Notes under the pieces: generated by a model | Told to the model about the DNA's origin: nothing | Seen by the model: the letters and a program-made list of their open reading frames with translations, nothing else | Database searches by the model: none | Shown here: one piece after another, positions 1 through 32,000 of the stretch | How positions within the stretch are numbered: position 1 is the first letter of the stretch | Layout: each line of letters opens with the position of its first letter | Position numbers and translations under genes: made by a program | From: an uncultured archaeon | GTDB taxonomy: Archaea > Asgardarchaeota > Thorarchaeia > Thorarchaeales > Thorarchaeaceae | Direction: 5' to 3' | DNA: 32,000 bases | Assembly (NCBI GenBank): GCA_964354495.1 | Contig: CAYHAA010000001.1 | Location: forward strand, 188,075-220,074

Positions 1-146
1 CGAAACATGTCCTCTGTCATCAATGATGTAGATGCAGATACGACCAGGAACTTCTGAAACAGGGCTGCCTCAAAATCAATTATCGACCAGCCAAAAGACC
101 TGACTATCGCTATCTCAATCTCTCTATCCATCTCATCCGATTGCAT
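1..146 (-). CDS. Hypothetical protein, 5' part only (runs off left edge)
   Basis: Hand translation from ATG at 146: MQSDEMDREIEIAIVRSFGWSIIDFEAALFQKFLVVSASTSLMTEDMF..., open to position 1; AGGTG RBS-like motif just upstream. Not in the ORF track because it has no stop in the window. Confidence 0.6.
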   Translation of the reverse strand, partial: MQSDEMDREIEIAIVRSFGWSIIDFEAALFQKFLVVSASTSLMTEDMF

Positions 147-359
147 CTCTAAAGACACCTATGACCACACCGACGTTTCATGAGTCTGCAGTTAATTATT
201 GTTCAACGCATATGAATATTTGCGGATGAACCTCTGTCCGATTTTTGACGCCAGTTGGTCCTGAAATCGAACGGTCTGCAGCTTTTTCCCACGAGATCTG
301 ACCATGTTCGCTGCAAAGAGAGGAGAGATGGCTTGGACTGGGCCAAGCCAACACTCCAT

Positions 360-2342
360 CTATCTTCGTTTCATTACAGTGACTGCCACAAGGACCACGA
401 CAAGAACGCCAATTCCAACCGACAGTATCAGGTACATCGTCGTAGGAACAAGCGTAGGTTGCCCTCCACTTGTTGTAGTGGTGTTTGCCGAAGTCGTAGT
501 GGTGGTAGTAGTGGCAGTAGTACTCGTTGTTGTCGTCGTGGTCGTTGTAGTGGTCGCCACTGCAGGCCAGTTGACTGTGAATGATGCGAACACTGCTGTA
601 TTCATGTGGATATCCTGTGCATGGAGTCTGAATACGACTGGACCGTTCACTATGTCTGAGACATTGGCTGCAAAGTGCATGCCGTCATCTGTGACCATTG
701 GTGATTGGATGACGTGAGTTTCATTGTTATAGTTGAGAGATACGGATGAAACACCGCTTGGATCCGTGACTGTTACTGTGACGAGAACCCTCTGACCTTC
801 AGCTGGCGCTGTAGGACTCCATTGAATGTCACTGAATCTTGGCCCAATTTCATCAACATCGTTTATGCCCCATTCAGTGCGGTCCCCTACTGCCCACTCC
901 AAGAAGTTCTCCAAGAAGACAATGTTATCAAACTGAGGTGTCTTTCCATAGTCGAAGTCGCTGAAGAATGTCGTACCTGTGACAAGGATTCGAAGACTGC
1001 CAACTTCCTCCACTGCAGCAAGTGGAATCTGATTACCATAGACACCATCTGCCATGCTGTCATAGATTACTTCTGCTGCTGGTAGTGTCTGATCTGTCTG
1101 ATAGCCTGCATGATCAGCCATAATTACTGGGAGAACCGGAGTGTCATTGAGGAAATAGAGACTTGTGGGGGAGAACATAGTGAATGTACTCACTCCAAAT
1201 GTCAAATTGAGAGTATCTGCAGGCGCAAGCATTGTGTCCAAATCATTGTACCACAATTGGTATGTCCCTGTCATGTACACATTGTCATCTGTGACACGTA
1301 TGTTGGATTCAACTGCCTCTAGTATTTGGTTTGGCCCTGCAATGTCGGTGTAGGTTGAGAAGTCTCCTCGACCTGTCAACAGGATTGATTTGTTGCCTGT
1401 GACTGCCCAATCTGATATTGCAATGAGCTCAGCGGCAGAATATGCATCAAGACCGCAGGTTGCGATTAACAGGTCTACACCCACAAGGTCACCGCTAGTG
1501 AACGCTGTCGTTTGCTTTCTCATCTCGAAGCCTTCCCTGCTTAGACTAATGTTCAGCGATGTCAGTTGATCCGAGAGGTCAATGTAGTCATTCTGGTGTG
1601 CATAGTCAACGAGAGCGATATGTTCATACAGGATGCTAACATCGGGCGGAGCAACGAACTGTGTGAGGGAGTAAAATATAGACAAGCACCCGTTGATGGC
1701 GTTTGTGAGACAATTCTCTGTGAACGCCTTGATTGTAGCATTCGTCATCAGTGCGACGGAGCCGCTCTCGGGGTACACATCGACTACCATGTCATAGTAC
1801 TGGTGCGCGTATGTTGCCCCGTCCACAACCATCTGGCTGACATTTGTGACCGTGCTCTCTGCGAGGGCTCCAATTGTCAGTGAGCCAAGGTTATTATTGA
1901 TGTCCGTTTCATAGGCGCTATGTCCTGCCCAGATCTCATCGGTGTGAACAGGTATGTTGGGGTCTGAGAAGTAGTGGCTCATGACCCCTAATGCAAAGAA
2001 GCCATCTTCCCAGTTGCCTGAGGTGAAATTATCCCTCGTGAAGTTGAACCATCTCTGCGCCGCGCTGGGTGCGTTATGCTCTCCCGTGAGTGGGTAGTAG
2101 CTATGGTTATCCCAGTCTTGCCAGACTTGGTCAGGCGTTGCCAATCCCGCCATGATTTCCGGTCTGTAGAAACCAAAGACTTCTTTCCATGTTGAATTGG
2201 TGAGCGCATCGATTGCCTCCGAAGCAATTTCCATGTGGGTCGCAAGACCCCAAGCCTCAGCCTGCAATGTCATCGGGGAAAGAGTCACTGCTGTGAACAG
2301 TGGCGATACTAGGATGATTAGGATAACACATGCTTTTCTCAT
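360..2342 (-). CDS. Secreted, membrane-anchored Zn-dependent phospholipase C / S1-P1 nuclease family protein with GIFT/DUF4350-like domain
   Basis: Signal peptide ending AEA|WGLATH puts Trp at the mature N-terminus. Zn-ligand motifs TPD, DNHS, SHYFSD, PVHT and GHSAYE are present. Central domain starts IALVDYAHQND. Thr-rich linker, TM helix and KRR tail follow. Confidence 0.8.
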   Translation of the reverse strand: MRKACVILIILVSPLFTAVTLSPMTLQAEAWGLATHMEIASEAIDALTNSTWKEVFGFYRPEIMAGLATPDQVWQDWDNHSYYPLTGEHNAPSAAQRWFNFTRDNFTSGNWEDGFFALGVMSHYFSDPNIPVHTDEIWAGHSAYETDINNNLGSLTIGALAESTVTNVSQMVVDGATYAHQYYDMVVDVYPESGSVALMTNATIKAFTENCLTNAINGCLSIFYSLTQFVAPPDVSILYEHIALVDYAHQNDYIDLSDQLTSLNISLSREGFEMRKQTTAFTSGDLVGVDLLIATCGLDAYSAAELIAISDWAVTGNKSILLTGRGDFSTYTDIAGPNQILEAVESNIRVTDDNVYMTGTYQLWYNDLDTMLAPADTLNLTFGVSTFTMFSPTSLYFLNDTPVLPVIMADHAGYQTDQTLPAAEVIYDSMADGVYGNQIPLAAVEEVGSLRILVTGTTFFSDFDYGKTPQFDNIVFLENFLEWAVGDRTEWGINDVDEIGPRFSDIQWSPTAPAEGQRVLVTVTVTDPSGVSSVSLNYNNETHVIQSPMVTDDGMHFAANVSDIVNGPVVFRLHAQDIHMNTAVFASFTVNWPAVATTTTTTTTTTSTTATTTTTTTSANTTTTSGGQPTLVPTTMYLILSVGIGVLVVVLVAVTVMKRR

Positions 2343-2417
2343 GACCGAACCCTGTATCTCAGGCAGTATTAAGTGGTGCGATTGGCAAGGACAGACCTGC
2401 CAATCGCATTAGATGCT

Positions 2418-4877
2418 CTATGAGCCGCGCCTCTTCATCATGACGAGAGCAACGATAAGTATGACCGCTGCTCCAGCGCCTCCAATTGCGGCGATTATCA
2501 TTGGGTCAAGAGGCTGTGACGTTACAGTCGTTGTAGTCGTCGTTGTTGTTGTAGTAGTCGGCGTAGTTCCTCCTGGCAAGGTCACGACCAGCTCACTCAG
2601 ATGGAATGTATCTCCGTAGGTTGTCACTACTCTCACATGGAAAGTAATGTCTGCTCCAGGAGCATAGGACGCCAAGGTGATATCATATGTATTCCAACCC
2701 TTAATCATGGCCGTGCTTGTTTCTCCAGTTCCATCATCGTAGAAGAGAGTCACAGAACTGATCAATCCTGTAGCGGCTCTGCCTACGTAGAATTGGATGT
2801 CCACATCATACTCCTCCCCGTTCTCCCGTACTAGATATGAAACATTGTCAATCACATTTCTAAAACGGAACATGAACGGCATCAGATCTGAGGTATTGAA
2901 GTCATGAAGATAGAGGTAGTAGAATGCTAGTCCATGAGGGTTGGTGTGGCCATCAAGAAGTGTGCTCTTTGAGTTTCCTGCAGGTGCATCCACGATGTAG
3001 TTTGGCGAACCAAAGGATACCGAGGAGGAGATGTAGAAGGAAGCATTGAATGAGACTGGGTATGTGTGGTTATTAAAGAATGCCACCGTGAGGTCAAAGT
3101 CTGCATCGGCGTCAAGACTTGAAGGCGCTGTAATCTCGATATTCAAGCCAATGGCTTCTGCTGATGTTGCATTTGCAGCCAAATTCACGGCTCTTATTGG
3201 ATTCCAATAATCGAGCGAGATGTCCGCACAGTCCATATACCACTCTGAGAGACCCACTTCGTTACCTGCATTCTTCAGAGATTGGATTACTGCATGAGCT
3301 GCGGTTACCCCTGCCTTTGCTTCCTCAAGGATTACGAGATATCTGTCTACCCAGAGTGCATCTCCATAGACCATGCTGCTGAGTGTATCAAGAATGACAA
3401 CGCGTCTATTGAGGACTGCATCCACAATATCGTTGTCCGAAATAGTCCCATCAGGCCCAGATGGATTCAAGACAAAGATGGCAGTAGCAGTGGCACCTAC
3501 CATTGCCGCATAGTGATGATCATTCGCACCCATGAAGTTGTAGAGAAGTCCTAGCTCGCCCTCACCGCGGAAGTAGTTGCTGTTGACTACTTCGATTGCA
3601 TCAAAACCATAACTCTCGAAGTTCTCAAAGACAGTCGCATAGTTTGGTGATATTCCGGGGTGACAGAAAGTTGCTATTCCTCCCTGGGCATGAATCTCAT
3701 CGACTCCGGTCTGCTGATCGTCAGTCCAGATGTTTTCCGTCAATGGGAAACCTGTAGTATGCAAGATTGATGAGAGTTCTGCTCCAACCGTGACATGGAT
3801 GTCCAAGTCATATTCATTGGCAATAACCTCCATAGCCTGTCCACCAGTGATGCCCTCGATTGGTGTGGGATTCTTATGAGAATGGTCTGTCATGACCATG
3901 AAGTCCATGGCACGTTCAAGACCCGTATCCAGCATTTCTTCAGGAGTGTTCTGTCCATCGCTGTGTGTAGTGTGGTCATGATACTGTCCGACGAACAACT
4001 CGTATTCCTCTACTTCTGAAGGACTCAGGTTCGGCCCGTTGCCGACCGTAATCCTTGCAATCTCAGGGACAACAGCAACACGTCTGGGATTTCCAGCAAG
4101 CCAGTCTACCGTATTGAGAGAGTACTGCATATGCGATTCTCCATGGGTATACGAGTCATGTCGATAGAAGATGAAGGGTCCAGCAGAACCAGCACACACG
4201 ACTCTTCCCAGTCCATATTCGGAAACAGCGGTCAGGTTTTTGCCGGAAGATGAGATGACAGTCTGAGCAGGTCCGGTCACATTCAAGCTGCAGCCACTGA
4301 ACTGGTCTACATTGGTCCATTGAGACGTCAATCCATAGGTGATGTTATGCTCTGGAAAGGATGTCACAACGATGTCCACTAGATCCTGTGTGAAAGTAAT
4401 ACCAAACACTGAGGATATGGGGTCCATATAGGATGTCTTGAATCCCCAAGTGTTTCCATAACTCACCCCAACAAGAAGAAGGCCTCCGCCATTGTCAACA
4501 AACGAAGTTATCGCAGATATCTCACCCGCTGTGAAGGCAATCTGTGGGAAGAAGACTACCAATATGCCATAGCTCGCCAGAATGCCTGAGTCCAGAGCCT
4601 GGTCGAAATTAGTGGACGAATTGTAGCCGCTGACCCCAAGAAGCCAACTGAACAATGATGCGTTACCGGGTGCCCATATCGAGCTTCCATTGGCTGCATG
4701 TGACTCGTCGAAGAGTATATTCTTGCTCACAAAATCTGCGGTCTTGTATGCGCCTTCGTCAGCGATTATATCACTACTCGAAAATGTGAATGGCACGAAA
4801 CAGACAGACAGAGTGAGGATTAGCATTACAGCAAGCAGATGTGTCCTTCGTCCGTGATGCAAATCATCGTCCTCCAA
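2418..4877 (-). CDS. Secreted, membrane-anchored PHP-family (CehA/McbA-like) metallohydrolase with N-terminal GIFT/DUF4350-like domain
   Basis: PHP motifs HDHTTHSDG, MTDH, GAE, CHP, DAIEV and NDHH. N-terminal domain ILFDESH...FTAGE...FVDNGGGLLL. Signal peptide, Thr linker, TM helix and KRR tail. TTG start is uncertain. Confidence 0.8.
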   Translation of the reverse strand: MEDDDLHHGRRTHLLAVMLILTLSVCFVPFTFSSSDIIADEGAYKTADFVSKNILFDESHAANGSSIWAPGNASLFSWLLGVSGYNSSTNFDQALDSGILASYGILVVFFPQIAFTAGEISAITSFVDNGGGLLLVGVSYGNTWGFKTSYMDPISSVFGITFTQDLVDIVVTSFPEHNITYGLTSQWTNVDQFSGCSLNVTGPAQTVISSSGKNLTAVSEYGLGRVVCAGSAGPFIFYRHDSYTHGESHMQYSLNTVDWLAGNPRRVAVVPEIARITVGNGPNLSPSEVEEYELFVGQYHDHTTHSDGQNTPEEMLDTGLERAMDFMVMTDHSHKNPTPIEGITGGQAMEVIANEYDLDIHVTVGAELSSILHTTGFPLTENIWTDDQQTGVDEIHAQGGIATFCHPGISPNYATVFENFESYGFDAIEVVNSNYFRGEGELGLLYNFMGANDHHYAAMVGATATAIFVLNPSGPDGTISDNDIVDAVLNRRVVILDTLSSMVYGDALWVDRYLVILEEAKAGVTAAHAVIQSLKNAGNEVGLSEWYMDCADISLDYWNPIRAVNLAANATSAEAIGLNIEITAPSSLDADADFDLTVAFFNNHTYPVSFNASFYISSSVSFGSPNYIVDAPAGNSKSTLLDGHTNPHGLAFYYLYLHDFNTSDLMPFMFRFRNVIDNVSYLVRENGEEYDVDIQFYVGRAATGLISSVTLFYDDGTGETSTAMIKGWNTYDITLASYAPGADITFHVRVVTTYGDTFHLSELVVTLPGGTTPTTTTTTTTTTTVTSQPLDPMIIAAIGGAGAAVILIVALVMMKRRGS

Positions 4878-4989
4878 GGTAACCTTGGTACTACATATGT
4901 GCTGATAAATAACTTCCTCTATCTACAAATGGTCCTTGACTTCAAGTCACTCAGAAATCTAATTCTCGATAGTCGTTTACAGAACTTGA

Positions 4990-5029
4990 CAAAAAGAAGA
5001 GGGGGTAGTCTGAGTTAGCCTCAGACTAC
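4990..5029 (-). terminator. Hairpin plus U-rich tract terminator candidate
   Basis: Perfect 10-bp stem GTAGTCTGAG (5005-5014) / CTCAGACTAC (5020-5029) with a 5-nt loop. On the minus strand it is followed by CCCCTCTTCTTTTT and lies 12 nt after the stop at 5042. Confidence 0.65.
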
Positions 5030-5041
5030 ATATTCTATCAT

Positions 5042-7027
5042 CTAACGCTTGCGCATAATGACGGCTACAACAAGAATGATGACAACTGCTCCAATACCTA
5101 TGGATGCTAAGAGCAATGGATCGAAGCCAGGGGGTGCAGTAGTTGTCGTAGTAGTGGTAGTTGTCGTAGTTGTTGTTGTTGTCGTAGTTGTCACTATTTC
5201 AGGTGCAGCTAGGTTCATTCCGAAGTCAATTGCCTGCCTGATCAAGTAATGGCCATTCATGCCAGCTCGACCCGAGTACAGGTCTTCTATCATTGGCCAG
5301 TAATGACCATATGGCGAACCACCAGAGACCACTAGGACGCTGTTATTCGCATCTCCTGCATTGACTTCCATTGTGACAGCAGCAAACTCTCCCTTCTGAC
5401 CATTCGTGTGTGCGTATGGTGCTAGAATGTCGCTGTCTACGATTGTTGCGTTCCTGCTGTGCTGTAGAAGCACATAGACATTAGTGATACTTGTAGTTTC
5501 AAGAGCCACAGCACTGACGTTCTCGCCTGGAGTGGCACTGTTACTGCCGTACAGGCAGGTAGGGCTGTGGATCATCACAGCTGTGACTCCGTTCACAACA
5601 GATGCTACAAACGGGTCCGTTCCTGTGACATTCGCCACAGGTCTGTATGCTGCGCCAGCCATGCTGACAGGATCCTGCACTGAGGTAGGCTCAAGGTACA
5701 CATGCGAACCGACTGCCTCAAGGATCAGGGTCATGTTGTCATTGATTCTCTGACCACCACTTGCCTCAACGAAGTCAGATTCGCCAGCTACCCACATGAA
5801 TTTGTTGCCAGCATTGAACCAGTTTGCTACAGCAGTGACCTCTGCGGGCAATAAGAGCATATTAGCGCCCCAGATCTTATTGAGGATAAGAGCGTCTGCA
5901 TCCGCGAGGATTGTTGAGTTCAGTCCACCCCAGAGGAATACGACTTCGTACCCCATAAGGAAGAGCGAAGTGTATAGACGCTGGTCAATGTTATAGACCG
6001 CGCTCTTGTACTGCCCGTGTGAGTAGTCAACAAGGATTTTGCCTCCAATTGGGTCAGTTGCTGCGTGTAGGATCCCATACACAATCAGATTCTTGATGAA
6101 TCGCAATCCATCCATGCCAGCACGGCCAGAGTAATTGCTCTCTGTCATCGGCCAGTAGTGACCATATGGGGAACCGCCTGACACAACAAGCGCACCTGTT
6201 CCAGCAGTCCCCGCGTGCGTTTCCAGTGCTACTGTGGCAAACTTGCCCTTCTGACCATTTGTGTGTGCATATGGTGCCAGCAGGTCGCTGTCAACAATTG
6301 TAGCATTGATGCTGTGCTGTAGAAGCACATAGACATCCTCAATGCTTGTGGTCTCAAGGGCAACAGCGCTGACGTTCTCGCCTGGAGTGGCACTGTTACT
6401 GCCGTATAGAATGGTTGGACTGTGAACCATTACTTCTTGAATACCTTCTACAATACCTGCCATATTTGGATTCTTGGTCGTTTCATTTGCTACAGGTCTG
6501 TACGCCGCTCCAGCCATGCATACTGCGTCCTGAACCGATGTGGGCTCAAGATAGACGTGCGAACCAACCGCCTCGAGGACAAGTGTCATGTTGTCATTAA
6601 TCTTCTGACCACCACTTGCCTCAACGAAGTCAGACTCGCCAGCTACCCAGAGGAACTTATGTCCCGCATTGAACCAGGTAGCAATAGCTGAAACCTCTGC
6701 GGGCAATAAAAGCATATCAGCACCCCAGATTTTATTCAGGATTAGAGCGTCTGCATCCGCGAGAATCGTTGAGTTTATTCCTCCCCAGAGGAATACAACT
6801 TCAAATCCCATCAGAGTAAGGTTGCCTACTAGATAATTATCAAGGTACGCAACAGCACTCTTGTATTGACCGTGGGAGTAATCGATGAGGATTTTTCCCA
6901 TTGGTCCTGTTTCTGAAGCGGGAGTTGAAGCAACTGCAACTGTCGGGATGGAACAGACGAGCACTGAGACCATCAGAATCGCAGCTGCAGCGGCGATTGT
7001 GGCCTTTTTCATATCTCTGTTTATCAT
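5042..7027 (-). CDS. Cell-surface protein with two tandem GIFT/DUF4350-like domains
   Basis: Signal peptide; two ~285-aa copies beginning GKIL(I/V)DYSHGQY; Thr linker, PGF-DP, TM helix, RKR; AGGAG RBS upstream of ATG 7027. Confidence 0.8.
   Translation of the reverse strand: MINRDMKKATIAAAAAILMVSVLVCSIPTVAVASTPASETGPMGKILIDYSHGQYKSAVAYLDNYLVGNLTLMGFEVVFLWGGINSTILADADALILNKIWGADMLLLPAEVSAIATWFNAGHKFLWVAGESDFVEASGGQKINDNMTLVLEAVGSHVYLEPTSVQDAVCMAGAAYRPVANETTKNPNMAGIVEGIQEVMVHSPTILYGSNSATPGENVSAVALETTSIEDVYVLLQHSINATIVDSDLLAPYAHTNGQKGKFATVALETHAGTAGTGALVVSGGSPYGHYWPMTESNYSGRAGMDGLRFIKNLIVYGILHAATDPIGGKILVDYSHGQYKSAVYNIDQRLYTSLFLMGYEVVFLWGGLNSTILADADALILNKIWGANMLLLPAEVTAVANWFNAGNKFMWVAGESDFVEASGGQRINDNMTLILEAVGSHVYLEPTSVQDPVSMAGAAYRPVANVTGTDPFVASVVNGVTAVMIHSPTCLYGSNSATPGENVSAVALETTSITNVYVLLQHSRNATIVDSDILAPYAHTNGQKGEFAAVTMEVNAGDANNSVLVVSGGSPYGHYWPMIEDLYSGRAGMNGHYLIRQAIDFGMNLAAPEIVTTTTTTTTTTTTTTTTTTAPPGFDPLLLASIGIGAVVIILVVAVIMRKR
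5200..6905. repeat. Intragenic tandem duplication, unit 855 bp (boundaries approximate)
   Basis: Matching blocks at a constant 855-bp offset: 5514-5551 = 6369-6406 (38 nt identical), 5749-5779 = 6604-6634 (31 nt identical), 5891/6746 and 6006/6861. Confidence 0.95.
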
Positions 7028-7162
7028 AAGTTCGTCTCCTATTCCATGACGTGCTTTGCACTTCAGTTGGAACCTGTGGAAAGCTCCTTATGAATAATTC
7101 GGACGGTAGTTTTATTAGAAGTCCTCCTTACCTCTTCTGGGACGATTCTTTTCTAGAGAGTG

Positions 7163-7201
7163 AAATATAATAACGGGTATGTTTCCATTATCGATTAGGA
7201 G
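7163..7201 (+). promoter_or_regulatory. TATA box and RBS for the ABC operon
   Basis: AAATATAAT at 7163-7171 and AGGAG at 7197-7201, ahead of ATG 7210. Confidence 0.5.
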
Positions 7202-7209
7202 CCAAGTCA

Positions 7210-8667
7210 ATGAGTGAGTTTGAAGCGTCAAGAAACGTGAAAACATCAGTACTAGCTGTGGCTGTTATTGTGATAATTGGTGTTGCTGCTACATCGTTCA
7301 TATTTCTGGGAGGCTTTCTGAATCCTGGAACGACTACAACAACTACAACAACTACATCTGGACCCTTTACTCTAACAATCCTCACTAGACATGATGTCGC
7401 TATCCATAATGTGTATGAGCCGGCTTTCCTAGCCACTGATTACGCTATTGCGCATCAGATAACTGATATAGACTGGAAGAGCCCCGATGCATCCTTCTGG
7501 GATACCCTCATAGATTTAGGTCAAGTTGATGTTTGTTGGGGTGGAGGCCCAACAGTCTTCGATCAGTTGATGACTGACGGGCGTATTGCACCATTGAACA
7601 GTACTCTGATGCAGGAAGCGGCTGCTCGAATTCCAGACGAAATCGCTGGAGCAGATATGAAACGCTGGAACTCAGAGAGTCAACTTATGTGGATTGCTGC
7701 TGCGATTTCATCATTTGGTTTTACAGTGAATCACGACTTTCTTGACACGCACAGTCTTCCTACACCCACAAATTGGACTGATCTTGCAGATCCTATTTGG
7801 GGAAGTCTTTTGCCCTCTATTCCCACAATAGGAGTGGGCAATGCACCTGACACTACATCCAACACTCGAATCTACGAGATTATGACGCAGGGTCTTGGTT
7901 GGGACGCAGGTTGGATCAACATGGCAAGAATCGTAGGAAGCTCGAACGTATACGGTGGTTCTGTCGATGTGCAGCTGGCTGTCCGGGCTGGAGAAGTTGG
8001 CATTGGCATGACTATTGACTTCTACGGTTTCCAGAATGAGAAAATGAATCCCGATTGTGAATACATTATACCGACAGATCAGACGATTGTCAATGGTGAC
8101 CCAATCGCCATAGCTGCAAATGCCCCGCACAAGGAGGCAGCTGAAGCTTTTCTCGATTTTGTCCTATCTGCCCGTGGTCAGGTGCTATGGCTTGATGATA
8201 GCATCCTTAGAATGCCAGTGATGGAAGAGGCATTCTGGGAGCCCGAGGCGGCAGACAATCAGGGTCTCTACGCATCATTCAATCAGACCAAAGCCACTGT
8301 CGGAATTGACTTTAATGACACACTCTCGCTCAATACCAACACGGCATTGGTTTACTATTGGCAATCCGTCTTCTCAGATGCGCAGACTGAACTCGTACAA
8401 TGCTGGGCAGAAATCCTGACGAAGTATTACGGTGGCATCATCAATGGAACCATGCTTGACTACTATGCTGGCCTAATGGGCATGCCTGTGTCTGCTTTGG
8501 ACTATAAGACCTCAGTCCTGGAGCAATTCACCCTTGATTATGCTCTGAGCATAAACCATGACATGACATATGACGCTACTTACAATTCTCAGATGAAGAT
8601 TAGGTGGACAAACGCAGCCAAGTCTCAGTACATCTCAGTCTACAACATAGTTCATGCACTGACATAG
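7210..8667 (+). CDS. ABC transporter substrate-binding protein, AfuA/FbpA (Fe3+/thiamine/sugar-phosphate) class
   Basis: N-terminal TM anchor plus Thr linker; motifs DVCWGGG, GFTVN, PTNWTDL, NGDPIAI and AEAFLDFVLS..GQ; lies upstream of a permease and ATPase. Confidence 0.85.
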   Translation: MSEFEASRNVKTSVLAVAVIVIIGVAATSFIFLGGFLNPGTTTTTTTTTSGPFTLTILTRHDVAIHNVYEPAFLATDYAIAHQITDIDWKSPDASFWDTLIDLGQVDVCWGGGPTVFDQLMTDGRIAPLNSTLMQEAAARIPDEIAGADMKRWNSESQLMWIAAAISSFGFTVNHDFLDTHSLPTPTNWTDLADPIWGSLLPSIPTIGVGNAPDTTSNTRIYEIMTQGLGWDAGWINMARIVGSSNVYGGSVDVQLAVRAGEVGIGMTIDFYGFQNEKMNPDCEYIIPTDQTIVNGDPIAIAANAPHKEAAEAFLDFVLSARGQVLWLDDSILRMPVMEEAFWEPEAADNQGLYASFNQTKATVGIDFNDTLSLNTNTALVYYWQSVFSDAQTELVQCWAEILTKYYGGIINGTMLDYYAGLMGMPVSALDYKTSVLEQFTLDYALSINHDMTYDATYNSQMKIRWTNAAKSQYISVYNIVHALT

Positions 8668-8697
8668 TTTCAATTCATAGGAAGAGGGAATATCGCG

Positions 8698-10794
8698 TTG
8701 ACGACGCAGAAAAGAGATGAGGCTCTTGCTGAAGAGCCCCAAGGGCAGGAGCCTGATCTAGTTCCGGTCAGTCTCAAGGAGTCGATTGTTCGGAGCATCA
8801 TCGGTGCTCCGAAAAGAATCGGGTCATGGTTTATGAAGAAGGGAAGATCACTTGGCACGTCTCTCAATAAATCTTCCAGGGGGCTAGTGACATTCCTTAA
8901 GGATCCTGTTCCTCGTATGCATTCTGGGTTTGCTCGGCTCCGAAGAGAAATGGACTCATTGACTTGGATCCAGCTGACTGCGATACTTGTTGTGTTCACT
9001 CTCTTTCTCATTCTCCCTCTACTCAGTGTTGTATGGACCTCTTTCACCTCTAGCACAACAGGGGGATTGACACTGGACCATTTCTCAAGTCTGTTCCAAG
9101 ACTCGAACATCTGGCCGTGGGTACTCAATCCAATAACAGGTCAAATTGATGTCTTTCTCAATCTGAGTGGTGCTACCTACAATCCTAGTATCAATCTCTT
9201 GGTCGTATATGGATGGGACTTTGGCTCAATCATCAACTCGATTTATGTTGCAGTCTTTGTGACGGCATTTGCTGTTCTGATAGGAGTCTTTCTTGCCTTT
9301 ATCATTGCTAGGTATGATTTTCCAGGGAAATCAATCATCCGCACTGTCTTGATCTTTCCAATCTTGGCTACACCCTTTGTTGGCGCGATTGGCATCAAGG
9401 AGTTCCTTGGTGCCGACGGATTCCTTAACACGCTCTTTGCTCCAATTCGCGAGGGTATCAATATTCTACTGGCAGGTCTGGGACTGCCGTTGCTACCAGC
9501 TATCTGGCTCAGAGGACTTGCTGCAATCATCTTTGTTCAGTCTCTTTCATTCTTCTCTCTGGTGTACCTGAATGCATATTCATCGTTCATGGGAATTGAC
9601 CCCTCTTTGGAGGAACAGGCTGAAAACTTGGGAGCTAAGGGTACTCGTCTGTTCAGAAGTGTGACTCTACCTCTTGCCATGCCTGGAATTCAGGCAGGCG
9701 CAATCCTTACCTTCATACTTAGCATTGAAGACCTTGGTACTCCAATTGTCTTTCAAGACCATCTGTTCGCGAAGAAGACGCTGGCCTTTCAAGTCTTCAC
9801 CAACGTGGCTACCCAAGCGGGTGCGATCGATCCCAAAGGCCCTGCAATAGGAATGCTGCTACTGATAATCAGCCTACTCGGGTTCATTGCAATCAGGAAG
9901 TACTCCTCTCTGCGGTCCTATGCATCAGGCACAAAGGGCGGGCAGTGGAACCCTAGGACCCGAAGGCTTAGGAATAGATGGGCGCTCCTGCTCTATGCAG
10001 TTTTGATACCACTGCTCTTCTTTGCATTGATACCGCAAATGAGTGTCATCATACTATCGTTTGCAGGAATATGGTCTTCAGGCAGTCTGCTCCCTGATAG
10101 CTGGACTCTTGGCAACTACGAGGTACTTTGGGCTTTTCCTGATGTTACAAAATCCATAGAGCTCACACTCCTATATGGTGCGATAGCAACGGTGATTATC
10201 GTCCTGCTCGGTGCAAGTGCTGCATATATTATCGCTAGAAGAGATATTCCAGGTAAGACTGCTCTAGACCTGCTGGTGACAGCCCCAATCGCGCTTCCTG
10301 GTATAGTGATTGCCACTGGATTCTTCACGTTATACTATACTACTCCCATATTCCCCACCAACCATCCTGCATTCCTAATCATAATGTCATATACGGTACG
10401 TAAGTTTCCATTCACTGTGAGGGCTGCCTATGCTGGCCTGATGTCCACTCCAGTCGTTTTGGAAGAGGCATCTCAAAACGTGGGTGCTAGCAAGAATAAG
10501 ACATTCTTCAAGATCACACTTCCACTGATAGGGGTGAGTGTACTTGCAGGCTCCTTACTCTCGTATGTATACTCTGTGAGTGAAGTGAGTACAAGTCTCT
10601 TGCTTGGAAGCGTCGGGCATCAGGAGGCTCCCATGACTTACTGGACGTATGAGGTGCTAAACGGTACTGGCATTTACGGCGGTCCGAATAGTGCTGCCTG
10701 TCTTGGTGTTCTCATGATGATGATGCAAGTGACAGTGATTACTGTCACGAACAAAATCCTTGGTACCAGGTCTTCTGCAATGACCGGAATTTGA
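8698..10794 (+). CDS. ABC transporter permease, fused double TM domain (AfuB/FbpB class)
   Basis: Two EAA loops (LEEQAENLGA and LEEASQNVGA); many TM helices; TTG start. Confidence 0.9.
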   Translation: MTTQKRDEALAEEPQGQEPDLVPVSLKESIVRSIIGAPKRIGSWFMKKGRSLGTSLNKSSRGLVTFLKDPVPRMHSGFARLRREMDSLTWIQLTAILVVFTLFLILPLLSVVWTSFTSSTTGGLTLDHFSSLFQDSNIWPWVLNPITGQIDVFLNLSGATYNPSINLLVVYGWDFGSIINSIYVAVFVTAFAVLIGVFLAFIIARYDFPGKSIIRTVLIFPILATPFVGAIGIKEFLGADGFLNTLFAPIREGINILLAGLGLPLLPAIWLRGLAAIIFVQSLSFFSLVYLNAYSSFMGIDPSLEEQAENLGAKGTRLFRSVTLPLAMPGIQAGAILTFILSIEDLGTPIVFQDHLFAKKTLAFQVFTNVATQAGAIDPKGPAIGMLLLIISLLGFIAIRKYSSLRSYASGTKGGQWNPRTRRLRNRWALLLYAVLIPLLFFALIPQMSVIILSFAGIWSSGSLLPDSWTLGNYEVLWAFPDVTKSIELTLLYGAIATVIIVLLGASAAYIIARRDIPGKTALDLLVTAPIALPGIVIATGFFTLYYTTPIFPTNHPAFLIIMSYTVRKFPFTVRAAYAGLMSTPVVLEEASQNVGASKNKTFFKITLPLIGVSVLAGSLLSYVYSVSEVSTSLLLGSVGHQEAPMTYWTYEVLNGTGIYGGPNSAACLGVLMMMMQVTVITVTNKILGTRSSAMTGI

Positions 10795-10804
10795 GGTGAT
10801 CAGA

Positions 10805-11959
10805 TTGGTAGAGATTACTCTGGAGAACTTGCGAAAAACCTTCGGTGAGGTACTAGCAACTGATGAGGTCAACATGGTCCTGAGAGAGGGAGAGCTCTCC
10901 ACACTCCTAGGTCCTTCAGGTTGCGGAAAGACCACACTTCTGCGACTGATTGCTGGGTTCTATGCTCCAGACCATGGCAGAATCTACTTTGATGACAAGG
11001 ATGTAACTGGGATGCCGCCACACAAGAGGAACACGGGAATGTGTTTTCAAAACTATGCACTCTGGCCTCACATGTCTGTGGCAGACAATGTAGCGTACGG
11101 TCTGAAACTCAAGCGCGTCAACGGTATGAAGTACACAAAGACTGCAATTGATAAACGTGTTCAGACTGCCCTGGACCTTGTGCACATGGGCAAACTTGGA
11201 CAGAGACACATCCACCAACTTTCCGGTGGCCAACAACAACGTGTAGCTCTGGCGCGGGCATTGGTCATTGAACCTGATGTACTCCTGCTTGACGAACCAC
11301 TATCCAACCTGGATGCAAAGCTCAGGATTGACATGCGTGAAGAGATAATACGAATACAAAAAGAGCTCTCAATTACAACCGTCTACGTGACGCACGACCA
11401 ACACGAAGCCCTGAGCATCTCTGATATGGTTGCAGTGATGGACAAGGGATACGTCCAGCAGTTTGATACACCAAAGGAAATCTATGCGAATCCACAGACT
11501 GTCTTTGTTGCTGATTTCATTGGTCAGTGCACATTCATCGATGGATTGGTGGAATCTGTCGGTGACACTATTCAGGTCCACATCCCCAGTGGGCAAGTAA
11601 TTTCAGGACGACCAACGATACCCAACTATCCCTTTATGGCAGATGAATCAGTGAAAGCGGCGATACGTCCCGAAGATCTCCATCTTAGCAAAACCAGCTC
11701 ATCCGATAATGAAATTGATGGTACTGTGAGCAGGACCATCTACATTGGGAGTGCTATAGAAGTCTATTTCAAGGTGGGTGAGATCTCTGCGCAGGCGCTT
11801 CTCGACCCAAGCTCTCGAATAGCGGAAGGCGACCAGATTCGTCTATATGCTGGAACAAAGGAGGTCATGGTCCTTCCAGTTGGCGGCATTGAAGCGTTAC
11901 GGAAGGTACCTGGCCATCCAATGGCTACCAGCGAAGCTAGTGGTTCAGTGAATGCCTGA
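10805..11959 (+). CDS. ABC transporter ATP-binding subunit with C-terminal TOBE domain
   Basis: Walker A GPSGCGKT, signature LSGGQQQR, Walker B LLLDE, H-loop VTHD. Start placed at TTG 10805 (MVEITLENL) after a GAGGTG RBS; the ORF track starts at 10796. Confidence 0.93.
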
Positions 11960-13970
11960 TTAGCACCGCAGCTCCCCGAGAGAATTGCATCATCTCCTTC
12001 CCCGTAAGCAGCGCTTTGCCGGTAGCAAGTAGTCTACGTGCTTCATCGACGACGAGCACTTCTTCTCCCGCTCTGAGATTCTCGTGCGCATCCTTGACAA
12101 ACTTAGCAAGAGCGGACTTGCCATCAGCGATGAACTCTGCAACTTCATTGTCCATAGTGACTACATACTCCTTCTCTATGCCTGAACTGAGAAGTTTCTG
12201 CCCCCCGCAGTACGTTGGCGTAAGTAGACCGGTTGTTGGAACCATGGTGAAGAGAATGTCCTCACCATCCTTCACAAACCGGACCTTCCCGGTGTTTCTC
12301 GACAGTTCAACCTGCAGACCAGATGCATCTGCTAGTTTCTCTACCTGCCTGCCCCACTGGTAACTGAATACAGCCTTCAACTTCCTCAGAGTCCAATCTG
12401 AAGAATCCGAAGTCTCGCCTACAACGCGTAGAACCTCAGAGGCAGATGAGACACGCATGACTTCTCCAACATTCTTCAGGCTCTCAACTAGCCTACCGGT
12501 AGGGCCCTCTCGTTCGAACCAGACGAGTCTGTCGAGTGATATTCTGTCCAGAAACTCGTGCATCTTTCTCTCGGCACTACTGATTGTGGACTGATCAACA
12601 GAATCGGAGAAGATGCATTGCTGTGCTGGATGTACATGTTCGAGTTCCCAGGGAACAACTCCCATGGGCGTCAGAAAAAGCAAGATGAGGTCTCTTGGAG
12701 AATGTCTCTTGACTTCATTGACGATTGTGCTTGCGGTATCTGAAAATGGCCGATTACCAATATCCGGAACTACAACAACTGTGCGGGTCTCTCTGAAAGG
12801 GTATCTCTCCATCAATCTAGAGTGAAATCTGGCAATTTCGGGTCGTTGAATGGTTTCAGGTCCCGTGTAGAACACTGACGCAGATTTCCCGAATGGGTCT
12901 GCTTGCACGATTTGTTCCATGTTCGATGTCATGGCATGAAGGGCATCAAGTAGGGCGGGATGACTTCTTGCTCTGAGAGCCACAAGTTCGAATAACTTGC
13001 CATCTGCAATAGCTTGTCGGACCCGCTTCATTTCACCTGCTGAAATAAAGAGATTGTGCCGCATGAGTGCCAAATCTCTCTCTGCCTTGGGAAGCGACTT
13101 CAATTCATCCACTGTGGTGTTGCTGCAAACAGGGCAATCGCAGGGCAATTCAATCAGTTCCGCCAGATGCACAGTGCCCGACGGAAGGAGCATTCGACCA
13201 GAATCTGCAAACTTGGCATACGATGCTGAGTCGAAGAAATCGCATCCTAGATAGGCAGCCTGAGCAAATAGCATCGGATGTCCACATCCAAAGAGATGTA
13301 CCGGCCTGTCCGTTGGTAGATGCTTCTTAGCAGCAAGAATGATTCTTACTATGTCGGCATACCTATACATCTCCATGAACGGGACAACCCCACCAATAGG
13401 GTAGACGTCAAAATCCATTTCCGCCATGGCCTTCGCAGACCGCTCACGCAGGTCCTCATACAAACCACCCTGAATGGTGCCCGCCAACATCATGTTCTCT
13501 TTGATGCCCACGGACATCCTAGCTCTCTCGAGAGATAGGTCAACGTCTCTCTCCACTTGAGTTCGGCCCACATCTGGTCTGGAGAATGCATCCAGAATTG
13601 TACCAACGTCTGAACCAATCTTCTTCTGGAATTCAATGATTGCAAGGGGGTCTATCTGCTCCTTGGGCAGATCGTGGAAATACATCTGAAAGGTACCAGA
13701 ATCGGTCATTATCGGCCCATCCAGATTCAGTAGCCCGTGTACACCATCAATCAACGCTTTCTCCCGGAACTCATCACGTGAATTGATGATGTACGAGTTG
13801 GTGATGACCATTTCAAAACCAAATTCGCTTACTAGTTCGTTAGGACGTATTAGCGGCTTACCCGGGTGAACCACTGGCATGAGTAGTGGTGTCTTCACAG
13901 TTCCATGATTTGTTGTGAATCTGCCTAGTCTGGCAAGACCATCCTTTGCCTTTATCTCGAAGTTTGCCAT
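11937..13970 (-). CDS. tgtA: Archaeosine tRNA-guanine(15) transglycosylase
   Basis: MTDSGTFQ catalytic motif, GGVVP, HLFG, DSASY, Zn site CDCPVC...HN, C-terminal PUA domain. Confidence 0.93.
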   Translation of the reverse strand: MANFEIKAKDGLARLGRFTTNHGTVKTPLLMPVVHPGKPLIRPNELVSEFGFEMVITNSYIINSRDEFREKALIDGVHGLLNLDGPIMTDSGTFQMYFHDLPKEQIDPLAIIEFQKKIGSDVGTILDAFSRPDVGRTQVERDVDLSLERARMSVGIKENMMLAGTIQGGLYEDLRERSAKAMAEMDFDVYPIGGVVPFMEMYRYADIVRIILAAKKHLPTDRPVHLFGCGHPMLFAQAAYLGCDFFDSASYAKFADSGRMLLPSGTVHLAELIELPCDCPVCSNTTVDELKSLPKAERDLALMRHNLFISAGEMKRVRQAIADGKLFELVALRARSHPALLDALHAMTSNMEQIVQADPFGKSASVFYTGPETIQRPEIARFHSRLMERYPFRETRTVVVVPDIGNRPFSDTASTIVNEVKRHSPRDLILLFLTPMGVVPWELEHVHPAQQCIFSDSVDQSTISSAERKMHEFLDRISLDRLVWFEREGPTGRLVESLKNVGEVMRVSSASEVLRVVGETSDSSDWTLRKLKAVFSYQWGRQVEKLADASGLQVELSRNTGKVRFVKDGEDILFTMVPTTGLLTPTYCGGQKLLSSGIEKEYVVTMDNEVAEFIADGKSALAKFVKDAHENLRAGEEVLVVDEARRLLATGKALLTGKEMMQFSRGAAVLIRHSLNH

Positions 13971-14047
13971 GCATGCTCACCTGGGGAGTCTTCGGCTTAC
14001 CAAAGAATGTTTCCCTGCGTTGAGTTGGACTTATCACCAATAGCACA

Positions 14048-14055
14048 CTTTAAGA
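14048..14055 (+). promoter_or_regulatory. Putative TATA box for a leaderless hflX transcript
   Basis: CTTTAAGA about 25-30 nt upstream of ATG 14079; no RBS seen. Confidence 0.4.
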
Positions 14056-14078
14056 CAATATGGAATCGCCTTATAGCA

Positions 14079-15389
14079 ATGACCGATGTTACTGCAGTAC
14101 TGGTCCAACAGAGAAGATACAATGAACCTGACCTGCTCGACGAGTTTGCTGCTCTTGCAAATACTGCTCACTATCGCATCATAGGTACATACGATATTGT
14201 TGCTGCACCAGCTGCCAAGTATGGCATAAGAAGCGGCAAGGTAGAAGAGATAAAGACATGGATTGGTGTCAACAAGCCCGACTTTGTTTTGTTTTCTCCA
14301 TACCTGAAATCAGGCCAGCTCTTCAGGCTCATGGAAAAGTGGGAAACCGAGGTGAGAGATCGGACACAGGTGATTCTTGAGATTTTTGACTTGCACGCAA
14401 AGACTCAACAGGCAAAACTACAAATCGAACAAGCTCGGCTGAACTATGAATTACCGTTTGAACGGCACCAGCTTAGAATGAGACTCCAGAAAGAGCATAC
14501 CGGTGACCGACCTATTGCTGAGCAGATCGGTGCAGGTGAAGACCTGCTCAACCTCAGAGTTCACGAAATAAGACGACGGATATCATTGATCTCTGACAAA
14601 CTTAAGAAGATCTCTGAATCGCAGACACTTCTGAAGAAGAAGCGCGAGAGCATGGGATACATAGAGATAGCCTTGGCTGGGTATACTAATGCTGGGAAGA
14701 GCACTCTTCATAATGCACTCACAGGCTCAGGTGTAGAGATTGCCGATGAGCTCTTTACAACCCTTTCAACGAAGGCTGCTGAACTGAATTTGCCCGGCAG
14801 GCATATTGTGCTTTCTGATTCTGTTGGTTTCATTAGCAACTTGCCTCATGCCCTCTTGGAAGCATTCAACACAACTCTGATGGAGATCGGATCTGCAAAT
14901 ATCATCATTCTGGTTGTGGATGCATCTGACCCGGTAAAAGAGATGAATCGCAAGATACATGCATGCCTTGACACATTCAGAGAGATTGGAGCAAACGGAG
15001 TCCCCATTATCGTTGCCCTGAATAAGATTGACTTATCGGATGAGTCTTCAATAGCCTCTAGAAGCGAGCTCCTAAAGGATATTTCAAACAGTGTCATTCC
15101 AATCTCGGCCAAGAACAAGACGAATATTGACGAGCTTATCACAGCCATTGAGAAGACCTTGCCAAGCCTTTGGAGATATGCCATTGCGCTGCCCTATGGT
15201 GATGAGGGGATGTCTGTCCTATCTTTGCTACACGAAGTGGCTGTTATCGAATCCGAGTCATATTCTGAGGATTCAATTCAGGTCATCGCTCTGCTCGATT
15301 TTGAAGCAGAACAGAAGATATTGAAACTGCTACCAGTCACCAGTCTTCAGAGACTTCAAGCAAGTTCCAAGGCGGCTACAGCTGTCTAG
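14079..15389 (+). CDS. hflX: Ribosome-associated GTPase HflX
   Basis: LILxIF-type N-terminal motif (VILEIFDLHA, KLQIEQARL), G1 GYTNAGKS, G2 LFTT, G3 DSVG, G4 NKID, G5 SAK. Start placed at ATG 14079. Confidence 0.93.
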   Translation: MTDVTAVLVQQRRYNEPDLLDEFAALANTAHYRIIGTYDIVAAPAAKYGIRSGKVEEIKTWIGVNKPDFVLFSPYLKSGQLFRLMEKWETEVRDRTQVILEIFDLHAKTQQAKLQIEQARLNYELPFERHQLRMRLQKEHTGDRPIAEQIGAGEDLLNLRVHEIRRRISLISDKLKKISESQTLLKKKRESMGYIEIALAGYTNAGKSTLHNALTGSGVEIADELFTTLSTKAAELNLPGRHIVLSDSVGFISNLPHALLEAFNTTLMEIGSANIIILVVDASDPVKEMNRKIHACLDTFREIGANGVPIIVALNKIDLSDESSIASRSELLKDISNSVIPISAKNKTNIDELITAIEKTLPSLWRYAIALPYGDEGMSVLSLLHEVAVIESESYSEDSIQVIALLDFEAEQKILKLLPVTSLQRLQASSKAATAV

Positions 15390-15444
15390 AAGCACAGATT
15401 TTTAGGTCTTGGTCGCGGAATCACCGAATGTAGGGTTGCAGCCT

Positions 15445-16104
15445 ATGATTGTCATGAATCTAAAATCAAAGGAAAAGATCCTTGAGATGCTTGAAGGGTA
15501 CAATCGAATCGTATTATTCGGTGACTCTGGATGCGCGCAGCTCTGCGACGTCGGCGGGATTCTCCAGTTGGAAGACATGGAGGACTTTCTGACCAAGAAT
15601 GGAAAGGAAGTCCTGGGCTATATCTTCGTCGAGGGCGGGATATGTGATGAGCGTGCTCTCAAGAAAGAGATAGAGGAAAAGAGGGCAATCATTGACAAAG
15701 CAGATGCATTTCTCGTTCAGGCCTGTGGCGTCGCAACACAGAATCTCACGGAAATCCTTCCAGAGAGAGAGTCCTTTCCTGCCACAGACTCGAAATTCCT
15801 TGGAACGATGCCCGAGCGATTCCAACACAAAGAACGCTGCGCCATGTGCGGTGAATGCATTCTTGACCTCACTGCAGGTATTTGCCCAATTGCTCGCTGC
15901 TCCAAGGGAATTCTGAATGGTCCCTGCGGCGGATCGATGGACGGCAGATGTGAACGCGATGCCGGCACGGAGTGTGTCTGGCAGTTGATATTTGACCGTT
16001 TGAAGAAGCTAGATAAGTTGGACAATATCTCCAGAATCTGGGAGATTCGCGATTGGAGGCCTTCCCAGAGTCCTCGAAATATCATTCACTCACCCAGTGA
16101 CTGA
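15445..16104 (+). CDS. metV: Methylenetetrahydrofolate reductase small subunit (MetV-like, Cys-rich)
   Basis: CxxCGxC...CP...C.KG..NGPCGG....C.....CVW motif, directly upstream of metF. Start placed at ATG 15445. Confidence 0.85.
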   Translation: MIVMNLKSKEKILEMLEGYNRIVLFGDSGCAQLCDVGGILQLEDMEDFLTKNGKEVLGYIFVEGGICDERALKKEIEEKRAIIDKADAFLVQACGVATQNLTEILPERESFPATDSKFLGTMPERFQHKERCAMCGECILDLTAGICPIARCSKGILNGPCGGSMDGRCERDAGTECVWQLIFDRLKKLDKLDNISRIWEIRDWRPSQSPRNIIHSPSD

Positions 16105-16181
16105 TTATGCTTGTTCTCAACAAAAGGAAATTAAGGGGCTCAGTGTTCTTCAGGCAATCCAAAGTATAGGAGAGTTCTATT

Positions 16182-17114
16182 CTGTTAAGGACAAAGCTGA
16201 TGCGCGTATTGGAATCCGATGACTTCGTCGTGACATCTGAGATTGGCCCTCCCAAAGGAGCAGACAAGACGCTTGTCCTTGAGCGAACCCGTCTGGTCAT
16301 GGATTACTGCGATGCAGTCAACATCACCGACAATATTCGCGGCATACCATCGATGAGCAGCACTACCTGTGCTCACTTTGTCTTGGAGGCTGGTGCAGAG
16401 CCCATCATGCAGATGTCCGCACGTGACAGGAATAGAATATCCATTCAGAGCGAGCTCTACAGCGCATATGCACTTGGCATCCACAACGTGTTGTTCATCA
16501 CCGGCGACCATACCCTTCTTGGTTCACATCCCGAAGCGAAGATAGTCTATGACATAGACTCAATCCAGGCGCTCAGACTGGCGAGCCATCTCATGGGTGG
16601 TACTGACTTGGCTGGTGACAAACTCGAGGGCACACCAGAGTTCTTCCTAGGGTCTACCTTCAACCCTTATGCTGATCCCTTGGAGTTGCATGTGATACGA
16701 GCAGAGAAGAAACGTAACGCAGGAGCCAAGTTCTTCCAGACTCAAGCCATCTTTGATACAGCCCGCTTAGAAACCTTCATGGACAGGGCAGCTGACCTGA
16801 AGCTGAGAGTTCTTGCTGGCATCACTCCCCTCAAGGGTCCCATCATGGCGAACTTCATGAACAAGTCTGTGCCCGGTATCAAGATTCCGGATGAGTTCAT
16901 CAAACGATTAGAGGCTGCGGGTGAGGGTCTTAAGGGTGAAAAGAAGCGTGAGGCCACGCGTGCAGAAGGGCTTTTGATAGCGACAGAAACGATCAAGGCA
17001 GTCAGACGCATAAAGGGGATACATGGCGTGCACTTGATGGGTATAGGCTGGGAAGAGAGTGTCCCAGAGATTGTGAAGAGTGCTGGTCTTTATCCAAGGC
17101 CAAAAGTGAGGTGA
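16182..17114 (+). CDS. metF: Methylenetetrahydrofolate reductase (MetF)
   Basis: VTSEIGPPKG, VNITDN, RDRNR, LFITGDH, K..AGA.FFQTQ, GVHLM. Probable CTG start at 16182 after AGGAG; first ATG is at 16200. Confidence 0.9.
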   Translation: MLRTKLMRVLESDDFVVTSEIGPPKGADKTLVLERTRLVMDYCDAVNITDNIRGIPSMSSTTCAHFVLEAGAEPIMQMSARDRNRISIQSELYSAYALGIHNVLFITGDHTLLGSHPEAKIVYDIDSIQALRLASHLMGGTDLAGDKLEGTPEFFLGSTFNPYADPLELHVIRAEKKRNAGAKFFQTQAIFDTARLETFMDRAADLKLRVLAGITPLKGPIMANFMNKSVPGIKIPDEFIKRLEAAGEGLKGEKKREATRAEGLLIATETIKAVRRIKGIHGVHLMGIGWEESVPEIVKSAGLYPRPKVR

Positions 17115-17121
17115 GAGCGAT

Positions 17122-18039
17122 TTGTTCGTCTTCAAAAAAGAACAACAAACATATGAATTCGGTGGAGTCAAGATTGGTGGCCACCCGGGTGAGAATCCGA
17201 CCGTTCTAATTGGAGGTCTCTTCTTCAAGGGCCAGCCCATTGTGAAGGACACAAAAGAGGGTACATTCGATAAGAGTCTGGCTTTGGAATGGATTGACAT
17301 AGCCACGGGAATGGTCGACAAGACAGGCCACCCTCTCATAATTCAGGCATTTGGGAGGACTCCTGCTGCAATGGAGAATCATCTTGCTTGGCTCTCGGAA
17401 AACTTCAGTGGTCCGATAATGTTTGAATCTACCACCGCCGCAGCAAGGCTAGGAGCCATCAAATACTGCCATGATGCCGGTCTCCAAGAACGCATGATCT
17501 ACAACTCTATCAATCTGTCAATGAACGATGAAGAAAAACAGGTCTTGAAAGACAGCGGGCTCAATATGGCGGTCGTTCTTGGTTGGTCACCTCGCGCGAC
17601 ATCCCTACAAGATAGGATGAAGACTGTCAGGGACATGCTTGAGACCGCAAGAAACCTGGGGATGGAAAAAGTACTCATCGACCCGGCAACTATGCCGGTC
17701 GGCGCGGGATATGGCCTTGAATTCAGGACAATGATAGCAGTAAAATCAGAACTGGGTCTTCCAACTTGCCTTGCCCCGCACAATGCCCCCTCTGCTTGGC
17801 GATTCATCAAGCAGCCCGGTCTTGATGATGAATCAACACATATGGCGACAGTAGTTGCATCCACTGTGGCAGCCCAGCTATTCGTTACGGATTCGATCAT
17901 GTATGGTTCAATGATTCGGACCAAAGAGGTATTTGCAGCAGTTGCGCTCATTTCGAATGCAATTGCAGCTGCCGTTGCGGAGGCAATCAATGTTCTAGGT
18001 ATAGAGCGACCTCTCTTCATTCCGCCAACATTTGAATAG
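17122..18039 (+). CDS. mtrH: MtrH-family pterin methyltransferase, divergent paralog 1
   Basis: MFVFKKEQ...GGVKIGG.PGENPTVL, IYNSIN, LIDP, LPT...HN; TTG start after GAGGTG. Confidence 0.85.
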   Translation: MFVFKKEQQTYEFGGVKIGGHPGENPTVLIGGLFFKGQPIVKDTKEGTFDKSLALEWIDIATGMVDKTGHPLIIQAFGRTPAAMENHLAWLSENFSGPIMFESTTAAARLGAIKYCHDAGLQERMIYNSINLSMNDEEKQVLKDSGLNMAVVLGWSPRATSLQDRMKTVRDMLETARNLGMEKVLIDPATMPVGAGYGLEFRTMIAVKSELGLPTCLAPHNAPSAWRFIKQPGLDDESTHMATVVASTVAAQLFVTDSIMYGSMIRTKEVFAAVALISNAIAAAVAEAINVLGIERPLFIPPTFE

Positions 18040-18051
18040 GAGGCTGAAGAG

Positions 18052-18738
18052 ATGAACAACGATCATGAATGGCCACCGGTCCCTGGCGACTTTAATGTCA
18101 ATGACCCCTCACATTGTGTGGCTATTTGCACGCTGGGAAAACGAATTGAGATTCCTGGAGAGTATGCAATTGCAGGCTCCTGCAAGACTGAGAATATAGG
18201 TATTGAACGCATTATCATTAATGTCATATCTAACCCTAACATTCGATATCTCATCGTTGCAGGTCCCGAGGTTCCCGGTCATTTAACAGGCAGGTCTCTA
18301 CGTGCACTATTCCTCAATGGTGTAGATCCAAATACAAGAAAGATAATCAGTGCTGAGGGGGCGATACCCTATATCGAGAATGTTCCACTCGAAGGCATTC
18401 AGCGCTTTAGGGAGCAGATTGAGCTCGTGGACATGATCAATGTGCTCAGCCTGAGTCAGATTACAGAGAAAGTGGGGCAACTTGCTGGGCAGAATCCTGG
18501 GCTCTTTTCAAAGGACGCAATATGGATCGAGTTCAAAGCTTCATCTGGAGGAGCACGGAGAGCAATTATGTCTGCCAACATCATTATCCTTCCCGAGTAT
18601 GGTCTGTTCCTAGAGAATAACAGTTCCCTAGTGGCCAGACAAGAGGCTCACGCGATTGTCACGGAACACCCCTCCTCTATTGTCATCGAAGTGAGGGAAA
18701 GCGATACTGGCACTATTCTCGTGGGCAAGGAGGCATAG
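18052..18738 (+). CDS. mtrA: Soluble MtrA/MtxA-like corrinoid protein
   Basis: WPPVPGDF, GSCKTENIGIERII.N.ISNPNIR, EVPGHLTG (cobalt-ligand His), AIPYIEN; no C-terminal TM helix. Confidence 0.88.
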   Translation: MNNDHEWPPVPGDFNVNDPSHCVAICTLGKRIEIPGEYAIAGSCKTENIGIERIIINVISNPNIRYLIVAGPEVPGHLTGRSLRALFLNGVDPNTRKIISAEGAIPYIENVPLEGIQRFREQIELVDMINVLSLSQITEKVGQLAGQNPGLFSKDAIWIEFKASSGGARRAIMSANIIILPEYGLFLENNSSLVARQEAHAIVTEHPSSIVIEVRESDTGTILVGKEA

Positions 18739-18743
18739 TATCT

Positions 18744-19679
18744 TTGTTTGTTTTCGAGAAAGAGCAAATAATCCATAACATTGGCGGAGTCAAGATTGGA
18801 GGAAATCTCGGCGAGACTCCAACTGTTCTTGCCGGAACCATCTTCTACAGCGGGCACAAGATCGTTGAGAGTGCGGAGAAAGGCATTTTTGACAAGAATC
18901 TAGCAAGAGACCTTCTGCTAAAACAGGATGAGATGTCTGAAATGACAGGCAATCCTGCACTCGTGCAGATCTTCGCAGAGTCTGAAGAGGCTGTGGTGCG
19001 CTACATTGATTTTGTCACCAAGCTGTCTGATGCCCCATTTCTTATTGACTCAACTGAACCCAGGGTTCGAATTGCTGGATTGAAACACTGCGAAGAGGTA
19101 GGTCTCTCTGATAAGGCCATCTACAACTCTATCAACGTGTCCGCAACTCCCAGTGAGATTGAAGTCTTGAAAGAGTTGCGTCACGAATCTGCTATTGTTC
19201 TAGCCTTCAATCCCCAAGACCCCTCAATCGCGGGGAGGCGAGCAGTTCTTGAGAAGCCTATCTTGGAGAGAGAAAAGGGCCTCCTAGACTTGTGTCGTGA
19301 CATAGGCGTGACAAAGCCTCTCATCGACACAGCTGTCACAGCCATGGGTGCTGGAGCAGGCTCTGCTGCGGCCTTCACCTTTGTTTCAAAAACGGTGTAT
19401 GGCCTACCAACCGGGTCTGGGGTGCACAATGCTCCTTCGTCATGGACCTGGCTGAAGAAACACAGGAAGATTGACCGTGAGGCATATTTCACAACTGATG
19501 CAGCATCGAATGTCATAGTGCAAATGATGGGTGCTGATTTCCTACTCTATGGCCCGATTGAGAATGCCAATCGTGTGTTCCCTGTTGCTGCCCTTGCAGA
19601 TATCTTTGCGGCAGAATCCGGCTACTTGGAATTTGGAATTGAGCCTGGAGATAATCATCCGTTCAAGAAACTTCTCTGA
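18744..19679 (+). CDS. mtrH: MtrH-family pterin methyltransferase, canonical-looking paralog 2
   Basis: PTVLAGTIFY, FLIDST, IYNSIN, VLAFN, LIDTA, SGVHN, GADFLLYGPIENA; TTG start after AGGAGG. Confidence 0.9.
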   Translation: MFVFEKEQIIHNIGGVKIGGNLGETPTVLAGTIFYSGHKIVESAEKGIFDKNLARDLLLKQDEMSEMTGNPALVQIFAESEEAVVRYIDFVTKLSDAPFLIDSTEPRVRIAGLKHCEEVGLSDKAIYNSINVSATPSEIEVLKELRHESAIVLAFNPQDPSIAGRRAVLEKPILEREKGLLDLCRDIGVTKPLIDTAVTAMGAGAGSAAAFTFVSKTVYGLPTGSGVHNAPSSWTWLKKHRKIDREAYFTTDAASNVIVQMMGADFLLYGPIENANRVFPVAALADIFAAESGYLEFGIEPGDNHPFKKLL

Positions 19680-19694
19680 TAGGTGATGGCAATT

Positions 19695-21086
19695 ATGCGA
19701 GGCGTCTTGAGACCAAAGGCAATCGGACTATCCTCGCTCAGGATGGGTCCATTCTATACGGTCGCCTCTGTTGAACTTGGCAATACCACAACAAAGTGCA
19801 TTCTGGTCACAACGAATCTGGAAACCGCAGAGATATTCGAAATCGAAAAGGAAGTCAGGATGACGCGTGACGTGAGACCTCCGCAGGCGGATGAACAGGT
19901 ATTTGGCGAAACTCTGTTCGGAGTGCAATTGACTCGGGAATCAGTTGCTGAATTGGTCTCGAGTGTGCTAATCGCTGCCACGTCTCGGGCAGGAATCAAT
20001 ATTGAACGTGATCTTCACTTTGTAGTTCGCTCCACAGGCATCACTGCTAGCTTCGCCAATCCATCTGATGTTGGTGTTATCGTACAAGCTCTCGCGACTG
20101 GCTGTATTCAGGCAGGAATTCCCCCTCGAAAAATGACTGCGTCGATATCAGCTAAGAACTTGCCCACGGGTCTGCGAGAACTCACGTGGCTGAAGAAAGT
20201 GTATTTTGATGGGGCTGTTGCGTCCTCACTTCCACCAGCAAATACGGAAGTCGTTGCCAATGAGATGGAAGGCGAGCTGGTGACTGCAGGTATCAAGGGC
20301 GCAGTCAAGGGCACTGCTATCGATTTCAGGAACCCTGTGATGACCTTGGACTTCGGGACCACGCTTGCTGGCCGCATCACTGACAATGGATATCCGTATG
20401 CACGGACTATCGGCTCGTTTGCCGGGTTGGCTGGTGCAATACCCGATGCAATTACTCGTGGGTCTGGTCTGGTTCAATCTGAAACAGGGTGTGTTCTTGA
20501 TTTGCCTCATAGAGGCAGAATGTCGAAGATAGATATCAATCCGGAGCTGCTCGAACAAGTAAAGCGAATCATCCGGATCGAACGGGTCCCAAGAGGCTCG
20601 TCTCGATTTGGAACAGTACCAGTCAACACAGACGCCGCAGAAGAGTCGAATATCGTTCTAATCGGCGTGGACGCTGACCTCACCGCACTGGAGCGTTTCG
20701 GCTCCAGATTCAGTGGTTCAGAGGATGGAGCGTATCTGCTCCCCCTATTCGATAATCTTCAGGCGTGGATCCTACAGCGCATCGTGAGCATTGCTGACAC
20801 CGAGGGTCTAGTTCTTGATGAGACCTCCCTGGGACTGACAGGTAGGGCAATCACGAGCGGCCAGAAACCAAAACTGATCACTAAAGGGCTTCGGCTGAAT
20901 ACCGGAGACCTCTGGACAACATCGCACCAACTCGTCTTTGTGGAGGATGGTCTTGCAATGGGAGCTGCAGTAGCTGCAAGGTGCATGAACTCCATGGGGA
21001 CGCCACACAATCCAATGGGCGGTCGCAAAGGCGACCGATGTATCATGACTGAGAGGATGAAGCTTCAAGCTAAGAGGAAATCGTAA
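19695..21086 (+). CDS. Methanogenesis marker protein 14 (DUF2114; ASKHA ATPase fold)
   Basis: VASVELGNTTTKCIL, MTRDVRPP, LDFGTTLAG, VEDGLA.GAAV.ARCMNSMGTP.NP.GG motifs. Start is one of 19683, 19686 or 19695; 19695 has the best RBS spacing. Confidence 0.85.
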   Translation: MRGVLRPKAIGLSSLRMGPFYTVASVELGNTTTKCILVTTNLETAEIFEIEKEVRMTRDVRPPQADEQVFGETLFGVQLTRESVAELVSSVLIAATSRAGINIERDLHFVVRSTGITASFANPSDVGVIVQALATGCIQAGIPPRKMTASISAKNLPTGLRELTWLKKVYFDGAVASSLPPANTEVVANEMEGELVTAGIKGAVKGTAIDFRNPVMTLDFGTTLAGRITDNGYPYARTIGSFAGLAGAIPDAITRGSGLVQSETGCVLDLPHRGRMSKIDINPELLEQVKRIIRIERVPRGSSRFGTVPVNTDAAEESNIVLIGVDADLTALERFGSRFSGSEDGAYLLPLFDNLQAWILQRIVSIADTEGLVLDETSLGLTGRAITSGQKPKLITKGLRLNTGDLWTTSHQLVFVEDGLAMGAAVAARCMNSMGTPHNPMGGRKGDRCIMTERMKLQAKRKS

Positions 21087-21174
21087 TCGTTCTGCAATCC
21101 TTGGACGGTCGTCCATGATGTTCTTTGACAGTCTTTATCTTGATATCAATGTCTGTCTTGACCGGCGATCAACA

Positions 21175-21954
21175 ATGCTTGTGTACCCTATCAAGACACG
21201 CATCATTACAGAGAAAGATAACATCCTTGATGTCTTACTTGAGAGCCTTGCTCTTGCGGACATGGAGATTCTGGACAATGACATCATCACCGTTGCTGAA
21301 ACCCCACTTGGGACAACAGAAGGACGTATCGTGAAATTGTCAGATATCAAGGTTTCAAAGGAGGCTGCAAAGCTTGCAAAGAGGTATGAGTTGCTCCCTG
21401 AGATTGCTCAGTTGATCATACAAGAGGCGGATGAAATATTGGGGGGCATTCCTCATGTCGTCCTCACAATAAAGAACAACACTTTGATGGCTAATGCCGG
21501 GATTGACAAATCGAATGCGCCGCCAGGGCATGCATCACTGCTTCCACTGGATTCTCGTGCAAGTGCGGAGCGACTACGAGCAGAAGTGAAGAAGAGGACA
21601 GGGAAGACCATTGGCGTCATGATCATTGATAGCAGAACTCAGCCACTGAGACTTGGAAATATAGGCCTGGCTCTGGGAGTTGCAGGTTTCAAACCTGTCG
21701 CTGATGATCGGGGACGCAAGGACCTCTTCGGGAATGTGTTACGAATCACGAGAAGAGCTGTGGCCGATAATCTGGCCTCTGCATGCACAGCTGTCATTGG
21801 CGAGTCCAATGAGTCCGTCCCAGCGGCATTGATACGTGACGCTCCTGCTGAGTTTGTTGACGAGTCATTTGATTCATCTGAGATGTGGATTTCTCCAACG
21901 GAGTGTATGTATATGGCTATCTTCAACCAATGGCGTCAAGGTTATACAAACTGA
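21175..21954 (+). CDS. cofE: Coenzyme F420-0:L-glutamate ligase (CofE family)
   Basis: ANAGIDKSN, IIDSRTQPLRLG...A.GVAG, DLFG..L.IT..AVAD.LA, GES.E..P. Start placed at ATG 21175. Confidence 0.85.
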   Translation: MLVYPIKTRIITEKDNILDVLLESLALADMEILDNDIITVAETPLGTTEGRIVKLSDIKVSKEAAKLAKRYELLPEIAQLIIQEADEILGGIPHVVLTIKNNTLMANAGIDKSNAPPGHASLLPLDSRASAERLRAEVKKRTGKTIGVMIIDSRTQPLRLGNIGLALGVAGFKPVADDRGRKDLFGNVLRITRRAVADNLASACTAVIGESNESVPAALIRDAPAEFVDESFDSSEMWISPTECMYMAIFNQWRQGYTN

Positions 21955-22081
21955 CAATCTTATTTAGTACCAGTCATATGAAATAGGTGCACTTCATCAC
22001 CAAGCGGATGTGTCCCTCTTCGAGAGAAGAACGGCCCCGGTAGTGTTCTATCATCACGGTGGAGTACAGACAGGAGTATCG

Positions 22082-23440
22082 ATGGATTTGGCGAAGAAAA
22101 GAGTTCTAATCGACGTCGCGAATGCAGGAGCCTCTGGGGACATGTTCCTCTCTGCATTGATTGATCTTATTGGGGAAGATGACGTTCTTTTGCCTGTCGC
22201 TGCCAGTCTTCTGATATACGACCCTTCTTTCAGACTATCTGTGACCTCTAAGTCTCACTCAGGATACACCGGTAGGCAGCTGCAAATCACTCGTAATCCT
22301 GCTATACGACTCAATCCTGACTCGCTGATGGGAGCCCTACTTTCAGTTGCAGAAGAGATTGAACTTACGCCTCGAGCAAAGAATCTTGCCAAGGAAGCTC
22401 TGACAATCATCTTTCAGGCAGAAAGCAGAGCGCATAACAAACCAATATCTGAACTGCGGCTGCATGAAACTGGGTCCATTGATACAGTGTTGGACCTTGT
22501 GGGTACTGCATATCTTCTAGAACGCGCAGGACTGCTGGAAGATGCCGAGTTCGTTGCGACACGCGTTGCGGTTGGCAGCGGCACAATTGCGACAGAGCAA
22601 GGAGACCTCGAAGTTCCCGGACCAGCAGTTGCTGAGATTCTGGTCGGGCACGACATTCTCTTCCATAACGGTGAAGCCCGGACCGAGGTACTGACTCCAA
22701 CGGGAGCTGCACTTTTGGCCGCAATCACCAAAGTCTATGTGGATGCCTACGATGGCTTTGTGGCACAGAATCAGGGAATTGGTTTTGGTACCCGTGACTT
22801 GGGCAACATCCCGAACATGATGCGCATTGTAGTTGGCGAACTTGTTGTCCAAGAGGAAAAGAAGCCAGTTTCACCTCCAAAGGAAGAATCAAAGAAAGCG
22901 GCTGCGAAGGAGGGAAAAGCACCACCGGATTCGAAATCAAAGGCTGAAGAACGTTCGGAAGTGCTTGACGAGTGGAGTGCTGATGAGGTAGTTGTCATTG
23001 AAACGAATGTCGATGATGTTGACGGTGAGACCCTTGGTAGCCTCTTTGATACGCTGCTCGTAGAAGGATTGGCCTATGATGTCATTGTCATCCCAGCGTT
23101 TGGCAAGAAGAATCGACCATGTTTCCTCGTGAAGGTCATTGCGGCAAAGACAGGTCTGAAGAGTATTGCAGAGGTCATGATGCGCCATCTAGGAACAACT
23201 GGAATTCGATACTCGACTTGGCGACGATTGAAGGCAGCACGTGAAACAATCGTCTGTAGCCTGAACATTGATGACAAAGAATACATGGTTCGTGTCAAAG
23301 TTTCTCGCACGACAGATGGAAGTATCATCAGTATCAAACCAGAAGATGATGATGTGGAGCGTGTATCTCGTGAAACCGGCATTCCTATTCGTGAACTGAA
23401 ACCGAGGATTGCAATGCAGGCTCACGCGGTCACTGAGTAA
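22082..23440 (+). CDS. larC: LarC-like nickel-pincer cofactor Ni-insertase (DUF111)
   Basis: GASGDMFL.AL, HETGSID...D.VG, VPGPA, TPTGAA, GFG, ETNVDD..GE, KKNRP, TTG.R, KPE.DD; AGGAG RBS before ATG 22082. Confidence 0.85.
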   Translation: MDLAKKRVLIDVANAGASGDMFLSALIDLIGEDDVLLPVAASLLIYDPSFRLSVTSKSHSGYTGRQLQITRNPAIRLNPDSLMGALLSVAEEIELTPRAKNLAKEALTIIFQAESRAHNKPISELRLHETGSIDTVLDLVGTAYLLERAGLLEDAEFVATRVAVGSGTIATEQGDLEVPGPAVAEILVGHDILFHNGEARTEVLTPTGAALLAAITKVYVDAYDGFVAQNQGIGFGTRDLGNIPNMMRIVVGELVVQEEKKPVSPPKEESKKAAAKEGKAPPDSKSKAEERSEVLDEWSADEVVVIETNVDDVDGETLGSLFDTLLVEGLAYDVIVIPAFGKKNRPCFLVKVIAAKTGLKSIAEVMMRHLGTTGIRYSTWRRLKAARETIVCSLNIDDKEYMVRVKVSRTTDGSIISIKPEDDDVERVSRETGIPIRELKPRIAMQAHAVTE

Positions 23441-25712
23441 TAAGTTGCAGCTGGCCCGGATCTCCTCCTTTCACTTGTCCGAGGTACTGTGCAGGAATCA
23501 GGTTCTCAAAGGCACGCTCACACAGGTCTGAATACGCTCTTGGATCATATCTTGTCGACTCATCGAAGAGTTCCAGTGCTTTCACTCTCCGTAATGGATT
23601 CGTCGAGTCTGCATGGACCATGACGTACCTGACCCGTTGCCCTGCGTGAAGCTCTTGTCCCGCCTTGGCAAGCTGTTGAGCGACAACAGCGGCTCTTGAC
23701 ACGGCACGATATTCATGAGGGTCTCTAGTCAGATTTGCGTTCAGGATGAGGTCTCTGAGGTCAACATCATAGTCGTAGAGTCTATCCATATATCTGAAAC
23801 AGACCTCGTATGCCTCGGGCATACGCTGTAGAAAGCCGGCCTTATCAGTAGCTTGGGCTAGTGTCTTAATCATGGCCATCTGACAGTCGCCAACATAGAG
23901 ACAGGTGTCCCTTCTTCGGGTCTCTATCCCTCGCGTCTTGATTCCCCCGTTCCTGTAGACTCCATAGTATCGATTCAGTGGTGCAATTGATGGATGCAGT
24001 CGTGACGATGGGATGACCATCCATTTGTAGACTCCCTTTGGGGACATCTTGATGTTGACTTTCTCGGACACACGTTTGCAGAATTCCAGAACGGTCCTGT
24101 ATTCCACTCTCTCCTTGTTTGCCCTCAACCAGACTGAGTCCACAATGCCGTGTAGCATCTCAAGCCCCATCTCCTCCCCAATCTCCTGGGTTTCAAGCAT
24201 GACCTCCCTTGAAAGTGCAGTGACCGCGGTATGCGCCTCAACTCTTCCGAACTTTGCGTTCTTGAATCCGAGATATCCAAAACACGAAACCAGCACTCCC
24301 TTCAGAGTGTTCTGCATAATCTCATACTTCTCAGTGTCGCGTCCCTGTTCTATCAGTTTCTTGATGTCGGTCCGTCTATTGACAAGCATTTCCAATGACT
24401 TGGATACTATCCCTCTCCTGTGTGTGCATATTCTAAAGCTCTGCTGAGGAATCTCGATGCAGTATTGGTAATCATATGGGCACTTGGTCCTCGTACAGAT
24501 TGTTTCCGGGCTGATATTCCTGGTGACCATGAGCGTTGGGTACATCGATGAGAAGTCGCACTCTGCAATGTCCTCATAGATGTCCGGTCTTGGTTGGAAA
24601 ATCAAACCTCCCCTGTCTATGGATGTCAGTTCAGTGATTGTCTTCAAGAACTCTGGATTCCGTTTGATAGGTGGTATAAGAATGTCCATCTTGTAGGCAT
24701 TGTAGAACTGTACCGCCGCGTTCACCGCGCCAATCGTCATCTGTGAGACCCTGTGCGGTCTGCCCAGAGCAAGCCTGCAGCTCTCTATGATTCCCTCCAA
24801 TCCCATTGGCGAATAGAAATGCATGCCTGTCCTTCCCCGGTCGATGTGAATTCTCCCGTTCAATATGACATGCGTTCCTGACCTGAACATGATTCGATTG
24901 TATTGCCAGAACGACTGAGGTTCAGTGAAGACCACGTTCAATGGTGACTTGTCTCGGGATAGTGTCAGTTCCACTCCGTTGACCTTGGATCGTATGGTGA
25001 GGTATCGAAAGAGGTCATCATCTCCTCCTCTACTGATTATCACATCAGGGTCTATCTCATCAATGACGGCTTGGAAGTGTCTGAGAATCTCTCCCTCGTC
25101 ATCATCCTGGATGTCTACGGTCCCACCTCTATGATAGACCTCAATATGCTGGATTCTGTCCTCCATCTTGGGGAAGATCTGCTCTGTGGCTATGAACACC
25201 TCAAAGTCCATCATCTCAAGTTCTGGAATGTCATACTCTGGGTTCTCTCGCTTGTCAAGGCCTCTGATACTGATGACCTCATCCCCTCTCAGTTCAAACT
25301 CTACACGTCCAAAAGCGAACATGTCATTGGCTATGAAGAACTGCTGAACTGGATTAATATCCGCATGGAATACTGTGGCTCCCGGCAGCAGCTCAAGATC
25401 TTTTGCCACTTCCTGAAGTGCATCTGGTGTAGTGAACACCTGTAGGACCGGTGTCTTCTCTTCATCATAGACACTGGTGTATCTGTGTACGATTTTTGCG
25501 TCAACGACCCTTGGGTGTTCGAGAACTGTTTGCAGGATGCCTGTTTCAGTCCAGTCCCTGCTTCCAATCATATCTGTACTGACAAAGACTGAGGGATTGA
25601 ACCCGCGATAGGTGTAGCCCTTGGTCTTTCCCTCCGCCTTGATCCAGAGGGTCAGTGCCTGCTTCTCGTTGTCCACATTGGCGTCCAGAAGCCATCCAGT
25701 TGTGCTCGTCAG
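23430..25712 (-). CDS. polB2: Family B DNA polymerase, PolB2 (Dpo2) group
   Basis: Motif A DFSSMYP, motif B K..L.S.FGYLG, altered motif C HGIVDS typical of PolB2, KTRGIE; degenerate exonuclease motifs. The frame continues upstream of the tracked GTG (25676) through GWLLD to a CTG at 25712. Confidence 0.88.
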   Translation of the reverse strand: MTSTTGWLLDANVDNEKQALTLWIKAEGKTKGYTYRGFNPSVFVSTDMIGSRDWTETGILQTVLEHPRVVDAKIVHRYTSVYDEEKTPVLQVFTTPDALQEVAKDLELLPGATVFHADINPVQQFFIANDMFAFGRVEFELRGDEVISIRGLDKRENPEYDIPELEMMDFEVFIATEQIFPKMEDRIQHIEVYHRGGTVDIQDDDEGEILRHFQAVIDEIDPDVIISRGGDDDLFRYLTIRSKVNGVELTLSRDKSPLNVVFTEPQSFWQYNRIMFRSGTHVILNGRIHIDRGRTGMHFYSPMGLEGIIESCRLALGRPHRVSQMTIGAVNAAVQFYNAYKMDILIPPIKRNPEFLKTITELTSIDRGGLIFQPRPDIYEDIAECDFSSMYPTLMVTRNISPETICTRTKCPYDYQYCIEIPQQSFRICTHRRGIVSKSLEMLVNRRTDIKKLIEQGRDTEKYEIMQNTLKGVLVSCFGYLGFKNAKFGRVEAHTAVTALSREVMLETQEIGEEMGLEMLHGIVDSVWLRANKERVEYRTVLEFCKRVSEKVNIKMSPKGVYKWMVIPSSRLHPSIAPLNRYYGVYRNGGIKTRGIETRRRDTCLYVGDCQMAMIKTLAQATDKAGFLQRMPEAYEVCFRYMDRLYDYDVDLRDLILNANLTRDPHEYRAVSRAAVVAQQLAKAGQELHAGQRVRYVMVHADSTNPLRRVKALELFDESTRYDPRAYSDLCERAFENLIPAQYLGQVKGGDPGQLQLITQ

Positions 25713-25984
25713 GGGTTGCTCCTCTCCCGCATTTGCTCCAGAGCTTCAACCCTCTTTCCAATCAGATCAATCTCTTCTTGCATTCTGAGGACTGCAGAGA
25801 GGAGAATGACCTCCGTAATGCGTGGCGTTGGAATCATCGTGCCTGCGTCTGCTAGGCTCCTCGCATGATCGAATATTCTATCGAAGACCTCTCTCTGGGC
25901 TGGTCTGAGGGTACGCCTGAATTCTTTCCAGCGATCCTCCTCAATCCTGATTGCATCTCTGAATGTACGGACTGTGCGTCCCAT
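25709..25984 (-). CDS. Small conserved PolB2-associated helical protein (arCOG07300-like)
   Basis: N-terminus MGRTVRTFR...W..FRR.L; directly upstream of polB2 with a 4-nt overlap, the arrangement known for PolB2 operons. Confidence 0.75.
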   Translation of the reverse strand: MGRTVRTFRDAIRIEEDRWKEFRRTLRPAQREVFDRIFDHARSLADAGTMIPTPRITEVILLSAVLRMQEEIDLIGKRVEALEQMRERSNP

Positions 25985-26164
25985 GTCTGGATCCTCTTAG
26001 TATATTCCTGAACTCAACTCGTCCGACCATTATCCTGCATCCCCGATGATTGTGGGTTTTACTAGTGCGATTGGTACGTCCAAGAGGATACGAACGAGGG
26101 GGGCAGTCTCCCGAAAGTAAACTATAATACTCCTCACTCCAAGGTATGAATTGGTGGTTGGGAA

Positions 26165-26638
26165 TTGGCTTACAGAGTGATAATTCGTTGCCCAGATGCA
26201 GAGGACATCATCAGACTCCTCAAGGAGAAGCATGGCGCTGACTACTCACGGGTATGGCGAATAGATGGCCGCACATTTGGAGTATTCTCATTTGAGAGGA
26301 GCGCAATTTTCCCTTATACTTCGTATGTCAGTTTAATCACGCTTGAACATGACAAGACTTCAGAGAGATGTGACATCACCATAATCGGAGCAGGGGGCTC
26401 AGTGAGAGGAGTCACTGAACTGGATTCTCCTAGAGCAGGTCAAGTGCAAGATCTTGCCAGTCTAGCTAAGGCGCGGGGATGGGAGACACACATAGAAGAA
26501 GCAAAGATAAAATCGCGAGGTAGTCCATGTCCTAACTGCGGCTCAGCTTATGTCTATTCTAAAGACAAGATTCAGGCAGATGGCTCAGTGGTCTGCCAGA
26601 ACTGCGGAAAACCATTCATGATTCAAGAAGGACGATGA
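26165..26638 (+). CDS. Hypothetical protein with C-terminal Zn ribbon (N-terminus loosely DUF6054-like)
   Basis: CPNC-x17-CQNC; alpha/beta N-terminal domain with FER..SL...I.AGG; fills an otherwise empty gap; TTG start after GGTGG. Confidence 0.7.
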   Translation: MAYRVIIRCPDAEDIIRLLKEKHGADYSRVWRIDGRTFGVFSFERSAIFPYTSYVSLITLEHDKTSERCDITIIGAGGSVRGVTELDSPRAGQVQDLASLAKARGWETHIEEAKIKSRGSPCPNCGSAYVYSKDKIQADGSVVCQNCGKPFMIQEGR

Positions 26639-26793
26639 ATAGTGCATGTTTGATGCCGGCTACACATGCAACCAGCTTATTCCTAGGGCCTGTTCTTCAT
26701 CATCTATTCAATCGGCATAGACTCAAATAGCGGAAATAACATTTATCGCCCGGTGTCCCAAGAGTGGATACCAACTAGTTCAGGGTGCATAAG

Positions 26794-27360
26794 ATGGTAA
26801 CTGCACTATTCAAGGTCGTACTCATGGGAGATGGAAGCGTCGGAAAGACGAGTCTCCGTAGGACCTACATGGGAGAAGGATTCCGAGCCAACTACATGAT
26901 CACCATTGGTGCTGACTTTGCAGTGAAGAAGATGCAGCTTCATGGCGGCCATGATGTAAGCATTCAGATCTGGGATCTCGCAGGACAGGAACACTTCAAG
27001 AGTGTACGTTCCACCTTCTACCGTGGAGCTCAGGGTGCACTTGCGGTGTATTCAACTGTCGAGCGGGGATCTTTTGATAACCTTATGAATTGGGTGGACG
27101 AGTGCTGGACCAATGCTGGCAAGAAGATACCAATCGTACTGATTGCGAACAAGACTGACCTTCGAGACCAGTTCAAGGACAATCCAGTCATGGCGAAGAC
27201 CATCGTGACCACAAAAGAAGGTCAGAAACTGGCAGACAAGATTGCAGGCTATGGTGTAATCACATCCTTCCTTGAAACGAGTGCAAAGACAGGAATAAAT
27301 GTAGAGGCTGCCTTCCTAGAACTGGCAATCAAGATTCTGGAAGCTGGTGGACTGGCCTAA
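26794..27360 (+). CDS. Rab-like small GTPase 1
   Basis: GDGSVGKT, TIGADF, WDLAGQ, FYRGA, NKTD, ETSAK; no C-terminal Cys motif. Start placed at ATG 26794. Confidence 0.92.
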   Translation: MVTALFKVVLMGDGSVGKTSLRRTYMGEGFRANYMITIGADFAVKKMQLHGGHDVSIQIWDLAGQEHFKSVRSTFYRGAQGALAVYSTVERGSFDNLMNWVDECWTNAGKKIPIVLIANKTDLRDQFKDNPVMAKTIVTTKEGQKLADKIAGYGVITSFLETSAKTGINVEAAFLELAIKILEAGGLA

Positions 27361-27370
27361 TCACAGTCCA

Positions 27371-28591
27371 TCAATCATCTTCTAACACTCCAAGGTTTCT
27401 CTGTATCGTTTCAAAAAGATCACTAGCAGCAGTCTGGAGTATCTCTGCATCGTCCGCAAAGATGTCAATCCGGATTCTGGATAGGCTGTCTTCCTTTTTG
27501 CCAACAACAGTTGTTGTGACTGCAATTCTGGTTCCACTGAATTTGCCCCTTGCTAGTCCTGCTTCAACTCCCATGAATACTCCTCCCCTCTCTAGAACAT
27601 CATTTTGGAATACGTAGAGGTTCTTGCCTTCTAGAATTGGCTGTATGGACTTGAAGAAGCCTGTTGCCTCTGCAAGTACAGTATGCTCCCGGTTCCATTG
27701 TTTCATCTTCGACTTCATATGGACGAACTCATCGGATGTTGTTTCAAGAGGGATGAACCGCTCAAACAAAGAGCGCACAAAGACATTTCCTGCCTTTGCT
27801 GAGAGATCCTCACCTTTAGAGTCCATAAGGTGCACAGAAGTGATGATCTCTCCTTCTATACACTCACCATGAATTGTGAAACCAAAGATGAGCGAGCCAC
27901 TCTGCCCTTGGTCGATGAACTCTATTGTTTGTGCCAACGGATCGACTGGCACAAGGGACTCCTGTGGATATGCAAGGATTTTCACAGTGATGTCGCTTAT
28001 CGGAGTGTCCATCTCATTCTTTATAGTGATGCCATACTCCAATGTTTCAGAGGTAGTTGTGTACTGGTTCACGATAAGGACATCATCCGTTGTCCGGAGA
28101 GGAATCGTATCAGTATCGAGAAGCAGCTCGGTTGGGTCCTCTCGCGATTTTGCTGATGGTTTGCTTTTTCGCGCCTCTTTGCCATATTTCATGAGCCATT
28201 CTAGGGCGAATTCTACTACCTCTTTCACCGTTGAATCATTATCACTAGTATGTTTCTTGAGAATAGGTACAGCATCACTTCTGTTCGTGTGTGCCAACAT
28301 ACCTGCTGCTACTGTTCGTATCAGCGGGTTTTCATTGTTCAGAGCAATGTCCAGAGAATCGAACGCATCAGCACCAAACTCTCCCAATCTGCAGACTGCG
28401 AGTAGTTGCAGATCTTCATCACCAGTCAGAGCTGCGTCTCTACACGCCTGAATGCTCATGACCTCTCTCAACATCCTCTCTATTTTATCTTCAGTCGGCT
28501 TGAAGATTCGCTTTATTGCTTTCTTTAACCCACTGACTGATTCTCCACCACCAAGCGCTTCTGACACTACTCTATCAGGTTTTTGGGGCAA
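27371..28591 (-). CDS. HEAT-repeat protein with a C-terminal adaptin/coatomer appendage-like region (Ig-like sandwich plus platform)
   Basis: HEAT-type repeats (LLAVCRLGEFG; LIRTVAAGMLAH; VKEVVEFALEW), linker, beta-rich domain (YGITIKNE..TPISDITV), then FERFIPLETTSDEF...RIRIDIFADD. HEAT call is firm; appendage call is by eye. Confidence 0.7.
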   Translation of the reverse strand: MPQKPDRVVSEALGGGESVSGLKKAIKRIFKPTEDKIERMLREVMSIQACRDAALTGDEDLQLLAVCRLGEFGADAFDSLDIALNNENPLIRTVAAGMLAHTNRSDAVPILKKHTSDNDSTVKEVVEFALEWLMKYGKEARKSKPSAKSREDPTELLLDTDTIPLRTTDDVLIVNQYTTTSETLEYGITIKNEMDTPISDITVKILAYPQESLVPVDPLAQTIEFIDQGQSGSLIFGFTIHGECIEGEIITSVHLMDSKGEDLSAKAGNVFVRSLFERFIPLETTSDEFVHMKSKMKQWNREHTVLAEATGFFKSIQPILEGKNLYVFQNDVLERGGVFMGVEAGLARGKFSGTRIAVTTTVVGKKEDSLSRIRIDIFADDAEILQTAASDLFETIQRNLGVLEDD

Positions 28592-28752
28592 GGAATTACC
28601 TTCGAGGCATCTCGCTCTTGTTTTGGTATTTAATCATTATTGTGCGTGAAGTGAAACCTGTCATCTGCAACACAGGTACCGAGCTTTGTCTGCATTCACA
28701 ACACTTTTACGGCATCCCTGAATTCTTTCTCTGTCAATCGGCCTTGCGTGTG

Positions 28753-29883
28753 ATGTCAATGGGGAACGATGAACAAGACATTTTCTTGAAACCCACCATC
28801 CTTAAGCCACCAGCTGAACATGGCTCCGAGATAACGCGTCGTTTTACGATGAACCGTGTGGGTCGGATGTTCGCCGCAGCTCTTCAAGACCGAAGTATCC
28901 GACTCTACGCGGCTGATGACTGGACTGAGATGCAACGTATGCAGGATGACTTCCTCAGCACGTCTCTTGCCTTCAGTCCAAGAGGTGACATTGTAGCCTC
29001 GGGAACTGTAGAACGGATAGTGAAGCTATGGGACATCCGCTCGGGAGAGTGCATAGGAGCTCTTGAGGGGCATACATATCCTGTATTGTCGCTCTCATTC
29101 TCTCCTGATGGTAGCAGACTGGTGTCAGGAAGTGGTGACACATCTCTGATTATCTGGAATGTTGAAAATCGCTCGCTAGTTCGTCAGATGAAAGGCCATG
29201 GCTTCTATGTCGTGGCCGTAGACTGGGACCCACAAGGTAGCCGAATTGTTTCAGGCTCTGTAGATGCCAACATCTGCGAATGGGATGCAGAAACGGGGAA
29301 AATCATTGCACGTCACAGTGACCATCGAGCAGCAGTCAGAGAGGTTCGATTCAGCCCTGATGGTTCACTGCTTGCGTCTGGCTCATCTGATCTAACAGTG
29401 CTACTGTGGGACACCTCATACAAACCGATGAAAGTCGCACATACACTTCAACGGCATGAGAGTGAGGTCAGGGCTTTGGGCTTTAGCAGCGATGGACGTT
29501 ATCTGGCCTCCGGGTCTGGTGACAGGGTGATCTATCTTTGGGACGTTGCAACACAGACTGTTCGGGGTGAGGCATCCACAATGGGCGAGATTGACGGAAT
29601 CGAATGGTATCCCTCTCGGAGTGCTTTCCTAACCGCTGATGGCACAGGTGCTATCATTCGCTGGGACGTAGACGACATGAATGCAATGTTAGAGCCATTC
29701 CAATCCCTATTGAAAGAGATAGAAACTGCGAACGATCCGAGCCGCAAGAATGAGTTCATCAACCAATACGAAACTCTTTGTGCGCAGTATGATGAGGAAA
29801 CTCTACAGACCAAACGCATGTTCTATGTAGTATGGCAATGCAAACGTGCTCTTGGCCTATTGAAAGGAACTACACGTCAATAA
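28753..29883 (+). CDS. Seven-bladed WD40 beta-propeller protein with short helical C-terminus
   Basis: Seven repeats ending RLY, LWD, IWN, EWD, LWD, LWD and RWD, with GH/DH/RH dipeptides. Start placed at ATG 28753 (or 28759). Confidence 0.9.
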   Translation: MSMGNDEQDIFLKPTILKPPAEHGSEITRRFTMNRVGRMFAAALQDRSIRLYAADDWTEMQRMQDDFLSTSLAFSPRGDIVASGTVERIVKLWDIRSGECIGALEGHTYPVLSLSFSPDGSRLVSGSGDTSLIIWNVENRSLVRQMKGHGFYVVAVDWDPQGSRIVSGSVDANICEWDAETGKIIARHSDHRAAVREVRFSPDGSLLASGSSDLTVLLWDTSYKPMKVAHTLQRHESEVRALGFSSDGRYLASGSGDRVIYLWDVATQTVRGEASTMGEIDGIEWYPSRSAFLTADGTGAIIRWDVDDMNAMLEPFQSLLKEIETANDPSRKNEFINQYETLCAQYDEETLQTKRMFYVVWQCKRALGLLKGTTRQ

Positions 29884-29884
29884 T

Positions 29885-30439
29885 CTAGCCTTGGAATGCA
29901 GGATTAGTAGGCTTTGACCTTCCCTCTTCGATCATCGTCTTGCATAGCGTGACATATGCTTCCTCTACGTTTTCGCCAGTGAGGGCACTGGATTCAACAT
30001 ACAGGAAGCCATTCTTCTTGGCGTATTCCTCTCCTTCCTCTTTGCTCACCGCTCTGCTATCAACGAGGTCTACCTTGTTTGCTACTACGACGAGTGGAAT
30101 CTTGTCCTTCAGGTTTTTGAATGCCTCTTCTTTCCAGGCATCCGAGTTAATGAAAGTCCTCCGCCTCGTCACGTCGTAGAGCAGGAGACCACCTCTAGAC
30201 CCTCTATAGAAACCCTGCCTGACGAACTCGAAACGCGGCTGACCTGCAAGGTCCCAGATCTGCAGTGTCACATGTGCGTCCAACTCAGGTATGACAAGTC
30301 TCTTGACGGAGAAATCAGTGCCAATGGTCCTCTTGTAGTCCGCTTCAAAGTAGTCCTGAGTGAATCTAGTTGTCATGGCAGTCTTGCCGACTGCACCATC
30401 ACCGAGCATCACAATCTTGAATCGAAATTCAGCGGACAT
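29885..30439 (-). CDS. Rab-like small GTPase 2
   Basis: GDGAVGKT, TIGTDF, LQIWDLAGQ, FYRGS, LLYDVT, NKVD, ESSAL; no C-terminal Cys motif. Start placed at ATG 30439 (track: 30454). Confidence 0.92.
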   Translation of the reverse strand: MSAEFRFKIVMLGDGAVGKTAMTTRFTQDYFEADYKRTIGTDFSVKRLVIPELDAHVTLQIWDLAGQPRFEFVRQGFYRGSRGGLLLYDVTRRRTFINSDAWKEEAFKNLKDKIPLVVVANKVDLVDSRAVSKEEGEEYAKKNGFLYVESSALTGENVEEAYVTLCKTMIEEGRSKPTNPAFQG

Positions 30440-30477
30440 GAGAACGAACTCCATCTTCTTTGAGAGAGGCTTAAGGC

Positions 30478-30526
30478 ATTTAAATCTCTACTTTGAGTCA
30501 GAGGACAGGCTCAAACTATTTAATAA
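30478..30526. promoter_or_regulatory. Candidate divergent TATA boxes between GTPase 2 and roadblock
   Basis: ATTTAAAT (30478-30485) and TATTTAATAA (30517-30526) in the 135-bp divergent gap. Confidence 0.45.
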
Positions 30527-30574
30527 GCAACCACACAATTCGACAAGTACTGCAAGGACTGATGGTGTGTTCAT

Positions 30575-30958
30575 ATGGAACGACCAGATTATCGCGAACT
30601 TCCCAAGATTCTCGAGACTATGAATAGAGAGGGCAGCTATTCTGCCTCAGTTCTCGCGCGTGGAAATGGTCTACTTGTTTCATCAGCCACATCCCCCAAG
30701 ACTAACCAAGATGTGGTCGCAGCAATGTGCGGGATGATTGCTGATGTTGCTGAGCGAGTTCGAAAGGAGTTGTTTCTGGGAGAGATCAAGGACATCAGTC
30801 TTCGTTGTGCAGATGGAAAGGCGGTCTTCAAACGAGTAGGTGCTCGAGGTGATGATATATTGATTATCGGGGCAATCATGGCCCGAGATGTTCGCTATCA
30901 CTCCCGGGCAATAGGCAAGGCAACCACAAGAATCCGTATCCTTATGGGGTACAAATGA
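30575..30958 (+). CDS. Roadblock/LC7 (MglB-like) domain protein
   Basis: SVLA..NGLLVSS, VAAM...I..VAERV..EL.LGE, followed by beta strands; size is typical. Confidence 0.85.
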   Translation: MERPDYRELPKILETMNREGSYSASVLARGNGLLVSSATSPKTNQDVVAAMCGMIADVAERVRKELFLGEIKDISLRCADGKAVFKRVGARGDDILIIGAIMARDVRYHSRAIGKATTRIRILMGYK

Positions 30959-31059
30959 ACGAAGCGCCTTCTTTGGTGCAATATTACACATCTTCAAAAC
31001 ATTCAAGTGATATCTCATTCATCTAATGGTGCCGTTTCTTCACCTTAGGAGTGCGTGAC

Positions 31060-31380
31060 TTGAAGACAGAACCAATCGTGTCAGAGGCGGAGCATTCCGA
31101 CATGATTGAGATTGTTCTCTTCAAATCCGATTCATGTGCGTTCTGTCCGAGGGCTGAAGAAGTGGTGATAGAAACAATTAATGACTTTGGACCTGGTATA
31201 TTCAAGCTAACAGTCATCAATGTCAGTGAGAATCCAGAGGCTGCTGAAGAATACGGCATCTTTGCCTTACCAACAGTAATGATTGGAGGCGTATCAATCA
31301 CTGGTATTCCCGAACCGGAGATGCTTATGAAAATGGTACTCGGAGCCAAGGTCATGATGAAGAAGAAGGGTGAAACCTGA
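31060..31380 (+). CDS. Thioredoxin-fold protein (CxxC), KaiB-resembling
   Basis: CAFCP; V.V.ENPE.AEEYGI.ALPT; G.P. Start placed at TTG 31060 after AGGAG (track: 31051). Confidence 0.85.
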   Translation: MKTEPIVSEAEHSDMIEIVLFKSDSCAFCPRAEEVVIETINDFGPGIFKLTVINVSENPEAAEEYGIFALPTVMIGGVSITGIPEPEMLMKMVLGAKVMMKKKGET

Positions 31381-32000
31381 TGAGCGATTATGTAATAGAC
31401 CGAGTAAAGACTGGCATTCCAGGTCTTGATGAGCTGATAGAAGGAGGTTTTCCAAAGGGAGACACCATCCTTATTGCGGGAAAAGCTGGCACCGGCAAGA
31501 GCATACTTGCGACTCAGTTCATCTACAAAGGTGTCACTGAGTATAATGAGCCAGGAGTGTTTGTGACGCTAGAAGAGCCTCCCAGGCTGATCAGAAGGAA
31601 TATGCTCAGATTTGGTATGGACCTTCAAAAGCTCGAGAAAGAGGGCAAGATCTCAATTGTGGACCTCTCCCCCTCTAAGGAAGCCACTCCTGTCACATTG
31701 GTGGAGTATCCGAGTTTCGACCTGTCTGGTCTACAGGCGATAATAATGAATCACATCAAGAAGATCCATGCTACTCGCGTTGTACTTGATACCCTCTCGA
31801 TTATGGCTTACAAATTTCGAAGCCGGGATATTCTCAGGGAGGAATTCTTCAAGCTCGCAGCCAACATCACGCGAACTGGATGCACACTCCTGATTACGAG
31901 TGAGATTCCGGCACAAGAAACAGGATTGGGCGTCTTCGATATGGAGGCCTTCTTGGCATCAGGCGTGATAGTTCTCTATAACGAGAAGATATCCGATACA
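31380..32000 (+). CDS. KaiC/RAD55-like RecA-fold ATPase, 3' end truncated by window
   Basis: Hand translation from ATG 31380: TGIPGLDELIEGGFP, Walker A GKAGTGKS, VTLEE, Walker B RVVLD, TSE, GVIVL; open to 32000. Confidence 0.9.
   Translation, partial: MSDYVIDRVKTGIPGLDELIEGGFPKGDTILIAGKAGTGKSILATQFIYKGVTEYNEPGVFVTLEEPPRLIRRNMLRFGMDLQKLEKEGKISIVDLSPSKEATPVTLVEYPSFDLSGLQAIIMNHIKKIHATRVVLDTLSIMAYKFRSRDILREEFFKLAANITRTGCTLLITSEIPAQETGLGVFDMEAFLASGVIVLYNEKISDT

What the first reader, a model, noticed from the sequence alone, without database searches (positions are those of the whole stretch)
15445..21954. Putative soluble corrinoid methyl shuttle: MetVF + MtrH1-MtrA-MtrH2 + marker 14 + CofE
Seen: seven co-oriented genes, with gaps of about 5-15 bp from metF to marker 14. 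Two MtrH paralogs sandwich an unanchored MtrA, and there are no mtrBCDEFG or mcr genes in the window. Established: MtrH-family enzymes move methyl groups between a pterin and a corrinoid; methanogen MtrH uses H4MPT and Desulfitobacterium MtgA uses H4folate. MetVF is the acetogen-type methylene-H4folate reductase. Inference: MtrH1 and MtrH2 could load and unload the same corrinoid with different carriers, exchanging methyl groups between H4folate and H4MPT pools, or feeding a methylated substrate into the Wood-Ljungdahl pathway without ion pumping.
Basis: partly seen in the sequence, partly recalled or inferred. Interest (0 to 1): 0.8.

Follow-up and report, generated by a model that had tools for sequence, protein, structure and literature searches.

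The report
Soluble Mtr-derived methyl-transfer operon, Thorarchaeia
An Asgard (Thorarchaeota) genome carries a membrane-free leftover of the methanogens' vitamin-B12 methyl-transfer machine, joined to a methylene-pterin reductase; the gene set is real and family-wide but partly published, and the proposed shuttle between two different C1 carriers is not supported in this genome.

Summary
The seven co-oriented genes exist as described: MetV, MetF, MtrH-a, anchorless MtrA, MtrH-b, methanogenesis marker 14 (DUF2114) and a CofE homolog. The genome has no McrA and no MtrE. The organism is a Thorarchaeota MAG. The four-gene core MtrHa-MtrA-MtrHb-marker 14 is kept in 20/20 loci sampled from the family.

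This is not new as a gene set. Adam et al. 2022 (PMC9635834) reported canonical MtrAH plus marker m26 (DUF2114) in Thorarchaeia. This scan also found the same operon earlier on other Thorarchaeia DNA (three follow-ups).

- RFAP synthase, the committed H4MPT step, is over cut-off in 1/86 family genomes against 184/314 other Asgard genomes.
- This genome also lacks Ftr, Mtd, Mer and CODH/ACS, and has a single DHPS.
- Both flanking MtrH copies belong to the canonical MtrH clade; neither is MtgA-like.

Added here:
- MtrHa is a Thor-only long-branch paralog with a fixed Asp-to-Glu active-site change.
- Marker 14 has an ASKHA fold and is predicted to dock on MtrA's cobamide face (score 0.64, best control 0.00).
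- The CofE homolog is an orphan (no CofD, no FolC), so it is a FolC2-like pterin glutamylase candidate.

The final methyl partner remains unknown.

The parts
15409..16104 (+). MetV: small Cys-rich subunit of MetVF-type methylene-pterin reductase
   Evidence: PF12225 110.7 bits. Cys-rich C-terminal half. Next to the cluster in only 11/20 related loci.
16200..17114 (+). MetF: methylene-tetrahydropterin reductase catalytic subunit
   Evidence: PF02219 108.4 bits. Best NCBIfam match is the MTHFR half of NF006396. Adjacent to mtrHa in 18/20 loci.
17122..18039 (+). MtrH-a: Thorarchaeia-specific, fast-evolved paralog of canonical MtrH
   Evidence: PF02007 244 bits, below the TIGR01114 cut-off. Only one full-length 50%-identity cluster among 1.84 billion representatives, then a drop from 494 to 183 bits. 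Stem length 0.84 inside the canonical clade. Glu replaces Asp103 in 21/21 orthologs, Gly replaces Thr32 in 20/21, and the basic patch is lost; N129, D196, H229 and N230 are kept.
18052..18738 (+). MtrA: soluble corrinoid protein without membrane anchor
   Evidence: PF04208 191 bits. Matches PDB 8q3v_A and 5laa over residues 6-167. His77 in the PGH motif is invariant in 21 orthologs. No TM helix.
18744..19679 (+). MtrH-b: canonical MtrH-type methyl-pterin:corrinoid methyltransferase
   Evidence: TIGR01114 391.1 bits, over the 271.4 cut-off. 274 bits to M. mazei MtrH 9qtp_o. All pterin-pocket residues and the basic patch are kept. Groups with methanogen MtrH.
19683..21086 (+). Methanogenesis marker 14 (DUF2114, m26): ASKHA-fold protein, candidate MtrA-specific cobamide activase or chaperone
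21115..21954 (+). CofE-family gamma-glutamyl ligase: orphan, candidate pterin/folate glutamylase (FolC2-like)
   Evidence: PF01996 228.6 bits; TIGR01916 186.9 against a cut-off of 180.65. CofD family absent in G000 and found in only 9/86 family genomes. No Mur-ligase/FolC in 11/11 genus genomes. Beside the cluster in 20/20 loci.
22010..23440 (+). LarC-like nickel-insertion protein: co-oriented neighbour, link to the module unproven
   Evidence: PF01969 300 bits; TIGR00299 and NF052512. Next to the CofE homolog in 20/20 loci, but the whole TGT-to-PolB block is syntenic.
14007..15389 (+). HflX GTPase: co-oriented upstream neighbour, probably unrelated
   Evidence: TIGR03156 270.7 bits. Syntenic in 20/20 loci.

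Best explanation
This is the Thorarchaeia-wide, membrane-free derivative of the methanogen Mtr methyltransferase.

How it most likely works:
- MetF (here with MetV) interconverts methylene- and methyl-tetrahydropterin.
- An MtrH-type TIM-barrel enzyme moves the methyl group between N5 of the pterin and the cobalt of a soluble MtrA. MtrA keeps its histidine ligand but has lost its membrane anchor.
- Two MtrH proteins of common canonical descent serve MtrA: MtrHb (conservative) and MtrHa (a lineage-specific, fast-evolved copy with a fixed Asp-to-Glu pocket change). They act either as a heterodimer or as catalysts of two different half-reactions.
- Marker 14, an ASKHA-fold protein, docks on MtrA's cobamide face and most likely keeps or returns the cobalt to the active Co(I) state, or loads the cobamide.
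- The CofE homolog probably adds glutamates to the pterin carrier, not to F420.
- The carrier is most likely a single folate-type pterin rather than H4MPT.

Shown: gene identities, conservation, the missing genes, the phylogeny, the fold and the docking prediction.

Inferred: the direction of methyl flow, the pterin's identity, the roles of marker 14 and CofE, and the final methyl donor or acceptor, which is not encoded in the cluster.
For: Gene identities.

Conservation: MtrA is in 77/85 family genomes. MtrHa-MtrA-MtrHb-marker 14 is kept in 20/20 loci. In one locus (L049) the four-gene block is inverted as a unit without MetVF. MetF is adjacent in 18/20.

MtrA: His77 is invariant and there is no TM helix.

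MtrH phylogeny: the canonical clade (support 100/99) holds MtrHa, MtrHb and methanogen MtrH. Both paralogs keep N129, D196, H229 and N230 (residues defined in PMC12774963). MtrH is a homodimer in Mtr and in MtgA.

Marker 14: ASKHA fold. The predicted MtrA-marker 14 complex scores ipSAE 0.64 against a best control of 0.00. That mark was reached by 58 of 80 solved complexes and 2 of 110 mismatched pairs. The runs agree in at least 74% of contacts and partner pLDDT is at least 82. My own alignments were used, so these counts hold only roughly. The interface covers MtrA 46-53, 75-77 (including His77) and 103-110. On marker 14 it covers the invariant stretch 128-159. No similar solved complex exists by sequence.

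Published link of m26/DUF2114 with Mtr, including Thorarchaeia: PMC9635834.

Folate-type carrier: Fhs-FolD-FTCD operon; DHPS plus MptE beside GcvT/H; RFAP synthase over cut-off in 1/86 family genomes against 184/314 elsewhere in the phylum.

CofE as orphan: CofD absent and FolC absent. Precedent: the Chlamydia CofE homolog CT611 complements an E. coli folC mutant (PMC1971073).
Against: No biochemical data exist for any of these proteins.
- H4MPT-type enzymes persist in the family: Ftr in 61/86 genomes and Mch in this genome. A single folate-type carrier is therefore not proven.
- MtrHb is by descent and score a canonical H4MPT-type MtrH.
- With one pterin, two active MtrH enzymes on one corrinoid protein give no net reaction unless they form one complex or a third partner exists. 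That partner is unidentified.
- The whole TGT-to-PolB block is syntenic, so the CofE and LarC adjacency may be inherited order rather than function.
- The CofE homolog passes the CofE equivalog cut-off, though only narrowly.
Confidence: 0.55

Rival explanations
1. First reader's model. MtrHa and MtrHb load and unload the same MtrA cobamide with two different pterins. This shuttles methyl groups between an H4F pool (MetVF side) and an H4MPT pool.
For: - MtrHa, next to metF, has a fixed altered pocket (Asp103 to Glu, Thr32 to Gly) and has lost the basic patch proposed to hold the H4MPT/H4SPT tail. MtrHb keeps all of these.
- Many family members keep Ftr (61/86), and 41/86 keep an archaeal-type CdhC.
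- The literature credits Thorarchaeota with both THF and THMPT Wood-Ljungdahl versions (PMC6737245).
Against: - RFAP synthase is over cut-off in 1/86 family genomes, but is readily found in 184/314 other Asgard genomes.
- This genome also lacks Ftr, Mtd and Mer and has one DHPS-like gene.
- The cluster is equally kept in genomes without Ftr or CdhC.
- Both MtrH copies descend from canonical MtrH; neither is of the MtgA lineage.
Confidence: 0.1
2. Anabolic methyl-cobamide supply. The cluster makes methyl-MtrA from methyl-pterin to feed a thiol methyltransferase, above all methionine synthesis. It would be a split functional analogue of MetH: reductase, pterin barrel, corrinoid protein, second barrel or an unlinked core synthase, reactivating ATPase and pterin glutamylase.
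For: - MetF's usual role is methionine synthesis (established knowledge).
- Price et al. predict that MtrA is the methyl donor of core methionine synthase MesA in methanogens (PMC7857596).
- No PF01717 (MetE/core) and no PF02574 (MetH homocysteine domain) were found in 7/7 genus genomes.
- The cluster is near-universal in the family whether or not ACS, Ftr or MttB are present, as a housekeeping function would be.
- MtrHa has two clade-specific conserved Cys, one just before the HN motif.
Against: - No homocysteine-binding or zinc site has been shown in MtrHa.
- The PF01717 search did not ring in the M. acetivorans control, which has only MesC. A MesC-type synthase could therefore be present but unseen, and the 'missing synthase' argument is weak.
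- Peptide fermenters may simply import methionine.
- A motif search for SAH hydrolase found nothing convincing.
Confidence: 0.15
3. Catabolic methylotrophy. The module takes methyl groups from methylated substrates into the pterin pool. MetVF, FolD and Fhs then oxidise them, or ACS uses them where it is present. No ion pumping is involved.
For: - Adam et al. and others suggest that MtrAH funnels methyl groups into the WLP (PMC9635834).
- Genus relatives carry MttB homologs (5/6).
- A third MtrH sits beside a classical B12-binding corrinoid protein in this genome.
- The oxidative H4F branch is complete.
Against: - No substrate:corrinoid methyltransferase (MT1) is in the cluster in any of the 20 loci.
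- This genome lacks MttB and CdhC, yet keeps the cluster intact.
- The classical MtgA/MtgC-like pair is the separate MtrHc locus, not this one.
Confidence: 0.15
4. Non-functional evolutionary remnant of methanogenesis, drifting towards loss.
For: Described as 'methanogenesis remnants' in PMC9635834.
Against: - All genes are intact.
- The core is kept in 20/20 loci at 50-80% identity, with catalytic residues and His77 invariant.
- MtrHa shows fixed, not decaying, changes.
Confidence: 0.03

Closest known systems
Thorarchaeia 'canonical MtrAH' plus marker m26 (DUF2114), reported as methanogenesis remnants by Adam et al. 2022 (PMC9635834)
   Same: Same lineage and same genes. The paper reports canonical MtrA and MtrH without the other Mtr subunits. 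It also reports m26/DUF2114 tied to Mtr by distribution, phylogeny and synteny.
   Different: In the text I read, the paper does not describe several things: the second diverged MtrH, the MetF(V) and CofE linkage, the family-wide lack of RFAP synthase, CofD and FolC, or a physical MtrA-marker 14 contact. It leaves the function open.
Energy-conserving Mtr complex MtrABCDEFGH of methanogens (PDB 8Q3V, 9QTS)
   Same: MtrA has the His-ligated cobamide fold. MtrHb has all pterin-pocket residues. The MtrH dimer is the working unit. Marker 14 co-occurs with it.
   Different: There are no membrane subunits and no MtrE, so no Na+ pumping and no CoM methylation. MtrA lacks the TM helix. There are two different MtrH genes instead of one. 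The module is joined to MetF, not to Mer or Mcr.
MtgABC-type glycine betaine system of Desulfitobacterium hafniense (MtgA, PDB 6SJ8/6SK4)
   Same: MtgA is a soluble MtrH-family methylcorrinoid:tetrahydrofolate methyltransferase working with a soluble corrinoid protein.
   Different: The corrinoid protein here is MtrA-type, not the B12-binding_2/B12-binding type. No MttB-like MT1 is in the cluster. The MtgA model scores 175 and 211 against a cut-off of 550. The MtgA/MtgC-like pair of this genome is the separate MtrHc locus.
MtxXAH of Methanosarcina: soluble MtrA and MtrH homologs of unknown role (from my own knowledge, Harms and Thauer 1997)
   Same: An anchorless MtrA homolog is encoded together with an MtrH homolog outside the Mtr complex.
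   Different: Not tested here. It has one MtrH-like gene, an MtxX gene, and no MetF or marker 14 linkage as far as I recall.
RACo/RamA ATP-dependent reductive activases of corrinoid proteins (PDB 3ZYY, 4C1N)
   Same: An ASKHA-fold ATPase binds the corrinoid protein at the cobamide. RACo chains are among the top Foldseek matches. Marker 14 is predicted to dock on MtrA's cobamide face.
FolC2 (Chlamydia CT611), a CofE homolog acting as folylglutamate synthase (PMC1971073)
   Same: A CofE-family gene sits in an organism that lacks the other cof genes and FolC but has DHPS, and it lies next to folate genes.
   Different: The Thor protein scores as CofE (186.9 against 180.65), not as TIGR04132 (107 against 350). 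Its activity is untested.

Membership tests
Mtr complex (MtrA-H) | MtrA corrinoid subunit with histidine cobalt ligand | tested here: met
   PF04208 191 bits; aligned to 8q3v_A; His77 invariant in 21 orthologs. TIGR01111 scores 185, below its 249 cut-off.
Mtr complex (MtrA-H) | C-terminal transmembrane anchor of MtrA | tested here: not met
   Highest 19-residue hydropathy is 1.07. A conserved soluble tail takes its place.
Mtr complex (MtrA-H) | Membrane subunits MtrB-G, including the Na+/CoM subunit MtrE | tested here: not met
   No MtrE in the 97.7%-complete genome. None among the window ORFs.
Mtr complex (MtrA-H) | Canonical MtrH | tested here: met
   MtrHb: TIGR01114 391.1, over the 271.4 cut-off; it groups with Methanosphaera and Methanosarcina MtrH. 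MtrHa lies in the same clade but below the cut-off (242.6).
Mtr complex (MtrA-H) | Works with methyl-CoM reductase | tested here: not met
   No McrA in the genome.
MtgA-type methylcorrinoid:H4F methyltransferase | Match to the MtgA equivalog model | tested here: not met
   NF047990 scores 174.8 (MtrHa) and 211.4 (MtrHb) against a cut-off of 550. Both lie in the canonical MtrH clade.
MtgA-type methylcorrinoid:H4F methyltransferase | Use of tetrahydrofolate as the pterin | not testable with these tools
   The pocket residues shared by MtrH and MtgA are conserved in both paralogs. They do not discriminate between pterins.
MetVF-type methylene-tetrahydrofolate reductase | MetF (MTHFR) plus MetV (DUF5981) pair | tested here: met
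   PF02219 108.4 bits and PF12225 110.7 bits. MetV is next to the cluster in only 11/20 related loci.
RACo/RamA reductive activases | ASKHA ATPase fold | tested here: met
RACo/RamA reductive activases | Fe-S cluster domain for electron delivery | tested here: inconclusive
   Only three invariant Cys (C141, C434, C453) and no classical cluster motif in 49 sequences. No dedicated test was run.
RACo/RamA reductive activases | Binds its corrinoid protein at the cobamide | tested here: inconclusive
   Prediction only: ipSAE 0.64 against a best control of 0.00. The interface includes MtrA His77.
CofE (F420-0:L-glutamate ligase) | Match to the CofE equivalog model | tested here: met
   TIGR01916 186.9 against a cut-off of 180.65, a marginal pass. 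NF009809 scores 193.7, below its 274 cut-off.
CofE (F420-0:L-glutamate ligase) | F420 pathway present (CofD) | tested here: not met
   The CofD family is absent in G000 and in 77/86 family genomes. CofC, CofG and CofH were not tested.
FolC2 (CofE-like folylglutamate synthase) | FolC missing while DHPS is present, in folate gene context | tested here: met
   No Mur-ligase domain over cut-off in 11/11 genus genomes. DHPS-like plus MptE are present. The gene lies beside MetF and MtrH.
FolC2 (CofE-like folylglutamate synthase) | Match to TIGR04132 | tested here: not met
   107 bits against a cut-off of 350.
MtxXAH | MtxX partner and Mtx-type MtrA/MtrH | not tested
   No MtxX model was searched. 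NF010654 (a methyltransferase model that matches MtrA) scores 155.4, below its 279 cut-off.

The most novel reading that the evidence does not exclude
The four-gene core is a complete, self-contained soluble methyltransferase system built only from Mtr parts. MtrHb loads MtrA from methyl-pterin. The neofunctionalised MtrHa (fixed Glu for Asp103, Gly for Thr32, lost tail-binding patch, clade-specific Cys) unloads it onto a different acceptor, for example homocysteine. That would make the operon a non-homologous split analogue of MetH. A second pterin is another possible acceptor. Marker 14 would be the long-sought reactivating ATPase of MtrA, in methanogens too.
Probability: 0.25. Interest if true: 0.8.

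Novelty: new variant of a known kind. Interest (0 to 1): 0.55.

Why it matters
Marker 14 (DUF2114) is one of the conserved 'methanogenesis markers' with no known function. How the cobamide of Mtr, the central energy-conserving enzyme of methanogenesis, is kept or returned to Co(I) is also unknown.

This operon offers a membrane-free system of four soluble proteins in which both questions can be tested at the bench. The docking prediction names the residues to mutate.

It also bears on Asgard metabolism. The family appears to run 'H4MPT-type' enzymes (MtrH, Mch, often Ftr) without the committed H4MPT biosynthesis gene and without F420. Published reconstructions that credit Thorarchaeota with two parallel Wood-Ljungdahl branches may therefore need revision.

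If MtrHa unloads MtrA onto a new acceptor, this would be a new kind of corrinoid methyltransferase.

Tried and rejected
- RNA evidence: the look-up of sequencing runs (kind rna) listed no RNA holder, only two contig sets sharing 0.23 of the words. Nothing was laid, and nothing can be said on expression.
- SAH hydrolase: a motif search in six-frame ORFs of the genome gave one unconvincing hit of 361 aa. It was dropped, and homocysteine metabolism remains unassessed.
- PDB 8Z9U (an MtrH chain that matches both paralogs): no paper found in the library.
- Naming more tree tips: the second listing of cluster members gave almost no organism names. The position of bacterial MtgA in my tree is therefore not shown. 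The MtgA comparison rests on HMM and PDB scores.
- VIA-align second look: it did not lift RACo above other ASKHA proteins, so I do not claim specific kinship with RACo.
- DUF2114 against PDB by sequence: no match even at E 10.
- Intergenic stretches 13940-14020, 16080-16215 and 21070-21125: I saw no clear TATA-like box or T-run. The operon structure rests on the gaps and on conservation only.
- MtrHa:MtrHb heterodimer against the homodimers: not tested, because the single complex job went to MtrA plus marker 14.

Full report
**What is there.** The window codes for nine co-oriented genes from 14007 to 23440:

| Gene | Coordinates | Evidence |
|---|---|---|
| HflX | 14007-15389 | TIGR03156 270.7 bits |
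| MetV | 15409-16104 | PF12225 110.7 bits |
| MetF | 16200-17114 | PF02219 108.4 bits |
| MtrH-a | 17122-18039 | PF02007 244 bits; TIGR01114 242.6, cut-off 271.4 |
| MtrA | 18052-18738 | PF04208 191 bits |
| MtrH-b | 18744-19679 | TIGR01114 391.1 bits |
| Marker 14 / DUF2114 | 19683-21086 | TIGR03285 567.5 bits |
| CofE homolog | 21115-21954 | TIGR01916 186.9, cut-off 180.65 |
| LarC | 22010-23440 | PF01969 300 bits |

The gaps from metF to marker 14 are 7, 12, 5 and 3 bp. MetV and MetF are 95 bp apart.

MtrA has no membrane anchor. Its highest 19-residue hydropathy is 1.07, and a conserved soluble tail of about 60 residues follows the corrinoid domain. The cobalt-ligand histidine (His77, PGH motif) is invariant in 21 orthologs. 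The rest of the window holds Ras-family GTPases, a roadblock protein and WD40 and HEAT proteins. The nearest marker 14 proteins are named Candidatus Thorarchaeota.

**Genome context.** The assembly has 3.30 Mb in 51 contigs and is 97.7% complete.
- It has no McrA and no MtrE.
- It has one MtrA and three MtrH.
- The third MtrH (MtrHc, contig 1, about 40 kb downstream of the window) lies beside a classical B12-binding corrinoid protein. It groups with a Bathyarchaeota MtrH-like protein, not with the two copies in the window.

**Conservation.** MtrA of this type is found in 77/85 other genomes of the same family. It is almost absent from other Asgard families, which instead carry longer MtrA-containing frames. 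These resemble the MtrAH fusions described for Atabeyarchaeia and Freyarchaeia (PMC11291895).

In 20 loci taken from about 13 genera:
- The order MtrHa-MtrA-MtrHb-marker 14 is kept in 20/20.
- MetF is adjacent in 18/20 and MetV in 11/20.
- CofE and LarC are nearby in 20/20.
- In one genome (L049) the four-gene block is inverted as a unit and MetVF is missing. This marks the four genes as the functional core.

One caution: the whole stretch from TGT to PolB is syntenic. Adjacency of the outer genes is therefore weaker evidence of function.

**Already known.** Adam et al. [quoted passage not shown] They also state that marker m26, which their supplement defines as DUF2114, is tied to Mtr by distribution, phylogeny and synteny, 'even including the Thorarchaeia clade'. 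Earlier follow-ups of this scan described the same operon in three other Thorarchaeia genomes. The gene set is therefore not a discovery of this window.

**The two MtrH proteins.** The residues that line the pterin pocket of M. mazei MtrH and D. hafniense MtgA are Asp103, Asn129, Asp196 and Asn230, plus Thr32, Gln75 and His229. A basic patch (Arg239, Lys242, Lys243) is proposed to hold the pterin tail (PMC12774963).

- MtrHb orthologs keep all of these.
- MtrHa orthologs keep Asn129, Asp196, His229 and Asn230 in 21/21. They have Glu for Asp103 in 21/21 and Gly for Thr32 in 20/21. They lack the Lys242/Lys243 patch and carry two clade-specific conserved cysteines.

These are fixed changes in an otherwise conserved enzyme, not decay.

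Among 1.84 billion representative proteins, MtrHa has a single full-length cluster of relatives. The score then falls from 494 to 183 bits.

A careful tree gives a clade with support 100/99. It contains MtrHa (stem length 0.84), MtrHb, and Methanosphaera, Methanosarcina and Methanosarcinales MtrH (names). An AU test does not reject MtrHa plus MtrHb as one Thor clade (p 0.286).

Both copies therefore descend from canonical MtrH, and neither is an MtgA-type enzyme. The MtgA model scores 175 and 211 against a cut-off of 550. MtrH works as a homodimer in the Mtr complex, with only one active site facing MtrA. A MtrHa/MtrHb heterodimer is therefore a natural possibility, which I could not test.

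**Which C1 carrier.**

Present in this genome:
- An Fhs-FolD-formiminotransferase operon.
- MetVF.
- A glycine-cleavage T/H pair next to a single DHPS-like gene and an MptE-type pterin kinase.

Of the H4MPT branch, this genome has only Mch. It has no Ftr, no Mtd, no true Mer (best 191 bits against a cut-off of 348.7) and no RFAP synthase.

The last absence is a property of the lineage. RFAP synthase passes its cut-off in 1/86 family genomes, against 184/314 genomes of other Asgard families searched the same way.

The CofD family is missing in 77/86 family genomes. F420 is therefore probably not made either, which fits the absence of the F420-dependent Mtd and Mer.

Against a simple one-carrier picture, 61/86 family genomes keep Ftr. 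I record this as unexplained.

CdhC (ACS) is absent here. It is present in 41/86 family genomes, and 11 genera lack it entirely. The Mtr cluster is kept regardless. Its role therefore cannot depend on ACS.

The H4F-to-H4MPT shuttle needs an H4MPT pool, and neither this genome nor its family shows the committed biosynthetic gene for one. I give the shuttle about 0.1. The altered pocket of MtrHa keeps it from being excluded.

Feeding a Wood-Ljungdahl pathway is not possible in this genome as assembled. There is no CdhC, and no MttB either.

**Marker 14.** A model built on 49 sequences (pLDDT 76.5, pTM 0.83) has an ASKHA fold.
- Foldseek matches Kae1/TsaD, sugar kinases and the corrinoid activator RACo (3zyy and 4c1n, ranks 4 and 6).
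- No PDB chain matches by sequence.

A complex prediction of MtrA with marker 14 passed. The score was 0.64 in the best runs against 0.00 for the best of three controls. That mark was reached by 58 of 80 solved complexes and 2 of 110 mismatched pairs. The runs agree in at least 74% of contacts, and partner pLDDT is at least 82. My own alignments were used, so these counts hold only roughly.

The predicted interface on MtrA is the conserved cobamide face: residues 46-53, 75-77 (including His77) and 103-110. On marker 14 it is an invariant stretch (about 128-159 and 173-176) that is disordered in the monomer model. This supports binding but does not show it. It fits a role as cobamide activase or loader of MtrA.

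**The CofE homolog.** It passes the CofE model only narrowly. It sits in a lineage without CofD and, in the 11 genus genomes searched, without any Mur-ligase/FolC domain. DHPS is present.

This is the same 'locally missing gene' logic by which the Chlamydia CofE homolog CT611 was predicted to replace FolC. CT611 was then shown to do so by complementation of an E. coli folC mutant (PMC1971073). I therefore read the gene as a candidate pterin glutamylase. This is an inference, weakened by the general synteny of the region.

**Methionine idea.** Price et al. predict that MtrA donates methyl groups to the core methionine synthase MesA in methanogens (PMC7857596). No PF01717 and no PF02574 domain was found in seven genus genomes. 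However, the PF01717 search does not ring in M. acetivorans, which has only MesC. A MesC-like enzyme is therefore not excluded. I keep an anabolic methyl-cobamide role as a rival at about 0.15, and as part of the novel case.

**Overall.** The locus is a real, strongly conserved, soluble derivative of Mtr. Its parts list is published, and its function is not known.
- The case against a second C1 carrier.
- The anatomy and descent of MtrHa.
- The orphan status of the CofE homolog.
- A specific, testable docking of marker 14 on MtrA.

Noticed in passing
G000 contig 1, 259160-261072 (locus L064:9160-11072, minus strand): A third MtrH homolog (326 aa) lies next to a classical B12-binding_2/B12-binding corrinoid protein (218 aa). 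This is an MtgA/MtgC-like pair with no MT1 gene beside it. It groups with a Bathyarchaeota MtrH-like protein.
   Followed up: partly
whole genome G000 compared with its genus: This genome lacks CdhC, Ftr and MttB. By contrast, 21/27, 23/27 and 5/6 genus relatives have them. It is either a reduced C1 metabolism in this species or missing contigs.
   Followed up: partly
family f1 (86 genomes): Ftr is present in 61/86 genomes, but RFAP synthase passes its cut-off in only 1/86. The pterin used by the H4MPT-type enzymes of Thorarchaeaceae is unexplained.
   Followed up: partly
G000 contig 4, 143905-149541 (locus L066:5905-11541): Formiminotransferase-cyclodeaminase, FolD and Fhs form a minus-strand run, divergent from a RuBisCO large-subunit homolog.
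   Followed up: no
G000 contig 3, 136170-139432 (locus L071:6170-9432): GcvH and GcvT are divergent from a DHPS-like pterin-binding gene. That gene overlaps an MptE-like hydroxymethylpterin diphosphokinase gene.
   Followed up: no
L080 (G356:C70:3820-5235, minus strand): The MttB homolog of a genus relative has one in-frame TGA. This may be a selenocysteine or a recoded site rather than the usual UAG/pyrrolysine of MttB.
   Followed up: no
window 22010-23440: A LarC-like nickel-insertion protein is kept directly after the CofE homolog in 20/20 related loci. No LarA, LarB or LarE was looked for.
   Followed up: no
loci L046, L061, L057 and others: MetV is variable. It is absent next to MetF in 7 of the 18 loci that have MetF, and in two loci it is separated from MetF by 2-5 kb. 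The reductase's electron-input subunit is therefore not a fixed part of the module.
   Followed up: partly
window 26785-30958: Two Ras-family GTPases, a HEAT-repeat protein, a WD40 propeller and a roadblock/LC7 protein are clustered, which is typical of Asgard signature genes.
   Followed up: no

What the first reader, a model, noticed from the sequence alone, without database searches (positions are those of the whole stretch)
19695..21086. Methanogenesis marker 14 beside a corrinoid protein suggests a cobamide reactivase role
Seen: ASKHA phosphate loops VELGNTTTK and LDFGTT, no N-terminal ferredoxin or Fe-S Cys motif, and a start within about 15 bp of the mtrH2 stop. Established: marker 14 has no assigned function, and the diol-dehydratase reactivase large subunit is an ASKHA ATPase that exchanges damaged cobalamin. 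Inference: this protein may be the ATP-dependent cofactor-exchange or repair factor for MtrA. Its presence in a window lacking mcr points to Mtr rather than Mcr as its client.
Basis: partly seen in the sequence, partly recalled or inferred. Interest (0 to 1): 0.65.

Follow-up and report, generated by a model that had tools for sequence, protein, structure and literature searches.

The report
Marker 14 ATPase tied to MtrA
This gene in a non-methanogenic Asgard (Thorarchaeia) archaeon is a genuine "methanogenesis marker 14" protein with an actin/sugar-kinase-type ATP-binding fold that follows the vitamin-B12 methyl carrier MtrA rather than the methane enzyme Mcr; that link is already published, and its proposed role as the missing factor that keeps MtrA's cobalt cofactor working is plausible but untested.

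Summary
Window 19695-21086 (+) encodes a full-length DUF2114/TIGR03285 protein with both quoted ASKHA loops and no ferredoxin domain, starting 15 nt after mtrH2. One correction: four cysteines (C35, C137, C430, C449) are 86-100% conserved, so a metal or cluster site is not excluded.

The genome (97.7% complete) has no McrA. In 301 Asgard genomes and in 201 genomes of Methanosarcina's phylum, DUF2114 tracks MtrA, not McrA. It lies beside mtrA/mtrH in several Mcr-less lineages, including a minimal mtrA-mtrH-DUF2114 operon. "Mtr, not Mcr" is therefore supported, but Borrel 2014 and Adam 2022 already published it, for Thorarchaeia too. This scan has also reported it on several other Thorarchaeota genomes.

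Best reading (about 0.55): an ATP-dependent maintenance factor for MtrA's cobamide, either reductive reactivation or cofactor loading. The Mtr activator is still unknown in the literature, so the idea is testable. The gene and its Mtr link are already known.

The parts
19695..21086 (+). Methanogenesis marker 14 (DUF2114 / TIGR03285 / arCOG04866 / 'm26'), 463 aa, ASKHA fold
19767..19796 (+). Phosphate-1 loop SVELGNTTTK (residues 25-34)
   Evidence: S25, G29 and N30 invariant; E27, T31-33 and K34 at least 95% in 69 sequences
20259..20279 (+). Family-specific acidic motif NEMEGEL (residues 189-195) at the start of the helix that begins at residue 190
   Evidence: N189 and L195 invariant; E190, M191, E192, G193 and E194 93-99%; helix 190-206 in the model. 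An active-site position is inferred, not shown
20343..20372 (+). Phosphate-2 loop TLDFGTTLAG (residues 217-226)
   Evidence: G221 and G226 invariant; D219, T222 and T223 at least 95%
20826..20870 (+). Adenosine-type motif SLGLTGRAITSGQKP (residues 378-392)
   Evidence: G380, G383, R384 and K391 invariant
19797..19799 (+). Conserved Cys35, directly after the phosphate-1 loop
   Evidence: Cys in 59 of 69 sequences, Ser in 6
20103..20105 (+). Conserved Cys137
   Evidence: Cys in 68 of 69
20982..20984 (+). Invariant Cys430, at the end of the last core helix
   Evidence: Cys in 69 of 69
21039..21041 (+). Conserved Cys449 in the C-terminal tail
   Evidence: Cys in 68 of 69; divergent members carry extra Cys in this tail
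18052..18738 (+). mtrA: corrinoid protein and presumed client, without the C-terminal membrane helix of methanogen MtrA
   Evidence: Pfam MtrA E 1.3e-56; alignment with Methanobacteriales MtrA shows the hydrophobic tail replaced
17122..18039 (+). mtrH1: divergent MtrH paralogue
   Evidence: Pfam MtrH E 2.1e-72; below the TIGR01114 cut-off
18744..19679 (+). mtrH2: canonical MtrH; its stop lies 15 nt before marker 14
   Evidence: Pfam MtrH E 1.5e-114; TIGR01114 391 bits against cut-off 271
15409..17114 (+). metV (DUF5981) and metF (MTHFR family), upstream genes of the same-strand cluster
   Evidence: Pfam; intergenic gaps 5-95 nt across the cluster
21115..21954 (+). CofE-family gamma-glutamyl ligase, conserved just downstream of marker 14 in Thorarchaeia
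   Evidence: Pfam F420_ligase E 8.2e-68; present in every Thorarchaeota locus whose contig extends downstream; the order is mtrH-cofE-marker 14 in a second Asgard family
22010..23440 (+). LarC-family nickel-insertion protein, last gene of the cluster
   Evidence: Pfam Ni_insertion E 3e-89; conserved downstream in Thorarchaeota loci

Best explanation
Marker 14 is a soluble ATP-binding protein of the ASKHA (actin/Hsp70/sugar-kinase) fold. It works with the MtrA-MtrH part of the methyl-tetrahydromethanopterin methyltransferase, not with methyl-CoM reductase. Most likely it uses ATP binding and hydrolysis to keep or put the cobamide of MtrA in working order. One version is support for reduction of inactive Co(II) back to Co(I), with electrons from an outside low-potential donor or through a site built from its own conserved cysteines. 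The other version is loading or exchange of the cofactor. Shown here: family membership, fold, intact nucleotide-binding motifs, co-occurrence with MtrA and gene adjacency in several Mcr-less lineages. Inferred: ATPase activity, MtrA as the direct client, and the chemistry.
For: (1) The genome has one DUF2114, one MtrA and no McrA at 97.7% completeness. (2) In 301 Asgard genomes, DUF2114 is found in 75, namely 73 of 76 family members plus the window's own genome and one genome of another family. Canonical short MtrA is found in the same family, 71 of 76. McrA is found in none of them. The only two genomes with an McrA-like match have neither DUF2114 nor MtrA. (3) In 201 genomes of Methanosarcina's phylum, 129 of 135 DUF2114-positive genomes have MtrA and 129 of 133 MtrA-positive genomes have DUF2114. 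Of the 129 genomes with both, 27 lack McrA. All three McrA-positive, MtrA-negative genomes lack DUF2114. (4) Synteny recurs in different arrangements. Every Thorarchaeota locus with enough upstream sequence reads mtrH1-mtrA-mtrH2-marker 14, with alignment gaps of 18-40 nt in 10 of the 11 loci. Methanobacteriales place it 0.25-3.5 kb after mtrH on the same strand. A 987-kb single-contig, McrA-less genome reads mtrA-mtrH-X-marker 14. MAGs labelled Undinarchaeales or Methanopyri carry a tight three-gene operon mtrA-mtrH-DUF2114. (5) The model is confident (pLDDT 93.7, pTM 0.93), has the ASKHA fold and keeps the phosphate-1, phosphate-2 and adenosine motifs. (6) By general knowledge of corrinoid methyltransferases, each known system has an ATP-dependent activator. 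A 2025 structural paper still calls the one for Mtr 'as-yet uncharacterised' (PMC12774963). (7) The purified MCR activation complex holds McrC, Mmp7, Mmp17, Mmp3, A2 and DUF2098; Mmp14 is not named anywhere in that paper (PMC12176620). (8) Other neighbours fit a cobamide or redox theme: a CobY-like nucleotidyltransferase directly downstream in Methanobacteriales and a thioredoxin directly upstream in 23 Methanosarcinales loci. (9) Published: marker 14 is absent from Methanomassiliicoccales, which have Mcr but no Mtr (PMC4153887), and 'm26 is tied to Mtr' (PMC9635834).
Against: No experiment exists. There is no recognisable electron-input domain, unlike RACo and RamA. No specific sequence or structural kinship to any known corrinoid activator or reactivase was found. 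The genome already encodes two RACo-type proteins that might serve MtrA. Other Asgard lineages carry MtrA-like or fused MtrAH proteins without DUF2114 (PMC11291895), so an MtrA-type corrinoid protein does not always need it. One Hodarchaeaceae contig has DUF2114 with no mtr gene within 8 kb. Co-occurrence across related genomes overstates independence.
Confidence: 0.55

Rival explanations
1. One reading: marker 14 is a DdrA/EutA-type reactivase. It pries a damaged cobamide out of MtrA in its ADP state and releases the apoprotein on ATP binding, so that a fresh cofactor can bind.
Against: DdrA is no closer than dozens of unrelated ASKHA families, at rank 35. hhalign against E. coli EutA and against an EutA alignment aligns only the phosphate-1 loop (E 0.08-0.1). 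No DdrB-like small subunit was seen among the conserved neighbours. By general knowledge, the usual failure of a methyl-transfer corrinoid is oxidation to Co(II), which is repaired by reduction rather than exchange.
Confidence: 0.15
2. Marker 14 is an enzyme, not a chaperone. It would be a kinase or a Kae1/TsaD-like metal-dependent transferase that modifies a small molecule or a residue needed by the MtrA-MtrH module.
Confidence: 0.15
3. Marker 14 is a non-catalytic or regulatory partner, for example an actin-fold scaffold or nucleotide-sensing switch that controls docking of MtrA on MtrH.
Against: The near-invariance of all nucleotide-binding loops and of the acidic motif in 69 sequences argues for catalysis.
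Confidence: 0.1
4. Marker 14 serves methyl-coenzyme M reductase (activation, maturation or F430 handling), as its name suggests.
For: It was first defined as a perfect marker of methanogens (PMC3226654). In Methanobacteriales and some other orders it lies in one mcr-mtr-marker 14 cluster.
Against: It is present in 75 Asgard genomes without McrA. It is present in a 987-kb single-contig genome without McrA. It was not found in all three McrA-positive, MtrA-negative genomes of my sample. It is absent from Methanomassiliicoccales (PMC4153887). It is not named in the paper on the purified MCR activation complex (PMC12176620).
Confidence: 0.03

Closest known systems
Methanogenesis marker 14 of methanogens (Pfam DUF2114, TIGR03285, arCOG04866, marker m26 of Borrel 2019/Adam 2022; M. 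maripaludis MMP1223)
   Same: It is the same family. Identity to methanogen members is 46-52% over the full length. The motifs and conserved cysteines are the same. It shows the same tie to mtr genes.
   Different: Here it sits with a membrane-free module, mtrH1-mtrA-mtrH2 with an anchorless MtrA, in an organism without Mcr. Three cysteines common in methanogen members (positions 215, 243, 325) are V, A and V in Thorarchaeia.
RACo / RamA / O-demethylase activating enzymes (COG3894): ATP-dependent reductive activators of corrinoid proteins (PDB 3zyy, 4c1n)
   Same: They have an ASKHA ATP-binding domain, are encoded next to corrinoid methyltransferase genes, and do the job that Mtr still lacks a factor for (PMC12774963). 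RACo appears at Foldseek ranks 6 and 8.
   Different: Marker 14 has no ferredoxin-type Fe-S domain and no RACo middle domain, and gives no RACo_C_ter HMM signal. TM-score is only 0.32-0.35. RACo is not in the top 50 by Z. hhalign against the genome's own RACo is insignificant.
Diol/glycerol dehydratase reactivase large subunit DdrA/GdrA (PDB 2d0o) and ethanolamine ammonia-lyase reactivase EutA
   Different: Marker 14 is no closer to them than to generic ASKHA proteins. No DDR or EutA HMM signal appears. hhalign gives E 0.08-0.1 over the phosphate-1 loop only. Their clients are adenosylcobalamin radical enzymes, not methyl-transfer corrinoid proteins.
HgdC / BcrAD / MbdQ 'archerase' ATPases (PDB 1hux, 4eht, 9gai)
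   Different: The BcrAD_BadFG HMM touches only 1 of 19 family members, at E 0.051. Marker 14 is about 200 residues longer. Its conserved cysteines lie at other positions, and whether they bind a cluster is unknown.
Kae1/TsaD/Qri7 (t6A synthesis) and related carbamoyltransferases
   Different: The profile comparison is insignificant: 34 columns, probability 6.6%. The His ligands are replaced by Glu. There is no link to tRNA modification genes.

Membership tests
DUF2114 / TIGR03285 methanogenesis marker 14 | Score above the curated HMM cut-offs over the full length | tested here: met
   PF09887 583.6 bits (cut-off 25), profile positions 1-449 of 449; TIGR03285 567.6 bits (cut-off 274), positions 1-446 of 446
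DUF2114 / TIGR03285 methanogenesis marker 14 | Family-invariant residues present | tested here: met
   All 20 invariant columns of the 69-sequence alignment are present in the window protein
DUF2114 / TIGR03285 methanogenesis marker 14 | Restricted to methanogens (the original definition of a 'marker') | tested here: not met
   The genome and 80 family relatives have no McrA. This exception is already published (PMC9635834), so the definition is outdated rather than membership being in doubt
ASKHA superfamily | Duplicated RNase-H-like core fold | tested here: met
ASKHA superfamily | Phosphate-1, phosphate-2 and adenosine motifs | tested here: met
   E27-x-G29-N30-T-T-T-K34; D219-x-G221-T-T; G380-x-x-G383-R384; all at least 95% conserved
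ASKHA superfamily | ATP binding or hydrolysis | not testable with these tools
   Needs purified protein
RACo/RamA corrinoid activators (COG3894) | N-terminal Fe-S (ferredoxin-type) domain | tested here: not met
   Only DUF2114 is detected, even at E up to 10. The genome's true RACo shows Fer2 + Raco_middle + RACo_C_ter
RACo/RamA corrinoid activators (COG3894) | RACo_C_ter ASKHA domain recognisable by sequence | tested here: not met
   No PF14574 hit; hhalign against the genome's own RACo gives E 0.11 over 15 spurious columns
RACo/RamA corrinoid activators (COG3894) | ATP-dependent Co(II)-to-Co(I) activation of a partner corrinoid protein | not testable with these tools
   Biochemical assay needed
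DdrA/GdrA reactivase (Pfam DDR) | Sequence match to the family | tested here: not met
   No DDR hit in any of 19 members at E up to 10; no PDB sequence match at E up to 10
DdrA/GdrA reactivase (Pfam DDR) | Structure closer to DdrA than to other ASKHA families | tested here: inconclusive
DdrA/GdrA reactivase (Pfam DDR) | Partner small subunit (DdrB-like) encoded alongside | tested here: not met
   The conserved neighbours are mtrH, mtrA, cofE and larC in Thorarchaeia, CobY-like in Methanobacteriales and thioredoxin in Methanosarcinales. None was recognised as DdrB-like. Small unannotated ORFs were not examined
EutA reactivase (PF06277) | Sequence or profile match | tested here: not met
   No Pfam hit; hhalign against E. 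coli EutA gives E 0.1 and against a 12-sequence EutA alignment E 0.08, both over the phosphate-1 loop only. The EutA alignment was shallow (79-90% identity), so remote kinship is not excluded
HgdC/BcrAD archerases | BcrAD_BadFG HMM match and cluster-ligating cysteines | tested here: inconclusive
Kae1/TsaD | Profile match and His-His-Asp metal site | tested here: not met
   hhalign gives 34 columns, E 0.0055, probability 6.6%. The motif positions hold Glu, not His

The most novel reading that the evidence does not exclude
Marker 14 is the long-missing ATP-dependent activator of the Mtr cobamide. It would be a third kind of corrinoid activator: an ASKHA ATPase without the ferredoxin and middle domains of RACo/RamA, using its own three or four conserved cysteines (C35, C137, C430, C449) as a metal or cluster site next to the nucleotide pocket, or taking electrons from an external donor. 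It would predate the loss of methanogenesis in Thorarchaeia and in other lineages that keep only MtrA and MtrH.
Probability: 0.35. Interest if true: 0.75.

Novelty: already known. Interest (0 to 1): 0.4.

Why it matters
Mtr is the central energy-conserving enzyme of methanogenesis. Its cobamide must be in the oxygen-sensitive Co(I) state. [quoted passage not shown] Marker 14 is one of the last universally Mtr-linked genes without a function. If it is the activator or cofactor chaperone, that closes a gap in the biochemistry of methane formation. It would also help explain why non-methanogens such as Thorarchaeia retain a soluble MtrA-MtrH module. Finally, it would offer a simple three-protein system (MtrA, MtrH, marker 14) in which to study the reaction without membranes. 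The gene's presence here and its tie to Mtr are not new.

Tried and rejected
1. Complex prediction of MtrA (18-row alignment) with marker 14 (69-row alignment), ATP and Mg scored 0.17 and 0.30 against a mark of 0.32. That is no verdict, and I do not use it for or against binding.
2. Sequence search of the PDB found no match at E up to 10.
4. The EutA lead from language-model features (scores 0.81-0.83) was tested with hhalign against E. coli EutA, a 12-sequence EutA alignment and EutJ as a control. Nothing aligned beyond the phosphate-1 loop. The EutA alignment was shallow because the homologue search returned only enterobacterial sequences.
5. hhalign against the genome's own RACo and against 23 Asgard Kae1 sequences was insignificant.
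6. A Pfam scan of 19 family members at E up to 10 revealed no second family.
7. Conserved-cysteine geometry could not be measured, because model coordinates are not exposed to me.
8. A literature search for 'Mmp14' was swamped by matrix metalloproteinase 14. Searches for DUF2114, TIGR03285, MMP1223 and arCOG04866 found only comparative-genomics mentions. A search for thioredoxin-target proteomics gave nothing usable.
9. The apparent absence of DUF2114 in one Mtr-positive methanogen (G436) is an assembly effect. The contig ends 2.7 kb after mtrA, where relatives carry the gene.
10. The few DUF2114-positive, MtrA-negative genomes could not be assessed. Three of the six hold only DUF2114 fragments, two of them at a contig end. 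Completeness is not given for these genomes. I do not treat them as real exceptions.

Full report
**What is there.**
Window 19695-21086 (+) is an open frame of 463 codons. It matches Pfam DUF2114 end to end (E 2.8e-175). It also matches NCBIfam TIGR03285, 'methanogenesis marker 14', at 567.6 bits against a cut-off of 274. An in-frame GTG (19683) and ATG (19686) lie just upstream. Relatives begin M-[QR]-x-V-L-R-P, so the ATG at 19695 is the likely start.

The gene is the seventh of nine same-strand genes separated by 5-95 nt: hflX, metV, metF, mtrH1, mtrA, mtrH2, marker 14, a CofE-family ligase and larC. Its start is 15 nt after the mtrH2 stop.

**Whose genome.**
The closest 120 homologues carry Thorarchaeota names wherever a name is given, except one labelled Promethearchaeota. 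Earlier notes of this scan say the same. The assembly is 3.3 Mb and 97.7% complete. It has one DUF2114, one MtrA and no McrA.

**Mtr or Mcr: Asgard genomes.**
- DUF2114 occurs in 75: 73 of 76 members of the window's family, the window's own genome, and one genome of another family.
- The short canonical MtrA occurs in 71 of 76 of that family, usually 1.2-1.3 kb from DUF2114 on the same strand.
- McrA occurs in none of 81 family genomes.
- Only two Asgard genomes have a divergent McrA-like match, and both lack DUF2114 and MtrA.
- Twenty-three Asgard genomes outside that family carry an MtrA-domain protein, mostly as frames of about 510 aa, without DUF2114. These correspond to the phylogenetically distinct MtrA-like and fused MtrAH forms described by Valentin-Alvarado et al. 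2024 (PMC11291895).

**Mtr or Mcr: Methanosarcina's phylum.**
I repeated the test on 201 genomes.

| DUF2114 | MtrA | McrA | Genomes |
|---|---|---|---|
| + | + | + | 102 |
| + | + | - | 27 |
| + | - | + | 2 |
| + | - | - | 4 |
| - | + | + | 4 |
| - | + | - | 0 |
| - | - | + | 3 |
| - | - | - | 59 |

DUF2114 therefore tracks MtrA (129 of 135, and 129 of 133) better than McrA. The three McrA-positive, MtrA-negative genomes all lack it. One apparent exception (G436) is explained by a contig end 2.7 kb after mtrA. These counts come from related genomes, many of them incomplete, and are not independent events.

**Synteny.**
- Every Thorarchaeota locus with enough upstream sequence reads mtrH1-mtrA-mtrH2-marker 14, with alignment gaps of 18-40 nt in 10 of the 11 loci. 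Every one whose contig extends downstream continues with cofE and larC.
- In Methanobacteriales the gene follows mtrH by 0.25-3.5 kb on the same strand. There mcr, mtr and marker 14 form one cluster, so that order cannot discriminate.
- In a clade with divergent McrA (E about 1e-42), the gene lies 3-4 kb from mtrA on the opposite strand.
- In Methanosarcinales no mtr gene lies within 10 kb.
- A 987-kb single-contig genome without McrA reads mtrA, mtrH, an unknown 345-aa gene, marker 14, a short MetE-like gene, thyA and mch.
- MAGs labelled Undinarchaeales or Methanopyri carry a tight three-gene operon mtrA-mtrH-DUF2114.
- A second Asgard family reads mtrH-cofE-marker 14.
- A Hodarchaeaceae contig has the gene divergent from two MetE-like genes, with no mtr gene within 8 kb.

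**What is already published.**
- Borrel et al. 2014 noted that marker 14 (arCOG04866) is missing from Methanomassiliicoccales, which have Mcr but no Mtr. [quoted passage not shown]
- Adam et al. 2022 list m26 = DUF2114 = arCOG04866 = MMP1223. [quoted passage not shown]
- The purified MCR activation complex contains McrC, Mmp7, Mmp17, Mmp3, A2 and DUF2098, and that paper does not mention Mmp14 (PMC12176620).

I found no paper that proposes a biochemical role. This scan has reported the same gene and the same idea on several other Thorarchaeota genomes.

**Fold.**
With a 69-sequence alignment, AlphaFold2 gives pLDDT 93.7 and pTM 0.93. The model has the ASKHA fold but has no close solved relative.
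- Foldseek TM-scores are 0.32-0.44.
- RACo is at Foldseek ranks 6 and 8 but outside the top 50 by Z.
- The ESM Atlas fold search finds only the protein's own family.
- Language-model features point to EutA clusters at 0.81-0.83, below the level that the tool treats as more than a lead.
- hhalign against EutA, EutJ, the genome's own RACo and Asgard Kae1 gives nothing significant.

The family is small, with 125 clusters at 50% identity among 1.8 billion representatives. On this evidence it forms an ASKHA family of its own. The DdrA analogy rests on the shared superfamily only.

**Residues.**
The phosphate-1, phosphate-2 and adenosine motifs are invariant or nearly so. So is a family-specific acidic motif, NEMEGEL, at the start of the helix that begins at residue 190. 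This argues for real nucleotide chemistry.

Divergent members carry extra cysteines in the C-terminal tail. I could not measure their distances. A metal or cluster site is possible but unproven.

Positions 215, 243 and 325 co-vary, Cys-Cys-Cys in most methanogens and Val-Ala-Val in Thorarchaeia. They look like core positions.

**Other context.**
- In 23 Methanosarcinales loci a thioredoxin gene lies directly upstream on the same strand.
- In Methanobacteriales a CobY-like nucleotidyltransferase lies directly downstream. It scores 174.3 bits against the TIGR00454 cut-off of 174.7, and 143.9 bits against 250 for the CobY equivalog.
- The Thorarchaeial MtrA lacks the C-terminal membrane helix of methanogen MtrA.
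- The genome also encodes two RACo-type proteins elsewhere. One has the full Fer2 + middle + ASKHA architecture. A conventional activator is therefore available in principle.

**Mechanism.**
By general knowledge of corrinoid methyltransferases, every well-studied system has an ATP-dependent factor that returns Co(II) to Co(I). The one for Mtr is still unknown (PMC12774963). Marker 14 has an intact nucleotide site and is kept with MtrA and MtrH even when all membrane subunits and Mcr are gone. That makes it the best genomic candidate.

I put about 0.55 on 'ATP-dependent maintenance of MtrA's cobamide'. Within that, reduction support is more likely than DdrA-type exchange, which I put at about 0.15 as a separate rival. 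An enzymatic role on another substrate gets about 0.15, a scaffold or regulatory role about 0.1, and an Mcr role about 0.03.

A predicted MtrA-marker 14 complex fell just under the tool's mark and gives no verdict.

**Verdict.**
The gene and its Mtr link are already known. The functional hypothesis is reasonable, unproven and directly testable with three soluble proteins.

Noticed in passing
L086:5176-12111 (G386, a 987-kb single-contig genome); L090:5954-9362 (Hodarchaeaceae contig): In two Mcr-less lineages marker 14 lies beside short MetE-like (Meth_synt_2) genes: mtrA-mtrH-X-marker 14-metE-thyA-mch in one, and marker 14 divergent from two metE-like genes in the other. From memory, short archaeal MetE has been reported to use a methylcorrinoid donor. 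The MtrH-MtrA module may therefore feed methionine synthesis in non-methanogens, like a split MetH that runs on methanopterin.
   Followed up: partly
window 18052-18738 (mtrA); alignment A4: Thorarchaeial MtrA lacks the hydrophobic C-terminal anchor of Methanobacteriales MtrA. It carries a soluble tail of about 60 residues instead, which fits a membrane-free module.
   Followed up: partly
L035:9520-9927 and 22 other Methanosarcinales loci: A thioredoxin gene (TIGR01068, 112.5 bits) sits directly upstream of marker 14 on the same strand in 23 Methanosarcinales loci. Together with the conserved cysteines, this hints at redox control or repair.
   Followed up: partly
L043:11516-12112 and 12 other loci, apparently all Methanobacteriales: A CobY-like MobA-type nucleotidyltransferase lies directly downstream of marker 14. 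It is at the TIGR00454 cut-off and below the CobY equivalog cut-off. This places marker 14 between the mtr operon and a probable cobamide nucleotide-loop gene.
   Followed up: partly
G000:C5:15801-16562 (L085) and G000:C14:14625-15365 (L084): The window's genome has two RACo_C_ter proteins. The one on contig 5 has an in-frame TAG inside the match. That could mean a pseudogene, an assembly error or a recoded stop.
   Followed up: no
window 21115-23440: A CofE-family gamma-glutamyl ligase and a LarC-family nickel-insertion protein are conserved directly downstream of marker 14 in Thorarchaeia. CofE also sits between mtrH and marker 14 in another Asgard family (L089). Their role in this cluster is unexplained.
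   Followed up: partly
Loci L119-L123 (G024, G001, G035, G006, G017), plus G028:C400:3280-4100 (no locus fetched) and L099 (G013): In several Asgard genomes the Kae1 (TsaD family) match is split into two adjacent pieces, profile positions 7-63 and 64-264. One genome shows two in-frame TAA codons. This could be a split gene, an intervening element or a recoded stop.
   Followed up: no
window 20259-20279: The invariant motif NEMEGEL resembles, by eye and from memory of the TsaD sequence, the metal-binding HMEGH(L) of bacterial TsaD, with both His replaced by Glu. The profile comparison with Kae1 was not significant.
   Followed up: partly
L086:6817-7854: A 345-aa protein with no Pfam match sits between mtrH and marker 14 in the small Mcr-less genome G386.
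   Followed up: no

What the first reader, a model, noticed from the sequence alone, without database searches (positions are those of the whole stretch)
26794..30958. Candidate proto-coatomer cassette: two Rab-like GTPases flanking a HEAT-appendage gene and a WD40 gene, plus roadblock
Seen: a mirror-symmetric layout GTPase1 -> <- HEAT/appendage | WD40 -> <- GTPase2 | roadblock ->. The convergent gaps are 10 and 1 bp, and the HEAT and WD40 genes share one divergent gap. Established: eukaryotic coats and adaptors (COPI, AP/clathrin, BBSome) are built from beta-propellers, alpha-solenoids and appendage domains recruited by small GTPases, and roadblock proteins act as GTPase regulators (MglB, Ragulator). 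Inference: these five genes may encode a minimal GTPase-regulated coat/adaptor split into separate parts. Asgard homologues of the individual domains are known; I cannot tell whether this linked set has been described.
Basis: partly seen in the sequence, partly recalled or inferred. Interest (0 to 1): 0.85.

Follow-up and report, generated by a model that had tools for sequence, protein, structure and literature searches.

The report
Thorarchaeal Rab neighbourhood with mini-adaptin
In this Thorarchaeota (Asgard) genome, two Rab-like GTPases, a WD40 propeller and a roadblock gene sit next to a gene whose predicted fold is a miniature vesicle-coat adaptor, but that gene is optional and nothing yet shows the five act as one coat machine.

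Summary
All five genes are real, at the stated coordinates, with the stated 10-bp and 1-bp convergent gaps.

The "HEAT/appendage" call holds. AlphaFold2 gives a short HEAT stack, a disordered hinge and a bilobed ear. The ear matches COPI beta/gamma and AP2 alpha/beta2 appendages (Z 18.4 to 13). GTPase 2 is the orthologue of the crystallised Thor-Rab (PDB 7EZB).

The five-gene "proto-coatomer cassette" is not supported:
- In 10 of 17 genera of the family the locus lacks the HEAT-ear gene (GTP1>WD40><GTP2).
- Two species keep the ear gene but have no WD40 orthologue.
- In one genus the roadblock gene stays with thioredoxin-KaiC and is separated from GTPase 2.
- About ten unrelated upstream genes (MtrH/A, CofE, LarC, PolB) keep their order just as well, so gene order alone proves little.
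- The WD40 protein is a generic 7-blade propeller with no solenoid. The HEAT trunk is about 100 residues, against about 600 in adaptins.

Best reading: separable small-GTPase switch units plus an accessory, soluble ear-bearing adaptor.

The scan found the same arrangement before on another Thorarchaeota genome (e1-4542593). Eme et al. 2023 could not detect a solenoid-plus-appendage fusion in Asgard archaea, so the architecture looks undescribed.

The parts
26794..27360 (+). GTPase 1: Rab-like small GTPase, 188 aa from the ATG at 26794. It has the catalytic Gln (DLAGQ) but no switch-I Arg. Family-specific inserts lie after NKTDL (9 aa) and before ETSAK (6 aa). No C-terminal Cys.
   Evidence: Pfam Ras E 1.8e-46. 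Best PDB sequence matches are Thor-Rab, Rab1, Rab8 and Ypt7. Orthologues at 73-96% identity occur in all 17 genera. Alignment.
27371..28591 (-). HEAT-hinge-ear protein ('mini-adaptin'), 406 aa, no TM-like segment predicted.
   Evidence: AF2 model with pLDDT 89. Foldseek and VIA-align matches to COPI and AP2 appendages. Full-length orthologues in 7 of 17 genera.
28499..28546 (-). Residues about 16-31 of the HEAT-ear protein: a conserved cationic amphipathic helix. It is a candidate membrane- or partner-binding element (inference).
   Evidence: Helix 16-29 in the model. In most orthologues the hydrophobic moment is 0.7-0.9 and the net charge +5 to +7 over 14 residues. Alignment.
28184..28486 (-). 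Short HEAT-repeat stack, residues about 36-136.
   Evidence: Pfam HEAT_2 E 2.9e-6 for residues 57-130. VIA Z 15-16 to alphaRep HEAT proteins over about 92 residues.
28097..28183 (-). Flexible hinge, residues about 137-165, with a semi-conserved acidic-hydrophobic motif (E-I/L-L-L/I-D/E-T-D/E) just before the ear.
   Evidence: pLDDT is 51-55 for residues 141-160 and below 50 for residues 144-150. Motif conservation among orthologues.
27767..28096 (-). Ear subdomain 1: beta-sandwich (Ig-like), residues 166-275.
   Evidence: Strand pattern in the model. It aligns with the sandwich halves of the alpha-adaptin, beta2-adaptin and COPI appendages.
27395..27757 (-). Ear subdomain 2: alpha/beta platform (TBP-like), residues 279-399, with an orthologue-specific W-N/S-R-E-H motif at residues 299-303.
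   Evidence: Model. VIA alignments span 168-396/401. Motif.
28592..28752 (.). Divergent intergenic region between the HEAT-ear and WD40 genes, with an AT-rich TATA-like stretch near 28624-28640.
   Evidence: Sequence. The WD40 start is inferred from where orthologue alignments begin.
28753..29883 (+). WD40 protein, 376 aa from the ATG at 28753. It is a seven-bladed propeller (about 28780-29676) plus a three-helix tail of about 60 residues (about 29677-29853).
   Evidence: Pfam WD40 E 2.7e-47. AF2 pLDDT 93.8 with 28 strands and 4 helices. Nearest solved folds are generic WD40 proteins: the Thermomonospora WD40 domain, WDR5 and RACK1.
29885..30439 (-). GTPase 2: orthologue of the crystallised Thor-Rab. 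It keeps the switch-I Arg (R42 counted from the longer ORF, equal to Thor-Rab Arg37).
   Evidence: PDB 7EZB E 7.9e-91 over 174 residues. The Arg is conserved in 19 of the 20 GTPase-2 sequences aligned, while GTPase 1 has Ile there. Tran et al. 2024, PMC10933270.
30440..30574 (.). Divergent intergenic region between GTPase 2 and the roadblock gene, with two TATA-like boxes (about 30480 and about 30518).
   Evidence: Sequence.
30575..30958 (+). Roadblock/LC7 protein, 127 aa. It is the first gene of a co-directional roadblock-Trx-KaiC-KaiC2 array.
   Evidence: Pfam Robl_LC7 E 2.4e-7. Weak PDB matches to Asgard roadblock structures 7YH1 and 7F8M. It stays with Trx-KaiC when separated from GTPase 2.
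31051..32000 (+). Context: a thioredoxin-fold gene (31051-31380) overlapping the start of a KaiC-like ATPase gene (31380 onward, which runs off the window).
   Evidence: Pfam Thioredoxin_3 E 2.3e-8. The KaiC-like reading of the ATPase rests on its Walker A motif and on scan notes e1-5383303/-304; I did not scan it against Pfam. The array is conserved with the roadblock gene in all genera examined.

Best explanation
This is an old gene neighbourhood specific to one Thorarchaeota family. It is built from separable units, not from one five-gene machine.

Unit 1. A very conserved Rab-like GTPase (GTP1) is followed by a generic seven-bladed WD40 propeller. A second Rab-like GTPase (GTP2, the orthologue of crystallised Thor-Rab) converges on the propeller gene.

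Unit 2. A roadblock gene heads a roadblock-thioredoxin-KaiC-KaiC2 array, usually divergent from GTP2.

Unit 3. In 7 of 17 genera, including this one, a further gene sits between GTP1 and WD40. It encodes a soluble 'mini-adaptin': a cationic amphipathic N-terminal helix, about 100 residues of HEAT repeats, a disordered hinge, and a bilobed ear of the adaptin/COPI appendage fold.

Inferred mechanism:
- The GTPases act as nucleotide switches.
- The propeller and the ear protein are effector or scaffold platforms.
- The ear serves as a protein-binding hub, as in eukaryotic adaptors.
- The HEAT stack, hinge or N-helix contact a GTPase, another partner or the membrane.
- The roadblock protein is a candidate MglB-like regulator of GTP2, which keeps an MglA-like switch-I arginine.

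Shown here: gene content, predicted folds, orthology, and the distribution across genera. Inferred: every physical interaction and any membrane role. It is not a coat in the eukaryotic sense.
For: Gene identities:
- Pfam.

Folds:
- AF2 models have pLDDT 89 and 94.
- The ear gives VIA Z 18.4 (rmsd 3.4, 224 of 243 residues) to a COPI appendage (9qpq_H), Z 16-16.5 to the AP2 alpha ear, Z 14 to the beta2 ear, Z 13 to the gamma-COP ear and Z 11 to BBS9.
- The 19 best Foldseek PDB hits are all COPI, AP2 or BBSome.
- Swiss-Prot models of gamma-COP, beta-COP, TPLATE and AP-1 beta align colinearly over query residues about 10-399.

GTP2:
- It matches Thor-Rab 7EZB at E 7.9e-91.
- Its switch-I Arg is conserved in 19 of the 20 GTPase-2 sequences aligned.

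Distribution:
- The order GTP1, (HEAT), WD40, GTP2, roadblock, Trx, KaiC, KaiC2 is found in 17 loci of the own genus and in loci of the 16 other genera.
- The HEAT-ear gene occurs in 7 of 17 genera. GTP1 occurs in 17 of 17.

GTPase-roadblock link in general:
- The own genome has further GTPase-roadblock neighbours at C3:4073-4914 and C6:96130-98538.

Ear module family:
- The module recurs in more than 100 Thorarchaeota-type representative proteins. It is fused to LVIVD or SBBP propellers, LRR and TSP3 repeats, mostly just after a TM-like segment.
- WD40-ear and PQQ-propeller-ear fusions appear among AlphaFold DB clusters.
- These fusions fit a membrane-proximal interaction module that often works alongside propellers.
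Against: - No interaction among the five products has been shown.
- About ten unrelated upstream genes (MTHFR, MtrH, MtrA, DUF2114, CofE, LarC, PolB) keep their order across the same genera. Conserved order may therefore reflect slow rearrangement in this family and not functional coupling.
- In the sister family the nearest GTP1 homologue (53% identity) sits among unrelated genes. There is thus no independent recurrence outside the family.
- Every junction in the region except WD40|GTP2 is broken or interrupted somewhere:
  - GTP1 lies 15 kb or more away in most species of genus g25.
  - WD40 is lost in two g25 species.
  - Roadblock-Trx-KaiC is on another contig in g29.
  - Extra DNA lies between GTP2 and the roadblock gene in g23 and g27.
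- The ear has no sequence-level match to adaptin or COPI appendage families, even at E up to 10.
Confidence: 0.5

Rival explanations
1. Inherited neighbourhood without shared function. The five genes are independent members of large Asgard families (26 Ras-like and 11 roadblock genes in this genome). They stay adjacent only because gene order in this family is generally stable.
For: - Unrelated upstream genes (MtrH/MtrA, MTHFR, CofE, LarC, PolB) are syntenic across the same genera.
- None of the pairs inside the cassette is co-directional. All are convergent or divergent.
- The HEAT-ear gene is dispensable for the rest, and WD40 is dispensable for the HEAT-ear gene.
- The cassette is not seen in the sister family.
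Against: - In the ten genera without the HEAT-ear gene, GTP1 and WD40 are co-directional. The gap is about 90-130 bp in eight of them and about 450 bp in g22, so the pair looks operon-like there.
- GTPase-roadblock adjacency recurs at other places in this genome, far more often than 26 and 11 genes scattered over 3.3 Mb would give.
- Propeller-ear and solenoid-ear fusions exist elsewhere.
Confidence: 0.25
2. The five genes encode a minimal GTPase-recruited coat or adaptor split into parts. The HEAT-ear protein acts as the adaptor subunit, WD40 as the cage or cargo-binding propeller, the GTPases as recruiters and roadblock as their regulator. Together they deform or sort membrane.
For: - The trunk-hinge-ear architecture matches the C-terminal halves of beta/gamma-COP, adaptins and TPLATE.
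- The HEAT-ear and WD40 genes share a divergent regulatory region.
- A conserved cationic amphipathic N-terminal helix could bind membrane.
- Most ear paralogues are membrane-anchored.
Against: - The HEAT-ear gene is absent from the intact locus in 10 of 17 genera.
- WD40 is lost in two species that keep the ear gene.
- The trunk is about 100 residues, not about 600, and gives no Adaptin_N hit.
- The WD40 protein has no alpha-solenoid and resembles WDR5 or RACK1, not coat propellers.
- No mu, sigma or longin subunits are found in the window.
- Neither GTPase has a lipid-anchor cysteine.
- The roadblock gene segregates with KaiC.
Confidence: 0.07
3. A KaiC-centred signalling unit with a GTPase output. 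The roadblock-Trx-KaiC-KaiC2 array is the functional core, an ATPase/redox sensor with a roadblock adaptor. It controls GTP2, while WD40 and the ear protein are downstream effectors.
For: - Roadblock, Trx, KaiC and KaiC2 are co-directional with short gaps or overlapping stops and starts. They stay together in every genus, also when detached from GTP2.
- The array is divergent from GTP2 across about 135 bp with two TATA-like boxes.
- GTP2 keeps an MglA-like Arg.
Against: - In g29 the array is on another contig, and no Ras-like gene lies within about 4 kb of the roadblock gene.
- No known system couples KaiC-like ATPases to Rab-like GTPases.
- No interaction was tested.
Confidence: 0.15

Closest known systems
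Thor-Rab of Candidatus Thorarchaeota SMTZ1-45 (PDB 7EZB/7EZD/7EZE; Tran et al. 2024, PMC10933270)
   Same: GTPase 2 is its orthologue: E 7.9e-91 and roughly 80% identity over 174 residues. It keeps Arg37 in switch I, the catalytic Gln, and the lack of C-terminal cysteines.
   Different: That paper studied the protein alone. It stated that partners are hard to predict from genome layout. The present work gives its conserved neighbours (WD40, roadblock, GTP1 and, in some genera, the ear protein) as candidate partners.
Large subunits of AP complexes and COPI-F (alpha/beta2-adaptin, beta/gamma-COP, TPLATE): trunk, hinge, appendage
   Same: The domain order is the same: helical repeat, disordered hinge, then an ear made of a beta-sandwich plus an alpha/beta platform. 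VIA Z is 18.4 to 13 over 207-224 residues, and alignments to gamma/beta-COP models are colinear.
   Different: - The trunk is about 100 residues of generic HEAT_2 repeats, not about 600 residues of Adaptin_N.
- There is no sequence-profile match to the appendage families.
- No mu or sigma partners are encoded nearby.
- The gene is present in only 7 of 17 genera.
- Common descent of the whole architecture, as opposed to an independent fusion of two widespread modules, is not shown.
Archaeal adaptin-appendage-like (Ig + TBP) modules in ESCRT-linked and other proteins (Makarova et al. 2024, mBio; 10.1101/2024.02.06.579148), and the stand-alone AP domains of Asgard archaea (Eme et al. 2023, PMC10307638)
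   Same: The bilobed ear fold is the same. It is proposed there as a protein-interaction hub, is fused to propellers, Zn-ribbons, longin, Vps28-C or GOLD through TM linkers, and is tentatively linked to small GTPases.
   Different: Eme et al. state that they could not detect an appendage domain right downstream of Adaptin_N. Here a solenoid, a hinge and a full ear lie in one soluble chain, beside Rab-like GTPases and not beside ESCRT genes.
MglA-MglB (bacterial Ras-like GTPase with roadblock GAP) and Ragulator/Rag
   Same: A roadblock-fold gene lies next to a small GTPase that carries a switch-I arginine at the MglA Arg53 position.
   Different: - The genes are divergent, not co-transcribed.
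- The roadblock gene belongs to a Trx-KaiC array and separates from the GTPase in one genus.
- GAP or GEF activity is untested.
Protocoatomer proteins (beta-propeller followed by alpha-solenoid: clathrin, alpha/beta'-COP, Sec31, Nups, HOPS/CORVET-like Thorarchaeia proteins)
   Same: A beta-propeller gene and a helical-repeat gene are neighbours.
   Different: The propeller protein has only a three-helix tail of about 60 residues, and the repeat protein has only 3-4 HEAT units. The defining propeller-plus-solenoid chain is absent.

Membership tests
Ras-superfamily small GTPase, Rab-like (Asgard type) | G-domain with P-loop GxxxxGKT, DxxGQ, NKxD and SAK/SAL motifs | tested here: met
   Pfam Ras E 1.8e-46 (GTP1) and 7e-50 (GTP2). 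The motifs are visible in the alignment.
Ras-superfamily small GTPase, Rab-like (Asgard type) | Eukaryotic Rab hallmark: C-terminal prenylatable cysteines | tested here: not met
   No Cys occurs in the C-terminal tails of GTP1 or GTP2 or of their orthologues. Tran et al. reported the same for Thor-Rab.
Thor-Rab orthologous group (PDB 7EZB) | High full-length identity, and Arg at the switch-I position of Thor-Rab Arg37 | tested here: met
   E 7.9e-91 over residues 6-179 against 1-174. R42 is present, and the Arg is conserved in 19 of the 20 GTPase-2 sequences aligned.
Adaptin / COPI-F large subunit | Long N-terminal Adaptin_N alpha-solenoid trunk (about 500-600 residues) | tested here: not met
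   Only HEAT_2 matches, over residues 57-130. The helical region spans about residues 36-136.
Adaptin / COPI-F large subunit | Flexible hinge between trunk and ear | tested here: met
   pLDDT is about 51-55 for residues 141-160 and below 50 for residues 144-150, between two confident domains. This rests on a prediction only.
Adaptin / COPI-F large subunit | C-terminal bilobed appendage (beta-sandwich plus platform) | tested here: met
   VIA Z 18.4 (9qpq_H), 16.5 (AP2 alpha ear), 14.0 (beta2 ear) and 13.2 (gamma-COP ear), each covering both subdomains. Foldseek E 8e-12 to 1e-8. This is fold level, on a predicted model.
Adaptin / COPI-F large subunit | Sequence-profile membership in the appendage families (Alpha_adaptinC2, B2-adapt-app_C, COP-gamma_platf, Coatomer_b_Cpla) | tested here: inconclusive
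   hmmscan of residues 160-406 finds none of them at E up to 10. Remote homology below HMMER's reach is not excluded.
Adaptin / COPI-F large subunit | Heterotetramer partners (second large subunit, mu, sigma) encoded with it or co-occurring | tested here: not met
   No Clat_adaptor_s, Adap_comp_sub or longin-type hits among the window's genes. The rest of the genome was not searched for them.
Protocoatomer (propeller + solenoid coat protein) | Beta-propeller followed by an extended alpha-solenoid in one chain | tested here: not met
   The WD40 model has seven blades plus a three-helix tail of about 60 residues. The nearest folds are generic WD40 proteins.
Protocoatomer (propeller + solenoid coat protein) | Self-assembly into a lattice or cage on membrane | not testable with these tools
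   This needs biochemistry or electron microscopy.
MglA/MglB-type GTPase-roadblock pair | A roadblock/LC7-fold protein next to a small GTPase with an intrinsic switch-I Arg | tested here: met
   Robl_LC7 at 30.8 bits against a cut-off of 23. GTP2 has R42. The genes are divergent across about 135 bp.
MglA/MglB-type GTPase-roadblock pair | Stable genetic linkage of the two genes | tested here: inconclusive
   They are adjacent in most genera. Extra DNA interrupts them in g23 and g27, and they lie on different contigs in g29, where roadblock stays with Trx-KaiC.
MglA/MglB-type GTPase-roadblock pair | GAP (or GEF) activity of the roadblock dimer on the GTPase | not testable with these tools
   This needs a phosphate-release or nucleotide-exchange assay.

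The most novel reading that the evidence does not exclude
The HEAT-hinge-ear protein is a surviving relative, or a close analogue by descent of its ear, of the ancestor of adaptin/COPI large subunits. In Thorarchaeota it would be recruited by a Rab-like GTPase to the membrane through its cationic N-terminal helix. There its ear and hinge would bridge a WD40 propeller and the ear-like cytoplasmic tails of surface receptors. That would make it a working pre-eukaryotic GTPase-adaptor-propeller sorting module.
Probability: 0.08. Interest if true: 0.9.

Novelty: new variant of a known kind. Interest (0 to 1): 0.55.

Why it matters
How vesicle coats and adaptors arose is an open question in eukaryogenesis. 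Asgard genomes were known to hold the separate domains. Eme et al. 2023 explicitly failed to find a solenoid and an appendage in one chain. This locus offers such a chain: small, soluble and confidently modelled. It lies beside the only crystallised Asgard Rab-like GTPase and beside a propeller and a roadblock protein.

That turns a vague idea into a short list of pairwise binding, GAP and liposome experiments with five small proteins.

This analysis also limits the claim. The ear gene is optional, the units separate in some genomes, and conserved gene order here is a weak argument.

Tried and rejected
- Complex prediction of WD40 (alignment A2) with the HEAT-ear protein (alignment A1): score 0.00 against a mark of 0.32. 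The verdict is 'no answer', so it counts neither for nor against binding. GTPase pairs with WD40, the ear protein or roadblock could not be tried.
- Expression: no RNA holder was listed among public runs for 26700-31000.
- Pfam on the ear (residues 160-406) at E up to 10: no adaptin or COPI family.
- PDB sequence search of the whole HEAT-ear protein: only alphaRep/HEAT matches.
- Search for the cassette outside the family: in the one genome of the sister family, the nearest GTP1 homologue sits among LarA, DUF2299, DUF134 and NifB-like genes.
- Fold search of the WD40 model for coat-type propellers: only generic WD40 proteins top the list.
- Polarising gain or loss of the HEAT-ear gene with a tree of six locus proteins: two ear-less groups are well supported ({g15,g18,g21,g26} 99%; {g17,g22,g27} 98%). 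The backbone has 17-53% support, so the number of gains and losses is unresolved.
- Clathrin-box reading of the hinge motif (ELLLDTD / EILLDTD): it resembles LLDLD but does not fit the L-phi-x-phi-[DE] consensus. It is kept only as an observation.
- The 'mirror symmetry' of the layout: no repeat or duplication underlies it. GTP1 and GTP2 are 42% identical and form distinct orthologous groups.

Full report
**Observation.** The window lies in a Thorarchaeota (Asgard) genome, as shown by source names of near-identical proteins. It corresponds to G000:C1:188075-220074.

ORF listing and Pfam confirm five genes at the stated places:
- GTP1 (26794-27360 +): Ras family.
- A 406-aa protein (27371-28591 -): only a HEAT_2 hit, over residues 57-130.
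- A WD40 protein: ORF 28618-29883 +, likely start at 28753.
- GTP2 (29885-30439/30454 -): Ras family.
- A roadblock/LC7 protein (30575-30958 +).

The convergent gaps are 10 bp and 1 bp, as reported. Downstream, a thioredoxin-fold gene and a KaiC-like ATPase gene follow the roadblock gene in the same direction. Upstream lies a family-B DNA polymerase gene.

**The HEAT protein really has an adaptin-type ear.** I aligned 20 full-length orthologues, two short ear fragments and 28 ear-module stretches cut from distant paralogues with the window protein (alignment A1). The sequences came from two protein searches.

AlphaFold2 gave a confident model with pLDDT 89:
- helices to residue 136;
- a low-confidence hinge, about residues 141-160;
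- a beta-sandwich (166-275);
- an alpha/beta domain (279-399).

Fold comparisons agree with one another:
- The 19 best Foldseek matches in the PDB are COPI beta/gamma chains, AP2 alpha and beta2 appendages, and BBS9 (E 8e-12 to 1e-6).
- VIA-align gives Z 18.4 (rmsd 3.4, 224 of 243 residues) to a COPI appendage, Z 16-16.5 to the alpha-adaptin ear, Z 14 to the beta2 ear and Z 13 to the gamma-COP ear. Each alignment spans both subdomains.
- Against Swiss-Prot models, the whole chain aligns colinearly with the C-terminal halves of gamma-COP, beta-COP, TPLATE and AP-1 beta.
- AlphaFold DB clusters and the ESM Atlas give the same picture.

At the sequence level there is no match to any appendage family, even at E up to 10. 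The helical part is a generic HEAT_2 stack of about 100 residues, closest to alphaRep proteins. It is not an Adaptin_N trunk.

Orthologues share three further features:
- a cationic amphipathic helix near the N-terminus;
- an acidic-hydrophobic motif in the hinge;
- a WNREH motif at the start of the platform.

**The other four proteins.** GTP2 is the orthologue of Thor-Rab, the only crystallised Asgard Rab-like GTPase (7EZB; E 7.9e-91 over 174 residues). It keeps the switch-I arginine that Tran et al. compare with the intrinsic arginine finger of MglA. That Arg is conserved in 19 of the 20 GTPase-2 sequences aligned.

GTP1 forms a separate orthologous group, 42% identical to GTP2. It has Ile at that position and two conserved inserts. 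It is unusually constrained, at 73-96% identity across the family. Neither GTPase has C-terminal cysteines.

The WD40 protein folds as a seven-bladed propeller plus a three-helix tail of about 60 residues (pLDDT 94). Its nearest solved folds are generic WD40 proteins: the Thermomonospora WD40 domain, WDR5 and RACK1. It has no alpha-solenoid.

The roadblock protein passes the Pfam cut-off. It is only distantly related to the solved Asgard roadblock structures.

**Conservation and its limits.** The order PolB, GTP1, HEAT, WD40, GTP2, roadblock, Trx, KaiC recurs in 17 loci of the own genus. With a second KaiC-like gene next to the first, it also recurs in six other genera, where the HEAT protein drops to about 30% identity.

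Four observations weaken the idea of a five-gene unit.
1. *The ear gene is optional.* In the ten remaining genera of the family the locus is intact but has no HEAT-ear gene. GTP1 is followed directly, on the same strand, by WD40; the gap is about 90-130 bp in eight of these genera and about 450 bp in g22. GTP1 orthologues occur in 17 of 17 genera and the ear gene in 7 of 17. A tree of six locus proteins does not resolve how many gains or losses this implies.
2. *WD40 is also dispensable.* In two species of genus g25 the WD40 gene is missing at the locus. No orthologue is found elsewhere in those genomes (77% and 88% complete), yet the ear gene remains next to GTP2. In most g25 species GTP1 lies 15 kb or more away.
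3. *Roadblock goes with KaiC.* In genus g29 the roadblock-Trx-KaiC array is on another contig, still together and with no Ras-like gene beside it. In g23 and g27, extra DNA separates roadblock from GTP2. Roadblock therefore belongs first to the Trx-KaiC array.
4. *Background synteny is high.* About ten unrelated upstream genes (MTHFR, MtrH, MtrA, MtrH, DUF2114, CofE, LarC, PolB) keep their order across the same genera. Conserved order is thus the background state of this region and not a special property of the cassette. In the only genome of the sister family, the closest GTP1 homologue lies in an unrelated context.

**Evidence for some coupling.**
- GTP1 and WD40 look operon-like wherever the ear gene is absent.
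- WD40 and GTP2 remain convergent neighbours in every genome that has both.
- GTPase-roadblock neighbours recur elsewhere in this genome (C3:4073-4914, C6:96130-98538). That is far more than 26 and 11 genes scattered over 3.3 Mb would give.
- The ear module is a large family in Thorarchaeota. Of 109 paralogous cluster representatives, 64 have a TM-like hydrophobic segment within 140 residues upstream of the module. Their N-terminal parts carry LVIVD or SBBP propellers, LRR or TSP3 repeats.
- WD40-ear, PQQ-propeller-ear and TPR-ear fusions occur among AlphaFold DB clusters.

These fusions fit an ear that is a membrane-proximal interaction module, often working with propellers. That is the role Makarova et al. 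propose for archaeal appendage-like domains.

**Mechanism proposed (inferred).** Two Rab-like switches act with platform proteins. GTP1 would pair with the WD40 propeller. GTP2/Thor-Rab would have the neighbouring roadblock protein as its candidate MglB-like regulator, itself tied to a Trx-KaiC module. In some lineages a soluble ear-bearing adaptor is added. It could bind a GTPase or the membrane through its N-helix and HEAT stack, and recruit partners through its hinge and ear. None of these contacts has been shown. The one complex prediction allowed (WD40 with the ear protein) gave no answer, and no RNA data were found.

**Comparison with what is known.**
- Domain-level homologues of AP and COPI subunits in Asgard archaea are published. 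Eme et al. state that they could not detect an appendage domain right downstream of Adaptin_N and found only stand-alone versions.
- Makarova et al. describe Ig+TBP appendage regions across archaea, fused to Vps28-C, longin, GOLD or propellers.
- Tran et al. solved Thor-Rab and noted that its partners cannot be read from genome layout.
- I found no paper describing the HEAT-hinge-ear protein or this neighbourhood.
- The scan itself noted the same arrangement earlier on another Thorarchaeota genome, with the same 'mini-adaptin' reading (e1-4542593).

**Membership.** The protein meets the hinge and ear features of large adaptin subunits at fold level. It fails the trunk feature and shows no mu or sigma partners nearby. 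The WD40 protein fails the propeller-plus-solenoid definition of protocoatomer proteins.

**Verdict.** The appendage call is confirmed at the level of a predicted fold. The 'proto-coatomer cassette' reading is only partly supported. This is a new variant of known kinds (archaeal ear-domain proteins and Asgard Rab-like GTPases). Its main value is a concrete, testable set of candidate partners for Thor-Rab. Interest 0.55.

Noticed in passing
Related proteins P0131-P0270; own-genome copies at G000:C9:100123-100899 and G000:C2:145902-146549; tandem arrays e.g. G018:C15:4434-11155 and G002:C156:60166-65176: The ear (sandwich + platform) module forms a large family that is mostly Thorarchaeota, to judge by the few source names available. 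Of 109 paralogous cluster representatives, 64 have a TM-like segment within 140 residues upstream of the module. Their N-terminal parts carry LVIVD or SBBP propellers, LRR or TSP3 repeats, which suggests surface receptors with a cytoplasmic ear. Proteins of about 760-790 aa carry two modules. Several genomes hold tandem arrays of 350-430-aa copies.
   Followed up: partly
window 30575-32000 and beyond; L058:7001-8438: The roadblock, thioredoxin-fold (KaiB-like hit, E 2.9e-5) and KaiC-like genes form a co-directional array, with a second KaiC-like gene next to the first in the related loci. It stays intact in every genus examined, also where it is detached from GTPase 2 (g29).
   Followed up: partly
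window 16200-25984: Upstream genes keep their order across the genera of the family examined. They are MTHFR, MtrH, MtrA, a second MtrH, DUF2114, a CofE-like F420 ligase, a LarC-like nickel insertion protein, PolB and a 91-aa ORF. The two g25 loci compared do not reach this far. This sets a high background of synteny in the region.
   Followed up: yes
window 26165-26638: A 157-aa protein with a C-terminal zinc ribbon lies between PolB and GTPase 1. It was found in only one other locus (L028, 56% identity), so this slot is variable.
   Followed up: partly
window 26794-27360 (GTPase 1): GTPase 1 carries a conserved 9-residue insert after NKTDL, at the position of the Rho insert, and a 6-residue insert before ETSAK. 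It also has a conserved C-terminal ILEAGGLA tail. Its 73-96% identity across the family is far higher than for its neighbours.
   Followed up: partly
window 360-7027: Three large minus-strand ORFs. A 660-aa protein has a zinc-dependent phospholipase C domain. Proteins of 819 aa and 661 aa have no Pfam match at E up to 1e-5.
   Followed up: no
L051:7190-9377 (genus g23): The PolB orthologue matches as two abutting pieces in different frames (query residues 1-357 and 358-732). This suggests a frameshift, a split gene or an assembly error.
   Followed up: no
L030:7355-9182 and L032:7260-9149 (genus g25): The WD40 gene is deleted, so GTPase 2 and the HEAT-ear gene lie co-directionally about 100-180 bp apart. 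This is a natural 'ear without propeller' variant.
   Followed up: partly

What the first reader, a model, noticed from the sequence alone, without database searches (positions are those of the whole stretch)
27371..28591. Miniature large-adaptin architecture: short HEAT trunk, linker and bilobed ear
Seen: about three HEAT-like repeats, a charged linker (KEARKSKPSAKSRED), a beta-rich domain of ~100 aa and an alpha/beta domain starting FERFIPLETTSDEF and ending RIRIDIFADDAEILQTAASDL. From memory this matches the alpha-adaptin ear platform pattern (FFQPTEMASQDF...YRLTLRTS....RLCELL). Inference: this has the trunk-hinge-ear order of AP large subunits and beta/gamma-COP, with a much shorter trunk.
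Basis: partly seen in the sequence, partly recalled or inferred. Interest (0 to 1): 0.8.

Follow-up and report, generated by a model that had tools for sequence, protein, structure and literature searches.

The report
Compact HEAT-hinge-adaptin-ear protein of Thorarchaeia
This Asgard (Thorarchaeia) gene encodes a small soluble protein in which a few HEAT repeats are joined by a floppy hinge to a two-lobed "ear" domain like that of eukaryotic vesicle-coat adaptors. Published surveys looked for this domain order in Asgard archaea and did not find it, but here it looks like a lineage-specific fusion rather than a shrunken adaptin.

Summary

**What it is**
- ORF 27371-28591 (-) is a real, conserved 406-aa gene with 182 homologues.
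- Its parts are a basic amphipathic N-terminus, about three PBS-type HEAT repeats, a roughly 25-residue disordered hinge, a beta-sandwich and an alpha/beta platform.
- An unbiased search of 48,161 PDB chains puts AP/COPI ears in the top five (alpha-adaptin Z 15.9). Beta-COP's ear gives Z 18.4 over 223 residues.
- All 30 best Swiss-Prot models are beta/gamma-COP, TPLATE or AP large subunits, aligned from the HEAT part through the ear.

**Why it is not filed as an adaptin**
- The trunk is a generic HEAT_2 array with no Adaptin_N signal.
- The FxxxW platform motif is absent.
- No sigma/mu-type partners were found.
- Full-length orthologues occur only in some genera of one Thorarchaeial family.
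- The gene sits, inverted, inside an otherwise adjacent GTPase-WD40 pair that five sister genera keep without it.

**Context**
- Ear domains in Asgard archaea are already published. Direct HEAT-hinge-ear fusion is not; Eme et al. 2023 looked for an ear downstream of Adaptin_N and did not detect one.
- This scan noted the same family earlier in another genome, and other ear architectures elsewhere.

**Most likely function**
- A tethered docking scaffold. A link to the neighbouring GTPase/WD40/roadblock genes is only weakly supported.

The parts
27371..28591 (-). Whole gene: 406-aa HEAT-hinge-ear protein (TTG start, stop at 27371-27373)
   Evidence: ORF and translation. 182 homologues. AF2 model with mean pLDDT 80.5.
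28457..28591 (-). Residues 1-45: conserved N-terminal segment with a GGG(E/D)(S/T) motif and a basic amphipathic helix (about 18-39); net charge +3, whereas the rest of the protein is acidic
   Evidence: G14 and G15 are invariant; A12, G16 and L22 are nearly invariant. It has the highest hydrophobic moment in the protein, 0.73-0.77, and the mean over 41 orthologues is 0.74. pLDDT is 45-63.
28184..28456 (-). Residues 46-136: about three PBS-lyase-type HEAT repeats (the short 'trunk')
   Evidence: Pfam HEAT_2 at 57-130. VIA Z 15-16 to alphaRep HEAT arrays. PDB sequence hits to alphaRep at E 1.5e-6.
28097..28183 (-). Residues 137-165: hinge. It has a variable charged part (about 139-151) followed by a conserved acidic-leucine motif, ENPxE(I/L)L(L/I)(D/E)x(D/E)xIPL(R/K)T
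   Evidence: pLDDT <50 at 142-163. Entropy peaks at 141-150, and the motif is conserved across orthologues.
27767..28096 (-). Residues 166-275: Ig-like beta-sandwich subdomain of the ear
   Evidence: Strands 166-274. It aligns to the sandwich of the alpha, beta2, beta-COP and gamma-COP ears.
27374..27766 (-). Residues 276-406: platform (TBP/helix-grip-like) subdomain of the ear, with family-invariant W299-N-R-x-H, N324 and R374-x-D376
   Evidence: Topology beta-alpha-beta-alpha-beta4-alpha at pLDDT >90. It aligns to platforms of AP/COPI ears and to the AP-4 beta4 platform, Z 13.7. A marginal profile hit to beta-COP 828-882 falls at the equivalent position.
28592..28752 (.). 161-bp divergent intergenic region between the HEAT-ear start and the WD40 start (ATG 28753)
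   Evidence: Sequence. The WD40 start is set by orthologue lengths of 374-377 aa.
26785..27360 (+). Neighbour: Rab/Ras-like small GTPase 1, convergent with the HEAT-ear gene (10 bp between the stops); the likely true start is ATG 26794
   Evidence: Pfam Ras at 1.8e-46. It is 76-95% identical across loci and always flanks the HEAT-ear gene.
28753..29883 (+). Neighbour: 376-aa WD40 beta-propeller protein with a C-terminal helical tail of about 70 aa, divergent from the HEAT-ear gene
   Evidence: Pfam WD40 at 2.7e-47. Conserved partner of GTPase 1 in loci with and without the HEAT-ear gene.
29885..30454 (-). Neighbour: Rab/Ras-like small GTPase 2
   Evidence: Pfam Ras at 7.2e-50. Syntenic in all loci.
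30575..30958 (+). Neighbour: Roadblock/LC7 protein
   Evidence: Pfam Robl_LC7 at 2.4e-7. Syntenic in all loci.

Best explanation
**What it is.** The gene encodes a soluble cytoplasmic scaffold found only in part of one Thorarchaeial (Asgard) family. It has four parts:
- a conserved basic amphipathic N-terminal segment;
- about three PBS-lyase-type HEAT repeats;
- a disordered hinge of about 25 residues that ends in a conserved acidic-leucine motif;
- a C-terminal two-lobed appendage (Ig-like sandwich plus TBP/helix-grip-like platform) homologous to the 'ears' of AP, COPI and TSET large subunits.

**What is shown.** The fold, the domain order, the conservation, the narrow distribution, a single origin of the fusion, and the position of the gene.

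**What is inferred.**
- It works as eukaryotic ears do, as a docking hub held on a flexible tether. The ear binds partner proteins or short motifs, probably on the platform face that carries the family-invariant W299/R301/H303 and R374/D376.
- The HEAT array and the amphipathic N-terminus hold a second partner or a membrane.
- The hinge motif may itself be a short linear binding motif.
- Origin: HEAT and ear were joined once (a single origin of the fusion), as one product of the wide shuffling of ear modules in Asgard archaea. It is not a reduced adaptin.
- A working link to the flanking Rab-like GTPase, WD40, GTPase and roadblock genes is possible but only weakly supported.
For: **Ear fold**
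- beta-COP ear Z 18.4 (223 aa, rmsd 3.6 A); alpha-adaptin Z 16.2-16.7 (210 aa); beta2 13.9; gamma-COP 13.5; BBS9 11.7.
- The ear-only model (pLDDT 94) was searched without Foldseek against 48,161 chains. The top five were all AP/COPI ears. Every match covering both lobes was an ear or BBS9. Single-lobe matches reached Z 11.7 at most.
- Foldseek against PDB gave E 7e-12 to 1e-8.
- The 30 best Swiss-Prot models are all COPI, TPLATE or AP large subunits, aligned across HEAT plus ear. ESM Atlas rows for beta-adaptin, beta-COP and alpha-adaptin give TM by query 0.46-0.54.

**Sequence-level hints**
- Language-model features of residues 160-406 match adaptin/COPI ear clusters at 0.91-0.84.
- 8 of 41 orthologues weakly hit Coatomer_b_Cpla, best E 0.0016.
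- A platform profile hits beta-COP 828-882 at the structurally equivalent place, E 0.11.

**HEAT type.** HEAT_2 in 41 of 41 orthologues.

**Hinge and N-terminus.** pLDDT, entropy and hydrophobic moment. No transmembrane segment (maximum KD19 0.93).

**Shuffling**
- The ear module is homologous (E 1e-39 to 1e-10) to ears fused to zinc ribbons, LRR, beta-propellers, beta-helices and a UFM1-ligase domain.
- The HEAT-ear ears form one group at 100/100 support.

**Distribution.** Full-length matches occur in about 45 genomes of one GTDB family (7 genera) out of 400 Asgard genomes. Elsewhere only the ear matches.

**Position**
- The arrangement is always GTPase1 -> <- HEAT-ear, then WD40 ->.
- In five sister genera GTPase1 and WD40 are co-directional and about 75-450 bp apart with no gene between them: about 75-100 bp in four loci, about 450 bp in G329.
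Against: **No functional data**
- No partner, ligand or membrane binding was tested.
- No RNA data set holding the gene was listed.

**Weak sequence similarity**
- Similarity to eukaryotic ears is not significant on its own (E 0.1-0.15 against PDB sequences).
- Ear homology therefore rests mainly on predicted structure.

**Ligand site**
- The canonical FxxxW motif is missing. F288 is kept, the Trp position is K292, and W299 has K295 at -4.
- Ligand binding, if any, must therefore differ from AP2/COPI.

**Origin still open**
- The ear of this family sits on a long branch apart from all other archaeal ears. 'Derived by shuffling from a known paralogue' is therefore not shown.
- The species-level tree does not resolve gain versus loss.

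**Synteny is weak evidence here**
- The whole region from PolB to KaiC is syntenic across the family.
- The neighbourhood therefore says little about function.
Confidence: 0.6

Rival explanations
1. Relic mini-adaptin in a proto-coat. On this reading the protein keeps the ancestral trunk-hinge-ear plan of AP/COPI large subunits. It acts with the flanking Rab-like GTPase and WD40 propeller, and with the roadblock protein as a longin-like small subunit, as a GTPase-recruited primitive coat or adaptor.
For: - The domain order is the same. All 30 top Swiss-Prot models are large coat subunits, aligned over HEAT plus linker plus ear.
- The best single match is the beta-COP ear.
- The gene lies between a small GTPase and a beta-propeller gene, with a second GTPase and a roadblock gene next door, in every locus that has it.
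- Its ear is a separate deep lineage and is not nested in another archaeal ear subfamily.
- The first-stage note e1-5383293 proposes the same cassette.
Against: - The trunk is a 90-aa generic HEAT_2 array. Adaptin_N is not among the families hit by 41 orthologues.
- The family is confined to some genera of one Thorarchaeial family. It was not found in the other Asgard families sampled.
- The GTPase1-WD40-GTPase2-roadblock block is kept intact in five genera without the gene. That block therefore does not depend on it.
- The gene is on the opposite strand to both neighbours.
- No Clat_adaptor_s hit in the genome, and only a sub-threshold mu-homology hit.
- FxxxW is absent.
Confidence: 0.15
2. 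ESCRT-side ear protein. Like other archaeal appendage-region proteins described around ESCRT systems, it would feed cargo or regulators to ESCRT. It would be a functional analogue of ESCRT-0, unrelated to its gene neighbours.
For: - Makarova et al. 2024 (PMC10936438) link archaeal ear regions to ESCRT loci and to Vps28-C/SB/longin fusions in Asgard archaea.
- The ear is homologous to those archaeal ear modules.
Against: - The protein has no Vps28-C, SB, longin or zinc-ribbon domain.
- No ESCRT gene is among the annotated genes of the 32-kb window or in the syntenic loci.
Confidence: 0.12
3. Convergent look-alike. On this reading the C-terminal half is a chance combination of a common Ig-like sandwich and a common helix-grip domain, not homologous to eukaryotic ears. 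The protein would be a generic HEAT scaffold.
For: - Sequence identity to ears is only 7-15%, and profile-to-sequence E-values are above 0.1.
- Each lobe alone also matches many unrelated Ig-like or Bet v 1-like proteins at Z 9-12.
Against: - Both lobes superpose together in one fixed orientation on ears (188-223 aligned residues, Z up to 18.4). No non-ear, non-BBS9 chain does so among 48,161.
- Weak sequence signals all point to the same families and to the equivalent region.
Confidence: 0.07

Closest known systems
COPI large subunits beta-COP and gamma-COP (PDB 9qpq_H, 5a1u, 1pzd, 1r4x)
   Same: - The order is the same: HEAT solenoid, then a short linker, then a sandwich-plus-platform appendage.
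- This is the best structural match of the ear (beta-COP Z 18.4; gamma-COP 13.0-13.5).
- The only weak sequence signal is to the beta-COP platform.
   Different: - The trunk has about 3 HEAT repeats (90 aa) instead of about 600 aa of Adaptin_N solenoid.
- There is no FxxxW motif.
- No evidence of a heptameric or tetrameric complex, or of delta/zeta partners.
- It is archaeal and lineage-restricted.
AP-2 alpha- and beta2-adaptin (ears 1b9k, 1w80, 2vj0, 1e42)
   Same: - Bilobed ear (alpha Z 15.9-16.7 over about 210 residues; beta2 13.7-13.9).
- A flexible hinge lies between solenoid and ear.
- A short conserved acidic-leucine motif in the hinge recalls, loosely, hinge motifs such as the clathrin box (inference only).
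   Different: - The hinge is about 25 residues, against about 100.
- The W840-type FxxxW platform site is not conserved.
- The trunk is far shorter and of the PBS-lyase HEAT type.
- Archaea have no clathrin.
Archaeal and Asgard 'adaptin appendage region' proteins (Liu et al. 2021 preprint 10.1101/2020.10.19.343400; Makarova et al. 2024, PMC10936438), including the ear-plus-zinc-ribbon paralogues in this same genome
   Same: - The IG-plus-TBP bipartite module is homologous (E 1e-39 to 1e-10).
- The phylum is the same.
- The module is reused with many N-terminal domains.
   Different: - No C-terminal zinc ribbon, Vps28-C, SB or longin domain.
- No ESCRT neighbourhood.
- The ear forms a separate long-branch group.
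- The N-terminal partner domain is a HEAT array joined directly through a hinge.
Asgard Adaptin_N proteins and stand-alone ear domains reported by Eme et al. 2023 (PMC10307638)
   Same: The same search for AP/COPI building blocks in Asgard genomes. HEAT and ear domains are both present in the phylum.
   Different: - That paper's supplement states that no B2-adapt-app_C or Alpha_adaptinC2 was detected downstream of Adaptin_N, and its legend says the domains are 'not fused to each other'.
- Here a HEAT array is followed directly by an ear in one chain. Neither part reaches the Pfam adaptin models.

Membership tests
AP/COPI/TSET large subunits (adaptin family) | N-terminal Adaptin_N-type alpha-solenoid trunk of about 500-600 residues | tested here: not met
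   - Only residues 46-136 are HEAT (about 3 repeats).
- Pfam gives HEAT_2, HEAT, Cnd1 and HEAT_EZ. Adaptin_N is not among the 25 most-matched of the 34 families matched by 41 orthologues at E<=1.
AP/COPI/TSET large subunits (adaptin family) | Flexible linker (hinge) between trunk and appendage | tested here: met
   pLDDT <50 at 142-163. This is the most variable alignment segment, at 141-150.
AP/COPI/TSET large subunits (adaptin family) | C-terminal bilobed appendage: Ig-like beta-sandwich plus platform subdomain in a fixed arrangement | tested here: met
   - beta-COP Z 18.4 over 223 aa; alpha-adaptin Z 15.9-16.7 over about 210 aa; beta2 13.7-13.9; gamma-COP 13.0-13.5.
- The top five of 48,161 chains are all ears.
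AP/COPI/TSET large subunits (adaptin family) | FxxxW ligand-binding motif on the platform (PMC2262067) | tested here: not met
   - The only Trp in the ear is W299, with K295 at -4.
- In the profile alignment to beta-COP, the F of FRQMW matches F288 and the W position is K292.
- That alignment is marginal (E 0.11). The absence of any FxxxW in the sequence is direct.
AP/COPI/TSET large subunits (adaptin family) | Assembly with a medium (mu/delta) and a small (sigma/zeta) subunit into a core | tested here: inconclusive
   - Own genome (97.7% complete): no PF01217 match, but the model also rang in no control genome.
- One sub-threshold PF00928 hit (21.5 bits, cut-off 31.6) elsewhere on contig 1.
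AP/COPI/TSET large subunits (adaptin family) | Recruitment to membranes by an Arf-family GTPase | not testable with these tools
   Two Rab/Ras-like GTPase genes flank the locus. No binding test gave an answer.
Archaeal/Asgard adaptin-appendage-region proteins (Makarova et al. 2024) | IG-like plus TBP-like bipartite region, homologous in sequence to other archaeal ear modules | tested here: met
   - phmmer hits to ear modules of proteins 260-2800 aa long, E 1e-39 to 1e-10.
- BLASTP 23-27% identity over about 210-235 aa, E 1e-21 to 6e-22.
- Two paralogues in the own genome.
Archaeal/Asgard adaptin-appendage-region proteins (Makarova et al. 2024) | Association with ESCRT (an ESCRT gene neighbourhood, or fused Vps28-C/SB/longin domains) or a C-terminal zinc ribbon | tested here: not met
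   - No such domain in the protein.
- No ESCRT genes among the window's genes or the syntenic loci.
PBS-lyase-type HEAT repeats (Pfam HEAT_2, PF13646) | Match to the HEAT_2 profile above the gathering score, and a HEAT hairpin fold | tested here: met
   - 27.9 bits against 27.7 in this protein.
- 41 of 41 orthologues match, best 3.1e-16.
- Z 15-16 at rmsd below 2 A to alphaRep.
BBSome BBS1/2/7/9-type subunits | N-terminal beta-propeller followed by GAE-plus-platform modules | tested here: not met
   - BBS9 GAE/platform aligns at Z 11.2-11.7, weaker than AP/COPI ears.
- This protein has no propeller.

The most novel reading that the evidence does not exclude
The protein is a surviving miniature of the ancestral coat large subunit (solenoid-hinge-ear). 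Together with the adjacent Rab-like GTPase, the WD40 propeller and the roadblock protein, it forms a GTPase-switched proto-coat or adaptor that deforms or sorts at membranes in Thorarchaeia. The hinge motif would dock on the propeller, much as clathrin-box motifs dock on clathrin's terminal domain.
Probability: 0.12. Interest if true: 0.9.

Novelty: new variant of a known kind. Interest (0 to 1): 0.55.

Why it matters
How vesicle coats arose is an open question in eukaryogenesis.

- **Published state.** Surveys found HEAT/Adaptin_N-like proteins and ear domains in Asgard archaea, but reported them as separate or as part of ESCRT-type fusions.
- **What this adds.** This family shows that a solenoid-hinge-ear chain, the plan of every AP/COPI/TSET large subunit, exists in an Asgard lineage. 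It is only 406 residues long and therefore easy to express, crystallise and use in binding assays.
- **If it is an independent fusion.** That is the more likely case. It then shows that this architecture arises readily from the Asgard domain pool. It also offers a simple model for what an archaeal ear binds.
- **If it works with the neighbouring genes.** It would then be the first candidate archaeal adaptor linked to a small GTPase.
- **Limit.** The narrow distribution limits what it says about the ancestor of eukaryotes.

Tried and rejected
- **Complex prediction.** GTPase 1, WD40 and HEAT-ear were folded together as three chains with my own alignments. The result was 'no answer' (score 0.00). 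It is not used for or against binding.
- **RNA evidence.** No RNA holder was listed among the public runs for 26785-29883. I did not lay reads.
- **Direct sequence searches for ear families.**
  - Pfam and NCBIfam on the protein itself give nothing for the C-terminal half.
  - Profiles of the ear (A5) and of the platform (A6) against PDB sequences give only E 0.1-0.15 to beta-COP. Beta-arrestin and acylphosphatase score at the same level.
- **Gain versus loss.** The WD40+GTPase1 tree of loci with and without the gene is unresolved at depth. One origin is neither excluded nor shown.
- **Bacterial-type promoter/terminator scan.** It found no more sites than shuffled sequence gives, and it is not suited to archaea.
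- **Motif readings.** I considered reading the hinge motif as a clathrin box or an acidic dileucine signal. The consensus does not fit either pattern strictly, so it is kept only as a conserved motif of unknown partner.
- **W299 as the equivalent of alpha-adaptin W840.** The marginal beta-COP alignment instead places W299 at the second Trp of beta-COP's FEW. I rejected the W840 equivalence.
- **Coordinates.** I could not map conserved residues onto surfaces.
Full report
**The gene.** ORF 27371-28591 on the minus strand encodes 406 residues from a TTG start. The start is supported because orthologues are conserved from the first residues: K4, R7, G14 and G15 are invariant. The word-index search found 182 homologues at E<=1e-3. 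Nearly all are 396-420 aa long, 49-84% identical among the 119 non-self listed, and labelled Thorarchaeota where a name exists. The exhaustive search added orthologues down to 30% identity. It is a real, conserved gene. The window has the gene content of an Asgard archaeon: Ras/Rab-like GTPases, roadblock, WD40 and family-B DNA polymerase.

**Anatomy.**
- Pfam sees only HEAT_2 at residues 57-130. All 41 aligned orthologues hit HEAT_2, best 3.1e-16.
- The AlphaFold2 model built on 41 orthologues (mean pLDDT 80.5) shows helices up to residue 136 and a segment with pLDDT below 50 at 142-163. After that come a nine-strand beta domain at 166-274 and an alpha/beta domain at 279-399.
- A second model of residues 160-406, built on 58 diverse ear sequences, has pLDDT 94.
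- The hinge is the most variable stretch. It ends in a conserved motif, ENPxE(I/L)L(L/I)(D/E)x(D/E)xIPL(R/K)T.
- The N-terminal 45 residues are conserved and basic. They hold the strongest amphipathic helix of the protein (moment 0.73-0.77, orthologue mean 0.74). The rest is acidic, and there is no transmembrane segment.

**What the C-terminal half is.**
- Foldseek against the PDB ranks COPI beta/gamma subunits and the alpha-adaptin, beta2-adaptin and gamma-COP appendages first (E 7e-12 to 1e-8), then BBS9.
- VIA-align on those hits gives the following:

| Ear | Z | Aligned residues | rmsd |
|---|---|---|---|
| beta-COP | 18.4 | 223 | 3.6 A |
| alpha-adaptin | 16.2-16.7 | about 210 | not quoted |
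| beta2-adaptin | 13.9 | not quoted | not quoted |
| gamma-COP | 13.5 | not quoted | not quoted |
| BBS9 | 11.7 | not quoted | not quoted |

- That was a re-ranking of Foldseek's own list. I therefore searched the ear-only model against 48,161 representative chains without Foldseek.
  - The five best were again AP/COPI ears: alpha 15.9, AP-4 beta4 platform 13.7, beta2 13.7, gamma-COP 13.0 and 12.0.
  - Every match that covers both lobes is an ear or BBS9.
  - Single-lobe matches to Ig-like or helix-grip proteins stay at Z 11.7 or below.
- In the Swiss-Prot AlphaFold library, all 30 best hits are gamma-COP, beta-COP, TPLATE or AP alpha/beta subunits. Each is aligned from about residue 47 to about 399 of the query against its last HEAT repeats, linker and appendage. 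ESM Atlas models of beta-adaptin, beta-COP and alpha-adaptin give TM 0.46-0.54 by query.
- Sequence-only signals are weak but point the same way.
  - Language-model features of residues 160-406 match adaptin/COPI ear clusters at 0.91-0.84.
  - 8 of 41 orthologues weakly hit Coatomer_b_Cpla.
  - A platform profile hits beta-COP 828-882, the structurally equivalent place, at E 0.11.

**Why I do not file it as an adaptin.**
- The trunk is about three PBS-lyase-type HEAT repeats. Adaptin_N is not among the families matched by the orthologues.
- The FxxxW platform motif that binds ligands in AP2 and COPI (PMC2262067) is absent. F288 is kept, but the Trp position is K292. The family's own invariant W299 aligns with a different Trp of beta-COP.
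- The 97.7%-complete genome gives no sigma/zeta-type hit, and only a sub-threshold mu-homology hit elsewhere. The sigma/zeta model also rang in no control genome, so this is not evidence of absence.

**Distribution and origin.**
- Among 400 Asgard genomes, full-length matches occur in about 45 genomes, plus about six contig-end fragments. They fall in seven genera of the window's own GTDB family.
- Other genera of that family, and a few other Asgard families, match only with the ear part.
- The ear module is homologous to ears attached to very different N-terminal parts.
  - These include zinc-ribbon arrays, LRR, WD40/BBS7-like/SBBP/LVIVD propellers, NosD beta-helices, a solute-binding domain and a UFM1-ligase domain. 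Most of them carry a C-terminal zinc ribbon.
  - Two such paralogues lie in this genome.
- In a tree of 58 ears the HEAT-linked ears form one group with 100/100 support, on a long branch apart from all the others. So the fusion arose once, but its source among ear families is not resolved.

**Neighbourhood.**
- In every locus with enough flank, the order is PolB, DUF8156, GTPase 1 ->, <- HEAT-ear, WD40 ->, <- GTPase 2, roadblock ->, thioredoxin, KaiC-like x2. This holds down to 31% identity of the HEAT-ear protein.
- Five sister genera without the gene keep exactly the same block. There GTPase 1 and WD40 are co-directional and 75-450 bp apart, about 75-100 bp in four loci and about 450 bp in G329.
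- The HEAT-ear gene is thus an inverted insertion into, or a loss from, a conserved GTPase-WD40 pair. That pair does not need it, and the whole region is syntenic anyway.
- A tree of the flanking genes does not resolve gain versus loss.
- The protein evolves much faster (31-73% identity) than GTPase 1 (76-95%) or WD40 (53-81%).
- The neighbourhood therefore supports a functional link only weakly.

**Mechanism.**
- Shown: a soluble protein with a HEAT array, a disordered tether and an adaptin-type ear.
- Inferred from what ears do in AP and COPI complexes (established knowledge; PMC2262067):
  - The ear is a docking platform for partner proteins or short motifs, here through a family-specific surface. 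Candidates are the invariant W299/R301/H303 strand and R374/D376.
  - The HEAT array and the amphipathic N-terminus hold a second partner or a membrane.
  - The conserved hinge motif may be a linear motif for a third partner.
- I give about 0.9 to the structural identity, about 0.5 to the tethered-hub function, and about 0.3 to a link with the neighbouring GTPase/WD40 genes.

**Comparison with the literature.**
- Liu et al. (preprint 10.1101/2020.10.19.343400) and Makarova et al. (PMC10936438) described adaptin/COPI C-terminal domains in Asgard and other archaea. Those were mostly in ESCRT contexts, or fused with Vps28-C, longin, TPR or zinc ribbons.
- Eme et al. (PMC10307638) reported Adaptin_N and stand-alone ear domains 'not fused to each other'. 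Their supplement states that no ear domain was detected right downstream of Adaptin_N.
- A 2026 structural-modelling paper and a 2026 clustering preprint do not mention such a fusion in their text.
- I found no description of this compact HEAT-hinge-ear family in the papers I could search. Figures and some supplements are not held, so prior depiction cannot be excluded.
- AlphaFold DB clusters also contain longer, unnamed TPR/solenoid-plus-ear proteins of about 570-1000 aa.

**Earlier notes of this scan.** They record the same family in another genome (e1-4542594) and several other ear architectures. They also record the cassette idea for this locus (e1-5383293).

**Verdict.**
- The protein is best called a new variant, by domain architecture, of the known Asgard ear-domain proteins.
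- It works like the C-terminal part of a coat large subunit, but it fails membership of the adaptin family on the trunk and on the ligand motif.
- Interest is moderate. It fills a gap that was explicitly noted in the literature and is an attractive small model. Against that, it is lineage-restricted and probably an independent fusion.

Noticed in passing
Own genome outside the window: G000 contig 9, 100123-100899 (-) (locus L007), and contig 2, 145902-146549 (+) (locus L008): Two ear paralogues. One is a 741-774-aa protein made of repeated CxxC...H zinc-ribbon modules, then an ear, then a terminal zinc ribbon. A second similar zinc-ribbon gene lies next to it. The other is a 368-aa protein with a hydrophobic N-terminus, a low-complexity region, an ear and a zinc ribbon.
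   Followed up: partly
Proteins P0139, P0147, P0149, P0162, P0164 and members of alignment A2: Many ear homologues carry N-terminal domains that are usually extracellular: LVIVD and SBBP propellers, TSP3 repeats, NosD/beta-helix and SBP_bac_5. They may be membrane receptors with a cytoplasmic ear-plus-zinc-ribbon tail. I did not check for transmembrane segments.
   Followed up: no
Proteins P0232 and P0235: P0232 (607 aa) joins a BBS7/BBS2-like beta-propeller (E 1e-5, just under the cut-off) to an ear, which is a BBSome-like layout. P0235 (704 aa) joins an E3_UFM1_ligase segment to an ear, as Liu et al. described.
   Followed up: no
window 26785-27360 and 28753-29883; loci L021-L025: GTPase 1 and the WD40 gene form a conserved co-directional pair in genera that lack the HEAT-ear gene, about 75-100 bp apart in four loci and about 450 bp in G329 (L023). 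GTPase 1 is unusually conserved (82-95% identity where WD40 is 53-81%). This pair, with GTPase 2 and roadblock, may be a functional unit in its own right.
   Followed up: partly
window 26165-26638 (+): A 157-aa ORF with a C-terminal zinc ribbon lies between DUF8156 and GTPase 1. It is not part of the conserved block. One related locus (L001) has a PNPOx-type gene there, and others have nothing.
   Followed up: no
Genome G375, contig 101, 1752-2939: The orthologue in this genome has one in-frame TGA. This could be a sequencing error, a pseudogene or recoding.
   Followed up: no
Own genome: contig 1, 43969-44157 (-), and contig 2, 7802-9001 (+): A 595-aa ORF has a sub-threshold match to the mu-homology domain (PF00928; 21.5 bits, cut-off 31.6). 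A 473-aa HEAT protein passes the Adaptin_N cut-off only when its pieces are summed, and that model also rings in Bacillus and in methanogens.
   Followed up: no
window 31051-32000: A thioredoxin-fold gene overlaps the start of a KaiC-like ATPase gene, and a second KaiC-like gene follows just beyond the window's end, as seen in the related loci. The pair follows the roadblock gene in all related loci.
   Followed up: no
ESM Atlas row 4: A cluster of 382-aa eukaryotic (Parabasalia) hypothetical proteins aligns to residues 47-404 at TM 0.46-0.49. These could be small HEAT-plus-ear proteins in a eukaryote.
   Followed up: no
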